Below are positions 1 to 64,000 of a stretch of DNA of 64,000 nucleotides, one piece after another; position 1 is the stretch's first letter, and the number at the start of each line of letters is the position of its first letter. The notes under the pieces are model-generated. The model made no database searches. It saw only the letters and a program-made list of their open reading frames with translations, and was not told the DNA's origin. The position numbers were made by a program, and so were the translations under genes. This DNA is from Dipteris shenzhenensis (lineage: Eukaryota). Location: NCBI GenBank assembly GCA_047967505.1, contig CM106538.1, one strand, 5' to 3'.

Positions 1-458
1 TAAAGTGAGAGTCCCAAAGGTGCCATTGGATATATTTTGGGACTTAATTTTATTTCGACTGAATATGGACTAGATAAATATGTAATTATCTTGTAATACT
101 TTTTTCTAACCCTAAAATTTTATCATGTTTCTAAAATGGAACTATAAATTTTGTGCACATTTTTAAAAAACAACTAGATTTACCTTGATTTTTAGAGAAT
201 CTCTAAAACAAAACGTTTGCAACTACCCAGCTAATCCTCAATAGTGTTTTGAAAAGGAAAGGTGCTTATAAATGGTAGTAGACTTTGGGTATTTGAGCAC
301 TTTTGGCACAAAATCTCTGAGCCTTCAAAGTATTATGGCTTCTCCACATGGTAGTGTGACCTTAGCACGAAATAAAGAAGCATCATTATTGGAAATGAAA
401 GGTTTGTGGATCTACCCTCATTCAAATAGAGAGTCTCTTATAGAAAGGGCACTTATGG

Positions 459-1450
459 CTACATTGACTGCTCATAATCAGCTAGGCAATGTATTCCATT
501 AGCAAGGAAGAATCTAGTTTCCCCAAATGTGCAGCACTTTTCCAGTAGCATGGGGTATCCTTGCTCAAACACAATGAATGTCACCTTGAAGTAAGTCTTT
601 CTTATCTTAAAGCATATATTCTTTAGCATATCCTTTTGCATCATTAGTCCTTTTCTCATCCACCATACAAATATTCAAGGGTATTAGTTTCAAGTTCTTC
701 AGTTTGTTTGGACTTCTTTTGAGATGCTGCAGACTTGAGATCCTCAATAGGTTTTCTTTTATCTAGTATCTATTTTCTATCTTAATGGATCCTAGCTCCA
801 ATTAAGAGAATGTATGATAATTCAATACAAGCTTCTTCTTAGAGTGTGCACACTCTACTATCTTGCATTTCTGCCTCCATGGATCATGACCTAATCAAAG
901 CTATTGGAGAGGATGAAGCTTTGGTAGATGAACTCTTGAATAAACGTAGGTCATCATTGTGTAGGACAATGAGGATCTTAATAGTATTGTGTGCTGATGT
1001 CTTCAATTTTTTGAGGAAGTTGTGTGGCCAATGCTTTCTTTACCCAAGATTTATTGTTGGTCCCAATAGTATTTTTGACGATTTAAGAGATGATGTGGTA
1101 GTTCCTATATAGAATATTTCCAAAATGCATTTGATGATGCTAGCTCAATGTTCAAATGGGATTGGCATTCAAGTTTGGCAAGGTATTTTCTTTCCTTCCT
1201 AGTAGACAAGTGGAGATTGACTATGCTATGATCGTGGAAGTTTAACAATATCTCTATCATTGCCCCCATTTCTTTAAAATAGTAGGTGTTCCTTGCTCAC
1301 CTACCTTCCTCTACATTGGAGAAATGTAGGCTTAATGCATTAAATGGGATTCACTTAATTCCTATTAACTAGCTTTACATTGTAAAAGTCTTTTTAGATG
1401 GTTTATAGGGAACCATCTAAATGTTCTTCCCCAATGGGAATATACACCCC
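459..1450 (-). pseudogene. Highly decayed Ty3/gypsy gag-protease-like remnant
   Basis: ORF 459-659 has KICFKIRKTYFKVTFIVFEQGYPMLL, resembling a retropepsin C-terminal half; the rest is broken and the extent is approximate. Confidence 0.3.
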
Positions 1451-1487
1451 ACAATAAATGAATCATGAATTTCAAGGAGGAGGATAG

Positions 1488-1762
1488 TGATACTTGTTGG
1501 AGGATCAAGGTAAGGAAGTAGAGTGCAGAAGATAGCTAATTATATACTACATTGTATCGAACATAAAGATGGATATATACATGAACCCAATCAGGATTAG
1601 GGGGCTCAAGGGGAGAGAGTGGAGTGAAAAACTAGTGAAATTTACAAATGTTTTATTGAATATAATATGAATACATACATGAACCCCTTAGGGTTAGGAT
1701 AAGGGTTAGGGTTTGACCCTATGCCCTATTTTTATGGCACAATTTACACCATCCTTAAGACA
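1488..1762 (-). mobile_element. Two abutting LTR remnants of the short-LTR copia family
   Basis: Reverse complement reads GGATGGTGTAAATTGTGCCAT...GGGCATAGGGTCAAACCCTAACCCTTATCCTAA, matching the LTR at 6865-7042; a second partial LTR 3' half lies at 1488-1605. Confidence 0.65.
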
Positions 1763-3208
1763 CCATCTTAAATTGAAGTGGATGAGTAGAGAGTGCATGC
1801 ACAAGATCTGTTTTTGTTCATTGTTTGTGATAGCAACCAAAATTGAAAAAGAAAGGCTAGAAAGCTCCAAGTAGTATGTGCATGTGTGAGCATAGTGACT
1901 ATATAATGATAGATTTCGATATAAAGAAAATCTATCCAATGAGTACAACTAGAGGATCTCCCCCTTAAATTGTAGATCATCCTTCTCCTTTGGGAAAAAA
2001 TAATAAAAGGTAGCGTGAAGGAAAGAGGGAAGTATGCCAAAAAGAAACCCTTCCTAGATCAAAGACTGATTGATGAATCAATGACTACAAGAATGACCAT
2101 GTGCTATAAATGGCTAAGCCATGAGCATGTCAGGGTTGAGCATTTCATAACTCAATGTGGACTATGAAGCTGATTTGTTGAGATTAGTTTATTTTTTAAT
2201 GTTTTGAGCTATTGTGTCCCAATTGTAGGAGTTGTTGAAGTTGCATTAAATTTCCTCAATTATTGTTGCCTTTGTGATGTAGTTTGTCAAACAATTTGTG
2301 TTGTTGAAGGTTTCTTTTGGGTCATTTTGTTTGCATTTGCTTAGCTTTTCTTGTTGTTGCTAGTTCATTGCCTATCATTAAAGTTTGTGTTTCTTGCTTG
2401 AGTTAAGGATCCTTGCTTACTTCATGCTCATTGCTAGCTATGCTCTTTGTTGCAGGAGTGCTACCGTTTGGCTATGAGAATGTGTCATTGCTACTTTGTG
2501 TTAGTTTCTACCTTTGTAAAATTTGTTAAGGTCATCGTTGAGCCTAGACGAGGTCGACTATTTTCCTCTATGCCACTATTTTGTTGCTTGATCTTTTAGT
2601 TGTTATAGGCTGTATGACTATTACTATTTGCATGTCAAGGCCTACTCAGGAGCAGCAAAGTCTCATAAAGATACATGGTTAAAGCTAAAAGTTCCACTCT
2701 TAAACCTATAGAGACGTTCAAAATCCCTGCCCAACCTTCATTGAATGCATCCCAACCATAGGCAGGAATCTTGCCCATTGATGCACCTTGACGGTAGGCC
2801 GTGGTGGCAATTATGCCACCGATTGCCAGCATTGGCCATGCTCCCCCGTGTGTGCCCGTCTTCGTCGATGCCCATTTCAAGAAAAATGCATCCCTGCAGC
2901 AAACAAGAATTGGGCCTATCCAACCAAGTGATACGGTGCCTACTTGCTAGCAGATGAGTCGAATTGCCATCGATGATGCAATTCCAAGCTTGCATCACTT
3001 TCCCGCCAGGCTACATACTCCCCGTGGTTCTGTCAACTCCACTTTGGGAGCCTGTGTGTTGTCCACCATCTTCCTTCAAGGTGATTGCCTGCACCTCTTA
3101 TCATTTTTGCCCTCTAGTCCTTCCTTTGCTCTTCTTTAGTTTCGATCGTGCGTGTTTTAGCGTTCAGCCTTCAGCCTTCACGTTTTCGTATCCATCTTTT
3201 TATGTCTA

Positions 3209-3797
3209 TGTTACACGACCACAAAGGAGTCTCAGCTCTCTTGTTTCCACCCCATGGATTCCCTTAAGTCCCATGAACTTGTTCTCTCTTAAGTCCCTTC
3301 TGGAATCCTCCCTCCTAGCCCAATGCTTTACATATGGTGTTCTCTTGAGTGCCGTGTGTCCATATGGACCTTAGAACCTCTATGCCCATTTAGGCCTTAC
3401 TTATGCACTCCATATTGTTTCCTAGGCCTAGGGTAATCCCTAGTCGCCAACCCTCTACACTCCCATTAATGCAAGCAATGTCAAGCCCTCTAGTTTCCCG
3501 CTTCACCATAACCACACCAGATGGTTCCAGGATTATGGCTGACATAACATTCCCTTCCCCTTAAGAATGGTTTAAGTCCTCAAAAACAAAATTGGAAAAC
3601 CTTCTATGGAGACTGCTTACCCTTTCCCATGTTGGACTCTCTTCAGATCTATCTTTCCACTTAACCAAACATTATTGCCATATAGTAGTCATTATGATCA
3701 TCTCCCAATTTTCTTTTTAGCCTACTAACATGAAAAAATGGATGTACTCTAAATCCCTCAGGTAAGGCTAATTTGTAAGCGAGTTCTCCAATCCTCT
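3209..3797 (-). mobile_element. 3' end of a chromovirus gypsy: integrase tail and chromodomain (3563-3797), PPT (3550-3562), 3' LTR (3209-3549)
   Basis: Reverse complement aligns with 28023-28705, with an internal deletion; the 341-bp TGTTA...TAACA LTR compares with 340 bp in the intact relative; PPT AAGGGGAAGGGAA. Confidence 0.85.
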
Positions 3798-3820
3798 ATA
3801 GCATATAGTTCCTTGTCATA

Positions 3821-6560
3821 TGTGATGGAGAGGAGGTCTTATCAGAGAGCAACAAAGAAAGGGAGAACACCGAAATTGTGGGTGCTAACTCACCCAAATC
3901 AAGGTAAGCTCTTATTGTGTATGTATGGTACAAAGGGGTATAGACTGGACCATTGGCCTTTACCCCAACAACCTCCCACTTAAAGGCCAATGCGCCTTTA
4001 AGGGAGAAGATGGGCATCCTAATGTCATCTGACACCCATCAATACTCTGCAATGTGCAAACTGCTCTGAGGAAAGACTCTTTGTAAGAAGATCTACAGGG
4101 TTCTCATCTGTGTGAACCTTGACAATCTGGATGTACTTCTCCTCAATCACCTCTCTGATGAAGTGATACTTCACATCAATATGCTTTGTCTTTGCATGGA
4201 AGATAGGATTCCATGCCAACTGGATGGCACTCTGACTGTCACAGTGCAAAACTACAACCTCTCCTGCAATGCTCAAGTATCCCACTAGACGAGTAAGCCA
4301 TATAGCTTCCTTGCATGCCTCAGTGGCTGCAACATACTCTACCTCTGTGGTAGACAAAGCCGTACATGGCTACAAATGAAAGACCCATGAAACTGCACCT
4401 CTAGTGAATGAGAAAACATATCCTATAGTAGACCTCCTGGTGTCTACATTCCCTGCAAAATTAGTATCTGCATATCCAACAATAGATGTGTCCTTCCAAA
4501 GAAAATGCACATGTTCTTTGTACCATTCAAGTATCTCATGATACCTTTCACTACCTCCCAATGCTTCTTGCCAGGATTTGCCATATACCTACTAACAGCT
4601 CCCACTGCAAAAGCAATATCTGGATGTGTAACAACCATGGCATACATCAAGCTTCCTACTGCGGATGCATAAGGTATCTTTGCCATTTCAGCTTGCTCCT
4701 CATCTAACATAGGGTTGTCCGCTTGGCTGAGTTTCACATATGGAGGCAACGGAGTACTTATGGACTTCCCTCTCTCCATATTGAAATGCTCAAGTACCTT
4801 GCTAATGTACTCTTTCTGTGACAAATGAAGGAGTTTCTTATTCCTATCCCAAAACATCCTCATGCCAAGTATGTGACTGGCATCACCCAAATCCTTCATG
4901 TCAAAGGTCTCATGCAACCTTTTCTTCAAGGCATCCACATCCAAAGTAGATTTCCTAGCAATAAGCATGTCATCAACATATAAAATCAAAATAAGAAGGC
5001 TGCCATCTGATGCCTTCTTTGTGTAGAGGCAATGATCTATCTCACTCCGTGTGTACCCTTGGGATCGCATAAATGCATCAAACTTATCGTACCACTCCCT
5101 AGGAGCCTACTTTAGCCCATAAAGACTTTTATGAAGCTTGCATACCATCCGTTCTTTGCCCTGCACAACAAACCCCTCTGGTTGTTGTATATAGATGTTC
5201 TCATGAAGATCTCCATGTAGAAAAGCTGTTTTTACATCCATTTGTACAAGCTCCATGTCCTCTCTAGCAACTAATGCAAGCACTATATGAAGGGTAGTCA
5301 TCTTCACCATTGGGGAAAAGATCTCATCAAAGTCAATACCCTTCTCCTGCTTAAAACCCTTGGCTACCAACCTTGCCTTATACTTAGGCAATGCATCTGC
5401 TAGAGACATCTTCAACTTGTAAACCCATTTGCATGGCAATGCATGCTTTCCTTTGGGCAAATAAACCAAATCCCACGTAGCATTCTTCATCAAAGAATCC
5501 ATCTCTGACTACATAGCCTTCTCCCACTTATGCTTGTCATTCCTAGACATAGCATCCTCAAAGCATGAAGGCTCACCACAATCTGTCAACATGACATAAT
5601 CTAGAGATGGAGCATATCTCTGTGGAGGTCGTGAGACTCTAGTGGAACGTCTCAACACTTGCTCCCCATGAGCATCTTGCTATCCCAAGTGATTTTCCTG
5701 CATAACTTGAGGTTGTCCACCTAGATGTGGCTCTCCCACCTCACGATCTCTCGGCTGTCCATGCCCTGCATCATGTGGAATAGGTTGTGCATGCCTCTCA
5801 TATGGTGGTTGTCCATCCTCTTAAAACACCACTCTACGTATCTCAACAGTCTTTTCTGGCTTCTTGTGCATCTTGTCCTCATTAAAGATAATATCATGGC
5901 TGTGTACTATCTTCCTGGCCTTTGGATCCCATAATTGATATCCCATCTCGCCTGAATCACCATATCCAAGAAAAATGCACTTCCTTGACTTTGGATCAAG
6001 CTTGCTGCGTTTTTCCTTAGGGATATAAGCTTCACAACCAAACACACAAATATGCTGATAAGATGGTGGCTTGCCTGACCAAACCTCTTCTGGCACTTTC
6101 CCATCTAGTGCCTTGCTAGGTGATCTATTGATAAGATGTACTACTGTCTTGATAGACTCAGCCCAAAAGCCATGAGGTAGACCAGCATTAGAAAGCATGC
6201 TTATATTCCTTTCTTGAATAGTTCTATTCATCTCCTCAGCAACCCCATTCTGAGAGGGATTCTCAGGAGTAGTCAACTCCTGCTTGATGCCACGTAGCTT
6301 ATAAAAATTCTTAAATGCATGAGAGGTATACTCTCCTCCATTATCAGTGTGCAAGCATTTGAGCTTCTTGCCCGACTAATTTTCAGCAAATGCTAAGAAC
6401 TTTTGAAATGCATCAAAGACATCACTCTTCTTCCGAAGAGGATAGAACCACACTTTCTATGTAGCATCATCAATGAAAGTAGCAAAGTAAGAAGCACCAC
6501 CCAATGAGACAATAGGCATAAGTCCACACACATCACTATGAACCAACTCCAATGGTTGGT
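3821..6560 (-). mobile_element. 5'-truncated Ty1/copia: IN-RT-RNaseH, PPT 3971-3980, short 3' LTR about 3821-3970
   Basis: Pol ORF fragments followed by AGTGGGAGGT and TGTTGGGG on the minus strand. Confidence 0.9.
4025..6560 (-). pseudogene. pol: Copia pol pseudogene (integrase, RT, RNase H)
   Basis: TDNGGEY, KYKARLVAKGF, QMDVKTAFLHG, LYVDDMLI, HCDSQSAI, TKHIDVKYHFIRE across ORFs broken by stops and frameshifts. Confidence 0.95.
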
Positions 6561-6864
6561 AAGTGATTCAGCAAGTAAAGTGATTAGAAGAAAAGAAAAA
6601 TAATGCCACACTTTAATTTTTAGGCCAAATTTGGAGTCTTGTTGTAATTGTTTACATGTGAACAGAAATTGGAAGTGCTGTTAAAAAGAACAAGAGTGCT
6701 CTCCCTTTTTAGGGCTCTCTTGTAACCATCCATGTTGCTAGCCCCTCTCTTTTTAATGGAGTTGCTTTGCTCTTGGCTACCTCTCCACCTCCTAACCCGA
6801 GGACTTCTCCTACTAGGTCTATAGCTAAGAGAGCATTGTTTGAGTCTCCTATGTATGATTAGAA

Positions 6865-9740
6865 TGTTGAGGATGGTGTAAATTGCACCATACCTCTAGG
6901 GCATAGGGGCAAACCCTAACTCTTATCCTAAGGAGTTCACATGTATACATACCTTCATGTTCATGTTCAATACAACTAAGTGTACAAGTAGCTATATTGT
7001 GTGAACTCCTCTCTCTCTCTCCCTCTCTCACTTTCGCTATCATGGTGGCAGAGCACCATGTGCTCCTAAGCCGTTGCATCCCATCAAAGGCACTAAGCCC
7101 TCCATGTGTGAGGAATTCTTCAATCCTTGTGTGAGAAATTTCCATTTGAGAGAGAGCGTTAGGCCCTTGTTCCATTGAGGCGACAAGCCCTCCATTTGAG
7201 GCATCTTCTTCTCTTTAGGAGTTCATCTTGTAGATCTCTTTTCACCCTTTGTTTTACGTCAAAAAGCTCCCAAATCTAATAACTGGAGCTCAAGATATGC
7301 TGTTGAGAAGTTTTTATGAGAGATTTCCATAGTTATGTAAGGTCTTTATAAGGTCATGTGAGAGAGAGAAGCCTGCTTAAAACCCGGGCTCCTCAAAGGC
7401 TTGACTTCTTCCTTAGGAAGCCGGTCACTCAGGTGTTATAAGCAACTGCTTCAACAAGCAGTTTTCAAGCAACCTTCATAGGCCTTCCTGGACTTCAAAC
7501 ACAATTCATGATACATGAAGCTTAGTCGGATTCAAGAACGACAGCCCCAATGAATTGAAGCTCCAAGCTCATGCACAGTTAGCCTCTCGACGCAGCTCCT
7601 ACAATGCTAGTCCTAGCATCCACAAAAGCTTCTGAAGTTCCTCAACAACGCCTCTGTTTTGCTGCCTGGGCCGACCTTTTGAGTGCGCATGCTTGCTAGA
7701 TTCAAGCACCAAGGGCAGGATGGCCTATGCACCTTCAAAGGGCTTACAAGGATTCTGGAGCTGAGATGACTGAAACAAAATCTCCTATGAAGGGGCACCT
7801 GCAAACTCAGTCCTGGCACTCCCTAACCCAACGACATGCAGTGATCAAGGATGACTAATGCCATACGGGACTACAGTGGCCACACAAAAAATGGCACATG
7901 ACTAGAACCGACGGACTCCCTACAATGCTAGCTCCATCACTCACGACCTACACACTCCAGCAACTCCTTTGACGACCGCAATCGGGCTCCAATGAGCCCC
8001 TAACTCCATTGTTGCAGCTACCTCAATGGCTCACGACAGTCAGCTCATCAACTCGACTGCAAGCTATGACAAGCTTCAATGTCTCCTCGATATCCTCCTA
8101 CAGCCACGAGTGGCCAAACGTCCACGAAGTGCCACAACCAAAGTACCTCGACTAGCTTCCATAACTCGTTTCACAACGAAGGCTCCTACAACGGTGCCTC
8201 AACAAGACCTGTGATCTACACCATGTGATGCAATTTCTCCACATTTTTGGCCTCCACAACAACATCAGCAAAAGCATCTCCACTTACAGCCATCTACATG
8301 ACAAGATGACACCAATCAACACTGGCCACTCCACCACCAACCTCGGCTCCAAGCATGCTGTAAGCGCCAAACACGCCATCCATGCTCCATTCGATCTGAC
8401 GAGCCTCACGATGCTCCACAGCAGACGACAGAAAGATGAGAACAACAAGAGATTCGGCCACCACCAACAAGAGATTCGGCCACCAACAGCTCCAGTGAAC
8501 ACATAATGCCTAAGCGCAAACACGATGCCGTTCCACGACATATAAGATGATTGCCGATGGAATCTATTTAGATTCTGCTAGAATCTCAAAAAGATTCAGG
8601 CCGCACAAATGAGCTTCGTATTGCCTAGCAAGCCACCATATATTTTGACGCGTGGCAAGCACCGTTTATGTGCCACATCGTCCACCTAATCTGCCACGTG
8701 GAAACTTTCCCTACCATGTCATCTTGTTGACACAAACAAGTGTGCCACATCAGCGGGACACATTTAGTTACCACATCAGCACTGCCATGTAGGCAATGCC
8801 ACATCATTAGCCAGGTCATTAGCTACCCATTCAACATCCATGTCATCAGTGCCACATGGTAGTCCCTTGCTAGGCACAATTTCCTACACAGGCACAATGT
8901 TTTATTCAGCATGTGACCCTCAGTCTACCACATCATCATGTGCCACCATCACCCTCTCGTGATCAAAGTTTGGCCTATCCTTCCAGGGGCCATATCTTTT
9001 GATCCAGCAGGAATTTCGCAGTGCTCCAAAAAGAAAAATTGCTCACCAGCTCACGCTCTATGCATTTGTTACCTCAAATTTCACATTTGAGTTTTCCACA
9101 GGCTAGTATCATTAAAATCTCATCATTGGAACCACCTCCTGATCTACTGTAGCGTACCCATCACATAAAATGAATTAAGATAAAATTCATTTGTTGTATT
9201 TTGCGATTTGACGTGAAGTCTAGCTATAGACTAACACATCCATAGAGGAGATCCAACTCTACCAAGCCAAGCCATTGCCACATTATCCAATTAGTTCCCA
9301 CCAACGTTAATCCATGCGGTTCTATCATCGGTATACACATTCACACATCTGACCCCAGTTCAGTACTCTTGGCATTCGGCAGTTCATCACTCAGTGTGAC
9401 ACTTGGCAATGATCTTTCTTCTAAAATTCAGGATTGTTGCATTCTTCTTGCACATGTACAATCATTTTCATTGACTATTTTTGGCATTGCTTCCTGCACA
9501 CATACATAAACCTTGTACAACCTCTTGGCATTATGTTACAGGCTTGATCCTTAACACACACTTGTTCTCATATGACTTGGTTCCAACGAAATCCACAAAA
9601 AGGTCTTGTACATGCACCAAAGCTAATCCCAAACAAAGGAAAAGGTATTAAGTTGTGCAACCACCGCACTGGTTCTATTTTAATGCAGGTTGCAGTCAAT
9701 CCTAAACCAAGGAAAATGTATTTCTTTGCAACCACCATGG
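6865..9740 (+). mobile_element. Old copy of short-LTR copia family: 5' LTR 6865-7042, degenerate PBS 7043-7054, long leader; coding region not recognisable
   Basis: TGTTGAG...TATCA then TGGTGGCAGAGC; decayed CCACGTCA array at 8640-8950 and conserved block at 8992-9090 shared with 14543-17215 and 51906-59383. Confidence 0.75.
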
Positions 9741-10693
9741 TGGCTCTTGGAACTGTTTTTCAAAGACACTTAATAAAAACTAACAACTCAACAATTCCTA
9801 AGAGCCTCATGGGGCAATAATTGAACAAAAGAGATCACATTTATAAAAACTTAGCAATTGCTGAGAGCCTTAAAGCCCTAAAGATTACATCTGACCGGGA
9901 TAAGCATTCAACCACATTGCTGAGTGGTTATGAGCCTCATTGAGAAAAAGTTGCAAAGAGGATATTTGTACAACTCAGTATTGTTGATTGTTGCTGATAG
10001 ACCACTATACATTCTTGTATCCAAAGGCTAGCCCAACGTATTGTGTTTGAATTCTTGGGGAGCCGATGGAGAGGTCAAAGATCATGCACAAATGCAAGAC
10101 TCAGAATTCGCCCCCCCAACAAGATGAGAAAAATTTTCTCTAACAGTTGCTAGCCCTTCGTCAATGGCTCTAGGGAATCGAGAGAGCACATCCATAAAGA
10201 GGCCAGCTATGTGCATACCATCTAAGGTGGCGAGATGGAGATGTGGGGGGAATCGATGGAGATTATGAAGACATTGCACAAGAGTAGGCATTTCAAGTCC
10301 TGGTGAGCATAACACAATGACTTTATACGCGAAAGCAGACAAGATTGGGATCGCATTGTATCGAGGGGGGTTTACTAATGTTGGCTATGCTTCTTGTAGT
10401 TCCTAGCATGGTATAAAGAGTGGGTGAGCAGTGGGGTAGATGAGCAGGGAAGTAGATGAGCGGATGAAAGCAAATGGATGGAGCATGGAGTAAGGTAGCC
10501 GATTAATGGTGGATGAGAGCTGGAGGAGGGAGCGTGTAGCAAAGTATAGAGCAAGGGTGGATGAGAGAAAAGTAGCCAAATCATGTTCAGGGCCATGGTC
10601 AAATAGTAATAGTGGCACTCTAATATTAATAATCAGCATTCAAGCCACAGCAGTGATTGGATGCCTCATCTTAATAAGCCACCTCACACCCGG

Positions 10694-10949
10694 GGAGGTC
10701 ACTAAGAAATATGTAAGATAGCACGTGCAATCAACGGAAGGGGTTTGATATTTTTATGGAGTTATAAAAAATATACATACATAAGGGGGTTTATAATTCC
10801 AAAAGTGAAAATTTTCATACATAAGGGATACTTTAATCATCTCAAAATTTTTAGAAGGGGTGTATATAGGTATAAAATTCATAGGTAGGGGTTTTTTTAA
10901 ATACCTCTTGACTGCATGTGCTATATGGGGTTTTTACATAGTGCCCCCC
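10694..10949. mobile_element. MITE-like element, copy 1
   Basis: Ends GGAGGTCACTA...TAGTGCCCCC, subterminal inverted TAGCACGTGCAATCAA / TTGACTGCATGTGCTA, AT-rich and non-coding; inverted second copy at 36466-36751. Confidence 0.75.
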
Positions 10950-12385
10950 TCCCCATCGAGAATCAAAATCTAAGCTAGCACAGTGATTGGAGGCCCGATG
11001 GTAATCATGAGCCATCTTAAATTACTCAAAATCTAAGCTAGTATGGTGATTGAAGGCCATAATCAAAATTCGAGCTACATTGCCTAAAAAATAATCGTCG
11101 ACATGCAAACCCATCCAATTATAGAATCATAAGCTCCTATTTAATCTCATGCCACCACAATGTGATTGGTAATTTTTATTGCACTAAAAATAGTTTTGCC
11201 CAAAAAATAATCGTATGCAAGTTTGGCATGCAATCACATGTCGGACGTGGTGGCTGGTAATTAACATTGGGACATACAAATAATCATGAACGAGCCACCA
11301 TGCTAGTGACTAATGGTTCTAAAAATTGCATGCATGCTGGTGCACAGTATGGATGGTCCAAATAATCATGAAGGAGCTGCCATGCCAATGACTAGTAATT
11401 ATATGGTAATTAAATTGCATGCAAGCCTAATAAAAATTCAAGCCAGCAAGTACTCACCTATCACCCATTCAAATATTCATTAAGAAGCCATCGTGGTGAT
11501 TGCTAAACTATACTCTAACTAATTTGGCCAAAAAAGACATGGTTTAGCCACCTCAAACAACCACTGTCACATGAGACAGACCATAGCAGTGGCCTTCACT
11601 TTACTTAAGCCTCCACCATTCCATTTCATTCACCAATTTTGAGTCCTTTCACTATTTTTTCTAATTACTCCTTCGCCATTTCTAGATCCCTTTGCCATTA
11701 CCTCTCGATCTTTCTCTGTTGTACTTTTTCTATGGATCTCCTCTCCCAAACGTGTCATCTTGGTCCTCCATCTTTGCATAGTTTGAGAGCATCTCACACA
11801 ATCTTTCCTCCCCAGCCTTGAAATCATGACATGCGAGAACTCCTCACACAATCCTTCCTCCCCTAACCTTGAATTGTGACATATGAGAGCTCCTCACACA
11901 ATCGTAGAAAGACCAATTTGGTTCTCTCTCCAACTTCACCAAGTTGATAGATGAAGTGAACACGAAGGATGGATACCTTATCTATCAAAATCAGAAAATT
12001 AACATTAGTGAAAGCATGATTGAAAAGGAACTAGGCATTCTTGGAGGTGATTTGCAAGATACTTGCATTAATTTGTTTGATTTTTTTTAAATTAAAAAAA
12101 CGAGTCAAATACACGTTTTTTTCGATTTAAAACATAGTAATCAAGTTATCCTATTGTTTTTGTACAAATACTTCAATCGTATGAATAAATTTATTCATAC
12201 GAATAACAGTTTATTTGTACGGATACAAGTAGTATAAAGAAACTAGACCTTCATTTGCAACCTGTATTCAGATGAATACTCCTATCATTTTCTTCTTGCC
12301 TACCTACCTACTAGTACCCTCACCTACCTACAAGTACACCATTTTTGTTCTCGCATAGGTAAACTTATCTCCCATGTTCAAGACT

Positions 12386-13005
12386 GGCACTCATCTCTCT
12401 TATGAGAGTTGTGTGTTGCAGTCTTGGTTTCAATATTTAGGTTTGCATGTTTGCATTCAGGGCTAGTACTCATCTCTTTTATGAGAGTTGTGTGTTATAG
12501 TCTCCGCTTTGATTTTAATGTTTGTTTTTAATCTAAGGTTGGCAATCATCTCTCTTGTGAGAGTTGTGTGTTATAGTCTTGATTTCAATGTTCATGTTTG
12601 CATTCGAGGGTAGCACTCATCTCTTTTATGAGAGTTATGTGTTTTAGTCTCCACTTTGATTTTAATGTTTGTTGTTTATCTAAGGCTGGCACTCATCTCT
12701 CTTGTGAAAGTTGTGTGTTGCAGTCTTAGTTTCAATATTCATGTTTGCATTCAGGGGTAGCATTCATCTCTTTTACAAGAGTTGTGTGTTGTAGTCTCCG
12801 CTTTGATTTTAATGTTTGTATTTTATCTAAGACTGGCACTCATCTCTCTTGCTAGAGTTGTGTGTTGCAATCTCAATTTTTTTAGATGCTTAGTCTGGCA
12901 CTCATCTCTCTTATCAATCTTGAGAGTTGTGTGTTAAAGCTTAGTCTAAGTTTAGAGATGTTTTCATACATGTGGTCTGGCACTCATGTCACTCTTGAGA
13001 GTGCA
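12386..13005. repeat. Tandem repeat with alternating 71/76-bp monomers (147-bp dimer)
   Basis: Core GGCACTCATCTCTCTTATGAGAGTTGTGTGTT starts at 12386, 12465, 12541, 12612, 12688, 12759, 12835, 12897 and, degenerate, 12979. Confidence 0.95.
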
Positions 13006-13521
13006 CCCATGTCCCTAGCACCCACCTCCTCAAGTACCATTGTATCCCCAAGTATTACTGCATCCCCTCCATCCATAGCCCACAACCACTGCATCCCCCA
13101 CATCCATAGCCACAACCACCGCTTTTCTTTTTTGCACATGGTCCCCCACCTCCTTTATCACTATATCCACACTCAACTTACATTCCAGAATTTGTTGCAC
13201 ATCCCTCGATGAGGCTACATCATGATTTCACACCTTTTGCACATCGCCCAGCACATCTAATGAGATCTTTCTATTCAATTATTAATCAAACCACTCTTTA
13301 ATTATTGCTTGAGTTGTTGAATGTTTGCAGCCATTTGAATACAACTTTCCTTAATACAAACTAAACTATTTTATGAACTTCATTTATACAAACAAGCTAT
13401 TCAGGATCGTAACCAGCACGGTGGTAGTATAGCATAAGTGGTCTCACAATTTAGGATCACAACTAGCAAGGTGGTAGTATAGGATACGTGGTCACTAGTG
13501 TGGTGGTTGGTTGCATATGAT

Positions 13522-13637
13522 ATATGGGCCCTTCAAGGGTCCCCTTTAGGGGCAAGAAACATATCGACATTGCACTTGACATACGGGGCATGTCGATATG
13601 GACCTTACCCCTAAACGGGACCCCTCAAGGGCCATAT
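13522..13637. repeat. 116-bp foldback element (about 49-bp inverted arms), MITE-like
   Basis: ATATGGGCCCTTCAAGGGTCCCCTTTAGGGGCAAGAAACATATCGACAT pairs imperfectly with ATGTCGATATGGACCTTACCCCTAAACGGGACCCCTCAAGGGCCATAT. Confidence 0.85.
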
Positions 13638-14542
13638 TGAAAATTGCATTTAGACAAGTTGCTTTCGGATTGTTGTGATGGTTCCCTTCAAAATTATTAC
13701 AAGATGAATGTGGTCACCACCAGCATGGTGGTTTCACAAGAGAGGTGGCATACATCTTATGTTTTTATACATCCAATTGTTTGGGATTACTAAAAAGCAT
13801 GGTGGGTCAATGGTTGTAAAAACAAGCTCCATGGGATTTGTGACTATTTGGCATTTACATTTAACAAGTGCAGTGGTTGTAAAACAACCACGGTGTAGAT
13901 TTACTATTTGGGATCTACATAAAACCAGCACAGTGGTTGTATAACTAGTGTGGTGGGTTTGGATTTATCCTTTTATCTAGGATAAGTTGAATACATGTTT
14001 CTTAGAATGCATTTTCTTGTACTATCTTAGTCATCCCCACTACTCCAAGACACGCCATGATGTACTCATGCATGTCTAAATCCATTTTGAAGATACTCTT
14101 GCCCTTCTTTTATCCACAACTTGCAATTGGAACTTAATAGCTCTTACTAGATGAGAGTACACAAATGTTTGCAGACTCTTATGTAATAGTTCGTAATTGT
14201 GGCCTCTCTTGTATGTTTTCTTGTACTAGACAACTCCAACTACTACATCCCACTTCTTGTAGTTTGTTATCGAATGATCCTTAAATGCTTCCTCAACCTT
14301 GTGCTTGGGCTTGGTACATTGCAACACAGATTATGGGTCATCTTCCTCATTCTCCCCAGAGTCAGTGACAACTAGAAAGTTATCCCTCTCTTCCAGATAG
14401 TCAGCAACATCATCAAAAGACTCCCCAAACTATGGTGAGTCATCCTTTGTCTCTCCATTGTTTATCACACCTTCACATAGAGGGAAAAGTTGAGTTGTCT
14501 CCCATCTCTTCATAATTGCCATCTCCTCAAAATTATCATGAT

Positions 14543-17215
14543 TGTTGAGAATGGTATAAATTGTACCAAAGGGTTATGGGGCAAAACCTAACCCTAACCA
14601 TAAGGGATCCATGTATATATTCTCAATTTTCATGGAATACAACTTAGTGTATAGTTAGTCAATCTCTTGTGCACTCCTCTCTCTTTCCCTCTCTCACTTC
14701 TGCTATCATGGTATTAGAGCCAATGGTGCTCATAACCCCTTGCATGTTGTCAACGTGCTAAGGCCTCCCTTGAGGCATTCCCCATGGTGGTGTTCTTGAG
14801 AGATTGTGAGAGATCTTGTTCAGAGAGAGAGAGTTCCTTACATCTTTATGGTCGTGTGAGTCTGAGAGTTTGTGAGATTTTGAGAGCTCTTTATGAGAGA
14901 GTTGTCTCTTGAGAGAGTTCTTTAGTTTCAGTTTTAGCGAGAGTGTTCTCTTTTGAATGTTTTGTTGATAGTTTCTTCATGGAAAGAGTTATTTTCTTCA
15001 AGGTCTTTTAGAGAGTATTCATTCTATTCTTCTTTCTTTCTCTAAGGTTTCTTTGAGAAATTTTAGTGTTCTACAAGGTTAAAAAGTAGTGTCTTCAAGC
15101 CTCCCAAGTTACTATTTCTGGTTTTAGTATGGCAAGACAAAATGATAATAGAACTTTCAACGAGGCGCTCCTTCAATTATGGGTATAAGCTACATCCAAT
15201 AATGGCTCACAAGACAAAGCCCCTAAATGACTATAATGACCTAAGGCACTGCAAGCCTACAACACTTAAGGGCACCAACACTTTACGAGGTCCAAAGCTC
15301 ATGGAAGGACACTATGACCTCCATTAGGCCTGCAACTTCAACTAAGGCCTCCCACAACAAACTATGAGTCTTTAGTGCTGACTTTAATGACTTCATCAAC
15401 TGAGTCCCACATAGATTTAAGCAACTGTGACTCCATCTTAGGCTACATCCACAATGTTCCATCAATAGTCTCCTACAGCTAGCAACAACAATCTCATCAC
15501 GAGAGCAACCCTAGCAGCCAACTTTGACAACTCTTTCCAATGCCAATGCTGACGGACCAACTCCTACAATGTTCCATGTATACAACCCACGTCTGACTAC
15601 ATGCCATCCATGGGCCACAGACTTTGCATATTGACAACCATAACTACTACTCAAAGCCCAAGTGACCACCAGTGTCAACAAGCTTCAACACAATGCCTCT
15701 TACTCCAGCAAAACCACGAGTGCCAAATGGCCAGCACTGGACTGCCACTAGCAGCAGCAAATGAGGCCTCCGACATCAATAGCCCCAACTATGTCAAGCA
15801 CTCAATACGGCGACCGATGGGATCCTACAATAGTAAAATCAAACAATGTGTCTCCATAGCATCGATCAACATGTGACTCTACGGCTCCTACGACCTCCAC
15901 ACAAGCTCTACATTCTTCTCTCTCTATGTTTCTCTCACTACTACCTCACAATCAACCACGTGGCAGATAAGATTTAGCTTGGGTTAGGTCAAGCCGACCT
16001 TGAGTTTGTCCACTAGTCACGTTTTGGCCATGTGGCAAACCACATGTTATCTGCAACATCATCCCGAGTTACTTAACCATGGTCACTTTGACTAAACCTT
16101 GCTTGCCGCATCAGCTGCCCACATGGTAGTGACACATCACTAGCTACCATGTCATCACTCTCCATGTGTTGTCCATATGGTAGTGCCATGTCATCATCCT
16201 AACACCTCATCTGTCCACCTCACCTACCCATGTGGTAGTCTATCTCATAGTGCCACCTAAGCACCTATGCCTCATAAGCACACTACACTCTAGCACATGC
16301 ACATAGTGTCCACATCATCACTACATTTTTTGACACTCTTGAGATTAAAATTTGCCCTTTCTTCCAGGGGTTGCATCTTTTGATCCAAGTGGAATTTGGA
16401 GGCACTCAAAAAGAAAAATTGCTCCACTAGCTCATGCTCTATGCAGTTGTCACATTATATTTCACATTTGGGATTTTTACTTTGTAGTATTTGCAAAAAC
16501 CTCTTCATCGGAACCCCTCCTCATTAGACCGCATCCTCTCCAAACCTAGCACAAACCAAATCAATATAAATTTATTTTGCTGCTTTTTCATCTCGATCAA
16601 TGTGTAGACTAGTTATAGGACTCCAAAACAAGCCAATGGAAGCCCTGGCCAAAAATTCCTTATTAGTTCCCAATCGGCGTCAGTCCTTGTGGAACCTATC
16701 ATCGGTATTCATCTCACACATATCAAAACCTACTCCATTCTTTGACAGAGGGCAGATTCACTCTTGTTGAGTCACTTGGCAATTTGGGTTACTAATTTAG
16801 GAAATTTTTGCCTTTGCACTTACATGCCACCTTGTAAAGTCAGTAGTTGACTATTTGGCATCCTGTACTACTTCAAGTCTTGTAAAGCCTATGGCTATCA
16901 CTGGCACTTGGTTGCTATTTGTATACATGTTTTGATTCTTGGTGTACCATGGTGAAATCACATGATGATGTCATATTTCTTGATCATAGTAGAGCAAGCT
17001 CAATGATAACAACTATGGCAATTAGAAGTTCAAAATGTTGAACATTTTTCAGCTGAAGAGCTTGTGGGATATTGTCATGGAAGATGAAAAGAGACAAGTC
17101 TACCTCGACCACTCCTCTTACTATAGATCAACAACTAGAGTGGGATACTAAGCCTCAGCTTGCCTGGAATATCATCAACTTCAATGTGAAGGATACAATG
17201 ATCCCTCTTCTTCAT
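14543..17215 (+). mobile_element. Old copy of short-LTR copia family: 5' LTR 14543-14708, PBS 14709-14721, long leader, start of gag; 3'-truncated
   Basis: TGTTGAG...TATCA then TGGTATTAGAGCC; gag remnant from about 16949 (KLNDNNYGN*KFKM...LWDIV...EWDTK...NVKDTMI). Confidence 0.85.
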
Positions 17216-17759
17216 GTGGGCAGACCTCAATTATGCTGTGTTGGAAGACTTTGGAAAGAAGATACAGGGTATAATAAGGTTAACTTATTGTATTATTTAT
17301 GCTTGTAAGCACATTTTAAGAGGTGGTGTAACAAGCATACAAGTCAGCTCTTTAGTTATTTTACACGTATTTGCATTTTCCAATTTGAATGATGATGAGT
17401 GACATGTAAAGTATAACAAAAGATGGGTCATGGGTGGTGGAATGAGTACTTTGACTGCTGTGCTTCTGTCAAAATTTTTGTGTGTAGAAACCATGAAGTG
17501 ATGAGAACCAAAGAACAGATAGAGTGCAAGAGGAAAAGAGTATCCTGCAACCTTCTAGCCTACTTATAAAAGAGGAGATAAATATGCAGACGAAGTGAGA
17601 CTCCTCAAGAAGTATCTTTCGTCACTTAGTCTTAGTCTGTCTCTCTAGCTATCGATTGCTCAAACCTTCTCTATCTCTCCCTCTTTGTATCTACATCTCT
17701 CTGTTCATTGTTTATATTTGCATGGGTCTCTTTCTTGGATGTTGATATTATGTTTTTGT

Positions 17760-19435
17760 ACAGCAAGGTGGAAGGCACAAAAGGTGTGGATTGTCTATGA
17801 AAGAGGATTTTCTACCTCATGAAAGAGTATTTTCATGCACAATATGGGATGGACACAGAAGGCCAGGTTCCCAAAGTTGTTAAAAGAAAGTGATGTCTTA
17901 GAACATGAATGGTTGCCTGTCTTCAATCACACAAAAGAGAACCAAGTATATCGGATTAAGTGCAATGGTATTCGGCCAACACTTTTTAAGGACATGATGA
18001 TTTTTTCCAACGAGGTATACTAAAAGCATCCTACCAACATGGAAGTTGGAGTTTCTTTTGCAAGGGCATATGTGCTCCAGTTTAGTCTTGTTGTTTTGAA
18101 TGCAAGAAAAGACATGCATTTTGCTTGGGCTATTGTTGCTTTCCAGGCATTGACTATATTTGCAAAGGGGTTTTCAAGGCCTAGACTTAGCCACTAATGC
18201 TCGATAGAACACATACATGAGGCTAAGAAAGCGCTATAGCTTTTGGAGGCAAATCCACTAATATTCGATAGAACCCTTGAGCAAAGCTGTGTTGTTGCCT
18301 CTTGCTTGCTGAGGTGTACAACAATGAACTAAAAAAAGGGGGGTACTTTGAAAGCCATTATATGCATTGGAAGCTAAAAAATGGCACCCTAGGCGATGCC
18401 TCGGAGGATGGCATGGGGGCGCACCTCCAAATTGAAAAAGCTCCTCAATTAACAAAAGTAACAAACAGTGGCAATTTGAGTGTAGTTTGCATGCTACGAG
18501 GTGAGGCCTTAAAGATTAAAGCATTAATTGAAGACATGGAAAAAACAAAGGACATGCAAAGAATGCATTGCAATTTCTCAAAAGACAATGGAGGAAGCAA
18601 AGATTAAGAGGATGAGCAATGAGAAAGTTGGGGCAGCCCTCAATATTTTAAAAGCATAGGTTCTATCAGCACAAGCCAAGTTGGCTTCCATGCCTCTTGA
18701 AAATTCCATTGAGAGATCCAAACTTGAGGTGTAGATAGCAAAAAATCAATCAATGTTGGAGTTGCTTGGTGGAGAATCAGATGACTCTAATACACTGTCC
18801 CTAATTGAGGCACTTTTATCAAGTTTTGGGCTTCTTTATTTTGATTGTAATATGTATGTGTATATAAATTAATTGACTTTGCATGTTTTCTCTATTGCAG
18901 GCTTATGTGGAGCTAAAGTCTCACCTAGTGAAGGAGTTGAAAGGGAAACAACCATTGCTTCTGGAGATGCTCCACCAAGTGCAAGCAGGTTGCCAAGCTT
19001 GCCTTTTCCCATCTGCTCCTTCTATGGTTATCTCGGGGGATTCACTCTTCATGAAAGGGGGACGTCACCTGCGTGCATGAACTTCAAGAAAACCCCCTAT
19101 TTAAGATCCATGTAGGATGATAAAACACCCCTATTTAAGCTTATAAGATACCACCAAAATTCTATTATGTCCCCCCTTTCCTTAAATCTAGGTTCTTTCT
19201 CAAGCATTTAGATCACACAATAAGCAAATTTAGATTACTTTACCTATGACTATTTAAAACCATACACAAAACCAAACTTGTTTGGACTAGTTACCCAAGG
19301 TAGCCTATACTATGTCCCCCCCTCTTAAATATGGCATGGCCCCCCTAACTTAAATTCAATATTGGGAAAAAATAAAAGGCCCCCCACCCCTAATGTATAA
19401 GCTTACGCCTCATTAAAACCCCCCCCCTATTTTAC
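17760..19435 (+). pseudogene. Decayed, apparently spliced coding remnant, possibly DNA-transposon derived
   Basis: Polypyrimidine-CAG acceptors at about 17763 and 18900 precede short ORF pieces; repeated ACCCCCTATTT / TATGTCCCCCC motifs at 19090-19435; no diagnostic catalytic motif recognised. Confidence 0.25.
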
Positions 19436-19599
19436 ACTCACGTGATATCATAAGTTCCTCTTGTGAATCCCCCGAGCTAGTCATGTAGACAATCTAACTC
19501 ATTGATGAAGTTGTGTTGGGGCTTTCAATGTAGAGGAGACCTTGATCATGGTAATGTTACCATGCAAACACACATACCATGCCATTTGCTTTGCAGCTG

Positions 19600-22576
19600 C
19601 ATGCTCTATTGGTGGGACCCGATCTCCCATGTTTAGCAATTTGAGCAGATATGTGAAGCCTTTGGAGCTCTCAGGGATCTAGAAATGGCTAATACGTTTG
19701 GTCTCAACTTGGATGGCAAAGTAGGCCAACGGTATAGGGCTCTCACCTCGAAAGAAAAAGTCAACTAGGAGACACTGAGAAAGGCCTTCATTGTGAGGTT
19801 CACCCCCAGTGGACATAAAATGCCCAATTAACTAGTTGTATAAGGTAAAGCAAAATGGCAAGGAATCCCTTTGGGATTACATAGCCAGAATCAAGTGCCT
19901 CAATTCCCATTGTGAACCATACGAGCAGATGAGCGACGAGCGATTGTTGCCCTGTTTTCTCATCAGATTGGCAGACCCAAAGCTGCACGACCACCTGATG
20001 GTTATGAATCCTACCTCCTTCAATCTATGCAGCAAGGTGGCTATTCGTATAAGTGACAATATGATGGATAAGGCTAATTCAGATAAAACCCCAATTCCAT
20101 TAGAAATAGCACCATCAGTCAAGTCTTCTAGTGTGGAAATGATAAAGAAGGAGACCAATGAGACCAAGGGCCTGGATATGTGTTAGCTGGCCTCCAATTT
20201 GCTGAATTAGCTAGGCCAACAATGAAGGTTAGGAACCTCCAAGGAGGCGCCAAGAAACTCCCACTTGTTTCCATGGAGAGACAACATCTGGTGTGGGATA
20301 TGCAACGGCAACCATCCCTGAGTGTCCTCACATGAGGGCAAGGCCGGCACTCTACTGTGCACAATGTCATAGATGGGGAAACTATGATACCTCCCAATGC
20401 CGATTACTGAGGTCCTTGACCCAACCCATGTACCAAATGAGACCCCCATTAGCCCTGATGGCTCCGCCTAATCTCTGAATGCACAAGGTGGCCCTTTGGC
20501 TAGTTCAAGCCAGTACAAGGCCCAACAGGCTCCATTACTGCCACCCATACTAGGCCCTCAACCTCCACTACCTCATATAGCTCTGGTCAATCAAGTATTG
20601 GTAAAGGAAGTGCCCAACAACTAGAAGGAGACGGATCCAGATCATGGACCCCTCGACTACTACCCCTATGAGGAGGGAAGTGCACCCTAAGCACTACCTC
20701 CTTCAAGAGGATTAGGAAGTGCCTGTTTTCTAGACCGCTCCCGTGAACTCAAGGGCTAGAGACCTAAACTCTGTCATTCGTAGACCGATCCAATGCTATA
20801 CCTACCAGGGCCCCCACACGGAAAGTCAATGCCCCTACAGAGGCACTTCAAACTTTCTAGTGTCATGCTTCAAGTGTCAGGGGCCGCACTTCTGGAAGGA
20901 CTGCCTCTATAGGGATCTTACCCCTGCCACTCCTCCCATGACCAGCCCTACACCCTTGTGTGCAGGTGCGAAATCGAGCATCTATTCAAGGACTGTCCCT
21001 TAATAAGACTGACAACCCCAGTCGCCCCACCTAAGAGCACCAGCCTTAACTTGCTTAGTATTGAACAAGGCCAGGTGGCCGCAGTACCATCAAATATCAT
21101 CACAAGGATGCAAGCCAAAGCAATAGGTAAGACAATGAGGAAACTTGCAAGGAAAGATAAAGGTCCGCTACCGCAAGGCCCTAAGGTCCCTCAACATCTG
21201 TAGACCCGGTCCAAGAAGGCCATAAGAGTAGGTGATGGGTTTGACCAGGTGCTCATCCAAGATGGTTTTGATGAGAAGACATCCACCTTCGCCACCTCCT
21301 CTACCTTTGAACGTGCTTCCACCTAGGGTGACCCAGAGGTATCTCCAAGCTTAAAGAGGTAAACAAACTAGTGTAGGCCCAAGGCCTAGCACCCCACCCT
21401 CCTACATAAGGAAACCTATCCTGACCCGGTCCTAGAGAAGAAATACGTAATAGAGGCTCACAACTTGATACAGGACTTCCTAGAAAATTTTGAGCATAGA
21501 CACAAGGCGAGCAGAGGGTTGTGGATACCATCCATCCAGCCCACCTGACGGGCCACCGAGGAGCAAAGGCACTGAAAGTGTCAAAAAAGGTGGAAGAAGA
21601 GGAACGTTTCAGCTTCGATGAGTCAGAAGCTCCAGATCTGATGCAAAAAATGTTCCAAGAGGACCCAATATTGCAAAACCTATAGGAAGAAGGAGACCTT
21701 TATAGTTTCAAGGACCGGTTATCCATGGGAGGAGATCTTCACAAGAACCCTGCCATAGTGCCATCATGGATGCCTTCCTATCGACCGAGGTAAAAATTCT
21801 GATCGCCTCTCAGCTGAGAGGAAATTCCATTTGGGGAGACATATCGAATTGGATAGACAATTCCTACCCCCAGGCCTTGCTAGCCCTAAGGCCAACAAAT
21901 CACCATCGGAGAAGGGGTAGAACTTATCCAAGGTTCCCATCAATAAGCTAGGTCAATACTTTGAGGGTGATGACACAAACGCTACTATCCCCATAACCTA
22001 TCAACACCAAAAGTTTGATGCCATCTTGGATGGGGGAGTGAGAGAGTGTCTGTACCAACGAATGCTAGGTAAAGTGGGGGAAACTTACACTCGAGCAAAC
22101 CCATCTGGTAGTGAAGTTGGCCGATGGTGGAACTGCAAAACCCTTGGGAGTCCGTACTACTAGCATTAACATTAAATTATTTGGATTCACATACCCCATC
22201 ACGTTCGTAGTCATGGACTTCATCTGGTAGTCAAGATATGAGGCCATCCTAGGCAGACCCTTCTTACAAATGTCTGGGCTCATACATGCTATTTGTGGCA
22301 TGAGGAACAAATCATGCAAGTGGACTTGCACACCTACAAGGCCCACCCATTGTCAAGACACCTTTTTGCCTGTGGAATCTGACAAAACTCTCTGGAACAC
22401 ATACTTGAAGCTATTCCAACCATGTGAAAGGGAAGAGGATGAAAAAGAGTCCGATGAATTCTGGTATGCACCTCTTCCTGAGCCAGAATTCTCTCAGAAT
22501 TGGATGCACATCTTAGCCAACATTGATGTTCTAGAGAGAATAGGGTTCCAAATTACTACCCTCGAGGTTGAGGGAA
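19600..22576 (+). pseudogene. gag: gag with five zinc knuckles and first aspartic protease (about 21985-22300)
   Basis: KQNGKESLWDYIARIK gag motif; CFKCQGPHFWKDC and related knuckles; FDAILDGG...VKLADG...PLG...YEAILGRPFL. Confidence 0.85.
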
Positions 22577-22916
22577 TGTTACATCAACTATGATACCGTG
22601 ACATCGGTATAACGGGGAAACCACGAGGGCTTGACAATACTTACCTATGTGGCTAATGGGGTCTAGGGGGAAATCCTAGGCCTAGGTAATTAATGGAAGG
22701 GTGCACTAGTTGAACCTAAAGAGGGGTTTAATGGTAAGGTCCACTTGGACATATGGCACCATGAGGGATGGCCACTTGGGAGGTATTGGGCTAGGAGGGA
22801 GGATTCTAGAGGGAGCCAAAAAAAGAAAGAAGGTTGAGGAGGCTCCAAGAGAAAGGAATCCGTGGTCGGGTGGAACTCAATGCAGAGAAGCCCTCAAGGA
22901 TACAGGTTTCTTAACA
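22577..22916 (+). repeat. 5' LTR of chromovirus
   Basis: TGTTA...TTAACA, direct repeat of 28366-28705. Confidence 0.97.
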
Positions 22917-22917
22917 C

Positions 22918-22929
22918 TGGTATTAGAGC
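22918..22929 (+). promoter_or_regulatory. Primer binding site, tRNA-iMet type (1 mismatch)
   Basis: TGGTATTAGAGC directly after the 5' LTR. Confidence 0.9.
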
Positions 22930-23102
22930 ACAGCGAAAGATTAGCCTTATTGGGTAGCCGCATGTTTTCGAAAGCTTTGAAAGTTGTTATGCAATCCGGT
23001 TTGCTGAGCTATAAAAGATCTGGAAGAAGGACTCGTTAGGAGAGGGATCGACGAGGAGAAGAGGCCACAAATCCTCTCCTTTGGATCCATATTTGAAGGA
23101 TA

Positions 23103-23300
23103 TACTGCGCTATCTCTTGCACCAGCAGGTGCGCTCGGTGTAGTGGAGAGTGCCCACGGATGGCTTGCGAAATCTCTTGCGCAGTGGGACCTTAGCTACT
23201 GTGCTATCTCTTGCACACAGCGGGTACGCTCGGTGTAGTGGAGAGTGCCCACGAGTGGCTTGCAAAATCTCTTGCGCAGTGGGACCTTAGCTACTGCGCT
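23103..23300 (+). repeat. Tandem duplication of about 94 bp in the chromovirus 5' leader
   Basis: TACTGCGCTATCTCTTGCAC...CAGTGGGACCTTAGC at 23103-23196 and 23197-23291. Confidence 0.9.
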
Positions 23301-24030
23301 GCAGATTTGGAGAAGCTATGCACCGTGCAGCTCCGTTTGAAGGCTACGGTTCAGCCATTGTCATCCGAGTGGGACCAGAGAGGGCGTCACCTCTGTGCTA
23401 TAGCATTCACTACCCACGCTCTTGAAGAATTAGAGATTCATACTCTCTGGACTTACAGGCTTTGGAAGAAGGATCGGAGGTTCATCGTTCTCGTTCGATG
23501 GTCGGCCTGCAGAGCAATAGAAATACAAAGAAAAAAGCCACATCATCTAAGGCTACTTTAGCCTTTAAAGAAAGCCACCTCACCCCTCTGTTTTTACCCC
23601 TCGTCATCCAAGGTCTTAAAGTTAATTTCACCTCTTTTGTTTCCAAGATTCATTAGCCTCGCTGATTTCAAGTTTTTTTAAAAAAAAATTTACAATCGAA
23701 TCAAGACATTCGAGATCGAGGGAAGCAAGAAGAGTGGGATCGGGACGAGAGATCAAGAATTAAAAGCGAGAGAGGACGCGTCAGCTTCAAAGACAAATTC
23801 AAGACCATCGAACAAATATCAGGGAAGTGGGCATCATATTTTTCTATTTGATATAAAGCGCTTTGCTTTACATTTTTTGGAAAATATACATTTTTTAAAA
23901 TGACAACTCCAGAAAGGGATGGTAGGATTAGAGAGGCCAAGGAAAGGGCTAGAAAGGGAAAAGTAGTAGTTAGAGAGGAAATACATGAGGAGGTACAAAC
24001 TGAACTGAAACTCAAGAGGATAATGTAATA

Positions 24031-25011
24031 ATGGAGGATATTGATTACGGTGATTATGGAATTCCGTATGCGGAATTCACTAAACTGGAAATTCGAACGC
24101 AAAATATAGAAACACACTTAGGGGTTATCAGTGAAACATTAAAAACCCTAACTGAAGCTATGACTAAGATAGCCGATTCTCAATCAGTATCTATTACTGA
24201 AAAATCACCGATTCCTCCTAATGAAGTTGAGAGGTCTACCTCTCGACTTAGAGAAACCTCGAACATCCTTAAGGACTTAAAACCGCCAATTTTCAATGGG
24301 GAAGAAAAGGAGCGTAATAAAGATGCGATTAATACGTTCTTGCAAAAATGGCAAGACTTTCATCGACCCAGGAATACACCTCCTGAAAATCAAGTCGTGG
24401 AAGCAAGTCTTTCCCTTGGAAATAAAGCCTATAAATGGTGGATGAGCCTCAGGGAGAGTGATAAAATTCCTAGATATTGGACTGAGTTTGAACAAGCCTT
24501 CCTAAAAGAGTTTTTACCGAAAAATGAATTAGAAAGAGCGTGGGAGGCTTGGGATATTTGCACTATGGGTAAAAACACCGTAGTCCAGTACATAGCGAAT
24601 TATAGGGAGGCAGTCCTTAAACTGAAGGGAATTGATGAATTCCAAAAGATAAGGGGTTTTGTGAGAGGTCTCAAAGACACTTATAAGGTTGAAGTGAGAA
24701 GAAATTCTCCAAAAACCTTTGAGGAAGCCATTAAGTATGCCCAAATATATGATGATACGACGGGGAAATTCAAAATTGGAACTTCGGAGCAAATAGGTTT
24801 TGTTCCAAAGTTCAATAAATTTTCCAATTTGAAAAGAAAGGGGCACTTTAAGAAGGAGGTTCCTCAAGTACCACCTAAGAAACCTCAAACACAAAATTAT
24901 CCTCTCTTGAAAAAAGAGGATTATGAAAGGGCCAAGCAAGAAAATCTTTGCTTCAAATGTTTGGGCAAAGACCATGTTGCTTGGAACTGTCCTAAAAATA
25001 AACCAGCGTGA
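24031..25011 (+). CDS. gag: Gag of chromovirus (original start probably ATG 23900, now frameshifted)
   Basis: 326-aa ORF with LKPPIFNG, AYKWW, YWTEFEQAFLKEF and CFKCLGKDHVAWNC knuckle. Confidence 0.9.
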   Translation: MEDIDYGDYGIPYAEFTKLEIRTQNIETHLGVISETLKTLTEAMTKIADSQSVSITEKSPIPPNEVERSTSRLRETSNILKDLKPPIFNGEEKERNKDAINTFLQKWQDFHRPRNTPPENQVVEASLSLGNKAYKWWMSLRESDKIPRYWTEFEQAFLKEFLPKNELERAWEAWDICTMGKNTVVQYIANYREAVLKLKGIDEFQKIRGFVRGLKDTYKVEVRRNSPKTFEEAIKYAQIYDDTTGKFKIGTSEQIGFVPKFNKFSNLKRKGHFKKEVPQVPPKKPQTQNYPLLKKEDYERAKQENLCFKCLGKDHVAWNCPKNKPA

Positions 25012-26716
25012 GCTAAAGCCCCAAATAGACCTCCACAAAAACAAGTGCATGCGGTGCAAGTGTTACCGCTCAATGGTACTGAAAAGTACACTGAGGTAGA
25101 GGTCTATCGTGAGGATAGCACCCACATGTGCTGTCTATCATCGGCAATGTGGCAGCCCACCTTTGGTCCTCATGATTTAATGAGGATGCATGGAAAAATT
25201 AAGGGGCAAAGAGTAAGAGTGATGGTCGATGATAGTGCAACACATAATTTCTTAAACTACTCGTTAGTTAAGAAATTAAAATTGCCTGAGAGTCCCAGTG
25301 CCCATAAATATGTGGTCTCTTTGGCGAAGGGCAGTGATAAAAAAGTTTGGGACACCATGATATATGGTGTAGAGATGGATATTCAAGGCTATCAGGATGC
25401 CTTGGATTTCCAAATCATGCATCTCGATCGAACAGATGTAGTGCTTGGTTGAGAATGGTTGTATAGTCTTGGGCATAGATTACAGAGGAGTTATCTTAAT
25501 AACTCCATCATGTTTGAAAAAGAGGGTAGAGTCTTTCAGATTTAAGGAGAACATGATGTGCCTAATTCTCCTCTTATTTGTTTGATGGAATTGGAACGAC
25601 TACTACACCAAGAACAATGCGAGGTATATCTTTGTGAACTTACTTTTATTGGTGATTTTATGTCTTTTGCATCGGAAAGAAGTAATGTTGTTTTTGATAA
25701 TGTTAAAAAGTATAAATCTTCTTTCAATGATTTAATGTTTGAATTTAAAGATGTTTTTCCACTTGACTTACCTGATGGTTTACCTCCTGAGAGAGAAGTA
25801 GATCATAAAATAGATTTAATTCCTAGATCTACCCCTATTTGTAAACCCCCATATAGGCTTAGTCAAACAGAAGAACGTGAGGTCGAAAGACAATTAACAG
25901 AATATCTTAGGAAGGGCCAAATCCAAACAAGTACTTCACCTTGGTCTACACCAATTTTACTGGTAAAGAAAAAGGATGGTACTATGCGTTTATGCATAGA
26001 TTACCGAGCACTAAATAAAATCACCATAAAAAATAAGTATTTCTAGACGATATCCTTATTTATAGTAAAACCAGAAAAAAACATTTGGAACATTTGCAAA
26101 AAGTATTCCAATTGCTTAGAAATAATTCGCTCTTTGCAAAAGAATCCAAATGTGAATTCTTTGCAAAAGAAGTGAAATACTTGGGACATATAATATCCCA
26201 AGGAGGGGTTCGTATAGACCTTAACAAAGTAAGGGCCATATTGGAATGGCCACATCCTACAAATCCAGAAGAATTACAAATATTCTTAGGTTTGTCAGGA
26301 TTCTATAGGAGATTCATCTAAGATTACGCTAAGATTGCTGTTCCGATGATGGACCAGCTTAAGGGGAAGGGAAGCACCTTCATATGGGATGAACCTCAAA
26401 AGAGAAGTTTTGAAAAATTAAAGGTAACTATAGCGGCAGCTCTTGTCTTAAAAGTAGTGGATCCCAATGAACCATTCATGGTTGAGACAGATGCTAATGA
26501 TTTTGCTATTGGGCCAGTGAAAGCAAAAAGCTAGATCGTGCCCAATGGAATTACTCGGCATATGAAAAAGAACTATATGCTATAGTCTATGCTTTAAAGA
26601 AGTGGAGGCACTATTTATACGGTGCAAAATTTGAGATCATCTTTGATCAAGAAAGTATTAAATGGATTTGTAATCAGCCAGAGCTTAAAGGTAGAAAAGC
26701 TAGATGGGATGAGTTA
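25012..26716 (+). pseudogene. pol: Chromovirus PR-RT-RNase H, disrupted
   Basis: [56 protein letters not shown]; stops plus deletions at about 26040 and 26515. Confidence 0.93.
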
Positions 26717-28354
26717 ATGCAAGAGTTTGATATACAATTGACATATAGGAAAGGGAAGTTTAATGTGGTAGTAGACTCTCTTAGCCGAATGCCAATTGTT
26801 AATGAATTGAGTTTTACTCAATTTCAAAATGATTTCCTAGAGTCCTTAAAAGGGAAATGTGAATTTGATCCTCACTTCTCTGAAATATGGAAAGCAATTA
26901 AAAACAGGGATCCAACTAATCGAGAGGCTTTCACTGAGGAGTCGCATGGAAATGGCGACACACCACAGGTTGGTGATAAAGGACTCAAGTGGAGAAAATA
27001 TACTATTGAAGATGGCTACCTACTCTACAAGGGCAGAGTATGTGTCCCGGATGATAATGACATTAGGCGCCAAATCTTTTTTGAATGTCATGATAGTCCG
27101 AGTGCTGGACACCCGGGAATTCAAAAGACATATGTACTTCTGAAAAGACAATTCTTTTGGCCTGGAATAGGTAAGGACGTCCAAGATTATGTATTGAAGT
27201 GCCAAAAATGCCAGGTCAATAAGGCTGAACACCTTAAGGTAGGAGGTCTCCTACACCCATTGGAGATTCCATCGGGCAAATGGGAAAGCATCTCCATGGA
27301 TTTCATTGTGGGACTACCTAGGACACAGAGGGGGCACAACTCTGTGTGGGTAATTGTGGATCGGTTGACCAAGATGACTAATTTTGTTCCTGTCAATGAA
27401 GATGTTAAAACTCCAGAATTAGCTAGGATATTTGTGAAGCATATCTATAGACTGTATGGGTTACCCGCCGGTATTGTTAGTGACCGGGATAGCAAATTTA
27501 ACAGCCATTTTTGGAGGGCTGTGTTTAAGAGGTTGGAAACTTCATTGAATATGAGCACTGCGGATCATCCACAGAGTGATGGTCAAACTGAAAGGGTCAA
27601 TCAAATCATTGAGGATATGCTTCGAGCATATGTAAATAAACGGCAAACTAATTGGGAACAGTATTTGCCCATATTAGAATTTGCATATAACAGTGCCAAA
27701 CATTCAGCTATAGGTTTTAGTCCATTCATGATGATGTATGGATTTCAACCTAGAGCCCCAATGACAGTGGGACTTGAAAAAGAGAAGGTTCAAGCGGCCA
27801 AAGACTTTCTTGAGGATATGAATCAAATGCTTAAGTTAGCTAAAGATAGCATAAGAAGAGCTCAAGATAGAGCACAAAGTTATGCAAACCCCCACCGTAG
27901 AAAGTTGGAGTTTGAAGTAAATGAGAAAGTCTACCTTAAGGTACCTGAATCTTCAGAATCTCTAAAAATAGGTAAATGTCCGAAGTTATCTCCTAGGTAT
28001 TGTGGACCATTCACAATACTTAAGAGGATTGGAGAACTTGCTTACAAATTAGCCTTACCTAAGGGATGTAGAGTACATCCAGTTTTTCATGTTAGTAGGC
28101 TAAAAAGAAAAGTAGGAGATGATGATAATCTCATTGGAAATGAAGTCCTAGTTGAACTTATTGAACCCGCATCTTTACCACATGAACCAGAAAGAATTTT
28201 AGATACGCAAGAAAAAAGAACGCGACATACTATATGGAAAGAATGTCTGATTAAGTGGAAAGATAGATCTGAAGAGAGTTCAACATGGGAAAAGGTAAGT
28301 AATCTCCAGAGGAGGTTTCCCAATTTCGTTTTCGAGGACGTAAACAATTCTTAA
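26717..28354 (+). CDS. pol: Integrase with C-terminal chromodomain (uninterrupted part of pol)
   Basis: HDSPSAGHPG...CQKCQ, ISMDFIVGLP, IVSDRD, HPQSDGQTERVN, YCGPF, EPERILD...CLIKWKDRSEESSTWE. Confidence 0.95.
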   Translation: MQEFDIQLTYRKGKFNVVVDSLSRMPIVNELSFTQFQNDFLESLKGKCEFDPHFSEIWKAIKNRDPTNREAFTEESHGNGDTPQVGDKGLKWRKYTIEDGYLLYKGRVCVPDDNDIRRQIFFECHDSPSAGHPGIQKTYVLLKRQFFWPGIGKDVQDYVLKCQKCQVNKAEHLKVGGLLHPLEIPSGKWESISMDFIVGLPRTQRGHNSVWVIVDRLTKMTNFVPVNEDVKTPELARIFVKHIYRLYGLPAGIVSDRDSKFNSHFWRAVFKRLETSLNMSTADHPQSDGQTERVNQIIEDMLRAYVNKRQTNWEQYLPILEFAYNSAKHSAIGFSPFMMMYGFQPRAPMTVGLEKEKVQAAKDFLEDMNQMLKLAKDSIRRAQDRAQSYANPHRRKLEFEVNEKVYLKVPESSESLKIGKCPKLSPRYCGPFTILKRIGELAYKLALPKGCRVHPVFHVSRLKRKVGDDDNLIGNEVLVELIEPASLPHEPERILDTQEKRTRHTIWKECLIKWKDRSEESSTWEKVSNLQRRFPNFVFEDVNNS

Positions 28355-28365
28355 GGGGGAGGGAA

Positions 28366-28705
28366 TGTTACATCAACTATGATACCGTGACATCGGTATA
28401 ATGGGGAAACCACGAGGGCTTGACAATACTTACCTATGTGGCTAATAGGGTCTAGGGGGAAATCCTAGGCCTAGGTAATTAATGGAAGGGTGCACTAGTT
28501 GAACCTAAAGAGGGGTTTAATGGTAAGGTCCACTTGGACATATGGCACCATGAGGGATGGCCACTTGGGAGGTATTGGGCTAGGAGGGAGTATTCTAGAG
28601 GGAGCCAAAAAAAGAAAGAAGGTTGAGGAGGCTCCAAGAGAAAGGAATCCGTGGTCGGGTGGAACTCAATGCAGAGAAGCCCTCGAGGATACAGGTTTCT
28701 TAACA
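28366..28705 (+). repeat. 3' LTR of chromovirus
   Basis: Direct repeat of 22577-22916 with about 4 substitutions. Confidence 0.97.
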
Positions 28706-29099
28706 GGGAATGACCTCGATGGTCCGAGGATGGTCCCCCTTATAATGCTTAATATGCTCAAACCCCATGAGGTGAACAAAGGGATAGTAAGGGTCAAATC
28801 AGACCTCCACTGGCTATCATACGTAGATGCCATGACCGCTCACCATGAGTTCTCTTCCAATTGGGGAGCTAGGGTGAGCAAGATAGCCTCCCCGGTTGGC
28901 TCTATAAGTGCAAGGTAAGAGACCCCTTTAGGTCCAAAACTCCCTTTATCTAAAAGCTCAATTAAGGCCAAAAGGACCACTTCTCCTGCAGAAATAGAGG
29001 AGGACGCTGAAGAGAAGGAAGACCTACGACAAGCATTAGCCTACTACAAGGCCTACATGATCGAGGATTGCAAGATCTTATACCAATAGGCCAAGAGAT

Positions 29100-31890
29100 A
29101 ATAAGAAGATGGGTGCTCCCAAGGATATGAAGACCCAGCTCTAGTCAAGGAGGTAAACTTGGCTCTGAAAGGGCAGGAACCCCCAGCCTATATTTGTCTC
29201 GCCGATGGTCTCACCCCAAAGGAGGAGAATGCTTTGATAGCTCTCCTACAAGAATACAAGGACTGCTTGGCTTGGAAATACACCGATATGAAAGGGGTGC
29301 CCATTGAAGTAGTTCAACACATGATCCCCACGCTAGACGATGCCAGGCCGGTACGTCAATGCCCCTACCCTATGAATCCCAAGTACGCACTCATAGTGAG
29401 GGAGGAAATCCATTCATCTATGAGATTGAGCATTGAAGAAGAATGAAAAAATTAGAGTATGTGTGGATTTGAAAAAAGTTAACCCTGCTAGGCATGACCA
29501 CTACCCCTTGCCATTCACGGAACATGTCCTGGAAAGGGTAGCCAGAAAGGAAGCCTATAGCTTCCTAGACAGATTTTTTGGTTACAACCAAGTGTCCATC
29601 GCCCTACACGATCAACATAAAACAACCTTCACAATCGATTGAGGTGTGTATGTAGCTAGAGTTATGATATTTGGGTTGCTCGATGCACCTGCCACGTTCC
29701 AACGGATGATGATCATGGTATTCAAGGAGTACCTAAGAGACTTTGTGGAAGTCTTCTTGGATGACATATGCGTGAACTCAACGTGGGATGATCACCTGAA
29801 ATATCTCAGACTCAGGAGAAGTGCCAATTATACCACATATCCCTCACCTCTCTTAAGTGCCAAACATGGTGTAATTCTCGGCCACATAGTGTCCCAGAAT
29901 GGAATCTCTATGGATCACAAAAAAATCAAACTCATCTTGGAATTACCACCCCCCACCAATGCCAAGGGAGTCCAATGATTTACTGGCCACACAGGCTAGG
30001 TTCATCTTGTTCTATGCGAACATGGCCTGCCCATTATACTAGCTGCTAGTATCCTTTAAGTGGACTGGGGAATGCCAAAAATCCTTTGAAACCCTCAAAC
30101 TAGCCCTTCCCACCACACCGATGTTGAGAGCATCTGACTTGGATCTAATATTCCACATCCATATCGATGCTTCCAACTTTGCTATCAGGTGTCTGCTAGC
30201 CCAACCAAGGGAGAATAACTTAGACTACCCGGTGTACTTTGTGAGCCATCAATTGAATGAGGCCGAGATCAACTACACAACAACTAAGAGGGAAGGTATG
30301 GCCATGGTCTATGCAGTCAAGAAGTTTAGGCACTACTTGTTAGCCAACAAGTTCGTCTTCTTCATGGACCACCAAGCATTGTTATACTTGGTCAACAAGC
30401 CATGCATGATGGGGCGCATCACTAGGTGGATGCTAATCCTCTATGAGTTTGACTTCACAATGGTTGTATGTAAAGGGAAGATCCATGTCCTAGCCCACCG
30501 CCTGTCGAGAATCCCAAACGGCGAAGCCCCAATGGGAGTCAAAGATGACCTCCCTGATACTTCCTTATTCTTCATCAACATCATACGTGAATGGGCCACC
30601 GAGATCGGTCACTACCTAGTGAATAGCCTACCCCTGTACCAAGCTCTTAAGAAAGATAGAGACCACAAACTCATTAAGGATGCAGTGCCGTATCAGCTAA
30701 TTGTAGGCCAACTATACCGCATGGGCAAGGATGGCATCATGTGAAGATGTGTGTGTGAGCACGAATACATCAAGGTGCTTAAGGGAGACCACTCTGGAAT
30801 TGCAGGGGGGCATTTTTCCACTGCTGATGTTATAGCACATAAGGTACTCTAAGTTGGCCTTTGGTGGCCGACTCTCTTCAGAGATGTAGTCGAATTCATA
30901 AAGCGGTGCAACCCCTGCGAGCATGTACAAATCCCACATATGGTGGACATGATGCCCTTAATCGGATTCTTAAATGGTCAACCCTTTGAGAAATGGGACA
31001 TCAATTTCATTGGACCCATAAGTCTAGCAACTAAGGGAACCGGGGCCAGATACATCATCTTGGCCACCACAAATTACTTTACTAAATGGATAGAAGGGAG
31101 AGCCACCGTGAAGGTAGATGTGAGATCCACCGCCAAATTTTTATATGAACAAGTTACCACGTGGTTTGAATGTGAATGAGGAACCCATTTCCTCATCGAA
31201 ATGATAGCAGTCCTGACTATTGAATTCATGATCATACATAGGAAGTCAACACCATACTATCCTAGGGCGAATGGCTTGGCTGAGAGCTCCAATAAAACTT
31301 GCTATAAGATCATAACTTGTACAATAGAGGCTAGTTTTACTGACTAGTAGCATAAGCTCATTATAGCATTATGGGCCTACAGAACATCCTACAAGGTGGC
31401 CACACACTGTAATCCCTTCAGCCTAGCCTTTGGGGTAGAGGCGGTTATGCCAATGGACTATGTAGTGCCTAGCCTCCATCTTACCGTCAAAAGGAAGAAT
31501 GCATTGGAAAAATGGTTAGTCGACCTTGAAAGGTTGGAAGACACAAGGTTGCGTGTAGCCTACTGCCTTTGGGTGGAGAAGGCCTAACGCAAAAAGTGGT
31601 TTGACTGCAACCTCAAGAACAAAGACCTTGTAGAGGGAGATTTGGGACTCCTCTATAGCATCCACAATACCAAGTGTAAGCTCAAGTACTGAGGTATGGG
31701 TCCCTACCATGTGGTTGAGATCACTCCACAAGGGGCGTGCAGAAAAGCCACCCTTGATGGAATAGAAATGAATGGTTACCTTAATGGGAGAAAATTAGAA
31801 AGATACTACAGACCATTCACACTGCCTACCCTTCAAGCCATCCATAGAGAAAGAGAACTCAAGGCCGAGGTAGCCAAGATGAAATGCTAG
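29100..31890 (+). pseudogene. pol: RT-RNase H-integrase of the old gypsy
   Basis: IRVCVDLKKVN, DHYPLPF, GYNQV, FLDDICV, HIDASNFA, KKFRHYLL, PFEKWDINFIGP, YYPRANGLAE, GPY module. Confidence 0.93.
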
Positions 31891-31980
31891 GCCATCAAAG
31901 AAGATAGATCACGTAATGCTAAGCTCAGACAGTGTAAGCAAATGACACTACTTAAGGCAACACTTGAACAACCAGGACTA

Positions 31981-32360
31981 GTAGATGAGCTAATGATAGG
32001 ACCGGCTAGGTTGCATGTTCAACTGCAGGGCCCACACATGTTCATTAGAGCACTCATGGATCTGAGAGGTGAGCCACAACTTCATCTCCCATGAAGTATG
32101 GGAAAAGCTACAAGTACCCCTAAACATCACTGTTGCTTCAATAAGGGCTATCAATGGCCAACTCATAAGCACCTTGGGTTTTGTGAACTTAAGTCTAACG
32201 ATTGTTTGCCAAGTAGTAGAAATATGCTTTTATGTTTCCCCATAGAAGCAATTGACAAACAGATCAAGGACTTGGTGTTATGCCATGAACTGTCAGATAG
32301 ACTGGCATGCCCAGACAGCTTCTCTCACAAATGGTGGTAGAACTGTGGTAGTTCCACTGC
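31981..32360 (+). pseudogene. Second retropepsin-like aspartic protease domain downstream of integrase
   Basis: Manual translation across frameshifts: FIRALMDL(R/G)VSHNFISHEVWEKL...IRAINGQLISTLGFVNLSLTI...ICFYV...RTWCYAMNCQIDW. Confidence 0.75.
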
Positions 32361-34008
32361 GTGAACCAAGTCCTGCTCCTTCAGTTTCACCCTCGCCAAC
32401 CCAAGACAAAGAAGTTATACAAAGAGTGGACCTGAAGCCCGATCCACCTCCAATCCCCCAAAAAAAGTCTAACATCGAAGGGAATAGAAGGCCAACCATT
32501 GTGGAAACTCGATGCTATTGCCGATTTTGCCGCCATTGGCATCCCCCACTCAGGAAAGTCGTGAATAGCAAGTACAAGAGGCTATTCTCTATGTCAATGC
32601 TACTTCAACCAGAATCGACGCCCAGAGGGAATCCAAGCAGCACAAAAGTCCCTAATCTCTCCAGAGACGTCTCTACCAAAAGCATTCTTGCCAAGAAGAA
32701 GGACACAATGCCATCCTGTGCTTCGGACTCCATACTCCAATCCACCTCCTCAACCACAACATCCCCCCAAGCACTGGGCCCCCACCAAGACCAAGGCAAG
32801 CATGTTGTCTGGGTGCTGAAGTTTAAGTTACAAATAGCAAAGATTCTGAAGGTAGCAACACAAGAACCTGTGTCGACCCAGAACCACTAGAACCTACCGA
32901 CGAACTGACCGCATCAAACAAGGCCCAAAATCCCAAATGTGCTCTATTACCATGAATCATCCAACTCAACATGAAAATTGCCCAAGACAACGAAGGAGCA
33001 ACACAAGAACCGGCCCCTACAATGCGGGGTGTTACATAAGAACCTCTCTCCAAATCTGAAGGTGCACCCTCAAGGGTAGTTACGATCATACCATCTCCAA
33101 CGGTGTTGTCTAACTCACGAGAGCAAATATCTTCGCCGAAGGCGGTCACACAAGAACCCGCTTCTCTCATGACAAAGGACCATCCCGCGAGGACTCTTTA
33201 TAATGCCAATGTACCTCTGGCATCCAAGATAAGACACAAGCTAGACACATGCTCTACATGGCTTTTAACATGCTATGTAGTAGCAGGATGTCCGTCTACA
33301 CTGCCTGCCTCATGATCATCGAGTCGAGTTCTAGGTGAGTCAGTACAGTAGGCATGTCACCCAACGCACCCGCAGCCCACAAGTCACTACCTTAAACATA
33401 CACACGTGTGCATCCATGGTCAACACTAGGTGATTGGGGTCAATGCGTCCCTTTTGCATTTTTTCACAATCTTGCATACTGACCTCACAATCCGCCCCAC
33501 TCCTCACCTATACACCCCACCCATTCCTTTCTCTCTCCCACCTTCCCACTCCTTCCCACATTTCCCCCTCTTCCCCTTTCCCTACTCTTCTTAGCCAGTA
33601 TCTCACCGGTTGTTGCTATAGCGCTATCTTGCCGACCGTCGCCATTCATAGATCCCATCAACTATCGCCACAATAGTACCCCTCTAGCCATCGCCATTCA
33701 CAGATCCCGCTGACTATTGCCATTCATAGATCCCACCGACCATTGCCATAATAGTACCCCGTCGACCGTCACCATAACAATACCCCACCAACCGCCACCA
33801 TTCACAGATCTTGCCGCCCGTCATCACCATGATAGTACTCTGCCAACCGTCACCTTACAACATCTTGCCAACCGTGTGAGTAGTAAAATCTATATAAAGG
33901 AGACGTATCCCATCGAGTTGTCGCCATAGCAGTTTCTCCCAGACTCTGCTAAAATTCTGTTCTCACAACCCCCTGTCCTCTTCCACACAGCAATCCAACA
34001 ATTAGTTT

Positions 34009-35050
34009 ATGTCCTCAAATTCTTCCTCTTCCACCGATTCCCTCATCACTTGGTTACCCTCATTCTTTCCCATGGATGGATCCGAAAAATGAATTCTTCG
34101 AGTTCGAGATGGAGCTGGGACTCCACCCTCGACCTCCTATTCCACAGGCCATTGATCCCTCCGACTCACGAAGCATGCCCTCTGGCCTCCAAATACCCAA
34201 TTGAGGATTTGCAAGCAAATGAGGAAGTGTCTATGTGACAGGGCACCCAAGAGGGTCCGACAATGGTAGGCACACCCCCCTTAAGGACTTCAAGAAAGCG
34301 CACCTAGGCTCCCACACAAGGAGAGTACAAAGTCTTGCACTCACAAACACACTCACTGCTCGAGGAGGCCTAACTTCAAGAACTAGATGCATGCACCATT
34401 CACTCTCGCTACGCTTATGAGGGGCACGATTACACCCTCCACTACCACATAGGAGTAGCTTACGTGGCACTAAAGGAGCCAGCAGTGCAAGATGCACTAG
34501 TAATTGTTGCAGGCCTGGGCGTAGTGGGGCAGATCGCCTTATCATCACCTCCTTCATCTTCTCCATCTTCTTCCATATTTCACTTTCTTTCTCTCCAAAA
34601 CTTGCAGAGCTTAGTTCTCCCACTACATGCAACCATTGTTGGAATCCTCTCAGCCATAGACTCAGGCTTGTATGGACAAACCTACAATAGCAAGTAATTA
34701 GCCAAACATGGACTATATGTGTCGTGCCACGACAATCTCTATCCACCAAACTTTCATGCAATTCCATTGCCAGAGAACAAACTTCTCTAATTCCTTCAAG
34801 CCACAGTTGAGTGACGGTATAAGAAGTCTTGAGTGCAGGTTTGAGATCATTTGGTCCATTGACCAAGGAGAATTCTACAAAAATCCAGTCGTTTTTCATC
34901 AGCGTTTCTCGAATGAAATTGCGTGCCATTTTGTCCATGCTTCATACTGGATACTCTCCTCAGTAAGAGCTTCCATTTCACTATAAATGCCCCTTGGTTG
35001 CTACTCAAGATAGGTCGAATTTGATCGTCTAGTCTCTGTTTTCTCAATTT
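34009..35050 (+). pseudogene. Decayed 3' extra ORF of the old gypsy, function unknown
   Basis: ATG 34009 (MSSNSSSSTDS) after a pyrimidine-rich spacer; the frame of ORF 34464-34697 extends both ways through TAA/TGA stops compatible with CAA/CGA decay. Confidence 0.45.
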
Positions 35051-35690
35051 GGCGGTCCCTCTCAAATTTCCCTCATGGCTGAAGCATTGCAAGAGGTTAG
35101 ATGCTCAAAAGTTTCAGTACTTTATTGTTTTTACTTGACATTGATGGGTGTTGGTCATATGAGTAGATGGATGAAGTATTTAATGCTCCAAAATTGGTTT
35201 ATCACCTATGAAAATCATGTTTTTCAAGACATATGCTTACATGAGGGAAGAGTATATCATGATTGGCATGATGGTTTCCAATGGATATGATTGGAATGAA
35301 GGTTTCAACTACAACCATTATGCTTCTTATTTCGAAGATGCCATAGTTATGGTTTCAACATCTTTCATGATGTATGAAATGTACTTGCATTTGGTTGATT
35401 GCATTATGCCATACATTCATGAGCTTCTATGTACAAGATTAGACAATGTCCTTGTTTTACTAACAAGTGGAAAGACCCTGTTCATATTTGATTTATGTGA
35501 AGGCATATGGGATGCATGTGATCATGTACTTGAAGTCAACTTTCCTAAAGCTACTCATTTGGTAGCATACCTCATCAAAGGGCAAAGGAGTTACAAAAAG
35601 AAGGGCTACACCAAGAACCTCTCCAATGACAATGTACCTCACACTATGGTAGCTTGGAAGAGAAGGAGGAAAAGGATAAGATATGCCATC

Positions 35691-36315
35691 AAAGGGGGGA
35701 ATTTCCCCACATCTTCAAAGTAGATTTTGTTTGTGTGTGTGGTCAATAAGGGTTCTTTGCCTTGGGATGTCCCCCTCAAATGATTGTTAGTCTTATGTTT
35801 TACCTTGCTGGATCTAAGGGTATTCCCATGCATAGTCATTGTCTATCTCCCAGTTGTAAACCAAGAGTCCTATGAGTGAGTCACAGGTTGGGGCCATGTG
35901 TGTTGGCACATGATGGTGGGCAAGCCATGGAGGATCCCATGTACTACTGCTAAGGGATGAGGTCATCAATTTGTGGGGGGGAATGAAGGACAAATTGATG
36001 TAATGGGATCATACCTAGGGTCCTAAGGTCTATAATTGTGAGTGTGTGAACACATGGTGTGTGTAGGTGTGCTTGAGTTAGGTGTGACTAATGATATATC
36101 AGTTAGTAGGTGTGAATGAGGGAATCTAGGAGTGTGGTGTGTGATTGAGAGATAATTGTGGATCTAGAGATGCTCTCTTGAGCTCACATATGATGTCACA
36201 CTTGGATGTAACTTGTGCCTATATATTGGGCATACCTTTCATGTGAATAAAATCTTCTCCCTTTTCATCATCTTGCTCTCTCCATCTTGGCTCTAGGCTC
36301 CTCCAACACAAAGTG
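35691..36315 (+). mobile_element. Possible PPT plus LTR-like sequence of unassigned family
   Basis: AAAGGGGGGA at 35691-35700, GT-rich tract, AATAAA at about 36246, CT-rich tract ending CCAACA; no partner LTR in the window. Confidence 0.35.
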
Positions 36316-36465
36316 TGCCAACAAAAGGATCCCTTTCTTGCAATCTAAGCATGTATTTCTCAACCCCTTTTGCATCTCTCAGCCTAACACAAGCCTTCAA
36401 CTGTGGCTCACATGAGTAGCCCCACATGAGTTACATTGATGCTCCGTTTGTTGCACATCTACCTA

Positions 36466-36751
36466 GGGGGACACTATGTAAAAAACCCATATAGCACGTG
36501 CAATCAACGGGTATTAAAAAAACCCCTACCTATGCATTTCTATAACCTAAATCCCCTACCTATGGATTTCTATAACCTATATACACCCCTTTTGTAAATG
36601 TTGAGATGATTAAAGTATTCCTTATGTATGACAATTTTCACTTTTTGAATTAAAAAGCCCCTTATGTATGTATATTTTTTGTACTCCATAAAAATATAAA
36701 ACCCCTTCTGTTGATCGCACATGGTATCTTACATATTTCTTAGTGACACCC
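36466..36751. mobile_element. MITE-like element, copy 2 (inverted relative to copy 1)
   Basis: GGGGGACACTA...TAGTGACACCC; reverse complement aligns over the full length of 10694-10949, with an extra internal duplication of about 30 bp. Confidence 0.75.
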
Positions 36752-37589
36752 TTTCCCTCCTCCCTCCCTCCCAGGTAAAACTAGTATCACATCACAACAA
36801 CAATCCATAGATTATGTAGAAAATTACCTCACAGCCATATCCTAAGTCATATACTTGGCTAATGAATTCCTACTTCAACTCTCTTCTCTTGTTGCCTTCT
36901 AGGATTTTTGCCAAAATGGAAAATTTGAAGACAAAATGCTCTTGCACTCATTTATCAATCATAGCTACCAAGAGAGGAAATGTTGGAAATTTGTAGGGGT
37001 TCATACAAACACAAGTTAAAATAGGATGAAAACACTCACAGCTACTCTATCTTTGTTGTAAGTTTATCCACAACAATGACTTGATCCACAATGCCTGCCT
37101 ACATCTATATCCACCTTCTATTGTGCCCATGACATGAGAAATATTTGCCTTTCTTGATTTGATCGACAATGATACTCAAGGGATGTACAAAGTGATTGTT
37201 GTTTTCGTCAAGAATCTTATCTTCCCCTAGAAAGGCTCACCCTTTATTATCACCCTGGTAACATCCACATGCAAAGAATAATTGCAAATGGCACCTTCAG
37301 TAGTTTCTTTTCTACATGGATGATTTTTTCCTATTTGTTTTTCTTAAGAGATAAAGCTTTTATATTGGTATCAAAAGTTTATATGCTCGAATGATTTGAA
37401 ACTTTTATGAGAAAAAATTTAAAGTTTCCTCAAGACTTACAAAATTTTCTTCAACATTCAAAAGAAAATATTGAAAATTGTAATATGTTTTATCAATGTT
37501 ATGAAACTAAAAAGCTTGCTCGATAAAATTTTACCATGATTTTATATTAATATATAAGTATGGCTTCAATAAAAATATCCTTGCTTTGC

Positions 37590-39005
37590 TAGGTACTGTT
37601 GCTCACTCAATCCTATAGTAGGAATGAATTTCCAAGAAGGAAACTACCTCTAATAAAGTTTACCTCATGAAGAGGTTGTTTGAGCTGCAGATCAAGGAAG
37701 GGGTCTCCATTGCTTCTCACTTGAATGAATTCAATATTATTTTCAGCTAGCTTTAAGCTCAGCAGCTGAATTTTGATGTAGAGACTAAGGCAATATTCCT
37801 CTTATGTTCATTGCCATCCTCATGCGATACCTTTTGTACAACTATCACAGTAACTCTGTATCTGGTGGAGTACTGAAGTTTGATGATGTTGTGGGTTGCT
37901 TGTTGGCTTAGGAGATTAGAGGGAAGTCTATGGATGGCAACAAGTAGGATGCAACCTTAAATGTGCAAAGGGGTAGATCATAGTTTAGGGGGAAGTCCCA
38001 AGAAAGAGGGAAGTCTCATAGCAAATCTAGGGCATAGAACATTGAGTGTTACCACCATTGTGGCAAGAAAGGCCACATGAAAAAGGATTGCTACAAGCTG
38101 AAAAAGAGCAAAAGGATAAGAAAAAAAAAGAAAATCGGGGTGCAAATAAGAAGGAAGAGAGTCCAAGGGCAGATAAAGGAAAAGTGAAGATCGAGGAGAT
38201 CAATGTAGTCATCACTGATAATAGTGACAACAATGACATTCTCTTCATGTCTAGTCTACCTGCATAGTTGCTTACCACTTTAGATGACTCATAGGGAATG
38301 GCTCTCCACTTATGATAGTGGAAAGACAGGTTGTGTGCATCTTGGAAATAACTGTGCATGTAACATAGTGGGAGAGGGTGACATAAAGTTTTCTTTTGCA
38401 AATGGGTCTACATTTGTTTTGAAAAATGTGAGACATGTGCCTAAGATGACCAGTCTCATTTTAGCAGGTCAACTAGATGATGTTAGTTTTTAGACCACCT
38501 TTGGCTTTCAAATTTGAAAAATTCAGAAGGGCTCTATGGTTTTGGCAAGAGATGCCAAGTGTGGGACATTGTGTCCCTTACATGTATTAGGGGTGTCTGA
38601 TCATGTTGTTGCAATAACCAAGAAGCCAAGTACTTCTTTGTAGCATTGCCGGTTGGGGCACATGAGCCAGAATGGGATGAAACTCTTATGCCTTTTGGGT
38701 TATGTACAACATTTGAGTTTTTCTGACTTTGAATTTTGTGAGCATTGTCTCTATGGGAAGCAGACTAAATCACCCCATAAAAGAAGGGGAAAGAAAGAGC
38801 TTGAAAAGCTTGATCTGGTGCATTCAGATGTATGTGTGGTCCCATGCCTACATGGTCATTAGGCAGGGCTGAATACTATGTGACATTCATTGATGATGCA
38901 ACTAGGAAAGTATGGTCTTATGCTATAGCTCACAAGAGCGATGTGTTCCAGATATTTTAGAAATGGCTGGCTTTGGCTGAAAATCAATCAGGTAGAATGC
39001 TTGAA
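37590..39005 (+). pseudogene. Copia gag-PR-integrase fragment
   Basis: HLNEFN, CYHCGKKGHMKKDC knuckle, LKNVRHVP, GHMS...[27 protein letters not shown]. Confidence 0.9.
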
Positions 39006-41244
39006 TGTGGGAAAAACTGCATGAAGACAGGTGAAGGAAGCATGAAAAGTATAACCAAAACAATGAGCAAGCACTACAAAATGAATGCAAACCAAGTACA
39101 AATCTATTTTAAATCAATTAGAGGGGCCTTAGCTTGTTATAAATAGCTATAGGTACAAAACCGTGCTCATGCAATAACCATTGCATGTGCTTGCTTCAAC
39201 CAAATTTGCAAACCTCTATCAGAGCAACAAGACTCAACTTGTAGTAGGTAAGAAAAAGAGTGAGCAATAGAGTGAGACTATTATACTTAGACTCGTCAAT
39301 TAAATACTCTAGGACCTCCAATTCACCTTGGCATTTGGTGAACCAACCTCCCAAAATCCTTTTGGAATCTATTGCCATCATGAACCTAGATTGGACCACC
39401 TACTAACTTCTCATTACGTGACTTGTCCATCGGAATATCCACCACTTGGCCCTCGATGGTCCAATCCAATTGCCTAGTCATTAGAACGTAGGTTGTGTGC
39501 TTATTGACTCAGAGTCAACATTTTGCCTTGACTTAGCCAAATGTTTCTAAAACAGCTGAGTGGCAAGTGGTTGTCCTCTTAGAAAAATGGGTGGGGATGA
39601 GGTGGAGGATATGTGGAGGGACCTAGTAAATACGGGGCCAATAGATCCTTGGTAGCTTAAGTTGGTATTGGTGGCCAAGGATATAAGGTATTGATGCCCA
39701 CTAGTACTTCATTAGGATGGATTCACCACTCTTCTTTCCACTGCTTGATCACTTGGACCGGATTAGTTCCTACAATATCCAAATGCACAAATTTATACTT
39801 ATACCATTTATGTTGCACTTGTGGTTTGGTGGTTTTTTGTTGCACTTGTGGTTCGATTCATTTGTTGATTGGGCTACAATAGATCCTAGGAGATTGAGCC
39901 ACATTATCATGGCTTCAGTGGCTATGACTAACAATAGCTGTTCGACCAGTTGGAGCAGCTTAGCCAAATAATTTAGCAAGATCAAAGCGGTGTGTCAAGG
40001 AAGATCACGAACTTGTATCATCAAAGCTTGCCACTCTGCCTTGTAGGTTTCTCCCTAGCGCTCTACTTTGGCTTTAACCATGAGGTCAAATTCATGTATG
40101 GCATAATCATGAAAAGAGACCTCAACTAGAAGATAATCTAAAGGGATCACTTGCACGGGTGGCTAATATCTTAGAGGCCAGGAGGCAGATACAACATTTG
40201 GATCACTTGCTTGTGCCGTATCGAGACTATGGTAAGTAACTTTGAAGTCTTCTCTACTAGAAATTTATCATAAGATATCCATTGAAACAAACATAGTTGT
40301 GAATAGGACTTTAGTAGGAATAGGCAATGGCTTAGTAAATGGAACATGAGGCCATGGTAATCTAGGTGAAAAATGAGAATCGATTGTGCAACCTTAAGTA
40401 GATTGAGTGGCTAATGCTGATGTGCCCAACATCGGATGAGCACCCAAGCAAAAGGCCCCATCTTGGCTTAGCAAATGAAGATGACTCTTTGGGACAAGGA
40501 GGCCATCGGTCTGCCATGCAAACCCAATTGATTGTCGCACCCCAATAGTGCCCACAAAGATAATAGATTCCAACACCGCATCTAGCCAAGGAACCAAGAA
40601 GGCAAGCACCCAGTCCACTACCAGTTTGGCACCTCCATTGGATAATGGGCCCATTACTAATGCCATATTGATGCTATAATATGAGCCTCACCCATCTCAG
40701 GTTGCACCTAGCCAAAGTGATTTTCTCCTATGAAGTAAAGTGACAATTAGGAATGAGTATCACCTTCAACGAATTGATGACATTGTGGTGCATGACCATT
40801 CTATGGCGCACAAAGAAGGCATTCTCCACAACAGATCAAGGAGATTTGAAAGCAAGTGGAACTCATGCTCAAGGAGAACACAGTCAAAAATTTGAAAATT
40901 ATGTGGGTGTATGAGTCCATTTTAATGCAACAAGCTGACAATTCATTTGGATTCAAAACTCCAGTAGCAATCGCTCCCATAAACATTAACTCTTAGACAG
41001 TGCAAGGAGCAACCTTTCATGATGTTGATGGGCGGTGGATATGGGTGTAGCAATTTATGCCTTGAATTCTCAGATTGTAGTTGAGCGAGTTCTAAAAAAA
41101 GATGACTTTAGAGTCGAGGTCGATGCCTTTCTCTAGGGGCGTACTTGCTTGTGTGCATCAGTGAGCTTGGCTCCAATGTTCTTGTCATGTCAAGCCTTTC
41201 TTATCCATTGTATAACTTTTTAGGACCACGTTGCTTGGATCCGC

Positions 41245-41872
41245 AAACTTTTCCAAGAAACTATAGTTTCAGAATTCCAATCGCCATATTTAGGCTTCTT
41301 AGCTACATCGAGATTTTGAAATGGACATGTCCACATCTCTTATGCCATACTACGGAAAGTGGCATGGGTTGGCTACTGAGCTGACATGGCATGAAATTTT
41401 GGTCTTGAAGCTGGCATTTTGAACAAGCATCCTTCCTCTTGACTGCTTTTCCTACTAGTTGATTTGTCTCTGATCATGTATTCATCTCCATCAAAGATGA
41501 CTTGATAGTTGTGTTCTATCATTTGTCCAACTCACAAGAGATTCTTGCTGAGCTTTGGAACATAGAGTACATCTTTCACTAATCCTTTCATCCAAATGAA
41601 ATTGTTCATCAGGACACTGCCGTTCCCTTGAATTGGATTTGGCTTGTTATCTATAGTGTAGATAACATTCTTTGGTCCTTCTAATGGTTTCATCTCTGTG
41701 AGCCATTGTTGATGCTTTGTCATGTGCGATGATGTACCGCTATCAATGTACCAAGGATCTTGATTTGCTTGATCAACTTGATAACTACATTCCCTTTTTG
41801 AATTGCAATCAATGTCAAGATACACTGTTTTAGTCTTTTGCATATCCTCACTTGCAAGATACATATTTTTAG
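41245..41872 (-). pseudogene. Protease and GAG-pre-integrase fragment closely related to the copia at 51906-59383
   Basis: QVDQANQDPWYIDSGTSSHMT...EMKPLEGPKNVIYT...KGLVKDVLYVPKLSKNLL matches 55860-56495. Confidence 0.9.
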
Positions 41873-44800
41873 GTGTGATGATCAAATCGTCAACATAAAT
41901 GACAAGCAACATAATACCTTTCTCTGTTTTCCACACATAAAGTGAGAAATCTGCCTTGGAAATCTGAAAGTCAATAGTGACAAGATACTATCCTATCTTG
42001 TTAGACCATGCTCTAGGTGCTTGCTTCAAGCCATACAAGGCTTTCTTCAACCTGCAAGCAAACTCAGGATGAATAGCATGAACATAACCTGGTGGCTGCT
42101 CCATATAGACCTCTTCTTGCAAATCACCATACAAGAAGGCATTTTTTACATCCATCTGATGTAAAGACCATCCCCCATAGCAATGACTACTCTTATGGTT
42201 GCCATCCTTGCAATCGGACTGAATGTTTCTTCATAATCAATGCCATATGTCTGTGCATACCCCTTGACAACTAATCTTGCCTTGTATCTGTTCATAGAAC
42301 CATCTGCATTGTGCTTCACCTTATAAACCCACTTGCAGCCAATTGCATTCTTGTCTTTAGGCAAAGTCACCAATTTCCATGTAGCATTTTCTTCCAAGGC
42401 ATCCATTTCTTCATCCATGGCTTTCTCCCATTTTTATTTTCTCATGGCTTGCTCAAAAGAAGTGGGTTCTGGTTCATGTATCACTTTGACCATATAGGCA
42501 TAGTGAATGGTTGTAAATCCATCATATTTTAGCCTATCCATAGGATACCTAGCTCTGGTAGACCTGTGCAAAATAGGCTCACTACCAGGTGCTCACAAAA
42601 CATCCCTTGTCTTCCTTACTCCAGGTGTAATAATAGAAGGAATACCCAACTCATCATCAATGCTCTGTTTTGAGCCACTGAATTCACCATCCACATTAGA
42701 GTGACCTGCATTCACATCAACCATGGGCTGATATAGTTTCTCTTTTCCTTTCATGATACTTGCATACCACTATCTGCATTGCTTTGAGGAGATCCTCTTG
42801 ATCTCAATCTGCTTGTCCATGGTGAAGTATGTAAACCACTCCTAGAGGACACTATAGGTCCACTAATATTTTGTGATTGTTGCTGTGAATTCTATGCAGC
42901 ATTACCATTTTGTGCTTCTACATCATCAATCACATTTATTGGTTTATACCAGCTACTCATCTCATTAAAAAAAACATCTTTGCTCACTGTAAACTTACGA
43001 GTAGAAGGGTTATGGCATCTATACCCTTTTTGCTACAGAGAATAACCAATAAAGATGCACTTCTCAGCTTTTGGATCCAACTTGGATCTCAACTCATCTG
43101 GCACATGAACATAGGCAATGAAACCAAAAACTTTCAAATGAGAAATATCTGGTTTCCTACCAGTATACCTCTCCTTTGGGGTCATCCAATGTATTGCTAC
43201 AGTGGGAGTCTTGTTCATTATGTAGACTACTGTAGCACTTGATTCAGCCCAATAATAATCTGGCATGTCTTTTTCGTTGAGCATGGCACGAGATACCTCT
43301 CCAATATGCTTGCTTTTCCTTTCTGCAAGTCCATTTTGTTGTGGGGTATGATTGCATGAATATTGCTGCTTTATGCCATGCTCCTACAGAAAACTTGCAA
43401 ACTTATTTTAGACGTACTCTCCCCCTCCATCTGACCTTAGGCATTTTATTTGCAGGCCTGTTTCTTTCTTAACCATAGATTTAAAAGCTTTGAAATGCCC
43501 AAACACTTCACTTTTCTTTTTCATAAAATACGCCCAAACTTTCTGCTGTAGTCATCAATAAAAGTGGCAAAATAATGACATCCTTCAATAGATGCAGCTT
43601 TAGTAGTCCACACATCAGAGTGGATTAATTCCAATGGCCTCTTACTGTCTTGAACATGTCTAGGAAATGGTTTCCTTGCCTGTTTTCCAAATTGACAGGC
43701 TTCACATACCTTATGCATTTCTGCAACCTTGAACTTAGGCAATCCTACAACAATATTTTGGGCCTGCATTAATTTAACTCACTGTACATTAACATGACCA
43801 ATGCATTTATGCCAGATATCAATATCTACAACTACACTGGTCCCATGTGCAAACATTGCTGCACTCAATTCAAGCATGTCCGCATCCAATGTAAACATCC
43901 TACCCTTCTTCTTCCCTTTTGTTATCAAGCGACCTTTATTTTTCATATCCTCAACAAAGCATTCATGAGGATTAAATCTGACCTGCAAGCCTTGCTCAAC
44001 CATTTGACCAATAGAAACCAAGTTCTTGGTGATATTCGGGACATGAAATACATTAGATAGGTATTTCTTTTTTCCATCCTACATAGACAAAGGAATTTTA
44101 CCAATCTACACAATAGGATGTGCAATATCATCACCAGTGTCCACAAATCCTAGTCTTTCCATTTTCCTTGCATCCTGCATCCATTCTACATGACCTGTGA
44201 TGTGGTTTGATGCACCTGAGTCAACATATCACACATCATTACTTTCTTTTGCACTTGTCATAGAATTGGTCATGTGTTGCACCATAAACAGATGCTCATT
44301 TCTGTCATCACCCTGTCTACTAGAGGATGCATAATTGCCTTGCTACAGTCTTCAAGTCATGATGTCATTCTGCTTTTTATAGCAGTCTTTAACCATATGA
44401 CCCATTTTACCATAGTAGTAGCATTCAACATTGCTGTTGCGTTTTGGCCTCTCTACCATCCACCACAACCTCTTTGTCCCCCTGCCTCTAAAGTTACCAT
44501 GTCCTCCTCCATAGGCCTGTTTTTCTTGAATTTGTTGCATATTCTGATTTCTATTACAGTGTCCAAATTGGCTTGCTCTACCTGTGCCTCTACCTCTTCT
44601 AGCATTCGAGTAGAAGATGGCTTCTTTTGAAGTTCCTCCTGAAGAAGATGCACCACCATTTCTCTGCTCTTCATAAATTAGAATAGCAATCAACTCCTCA
44701 AAATCAGGAAAATTCTCACGGATGGCAATGGATGTCCGGAATTGTGCATAATCCTTTCCTAGACCATTCAAGGTCACAGAAACTAAATCATCATCTTCCA

Positions 44801-46117
44801 CTGGCGACCCAATAGAAGCAAGTGCATCTACATTCTTCTTCACCTTCATGTGGTAGTCATTGATGCTCATATTTTCTCTCTGCACATTATGCAACTTTTG
44901 CTTGAGCTACATTTTCCTGACTTGCGTATTTGTGCTATACATTTTTGTCAAAGTATCCAGGGATTTGAAGGCTAGCATGAGAGAGCCAGAAAAGCTATGT
45001 ACTGGCTGTCTATCAATATTTCAGATTCTATGATTGTGCGTATTCAGGATGCAAGCACACCGAAGGAGGCATGGCAACTCCTATTGATTGGGAACATTAG
45101 GAATAACTGGTTCTTATTCAGCTCTAGTAATGAACTCCCAATAGCATTTTTCCTTAAGGAAATTTGTCATTCTAAACTTCCATGTTTGGAAGTTGTTCTT
45201 GTTAAGCTTTTCAGTGACAATCTGTGAAAGAGCATCAGACGCCTTTACAGAACACTGCAAAATATTCTATCACTGCAAAAAAAAACACAACTTCTGCCTC
45301 ACAAGGGCAAATCTACAAAATTGACGAGAGTGGTATTTGACCACACAGTCACTTCCAAGTGATGATTATGCATTAATAGGCAATACGAATGATTCTGTCA
45401 CTCCCAATATCTCTGCGCACAAGCATACAATGTAATTTATGCGATATCTTTTCACTGACCTGTAGAACAATGGTCACACAGCAAAAACAGGGCACTTTCT
45501 TGAGTGCCTACAAAAAACTTTTGCCACCAAAACGGGCCCCGAAATAGCCTCAAAATGGCCCCGTAGCATATATTTCCCTTTTGCCACACCGCGAAGGGTG
45601 TCCCAATTTGAGACAGTGCACTCTTGCACTTTCTGGCTATGCTACCTATAGAGATTTGCTCCCAAACTCAAAAAAAAGGAAAGCAACACTGATCCTCTTA
45701 CTAGGACACCACAAACTTGGTTTGCTTTCTTGAGCTCCTTACCACAAACCAAGCTCTGATACCATGTAAAGAGTGTGGTAGAGAAGGAAGGAGTCTCACT
45801 TGCAGCTTTCTCACATACACAATGGGGGAATATACACAAAGGTGGAGGCTGAAAATAGTTTTCCTCTTCTTACTTGTGAAAGCCAAAAGAACTCTAAGTA
45901 CAAAAGAATAGGTGAACCCTATATGTGGGTCTCAAACCAAACTCAGCTAACTAAGGTGGCATACTAACTGAGCCACTAACTAGAGTACATAAAGATAGCT
46001 CTCATCCAGCTATTATTCATGGGTGGTGTACCAACCGCATCTGTAGCTAACAAGTCAGTGACATAAATGCACAACGGTCACCTTGGCATATCACAAGTGG
46101 AGCTCGATATCTCAACA
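41873..46117 (-). mobile_element. 3'-truncated Ty1/copia: 5' LTR 45765-46117, PBS 45753-45764, gag-PR-IN-partial RT
   Basis: Minus strand TGTTGAG...TTTACA then TGGTATCAGAGC; CYYYGKMGHMVKDC, CEACQFGKQ, FIDDYSRK, YKARLVVKGY, YVDDLII. Confidence 0.93.
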
Positions 46118-46939
46118 AGATCTGCCTAGAGACCACTATTGTACTACATGGCTCCAAATGTGGGAGGAAGAAGAAGTACAATGCCCCTCTAGAAGAGAAT
46201 CGATTGCACATGATCTACCACAACTATAGGAAACCCTACTAAATAAACATCTCTTGCTAGCATAAAAACATTACAAGAATGAGCATAAAAATGACTTTAT
46301 AGTTATTCAGACAGTAAAGCAATTCTTGTCTCAACCAAAACCGTTGTGACCACTTGATTCAAGTTTTCCTTCTGCATAGGAATCAAGTCAACTTTTTGAA
46401 TGCATGTGGCATGAGATCATAGCAACTACATTCTTTAAAGGAACCTACTATCTAGCCTTTGAAAAGAGCTAAATTAGTGCCTAAGAAGATCAAAGTGGTG
46501 ATGAGTGAAGAGGTCTCTGTGGGTAGTCCATGAGGAGTATTTCAATATCTGTAAAAAAAGGGAAATGGATTATTCTACATATTGGATGAGAATGTGAATG
46601 CAAAGGGAAGATTATATCGCATGAGATAGGAGAAATATGTTCAAAACACACAATTAAGAAGAAGTTTTTCTTGGTGTAGTCTTGTGGTGACCCTTAGTAA
46701 CCTCTCAACTAAAGGGCATTTGATTTTACTTAATGATGTCAATGCTCAGTTTCACATCATAGTCGTAACTAGATAAGATCAAACACAAGCCACTATATCT
46801 GTAGTGGTGGATACATGATGACCAATGATGTGAGTGCATCTTGAACACTATATCCTATAGAGGCCCTTTGGTCTTTCAAAGGCTAAAATTTCTTTCTTTC
46901 TATCTTTCTCACTCATCATTTGTTGTAGCTTTTTGCTAT

Positions 46940-47343
46940 ATACTTAAGCATGGGATAAGAGCACTAGCTTGCATAATATATTGGAGATAGCACCTGATCC
47001 TCTATGCTAACAAAGATAAGACCTATACTAACTTGCTAGAACTTTCTCCCTGACTTAGTGGTAATACATCTCAATGTGCTTCATTCTAGCATGATAGACT
47101 CATTGTTTGCCGAATGTATGCTACTAATGTTGTCACAACAATAGACAAATAGACCCATCCATAGATTGATGAATATCTGTACGTAGCTTTGTAACCAAAA
47201 ACTTCACATGCGACCATAGCTGCAACCCTATACTCTACCTCAATTCTCAACAAGGCAATTGTAGTATACTTCTTGCTACTCCAACTAATTGCAACACTCT
47301 TAACAAAAAACATGGAAAATCCTACTAAAAATAGCAATATCAA
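46940..47343 (-). pseudogene. Copia RNase H remnant
   Basis: AISWSSKKYTTIALLRIEVEYRVAAMVACE. Confidence 0.7.
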
Positions 47344-47344
47344 A

Positions 47345-47820
47345 CATGTGGTTCCATTGCCACTTTGGATGTCTAGTTTACCGACTTCATATTGAGAGCG
47401 GATGAGCTGAGGGGATACCTAGGGAGAGACACATATGCATGTTATGTGATCGATAGTAGGTGGAGCTAGAGGAGCACTTCACCTTCAGATGCCCCGTGTA
47501 CTACAAGATCCGCGGTCCAATACCATTGCCTTTTTAGGGATGGTTTTGGGCCATTATCTAGACTTCTCTCATACCCAGACCAGGGATGCATGGACCAGAG
47601 CCAGCCAGCCTTGATGGTGATTGACTTGAAGATGAGGAGGATGATGATGTTAATGATGACGATGATGCCATTATTGAGGATATGACTATATACTACTTAG
47701 CATTCAGTATGGGTGATGATGCTCGTTAAGTAGCTCCACCCTTTTTGCTTGTTGTATCAGTTTTCTATCAATTTAATAGACCCATCAGTCTTCCGAAGAC
47801 TTTAATAAACTTTATTTCTT

Positions 47821-47883
<63 letters not shown>
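47345..47883 (+). mobile_element. 3' end of a 5'-truncated LINE with (CT)n tail
   Basis: RLHIESG...ICMLCD...EEHFTFRCPVYYKIR, the C-terminal CCHC region of non-LTR ORF2; AATAAA at about 47803; microsatellite follows. Confidence 0.75.
47824..47883. repeat. (CT)n microsatellite, about 30 units
   Basis: Directly visible perfect run. Confidence 0.99.
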
Positions 47884-47889
<6 letters not shown>

Positions 47890-48289
47890 CAATTTCTTAC
47901 TACTGCCCCTTGCTTTGATCATTTGCTACCCTCCCACGGTGTTGTGGCTGGAAGAGCTGGGTCAACTCTCTCTCTGCACAATTGGTTCGACTCTCTTGGC
48001 TATCGGCTGATTCTAGAGTTGCTACTGCTCTAGGGGCCCGGGCAGAGGATAGGATCACCTTTAGAGGTTTCTACTTCCATGGATAGTTTGAGCAGCTAAT
48101 TCCTAGATGCTTCTGAACATGGGTACATTTTCCCATTGAAGCTGGTCTATTTTTAAAGCTTCTTGTCTCTTCATTATGATTCAAATTTCTCTCTTGGTCA
48201 ATTTGGGTTGTGAATAGACACCCAGACACAGAGGGTGTGCAGAAATTGGAACCAAAGGGTTAATTCTATGATTTTCATATCACCTTGAG

Positions 48290-49460
48290 GTCACTTATGC
48301 ATTTTGGGATTTGTGATGTTGCTTTGTTGCCCTGAGAGGATGAACACTTAATTTTTGGGGCTACGAAGTGGGGACACACGGAACTCAGCCTGAATGATGT
48401 GATGTGGCACTGATGGCTTGCCTTGGATCATCTATGAGAGCAAGAGGATCTATAGTCGCTCTAATCAATCCCACTTTGTGTCTGAGAGATACCCCCCCCA
48501 ACAAGGGCTGCCATACATGCCTACTGGTCGAACCAAGGAATCAAAGAAAAGAGCCTTGGTCTGAGGGTCCTGAAAATGTGAGTGGAAGCACTGTCTCTCC
48601 AAGCGAGCAAGTGAGGCATACCCCCTACTCAAACGGGCCTACATCGCTGGTCTCATCTCATGAAAATTAGGCCAGAGAAGATGACACCCAGGTAGGTATA
48701 TAAGGAGACGATCTCGACCGATGATCCATCAAATGTGAGCTACTCTCTACGCATGATAGCTTAAGATGTGTTGAAGATCATAACCTTGGTCTTGCCAAGG
48801 TTGACTCACAAAAAACTTGTAGTGCATCCAAATGTCATTGGAGGCCCTCAACAGATGAGGACATCAGAACCACGTCATCTGCGTATAAGGGAATTTGAAT
48901 CAGTGTGTTAGCAAGAGGGCAACCGGCCCCCCCTAGTGATCCCATGAAGGCCTTTAGCTCATCTATGTAGAGGCCAAACAAGGTTGGTGGCAATAGGCAA
49001 CCTTGTTTGACTCCAATGGTGCTCATAATCTCCTCTGTCCATCTGGCACCTATCTGAACTCTGCCTAAGAATCTCTCATACAGTGCCATAACAACCCATA
49101 TGATCCCCTGGTCATACCCCAGTGTCTGCAAGCATGTGATGAGGCATGCTCGTGTGATCCATGGTCTTGTGGTCATGTCGAAGTCCTGCTTGGCCCTCGG
49201 CCCTAAGCCTCTGCATCTTTGTGAACCTACTGATCTCCATGTCGAGTACTGATGCATAGATCTTGGACATGACATGCCCAATCATAATGGTCCTGTAGTT
49301 TTTCGGGCTCATGGGATCTCTTGCCTTATGAATGGGTGTGATGGTGTTAAGGGTCGACGTGTGTGGGAAGCCAAGGCAAATAAACCTTTACGAGGATCGG
49401 GGCTAGGATGTCGATCCCATATGCAATAAACTCAGTGCATAGCTCAACCACATCCTGTAA
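48290..49460 (-). pseudogene. LINE reverse transcriptase fragment
   Basis: PKNYRTIMIG, EGQAGLR, IGVKQGCLLPPTLFGLYIDEL, LYADDVVL, YTYLGV. Confidence 0.9.
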
Positions 49461-49479
49461 CTTCCACTCTTTTCTTTTA

Positions 49480-49930
49480 GCAAATTATACTGCTTCATCA
49501 AAAGACACCCTCTCCCTCTTCAAAACATACCTGCAAAACTGAGGTAACAAAGCATCCACAAAGTACTTTACTTAAAAAGTTCCAAAGCACCAGCATTCTA
49601 AATAGGAAGGGCATCCAAGAACTTTGTCCATAACTCCTCGAGTCTAAGTGTCATTTGGAACACATGCTCTCCTTCTAACTGCCTTAAACCCTCAATCTAC
49701 TGCAAAATGGTAGAAGGAGACACAGTCACATTGAACTGCTCGACTAAGGCACTTGATAAGGCATCCCAACAACTCTTGACTGTCAGAGGCAAAGACTTGT
49801 ACCACATAAGTGCAGTGCCCTCAAGAAAGTCATCTAAGATATCAGCCCACTCTAGGCCGCTTGTACAAGACACATGCACATCGAAACACCCACAAATAGC
49901 CCTTAGGGTCCTCTCCCTTGGATCCATAGA
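49480..49930 (-). pseudogene. Gypsy gag remnant
   Basis: FLEGTALMWYKSLP...WDALSSALVEQF. Confidence 0.65.
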
Positions 49931-50759
49931 ACATGAATAGCTCCATCAAAGCAACCCATATAATGATCACCTAGAAAAACACATGCAAACCAAACACCAA
50001 ACTGTCCACAAGGCATGTATAAACTGTAGTCTTTCACCCATGCATTAGTTCATCATCTACATCGCTCGTTAGAAACATGGTTAAACAGTCTCAGAAACTT
50101 CTAATAGTAGTCCAACCCGCTCATAAACATGCAAATTTGCTGTGTCAACCCTTGACTTCATAGTGTTTTTCAAAATGAATAAAGTGTCATTGCATGTCTC
50201 TGACTGCCTCCTCCAGTAGTCACCACATCAAAGGGGGAACATCTTGCATAGAACCCTAGTCAAACACTGCAAAACTTAGCTAGAAAAGCACACCACACAC
50301 TTTTATTTTTTTGCTATTTCTCACAAATCTCCCAACCTACAATCATCCACAAAATTCCCACCGTCCTTTTTTCAACCAAATATTCAAAGCCATTATCCCA
50401 TCTCATCTTTATTAGACACTCTTTTTTATCGCCCCCTCTGCCAACTACAATTTCTTATTATTCAAGCATAGATTCCCATATCGCCCATGGCGTCCCTCCC
50501 ACAGAGATGGCTTCTCCAAGCTCACTTTGAGTCACCAAAAAATGTCACCTCATGAGACCTCCCCTTATACCTTTGTACCACCACCATAGTGCCACCAACA
50601 AATAGTATCTTGGTCAGTATCTTAGTGCCTTTTTGTACAATCATGATTGCTCATGCAATGTCTAATCTTTCTTTCTATGTCCTTCCTCTTATCTCAACCC
50701 AACGTAACGTCAAACACTTACTGGATTCTTTAACCTCCCATTTAAGCCAATCCTTTCTC

Positions 50760-51680
50760 ATGGTATTCTCCAAAAGGGAAAGCAAAAGACTTCAAGGAAG
50801 ATGGAACAACAGAGTAAAAATTGAGACCTTCCATGGGGCTCCGTATAGGCTCAAAGCTTTAACTTTCGTTCAACAGTTTGATGCAGCCTTTTTAGGAGGA
50901 AACTTCACTAAATATTCAAAGATGTGTAAGGCAACCACCTTTATGAAAGGGAATGCCTTACAGTGATGGACAAATTTGCTACTTCATAATAGAGCACCAA
51001 CTAGCTGGGTAAAATTTAAACAATTATTCTTAGCTACCTGGCTAACCATCACATTTGAGGTCGATGTTATGACAACATGGCATAAGTTGGATGCAACCAA
51101 CTACCATAACTTGGAGGAGTACAATAAAAACTTTTTGCAAGCTTTATTGCAGGTCAGCTCTTATCGGCACATGCCTTTGTCAGAGTAGATTGAAAAATAT
51201 TGTTCCGGGTTGCTGCAAGAGATTAGAGATTATCGCATGAAGACAAGTGTAGCCAATATGTCCCAATTTATTGAAAATGAAACTAGTGCTGATGCGTTGT
51301 TGCTTTAACAAGAGAGAAAGAAAGCTAGGGAGTGTTTCAAAGGCTCCATTTAATAAGGGGGGAAAGCATGATAAGCCAAGTTCTAACTAGCTATCACATG
51401 AGGAGAGCAAAGCTTTAATGGATGCCATAATTGCTTTCACTGCAAGGAAGAGGGGCACATGCCGTGGGAATGCCCAAAATGCAAACTGCAAGGGAAGGTT
51501 GATGATAGGGATGAGCAGAAAAGCAAGAATCCTAAGCCCACTACAAGATTAATGCCTGATGTAATTGGTGAGTAGCCAAATGGGAATGCTTCAGAGTTAT
51601 GCATGGCATGGGGCAATTTGAGGGATCAAATGGTGTTGATCTTCTTTGATCCAGGGGATCATGGAAATTTTATTTCCCCT
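50760..51680 (+). pseudogene. Gypsy gag-protease remnant
   Basis: MKGNALQ*W, PTSWVKFKQLF, CFHCKEEGHMPWECP, LIFFDPGDHGNFISP. Confidence 0.8.
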
Positions 51681-51905
51681 AAGTGGAAGATGCCTCCACC
51701 CCTCACAATAGGTGGTTCACCTAGCAAGGTAGTGGCAAGCATGATGTGGGCAAACTTTCCCACATTTAACCATGTTAAAGTACAAGTTCAACCTACCATT
51801 CATGCTAGAACTAGTTGATGAAGGTATGGAGGATCTCTGTAGACTAATGGGATTTTGACTTTGACCATGGTGGATCAGAGTTTGAGCTCACATTCATGCA
51901 AGATG

Positions 51906-52162
51906 TGTTGAGAGTTCACGCTCAACATCATGTGATCATGTGTGCATAGCACCATCACGTGATCATATGTGCATAGCACTAACCTTATAGAGTGCTATAA
52001 AGGAAAGGGTTAGATCCCCTAACCCTAACCCTAAAAGGGTTTGTATATATTCTATTTTTTCAACTAATTCTAGTGTACAGTTAGTCATTTGTGGTGTGCT
52101 CTCTAGCTGTGCCCTCTCTCCTCATCTCCACTCTTCTCCTCTCCCCTCTTCATATTTTGTCA
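51906..52162 (+). repeat. 5' LTR
   Basis: TGTTGAG...TTTGTCA, repeat of 59127-59383. Confidence 0.98.
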
Positions 52163-52174
52163 TGGTATCAGAGC
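52163..52174 (+). promoter_or_regulatory. Primer binding site, tRNA-iMet
   Basis: TGGTATCAGAGC abutting the LTR. Confidence 0.97.
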
Positions 52175-53614
52175 TCCCTTGTCTTCCGTTGAGACATTGA
52201 GTTTCTTGAGAGTGTGAGAGAGATTGTGAGATTGAGAGTTCTCTTGAGTGATTGTGAGATCCTTCCCTTCACTTCCGTCGAGAGAAATTTTTTGTTCATG
52301 TGAGAGATTTTTCCGTTCATATTTTCGTTCATTGCTTGAGTGCTTATGATAGTTTCAAGTGAGAAAGAGAGATAGATTTCATTCTTGTAAGTGTGAGATT
52401 GTATCGAAATTCTTCTAGTGGAAGAATTCTGTTTCCGTTCACTCCTTCACTGAGAGAGATATAGGAGAGATCTATTCTTTTGAGAGAAAAAGAATCGAGT
52501 GAGAGACTTTTTTTGTGTGAGAAATTATGTGAGATAAGGAGCCGACTCCTATCTTGATGCACAAGCAACGCTTGGACGACCTCAACAACTGGCTCCAGTC
52601 GACGTAGCTGCATCTTCAACGCAAGCAGGCTACTCCATACGATCTTTTACAGCCTTTCTTCTGCAGCAGGCTTTGCGCAACCCCATGAAGCAAGCCTTGC
52701 GCACGCTTTGCCACTGTTGAAGAGGTAACTGGAAGCCGTAGGCTTTGTCTCGAAGCATGCTGTGTGCATTGTCATAGTTGCTGCATGCAGGGCTAGAGTC
52801 GTGAGCCGAGAGGATAGACTTTCTCGACAGTCTAAGCTTGCAAATGAACTCCAAGCTCCGCCAACGAGCCCCTCGCAAGCCATTCGCCTCTATTCGCCTC
52901 TCCGCCAGAGCCCGTGCAGCTACTCGACCAACGAGCAGCTACAACTAAGGCGACCCTTGCAGTCGCCATCTACCTCCATGCCTTCAAGCTCACAGGCTCC
53001 CAAGCTCCAAAGCAAAGCTCCTTACTCAATACTAGCTCCTCCATCAACGTAACCGACCGACGAATGAGCAGCAGCAGTGGCGACTCCAACTGGCGACTCC
53101 AACTGGCGACTCCAACACCTTCCCTTGCGACTCCAATAGCGCAACCAGTTCTTGATGCACGTGACAGCGGCTCCAGTGTCTGGCGTTTAAAAAAAAAAAA
53201 AAAAAAACACGGATATGAGACCCTCAAGCGGCCTGCTGGATGCCGCGATGAAGTGCAGAGAGTGCGTGTGTAGGTTCCCTTGAGCTTGGAAGAGAGAACC
53301 GCTGGAGAGCCCATGAACCTGGAACTACCAGCTGCAGCTGAAGATTCCCCATGAGAGCGGACAGATACGGAAGACTCTAGTCGATGCAGAGGCGATTCGG
53401 CCGCGGAGGAGCCGAGTTTGACAATCCTGGGAAGATCCAAACTCCCATTTGGAAAATCCACAGAAAGCCTTTCGTAAGAGGAGGTCACAGGTTGGGAGAA
53501 GGCATCCCAGCGGCGGCTTCTCCAACGACCAGTTTTCTCAACAAACGATCGTAGAAGACGACGGAATCCCGAGATTCCGTCGGCATCTCCAAAGATTCCG
53601 ATCGTCCTCCTTGT

Positions 53615-53890
53615 GACACGTGGCCCTTATCCATCTGCCACGTCATCAGCCAATCCTATCTGCCACGTCAGCACCGACTGCCACGTCATCACCGACTGCC
53701 ACGTCACCTGCCACGTCATCAGGCCACGTCATCTGCCACGTCATCAGGCCACGTCATCTGCCACGTCATTTGCCACGTCACTTGTGCCACGTCATCAGGC
53801 CACGTCATCTGCCACGTCATCTGGCCACGTCATCTGGCCACGTCATCTGTGCCACGTCATCTGTGCCACGTCATCAGTGCCACGTCATCA
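53615..53890 (+). promoter_or_regulatory. Tandem array of 18 GCCACGTCA bZIP-type sites plus one GACACGTGGC G-box
   Basis: Counted directly, mostly 12-14 bp spacing; regulatory function is inferred. Confidence 0.8.
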
Positions 53891-54779
53891 GTGACACCTC
53901 AGCACTGCCACCTCAGCACAGAGCTTCACTGGCACACCTCTTGCTAAGCACAGTGCCACATCATCACTGCATGTGACTCACAGTGACACATCATCATTGA
54001 GCACCATTTGCACTCCTTTTGCCCCTCCACCTAGATCAAGTCATATCTCTTGATCCAGGAAGAATTTGAGGGTGCTCCAAAAAGGAAAGTCGCTCGATTT
54101 TTCGTGCTCTACGCGCTCGTTACATCACGCGCACATTTTGGCGCAAGTTACACTCACATTTAAGCCTCGCCGACAAAACCACTTCCTTCACGCACATTTG
54201 CCTCTACATCGACGCATCTGACCCAGCACTTAAAAAGAACAAAGGAAAAGGAATTATTTGCTGTTCTTTCATCGATCGACGGTTGGTTTAGATCTAGATC
54301 AGAGTAGACTAGATCGCCATAGAGGGGACGCTTTGAATTCCCCAAGTTGCCAATCTAAGCCATGCCCGAAATTCCCGACTAGTACCTACTCGGAGTCAGT
54401 CCATACGCTCACATCCGATTTCACATCATTGCATTACCTGAAACCATACGTTCATCAGTTCAGTGAGCAGACTTCAGAGTTCAGAGGCATTGCAGATTGA
54501 TTCAGTGGGCAGATAGCACTTGATTTCACACACACATGCCACCATTGTAAAGCCTATTTGGCTATCTCACGGCATCGTGCACATCATTTTTTCAGCCTTG
54601 TAAAGCCTCTTGGCTATTCCCGGCATCATTGCCACAAGCCTTGTAACACAGGTCAGATCTTATTTACTGCAGTTCTATCTTCACCGACGGTACAGAGATT
54701 TCACTTGGCATCTTCAGTGTATTTGCAGTTGATTCATACAGAGTTTTCCAGGACACTTTTTGAGTACATTGTTTGCACC

Positions 54780-57700
54780 ACGTCGACTAGCAACCTCAAT
54801 TTGGAGGCATCTGCTAAGTTAGACAACTCCAATTACGGTACATGGAAATACCGAATGGAGACCATTCTTGTGCTTCAGGACAAATGGGAGTATGTTGATG
54901 GTTCCATACCTAGACCATTGGCCGATCCAGCCACGAGTAGCTCTACTCCATCTGTTGTCACAGCACCAGCAACGGGATCTACATCGGGATCTACATCTAC
55001 ACAAACAGTTTCCGCACCAGTAGCAGATCCTGCCATTGCCCGAGCTCAAGCAGAATGGGATAAGAAAGATAAGTATGCCTATCACCTGATCAAGCAGAAT
55101 GTGCAAGATGTCATGCTAGGACAGCTCAACACAGTCAAGACATCAAAAGAAGCATGGGATATGTTCGCAGCTCTCTATGAGTCCAAGAACACATCCAGGA
55201 TTCTCACCTTGAGAAACCAGATCAACCAGAGTTTCCGCAACAGCAGTGAAACCGGTCATGCTTATGTACTCCGCATCAAAGACTACAACAATCAACTTGC
55301 AGCAGCAGGAGAGACTATGAATCCCGCAGAAATGGTTCAAGTAATCCTGAATGGACTAGGAGAAGGATATGAGAATCTGGTCTAGAGTATTGCCATCCAA
55401 CGGCAAATTCCAACACTGGAAGAACTTCAGTCAGTTCTACTTGGTGAAGAACTCAGGACTCAGGCCATTCAAGCACGTAAAGGTCATTCTAATGATCAGG
55501 CATTCACAGCTTCAGACAGAAGCAGAGGCAAAGGCAGAAACAGAGGTAGATCATATCAGAAAAGTGGTCAAAATCAAAGTCAGAATCAGCATCAGCATCA
55601 GCAGCATCCTCGGCAACATCAAAATCAGCAAAGAGGAAATCATTCCAACCGAGGAAGATTCCAAGGACGAGGGAATGCATCCACCAATGTGTCAAACATT
55701 CAATGCAACTATTGTCACAAGTTTGGACACTATGAAAGAGATTGCCGCAAGAAGCAGTATGACCAAGGCGGTCAATCCAGCAATAATCGAGGGAATTCCC
55801 GAGGAAGAGGAAATCATCGTGGTGGACATTCTAGTCATAGTCATTTTGCAAATGAACATGGAAATATGTTTCTTGCAAGTGAGGAATTGCATCAGACTGA
55901 TACAATGCACCAAGACACTGATTTCAATCCCAAAGAGGATTTCAGCTATCAAGTCGACCAAGTGGAACAGGATCCTTGGTACATCGACAGCGGTGCGTCA
56001 TCTCATATGACAAATCATCAGGAATGGTTCACAGAAATGAAGCCATTAGAAGGTCAAAAGAATGTCATCTATACAACAGACAATACACCGAATCCGGTTC
56101 AAGGGACAGGTGTTATCCCTATGAACAATTTCACTGGTACAAAAGGATTAGTCAAAGATGTGCTCTATGTTCCGAAGCTCAGTAAGAACCTTTTGTCAGT
56201 AGGTCAAATGACGGAACACAACTACAAAGTCATCTTCGACGGTGATGAATGCACTATCAGAGACAAATCCAAAAGAGGTCAGCTAGTAGCAAAAGGTGTC
56301 AAGGAAGGACGCTTATACAGGATGCTAGCTACAGTACCAGATAAGCATGCCATGTCAGCTCAAATGCAACAGATGCCACTATCTGCAAAATGGCACAAGA
56401 GATATGGTCATGTCAACTTCAAGTACTTGTTAGATCTAAGGAATCAAAATATGGCAATTGGGATTCCGAAGCTACAGTTTCTTGGAAAGGTTTGTGAAGC
56501 ATGCTGCTTCGGCAAACAAAAGCGAACCAACTTTGTCAGAAGTACCTCTCGTGCACGAGGTATTCTTGATTTAATTCATACAGATGTATGGGGTTATGCC
56601 CAGACCCGCAGCATCAATGGTTCACTTTATTACTTGACCTTCATCGACGACTACAGCAGATATTGTTGGGTCTACTTTCTGAAAGAAAAATCTGAAGTGT
56701 TTGCCAGATTTCAAGAATTTAAAGCCATGGTAGAGAACCAAACAGGCAGAAAGATCAAGGTCATGAGATCAGACAGAGGAGGTGAATACATGTCTTCAGC
56801 CTTCATGAACTTTTGCAAGACTCACGGCATTCGAAGACAATTCACATGTGCAGATACTCCTCAACAAAATGCAATAGCTGAAAGGAAGAATGGGACTTTA
56901 GCAGACAGTGCTAGAGCAATGCTTAGTGAAAAGCATCTTCCAAATCAGTATTGGGCAGAAGCAATAGCTACAGCTAACTACTTGCTTAATCGGCTTCCTA
57001 CTGAACCGATACAAGGTATGACTCCTTATGAAGCATTCACTGGACACAAGCCACGCATTGGGCATCTCCGCATATTTGGTTGCATAGCATATGCCCACAT
57101 ACATGATGATCATCGCAGGAAATTGGATGCGAAGTCACGCAAATGCATCATGGTTGGCTACAGTGAAGAAAGTAAAGCATACAAATTGTATGATCCCATC
57201 AACCGCAAAGTCATTATATCCAGAGATGTAATCTTCGATGAGGAATCAGAATGGAAAACCTCACCTACACAGGAGATAGAAGCATCGACTTCACAGTTAT
57301 CTACATAACAGGTTGATGAAGAAGAGCAAGAATTGCCAGCAACACCCCAATCAGCGCCACAGCAGCTCAGACGGTCTACTAGGGAAAGCAGACCACCAGC
57401 CAGATTGACATATGCTCAGAAAGGCAAAGCAATTCAGGTGGAAACCACCAACTATGCTCTTATGACTACCATCATGGCTACAGAAGAGCCAGTGTACTTC
57501 GAAGACGCAGTAGATAAGCCAGAATGGCAAACTGCAATGAATGAAGAAATGGATGCTTTGTATAAAAATAACACTTGGGAATTATGCGACCTTCCACCAG
57601 GAAAGAAGGCCATAGCCAACAAATGGGTATACAAAGTGAAGAGTACAATCCAGATGGCAGTATTCAGAGATACAAAGCCAGATTAGTTGCAAAAGGATTT

Positions 57701-59038
57701 GCACAACAATATGGCCAAGATTATGATGAGACTTATGCTCCAGTAGCAAAGATGGATTCCATACGGTTCTTGATATCACTAGCGACACTCAGTAAATGGA
57801 ATGTGTATCAGCTCGATGTCAAGAATGCATTTCTCAATGGTTACCTAGACGAGGAAGTCTACATGCAACAACCAGCCGGTTATGTTGAACCAGGAAAAGA
57901 GAACAAGGTTTGCCATCTCAAGAAAAGTCTCTACGGCTTAAAGCAAGCACCCAGAAGTTGGTACAGCAGAATTGACAAGTATTTTGCTGATCTGGGATAC
58001 ATAAAGTCCAATGCAGATCATACTCTCTACTACAAAGTTCAAGGGGAAGATATTACTATTGCACTTTTGTACGTAGATGATCTGATTGTGACAGGAAGCA
58101 AGGATCGCTTCATCAGACAACTAAAACAAGACTTATCTGCAGAGTTCGACATGAAAGATCTTGGACTTATGCACTATTGTCTTGGAATTGAGTTCTGGAG
58201 AGATTCAGATAGCACATTCATGAGTCAGCTCAAGTATGTTGACAGTCTCCTGAAGAAGTTTCATATGGCAGATTGCAAGATTGCAGCCACTCCCATGGAA
58301 CAGAGTTTGAAACTTACTAAAGATTCGAAAAAGCCTACAGTCAATGACAGATACTACAGGCAACTCATTGGATCTCTTATATATCTGACAATCACACGGC
58401 CAGATATTTGTTATGCAGTAAGCTCACTAGCACAGTTTATGGCAAATCCAAAACAGTCTCACTGGAATGCAGCCAAAAGAGTCTTGAGATACATCAGAGG
58501 TACAAGACAATTTGGGATAGAATACAGAGGAAGTCATCCACGGTTGCATGGATATTGTGACAGTGACTATGCTGGAGATCATGAGACCAGGAGATCGACA
58601 CAGGGATATGCATTTTTCCTTGGTCAAGGTGCTATATCATGGTTGTCAAACAAACAGCCAACTGTTTCTTTGTCTTCGACTGAAGCAGAATATAGAGCAC
58701 TCACTACAGGTGCATGTGAGGCTATATGGCTCAGAAGACTATTGTCAGAAACAGATTACTTTGATGAGTCAAAGCCAACAACAATATACTGTGATAATCA
58801 ATCGGCTCAAGCATTGGCCAAAAATCCAGTATATCACTCCAGGACAAAGCACATTGATGTCAGAGAGCACTTCATCAGAGAAAGAGTGTTACTTGGTGAC
58901 ATCACACTGCAGCATTGTGATAGCAAAGAAAATGTTGCAGACATCTTCACCAAACCACTCGGTAAAGAGCTATTCGAGAAACACCGACTAGCTCTTGGTT
59001 TGATGCAGAGGAAGGACATTCCCATTAAAGGGGTGTGA
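54780..59038 (+). pseudogene. pol: Copia gag-pol polyprotein with ACG at the expected start, two in-frame stops and one frameshift
   Basis: KLDNSNYGTWKYRM, CNYCHKFGHYERDC, WYIDSGASSHM, RSDRGGEY, YKARLVAKGF, YVDDLI, YCDNQSA; TAG 55383-55385, TAA 57306-57308, frameshift at about 57640. Confidence 0.96.
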
Positions 59039-59117
59039 TGGAATGTAATGCTCAGTCCTTCTTCGATTCCCCAGAATCATCATCTTGAGGGAAGGCCTAC
59101 TTCATGATGTTGATCTT

Positions 59118-59126
59118 GAGGGAAGG
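59118..59126 (+). promoter_or_regulatory. Polypurine tract
   Basis: GAGGGAAGG abutting the 3' LTR. Confidence 0.9.
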
Positions 59127-59383
59127 TGTTGAGAGTTCACGCTCAACATCATGTGATCATGTGTGCATAGCACCATCACGTGATCATATGTGCATAGCAC
59201 TAACCTTATAGAGTGCTATAAAGGAAAGGGTTAGATCCCCTAACCCTAACCCTAAAAGGGTTTGTATATATTCTATTTTTTCAACTAATTCTAGTGTACA
59301 GTTAGTCATTTGTGGTGTGCTCTCTAGCTGTGCCCTCTCTCCTCATCTCCACTCTTCTCCTCTCCCCTCTTCATATTTTGTCA
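59127..59383 (+). repeat. 3' LTR
   Basis: Repeat of 51906-52162. Confidence 0.98.
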
Positions 59384-60139
59384 AGATGCTATTAATGAAG
59401 GTATGGAAGATCCTAGGCAAGCCATGGACCTGACCTTTCTCAAAGCAATGGATTTGCAACTTGATGGGATCCAATATGAGAGTATTTCTCTTTAAAACCA
59501 TGTAAGATGAGGACAAGGAAGTACAATGTTGCGACAATAACATCTTTCAACTCCCCATAAAAGAAGACTATAAGGGCTTGGGAAGTAGTAAGGAAGAGGA
59601 TCAGCAAAAAAGAATAAAATGCAAGTTAGATGAAGAAGATGAGTGTAATGAAATATCTAGAGTACAATCACCAAAAATATTATGCTCTTTATACAGAGAA
59701 AATTACCATCCTCTTCAAAGAAGATGGCTTATAAGGTAATAGATCAAGTGCTACATGAGCCATGCATCACAAGGTACATATCATGCAAAATCCAAGCACA
59801 ACACTTCATTAACCTATAAAATAATCAATGCAAATCCTAAAGAATTCCCAAATCTAGCAGTGAATATTTTGTGAAAAGTACTCTTACTTGTTCATTTTGC
59901 CCCAAGATATACTATCATGCAATAAAGTTGGAGAGAAGCTTCCATTGGATCTATGCAAATGTTAGGCTCCAAGGAGCATTTTTGATGGGGAAATGAAGGA
60001 ACTTCTTATCAAGTTCTAGAGAGGACAACACCCGCATCTCTCCAAACAAAAAGGATATATGTCGGCAATGTGTTGATCAAAAGAAAACATTGATCATCCA
60101 ACTCACTATCTTGAGGATTCGCTAGGAAATTAATTCATC

Positions 60140-61330
60140 TCTATATTGTGCTCATATCCACAGAGTATTGTGCTTTCAAAATTCCTCACATGCTTTTGTG
60201 TGCTTTTTATTCTGCTTTCCAATAGTCCTTATGCACTTACACGTGCTTTCTATTGTGCTTTCGAATAGTATTATGTGCTATCACTCCTCATGTGCTTTCA
60301 AATAGTATTATGTGGTGCTATCACTCCTCATGTGCTTTCTATTGTGCTTTCAAACAATATCATGTGCTATCACTCATGCGTTGATATGTGCTTTCAAAAA
60401 ATCCTCATGTGCCTATATGTACTTGAAACAATCTTCTATGCTTATATGTTCTTTTCATGGTTCTTTCCAAAAATCCTAATGTGCTTATATCTTCTTTTAA
60501 ATGGTCTTCTATACTTATCTCTTATGTGCTTTCTATTGTGCTTTTATGTGCTCTCTATTGTGCTTTCCATTGTGCTGCTATGTGCTTTCTATTGTGCATT
60601 TATATGCTTGTATGTTGTGCTTTTATGTGCTACTATATGCATTTTGCTTTGTTTCTATGTGATTCCATGTGCTTTACGTTTTTGTGCATTCTATTGTGCT
60701 TTCTATCTAGCTTTCATGTGCCTCAACGTGCTTCTATGTGCTTTGTATTATGCTTTTATTTGCTCTCTTTAGTCCTTATGTGCTTTCTATTGTGATTTAA
60801 TGTGCTTTCTATTTAGCTTTTGTGTGCTTTCTATGTGCTTTGATTTGCTTCTATTTTCTTTAATGTGCTTCTATGTGCTTTTATGTGCTCTCTTTAGAGC
60901 TTTTAAGCAGTCCTTATGTGTTTCCATGTACTTTTACATGCTTTCTATTTGCTTTAATGTGCTTTACATTGGGCTTTTATGTGGTTTCTATTGTGTGTCT
61001 ATGTGCTTTCCATTGTGCTTTTATGTGCTCCCTTTTGGTACTTTTAAGTAGTACTCATGTGCTTTTATGTCTTTCTATTGTGCTTTTATGTGCTCTTATG
61101 TTATTTTATGTGCTTTTGTGTGCTTTAATGTGCTTTTTATTGTGCTTTTGTGTGCATTCTTTTTTTTTGTGTGCTTTATAATGTGCTTTTATGTGCTTGC
61201 ATGTGCTTTCATATGCTTTCTATTGTGCTTTATGTGCTTTCTATTATGCTTCTATGTGCTTTCTATTGTGATTTTGTGTGCTCTCTTTAGTGCTTTGATG
61301 TAGTCCTAATGTGCTTTCAGAATTCCTCAT
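60140..61330. repeat. Degenerate low-complexity array of (A/T)TGTGCTTT units
   Basis: Dozens of TGTGCTTT(T/C) motifs at roughly 10-12 bp spacing. Confidence 0.9.
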
Positions 61331-61408
61331 GCATAGTTTAAATTGTAGACATAATTCTTCTTAAAGTTTATATTAATGTCCTATCAATGTATCCTAATGT
61401 CTTTATAG

Positions 61409-62520
61409 GGCAACATAGTTTTGAGAATTTCAAACTATATTTTCTACAGAAGCTAAAGGACAAGAATACTTTATGCTGCATTCAACATGTGCAAATGATG
61501 TACTTTAAAGATGCCATAAACCATCTTTGGGCTCTGTCATTTGGTGTGCATAGAGCAACATGTGTTGGTTCTGGGAATTTTTGCTTCTCTGATAGAGATA
61601 AAGGTAAATGTGCAGCTTTTGATCACATTTTTAATTGTGTCACAAATATTTGGGAGTCATGTCTCTAAAAGAAACCAACAAATGCACCATTGGATTAGTT
61701 GAAATGCCTCATGGGACAAGGTAAAGAATTCAATATTGTTAGAGAAAGTCTAATATGCACACTTGAAGTGGCAAATATGGGACTTCTCAATGTGCAATTT
61801 TTTTAGGATCTTGTGAGAACAAGACTAGATCAAGAAAATAATAAAAGAGAAAGGTTTTGTCTCATAAATAGGTGGAAGTTGTGGACTATGACAAAGAAAC
61901 ACACAACAAAATTCATCACCCACATTTTTATTTACAAATGGCATGCATCCCAATGCAAGGAGTGTTTGACAAATTTCCCAGAAGATGTCATAGTGTTGGT
62001 CATTGACTTTGCTAAAAATTACTCCTTCAAATTGCAAAATGAGATCCAGTAAATGAATTAGCACACATAACAATGCACTATCTTGGTACATATCACCTAT
62101 TGACACAACCAGGATGACAACTCCTTGATAATGAAGATGAAGTCCTATATTTTTTATGACACGATCATGATACACTCTTTATGCAACATTGTTTTCTAAG
62201 TCATTAAAAATAGTTTAGAAGATGAAGGCCTGTAGCTTAAAAGACATTGGGTATGGTCTAATGGGTGGAAAGGTCAATTCAAGTTAGCTAGGCCATTTTA
62301 CTTTGTTGGAAGGTTTTATGCCCTCACAAACTTGAAGATGACACATAACTTTTTAGCCTTTGGACATGGAAAAAGTAAGCATGATGGTGCAAGTGTAGTC
62401 ATAAAAAGAGCCCTCATGCAAGAACAGCTCAAGGCCAATGGTGTTGTGTTGAAGAGGCCTGTGATGTTGTTTCTTTTCTTAGGGATGCACTCACTAATGT
62501 TGCTAGAACTACCTTCAACA
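61409..62520 (+). pseudogene. Decayed DDE transposase, Sola2-like by motif recall
   Basis: VIDFAKNYSFKLQNEIQ, WVWSNG..GQFK, FGHGKSKHDGASVVIK in the expected order. Confidence 0.6.
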
Positions 62521-63315
62521 AGAATAGGGGAAAAATAATTAACACTTATTTCATTAATTTTGGACTCATATGTCTACTTTTGGACTATTCCTTAAAATCC
62601 TTCCCAACTGAAAAGTTTACTTTATGAAACTGTCATTCGAGAATCAAAAGTTTACTTTCTGGCACTATCATTTTCACATAAGACATTTCAAAATATCTCT
62701 CTACAATGTTGTACAAATAATGCAAAAACTACTATTAAATCCTAAATTTGTATTTCTTGTTTATAAGAATCATATTCTTAAAATAAAAAATCCGAGTTAT
62801 TAGTTTAAATCCATGAAAAACCATGCTATTGAGGATTCACAACATTTTAAAAATGTATACATAAGAGACCTGTAAGACTCTTTTTACTTTCAATGCAGAA
62901 AACTATAACACTCTTGAATATTCAAGAAATTAAAAGGTTTATATACACATGAGACATGATGGAAGCCTCTTTTGTACTCCAAAAAATAGCAATAGCTATG
63001 CTTGCAATTTTACATTATCATGTCATAAGTTTTACAACAAATATTGCTCTGGATGAGTCTTTGTACAAAGGATCTCCTGTGGCCTTTTCAATAATTTAAT
63101 TTTTCCTTTACAATGAGTTTAGTACAAATGGGCGATCCAAACATTTGCTTGTTTGAATGTCCTTTTCTATCATGATCATAGAAATGAGCGATCCAAACAT
63201 TTGCTTGTTCAAAATGTCCTTTCTGTCATCACTTGTCGCTTGGGTGCCATCTTCATTCACTCTCATCTGACAACCACCACCACCTTCACTCTTTCTCGAT
63301 ATTTGAATGGTGTTA

Positions 63316-64000
63316 TCATGGGCATTCTTCATTTGCGCTATCTCCTTCTACTTCCTCTCGGGCGAGCATCTTTGTGAACTCTGTAATGTGCGTAATAATT
63401 GGTTGCGGTAATTTTATTTTGTCTTCTACATCATACCCCATGTGCTTCTTTGTTTTCTTTGACCTTGATTTCCAGGATACTATGACTGTCTCTGTGGAAA
63501 GTCTTGAAATTGCTTCATGGTTTGGGACCCATTCCTTTTTCAAACAACTACTATACAATGTACTGTTATCTTGGTTCTCCTTCCTGCCCCTTGGCTCATA
63601 CCATACCACTGTAAATGTTGTAGCTCTCCCCCGGTCATCCATGCTCACGTCAACTACTTTCGCAACCCAAAACTTCACGTTCTCATGTTCATCATCCGAT
63701 GGTCGAACTGCAACAAAACAATGGACATCTATGTCTATTTGTCGCATAAACTCTCTCTTCTTGGGTCCACAATATGGACGTGGGAGCAACGATTTAAGCT
63801 CATTTTCAAAGAGACCACATGCTGGACGCAAGTCATTACCAACATTTGGCCAAAATAAAGGCCGTTCTGCCTTAATATCATCTTCTCGCATTTTTGCAAG
63901 GTCCTTTATCAATTGGTAGGTCTTGCTAATTACAACAGTAGTGTGTTCCTTCCAAGAGGGCTTCCAATCAGGAAATCTCCGGAGCATTTCCTCTTTGTAT
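63316..64000 (-). CDS. C-terminal part of an uninterrupted ORF entering from beyond the window; probable transposase-associated protein
   Basis: Frame open from the window edge for more than 225 codons; FVAVRP...FWVAKVV...FTVVWYEP beta-barrel-like motif. Confidence 0.6.
   Translation of the reverse strand, partial: YKEEMLRRFPDWKPSWKEHTTVVISKTYQLIKDLAKMREDDIKAERPLFWPNVGNDLRPACGLFENELKSLLPRPYCGPKKREFMRQIDIDVHCFVAVRPSDDEHENVKFWVAKVVDVSMDDRGRATTFTVVWYEPRGRKENQDNSTLYSSCLKKEWVPNHEAISRLSTETVIVSWKSRSKKTKKHMGYDVEDKIKLPQPIITHITEFTKMLAREEVEGDSANEECP

Follow-up and report, generated by a model that had tools for sequence, protein, structure and literature searches.

Behind the integrase of a decayed Ty3/gypsy element in Dipteris shenzhenensis, and in the same reading frame, we find a second protease-like domain, PR2 (positions 32005-32364 of the window, the whole 64,000-nucleotide stretch analysed here). 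We consider it probable that this region is a decayed second retropepsin-type (clan AA) domain, encoded as a C-terminal extension of the integrase and kept by its family as a working module. The parts of this reading differ in strength: that PR2 is a real family-level domain seems very likely, that it has a retropepsin fold is only slightly less so, and that it is catalytically active is a tentative proposition that falls somewhat short of an even chance. The original prediction of a second aspartic protease in frame after the integrase, rather than a nested insertion, was supported, and the same junction occurs in four other open frames. We found no description in the literature of a retropepsin fused after the integrase in such elements.

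Organization of the outer element

On one strand, the outer element carries a gag knuckle and protease-like motifs upstream, followed by reverse transcriptase (RT), RNase H and integrase, which is the Ty3/gypsy order (Table 1). The knuckle, a CX2CX4HX4C motif reading CFKCQGPHFWKDC, was found by motif scan at 20866-20904 in a gag-like region for which Pfam returned no gag match. Pfam scores were under the cut-off for RVT_1 on 29643-29975 (E 4e-5, 23.9 bits against 29.6) and for Integrase_H2C2 in the integrase (E 1e-4, 22.7 bits against 25.5).

A first protease had been placed at the usual gag-pol site, at about 21985-22300, and this part of the original prediction held at the level of motifs and weak in-register matches, without a Pfam match. 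The region, PR1, contains AILDGG (22020-22037), LADGG (22117-22131) and ILGRPFL (22246-22266) in a reading frame that is frameshifted, with one stop inside. When the six frames of the window were searched with a PR2 HMM, the stretch 22069-22227 matched in register (E 0.011), and ASPRV1 aligns in register at a non-significant E of 1.8. Comparison of the PR2 family by hhalign gave a probability of only 5% against PR1 and only 13% against the protease of the element nested downstream.

That nested element is a complete chromovirus, separate from the PR2 finding and absent from the original prediction, lying between PR1 and RT, with LTRs at 22577-22916 and 28366-28705, a PBS-like site at 22918-22929, a chromodomain (Pfam) and a 5-bp target duplication, GGGAA, at 22572-22576 and 28706-28710. 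Because this target duplication is clean, the outer gag-PR1 and RT-RH-IN-PR2 parts must have been contiguous before the insertion. The window as a whole is a mosaic in which elements are nested or truncated. The outer copy itself is old or truncated; no LTRs were found for it, and no direct repeat joins 12000-20000 to 32300-41500. We treat it as a non-chromovirus because there is no Chromo match in 31693-33312, after its integrase; nor did Pfam return a match to any RNase H family, the TatIII-type aRH feature, in its tail or in the relatives that were scanned (see below).

Table 1. Features of the outer element and of the chromovirus nested within it (window coordinates)
Feature	Position	Strand	Evidence
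gag-like region, outer decayed Ty3/gypsy element	19836..21200	+	ORF reading, motif scan
PR1, protease-like region at usual gag-pol position	22020..22330	+	motifs
nested complete chromovirus	22577..28705	+	LTRs, target duplication, Pfam domains
reverse transcriptase, outer element	29105..29975	+	Pfam RVT_1, ORF reading
RNase H, outer element	30043..30741	+	Pfam RT_RNaseH E 3e-29, RT_RNaseH_2 E 4e-29
integrase, outer element: zinc-binding part, core, C-terminal tail	30853..31887	+	Pfam, tblastn
TAG closing the GPY ORF	31888..31890	+	crossed by tblastn HSPs of relatives
charged (Lys/Glu/Arg-rich) linker, integrase to PR2	31891..32004	+	integrase frame, alignment to relatives
PR2 N-terminal hairpin ARLHVQLQGPHMFIRALMD, closing on catalytic-position Asp (GAT 32059-32061)	32005..32061	+	
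PR2 break: +1 frameshift within D-x-G-A motif	32062..32065	+	frame comparison, alignment to relatives
PR2 core, frame 2, one TAG	32066..32364	+	HMM, tblastn, alignment to relatives
open Pro/Ser/Thr-rich tail after PR2, CYCRFCRHWH 32513-32542	32365..32890	+	ORF reading

The window copy of PR2

All the sequence features on which the original prediction was built were found where it had placed them. The integrase frame, 30853-32064, is a single phase whose only stops are at 31177, 31345, 31348, 31585, 31690 and 31888. The integrase tail, GPY...LERYY (31699-31809), belongs to an ORF at 31693-31890, GMGPYHVVEITPQG...LERYY...KMKC, that ends at the last of these. Since the phase carries several other stops, the TAG at 31888 is one decay mutation among many and not the end of pol; tblastn HSPs of four relatives (P0016, P0005, P0023 and P0046) cross it, and these proteins have residues there. 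The frame then runs on through 31891-32064, past the charged stretch, to ARLHVQLQGPHMFIRALMD and its closing GAT.

Between 32061 and 32066 the reading frame shifts by +1, and frame 2 continues as (E)VSHNFISHEVWEKL...IRAINGQLISTLGFVNLSLTI...FYVSP up to a TAG at 32243-32245, downstream of which RTWCYAMNCQIDW (32267-32305) precedes a Pro/Ser-rich stretch. The landmarks of the core are SHNFIS from 32072, a flap-like AING at 32147-32158, FYV from 32228, RTWCY at 32267-32281, QIDW at 32294-32305 and a last strand, GGRTVVVPL, at 32333-32359. Of the catalytic loop, the Asp is retained and the remainder is broken by the frameshift at 32062-32065; a short deletion at the site of the relatives' EEHV(I/V)LG has removed LG and left RTW. 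With its stops, one frameshift and this small deletion, the window copy is dead. Frame 2 stays open until 32890 after CYCRFCRHWH, a motif that had been proposed as a Cys/His module; this proposal was not supported, as the motif is not conserved and the relatives have a variable Ser/Thr/Pro-rich linker at the aligned position. Neither the PR2 pieces of the window nor its tail (32365..32890) gave a Pfam match. An HMM of the relatives, built without the window row, recovered both PR2 pieces among the six-frame ORFs of the window (E 9e-14 and 2e-10), and phmmer with 32066-32890 in an exhaustive protein search gave E values of 2.8e-12 and 2.7e-11; measured in this way, the match between the window and the relatives is far beyond chance.

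Recurrence of the integrase-PR2 junction

Together with a search by profile, the exhaustive protein search yielded 44 relatives, all of them short (60-400 aa fragments, with no source contig longer than 4.7 kb), and because only predicted proteins were searched this sample leans toward open frames. All were recovered as fragments or with integrase tails. Searches for longer proteins found no full-length polyprotein with a PR2 tail, and the complete GAG-PR1-RT-RH-IN-PR2 order is seen in one copy only, the decayed, LTR-less one of the window, where PR1 stands at motif level. Among the 44 relatives, all short fragments, none has a PR2-type protease at the normal gag-pol position.

Is the junction unique to this locus? 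It recurs in P0005, P0016, P0023 and P0046, which represent three lineages distinct from one another and from the window, and each of which encodes integrase tail, linker and PR2 collinearly with the window in a single open frame (266-400 codons). P0005 (266 aa) matches the window integrase tail at 52% over 54 residues (E 9e-17) and window PR2 at 36% over 100 (E 7e-16), with almost equal spacing from tail to PR2 (about 124 versus 121 residues). By tblastn, P0016 aligns twice, aa 3-154 to 31573-32028 (54%) and aa 171-264 to 32069-32338 (41%), while aa 3-241 of P0023 align to 31366-32061 (43% identity) and aa 1-282 of P0046 to 31132-31950 (50% identity). The latter two are the exceptions in the tblastn comparison, where HSPs fall on the PR2 core for the other 42 of 44 relatives: the match of P0023 ends at the Asp, and that of P0046 covers integrase and linker only. 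The rve-core match of P0046 (E 0.003, 18.2 bits) is under the 32.6-bit Pfam cut-off. The window linker can also be aligned with its counterparts in P0011 and P0016, and between the 54-residue integrase-tail segment and the PR2 hairpin lie 45 residues in the window and 48-49 in four relatives.

PR2 identity tracks integrase-tail identity across the lineages (tail/PR2, in percent: 87/69 for P0023-P0046, 59/49 for window-P0016, 59/39 for P0005-P0016 and 33/26 for P0005-P0023), a relationship that fits shared descent of the two. Over nine between-lineage pairs the mean identity is 31% for the PR2 core and 26% for the linker, a block pattern that, taken alone, does not amount to proof of constraint. 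As far as comparison of predicted proteins can establish it, the integrase-PR2 fusion is shown to be a family trait: at least three other diverged lineages preserve it within a single open frame.

Retropepsin identity of PR2

The retropepsin match that the original prediction called for was obtained with the relatives, both in Pfam and by profile search of the PDB, the window's own pieces being silent in Pfam. A Pfam scan covering 25 of the 44 relatives placed four above an aspartyl-protease cut-off and eight below it with protease matches, and gave none for 13. P0034 exceeded the cut-offs for Asp_protease_2 (32.5), gag-asp_proteas (30.7) and RVP (28.9), and P0023, P0015 and P0010 that for Asp_protease_2; the other sub-threshold matches were scattered singletons, none of them to an RNase H family. 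A profile of 24 relatives matched ASPRV1 in the PDB with E 7e-5 and the RSV and MAV proteases with E 0.1-0.3, with D-x-G-A aligned in register, and found nothing besides retropepsins at E up to 1.

The template for LTR-element proteases given in PMC2642776 is DTG/ILG with an Ala-Asn flap motif. The (A/G/L)I-N-G of the relatives, AING in the window, occupies the position of that flap motif, and the (I/V)LG of (I/V)LG(R/H/C/Q)TW, present in most relative rows, is the equivalent of its ILG. Asp, Gly, Ala, the flap-like I-N-G, LG(R/H)TW and QIDW are kept across the relatives. Among 14 rows that cover the catalytic site, 13 have the D and 12 have D-x-G-A, the variants being DPGA (six), DTGA (four), DLGA (two), DPSA (one) and NPRA (one). 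The second residue is neither T nor S in 10 of the 14 (P in eight, L in two), and activity in lineages of this kind appears doubtful. Taken together, profiles and motifs identify PR2 as a retropepsin by sequence.

Two AlphaFold2 monomers were poor (mean pLDDT 46.3 and 47.9), and the best 10 Foldseek matches were all Ddi1 protease domains, at weak E values of at least 0.09. A homodimer model of P0034 residues 10-130 scored 0.32, just at the mark, and the best of three controls scored 0.00; this mark is reached by 21 of 30 solved one-chain pairs and by 0 of 23 solved single chains, and on eukaryotes by 17 of 29, falling to only one of seven where there is no older solved relative. Contact agreement between runs was at least 75% and partner pLDDT at least 84. 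The two chains approach each other most closely at T33-T33, with the D32-T33-G34 loops face to face, and both chain ends also join. This pass may reflect solved retropepsin dimers already familiar to the model, and it speaks to likeness rather than binding.

Proposed role and alternatives

Across the relatives, the integrase core and its GPY/F tail appear to be followed by a charged linker, by PR2 (about 100 residues) and by a variable Ser/Thr/Pro-rich tail. PR2 could have originated as a copy of the element's own protease, or by capture from another element or a host gene. Translated within Gag-Pol, it would fold as a retropepsin half-site and pair with the PR2 of another polyprotein where the two meet in the particle. 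In the likeliest reading it would then act as an additional protease with its cuts at the integrase end of Pol, its own release included; in the lineages with non-canonical loops (DPG, DLG) it might serve as a dimerising handle for the integrase. We put forward tentatively, at slightly under even chances, that a plant non-chromovirus Ty3/gypsy lineage carries a functional second retropepsin on its integrase C-terminus, that it predates the split of at least three sublineages, and that it works as an integrase-tethered protease or an obligate integrase dimeriser.

Could PR2 instead be a functionless family-level passenger, a protease fragment gained behind the integrase by template switching or recombination in a chimera that was then amplified while PR2 decayed? 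The non-canonical second catalytic residue in 10 of 14 rows, the DPSA and NPRA variants, the lack of a Pfam score above cut-off in 21 of 25 scanned relatives, the low confidence of the monomer models and a PR2 core whose conservation between lineages barely exceeds that of the linker would all suit such a history. A neutral domain, however, is not expected to stay open and alignable at the depth seen here, although ascertainment favours open frames: lineages at 23-49% PR2 identity still hold PR2 in frame with the integrase, with 266-400 codons open, retain the Asp, Gly, Ala, I-N-G, LG(R/H)TW and QIDW motifs and keep the linker steady at 45-49 residues, and we regard a passenger as unlikely. 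Somewhat less likely still is a relocated protease, with PR2 as the sole working enzyme and PR1 as a relic, in which case the domain would have moved rather than been duplicated. PR1 has no Pfam match, its active-site region reads D-G-G, and it is backed by weak in-register matches (E 0.011 in the six-frame window search and 1.8 with ASPRV1); its LADGG...ILGRPFL is nevertheless correctly placed between the CCHC knuckle and RT, a damaged PR1 active site tells little in a copy decayed throughout, and a missing Pfam match is to be expected, plant PROT domains being poorly represented in domain databases according to PMC6317226.

Two further readings are already contradicted. One is an accident of this locus, a truncated outer element abutting a protease fragment of another element in the same frame by chance. 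The outer LTRs were not found, the window is full of nested and truncated elements and a shared frame has a one-in-three chance; all the same, four open frames elsewhere have the same junction, order and spacing, and P0011 and P0016 can be aligned along the linker too, which leaves an accident highly improbable. The other, which we find scarcely credible, is a domain behind the integrase that is no protease, for example an archaeal-type RNase H as found after INT in TatIII (PMC6317226). It would agree with the missing Pfam match of the window pieces, but the recurrent Pfam matches in the relatives are aspartyl-protease families, with no RNase H family among the others, the PDB profile matches are exclusively retropepsins, and the best 10 Foldseek matches, weak as they are (E at least 0.09), are all Ddi1 protease domains.

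The known extra domains of LTR retrotransposons (the chromodomain, the second RNase H and the demethylase ORF among them) have each been informative on targeting or replication. A second retropepsin on the integrase raises questions of the same kind. Is the integrase end of Pol processed by a protease of its own? Is integrase assembly helped by a built-in dimeriser? Is the usual protease being replaced, like the original RNase H in Tat elements? Extra protein domains fixed in LTR retrotransposons are considered rare in PMC9289625, whose screen for new domains removed protease-class matches beforehand. This points to a blind spot of annotation: the integrase-PR2 architecture, if true, would have been missed by surveys because elements with repeated domain types are discarded or protease matches filtered out.

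Comparison with known systems

The canonical Ty3/gypsy (Metaviridae) protease, a retropepsin of clan AA, is encoded between gag and RT, whereas PR2 lies after the integrase, at the C-terminal end of Pol. The two are alike in their single lobe of about 100 residues with D-x-G-A, Ala/Gly-Ile-Asn-Gly and (I/V)LG, in the gag-asp_proteas, Asp_protease_2 and RVP matches of PR2 relatives and in the predicted face-to-face dimer; they differ in that PR2 comes on top of the protease-like PR1 region at the gag-pol position and has P or L as the second catalytic-loop residue in two of three lineages. Among host proteins, ASPRV1/SASPase provides the best PDB sequence match (E 7e-5) and the RVP domain of Ddi1 the best, though weak, fold match, but these are genes without an integrase, whereas PR2 sits inside a retrotransposon Pol.

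Like the chromodomain of chromoviruses and the aRH domain that follows INT in gymnosperm TatIII (PMC6317226), PR2 is a lineage-specific extra domain directly after the integrase in the same polyprotein; unlike them it is a retropepsin, in a tail without a chromodomain or RNase H match. A parallel in kind is the dual RNase H of Tat elements, in which a core enzymatic domain likewise occurs twice in one Pol and the original one has reportedly degenerated (Ustyantsev et al., cited in PMC6317226), which mirrors the question of which protease, PR1 or PR2, does the work. The enzyme is a different one, and the second RNase H of Tat is of a foreign, archaeal type; a dual-protease Pol, if true, would be the counterpart of that arrangement.

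Results

Retroelements form a mosaic across the window, and their features are collected in the table below. The outer element is an old Ty3/gypsy copy, interrupted by a nested chromovirus that contains gag, protease, reverse transcriptase (RT), RNase H, integrase and chromodomain, with its RT region spread across several ORFs. The perfect target duplication of the nested chromovirus shows that both halves of the outer element were once contiguous. A search with three settings found no LTRs of the outer element.

The original prediction traced the integrase of this element past a TAG and through a one-base shift into PR2, a second retropepsin-like domain, and this account is exact to the letter in the window sequence. 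The integrase keeps a single phase throughout 30853-32064 and is interrupted by six stops (31177, 31345, 31348, 31585, 31690 and 31888), so the TAG after KMKC is one decay mutation among many, with nothing to mark it as the end of pol. The frame 1 string DLVLCHE was dropped as a candidate ILG motif, since the alignment shows frame 2 running on, with a short deletion. Neither the PR2 nor the PR1 pieces of the window itself, scanned against Pfam separately and with stops read through as X, gave a protease match.

Features of the outer element, the nested chromovirus and other repeats in the window
Feature	Coordinates	Strand	Remarks
copia fragment	4028-7214	-	
Tandem array	12378-12929		147-nt period (two sub-repeats of ~71-79 nt), 3-8 copies, 71-91% identity
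copia-LTR-like stretch	14540-14836		73% identity to LTRs at 52018-52120 and 59239-59341
PBS motif	14709-14720		one mismatch; after the copia-LTR-like stretch
gag-like region, outer element	20866-20904	+	coordinates are those of its CCHC knuckle
PR1, protease-like stretch	22020-22266	+	AILDGG, LADGG, ILGRPFL
Target duplication, nested chromovirus	22572-22576 and 28706-28710		GGGAA, perfect, 5 bp
Nested chromovirus, complete	22577-28705		between PR1 and RT of outer element
LTRs, nested chromovirus	22577-22916 and 28366-28705		340 bp; ~98% identity across 300 nt compared
PBS-like site, nested chromovirus	22918-22929		
RT, outer element	29105-29975	+	
RNase H, outer element	30043-30741	+	
Integrase, outer element	30853-31887	+	
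Integrase-tail ORF	31693-31890	+	reads GMGPYHVVEITPQG...LERYY...KMKC; ends at TAG 31888-31890
Same phase beyond TAG 31888-31890	GAT at 32059-32061	+	via AIKEDRSRNAKLRQCKQ... into ARLHVQLQGPHMFIRALMD
Frame 2, entered one base later	to TAG 32243-32245	+	(E)VSHNFISHEVWEKLQVPLNITVASIRAINGQLISTLGFVNLSLTIVCQVVEICFYVSP
Frame 2 past TAG 32243-32245	open up to 32890	+	...RTWCYAMNCQIDWHAQTASLTNGGRTVVVPL, then Pro/Ser-rich stretch
CYCRFCRHWH	32513-32542	+	inside Pro/Ser-rich stretch, frame 2
Repeats downstream of PR2 tail	32848-33160 and 33531-33801		ACACAAGAACC, read as (A/V)TQEP, every ~145 nt; a CT-rich run and a 26-nt tandem repeat beyond it
copia fragment	41535-44906	-	
PBS motif	45753-45764	-	exact
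copia element	51905-59383		LTR segments 100% identical (258 nt compared); long open gag, PR-IN and RT ORFs
PBS, copia element	52163-52174		exact, tRNA-Met type

Among the other repeats, the copia element with identical LTR segments is probably a very recent insertion, and the copia-LTR-like stretch might add a third, more ancient relative to its family. The exact PBS motif on the minus strand probably belongs to the neighboring copia fragment.

Is the junction confined to this one decayed copy? When 32066-32890, with its TAG read as X, was run exhaustively by phmmer against 1.84 billion representatives, nine matches came back, eight of them real (best E 2.8e-12 and 2.7e-11); the other, P0004, was discarded as low-complexity noise. 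A profile built from the matches found 40 proteins, for 44 relatives in all, and 42 of the 44 align locally to the window's PR2 core. The relatives are 60-400 aa long, lie on contigs of at most 4.7 kb and come mostly from the source 'ena'; they are drawn from predicted proteins, a sampling that favours open frames. Longer proteins were sought by word-indexed search with two database proteins, P0001 and P0005, as queries, and none was found, which is weak evidence by the tool's own grading; scans of genome contigs with two sub-alignments gave pattern matches and no relative. Only P0030 and P0046 are named in NCBI, both under an Enterobacter cloacae complex label and one filed as 'DDE-type integrase/transposase/recombinase, partial'; such a label on a plant-type gypsy integrase suggests contamination of those assemblies.

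Four of the 44 relatives (P0005, P0016, P0023 and P0046) carry integrase tail, linker and PR2 within a single open frame, and their alignments cross the window's stops uninterrupted. P0005 matches the window at 52% in the integrase tail (E 9e-17) and 36% in PR2 (E 7e-16), with a spacing between the two of ~124 residues as against 121 in the window, and P0016 matches 31573-32028 at 54% and 32069-32338 at 41%. The local alignment of P0023 covers 31366-32061, up to the Asp, and that of P0046 covers 31132-31950, integrase and linker only, with a sub-threshold integrase-core match. Catalytic loop and identity divide the junction proteins into three lineages, DPGAS, DLGAN and DTGA(R/K/S), the DPGAS group being nearest to the window copy. 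Pairwise PR2 identity tracks that of the integrase tail, albeit over only ten non-independent pairs, as expected if both were inherited together: 69% against 87% for P0023-P0046, 49% against 59% for window-P0016, 39% against 59% for P0005-P0016 and 26% against 33% for P0005-P0023 (PR2 first). The linker is stable in length (45-49 residues), and block-wise identity is 49% for the integrase tail, 26% for the linker, 28% for the hairpin and 31% for the core, a test that separates the core poorly from the linker. Judged from these alignments, the junction is a family trait that extends beyond this locus, and in several lineages PR2 lies inside the frame of integrase.

On sequence grounds, the PR2 domain is a retropepsin. 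A profile of 24 relatives matched only retropepsins in the PDB, ASPRV1 foremost (E 7e-5) and then the RSV and MAV proteases, with the catalytic loops in register; a smaller profile reached E 0.05. When 25 relatives were scanned against Pfam, four scored above the curated cut-offs of aspartyl-protease families, among them P0034, which exceeded those of three, eight were sub-threshold and 13 had no match, many of these 13 also lacking the N-terminal half. The landmarks of LTR-element proteases, summed up in one study as a 'DTG/ILG template' (PMC2642776), are present in the PR2 family as its D-x-G-A loop, as Ala/Gly-Ile-Asn-Gly at the flap position, and as (I/V)LG(R/H)TW, after which come QIDW and a last strand. 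Across 14 sequences the loop Asp is kept in 13, the Gly in 12 and the Ala in all; the loop is canonical in the DTGA lineage, whereas the DPGA and DLGA lineages lack its Thr/Ser.

AlphaFold2 monomer models from alignments of 9 and 45 rows were too poor for use (mean pLDDT 46.3 and 47.9); the top ten Foldseek matches of the second were all Ddi1 protease domains (E at least 0.09, TM 0.27-0.43), and Atlas look-alikes of the junction protein P0016 were retropepsin clusters (score 0.75), both leads only. Residues 10-130 of P0034, modelled as a homodimer, scored 0.32 and so reached the tool's mark, the best of three controls scoring 0.00. Among benchmark proteins, those solved as one-chain pairs reach this mark in 21 of 30 cases and those solved as single chains in none of 23; for eukaryotes the figure is 17 of 29, and one of seven where no older solved relative exists. 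At least 75% of contacts are shared between runs and pLDDT is 84 or more; the D-T-G loops of the two chains meet in the tightest contact, T33-T33, and both chain termini also contribute to the interface. Since retropepsin dimers have already been solved, we read this model as a likeness rather than as proof of binding.

Support for PR1 as the protease at the usual site comes solely from its position, its motifs and weak in-register matches; no Pfam model matches it. In the window, the best non-self match of the PR2 HMM is 22069-22227, within PR1 (E 0.011); ASPRV1 against PR1 gave E 1.8. As to origin, hhalign was uninformative: the PR2 family aligned with PR1 at 5% probability, misaligned, and with the nested chromovirus protease at 13%, active sites in register. 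The PR2 loop context, D-x-G-A-S-H-N-F-I-S, is closer to that of the chromovirus protease (DDSATHNFLN) than to PR1, and the Pfam models that match the chromovirus protease also detect PR2 relatives, whereas PR1 goes undetected by them. These two features hint, though short of a test, that PR2 did not arise by recent copying of PR1.

A further Cys/His module, proposed for CYCRFCRHWH, did not survive comparison: it has no counterpart in the relatives, where the aligned stretch is a linker of variable sequence rich in Ser, Thr and Pro, and it was rejected as a zinc finger because the motif is not conserved. Relatives of two lineages share a downstream motif, (R/K)(V/I)W(I/V)xKxL(L/V), after which the DPGAS lineage has VWLPR and then a basic terminus. 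A profile search of the window for this tail gave no significant match, the sole scoring part (E 0.08) being the last PR2 strand. After the (A/V)TQEP repeats come a low-complexity stretch rich in CT and a tandem repeat of 26 nt; all this downstream sequence could be 3' untranslated DNA of the outer element. Weak protein-level similarity between 7789-8280 and 32591-33312 (E 0.004 and 0.016, ~32% identity, two pieces in swapped order) is probably compositional (Ser/Thr/Pro-rich).

Discussion

How might a protease at the end of integrase work? PR2 would be synthesised at the C terminus of Gag-Pol, and inside the particle it would pair with its counterpart on another polyprotein. The Thr/Ser of the catalytic loop stabilises retropepsin dimers. 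Catalytic activity is plausible in the DTGA lineage because its loop is canonical, and the likely use there would be to cut at the integrase end of Pol, its own release included. The DPGA and DLGA copies may be weak enzymes or may serve mainly as a dimerising handle for integrase. It is also conceivable that PR2 has replaced PR1 as the protease.

Full-text literature searches, which stop short of subscription journals and supplements, turned up no account of a protease located behind integrase, and this absence is not proof of novelty. Screening practice may matter here: in its available text, one new-domain screen filtered out protease-class matches (PMC9289625), and the main plant-element survey removed elements carrying the same domain type more than once as likely mispredictions (PMC6317226). 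The available portions of additional-ORF reviews do not mention a protease (PMC7264820, PMC11963269). The extra polyprotein domains listed in the accessible part of the plant survey are chromodomains and aRH, an extra RNase H of archaeal type, only, and the closest precedent among them is gymnosperm TatIII, in which it is an aRH domain that follows the integrase (PMC6317226).
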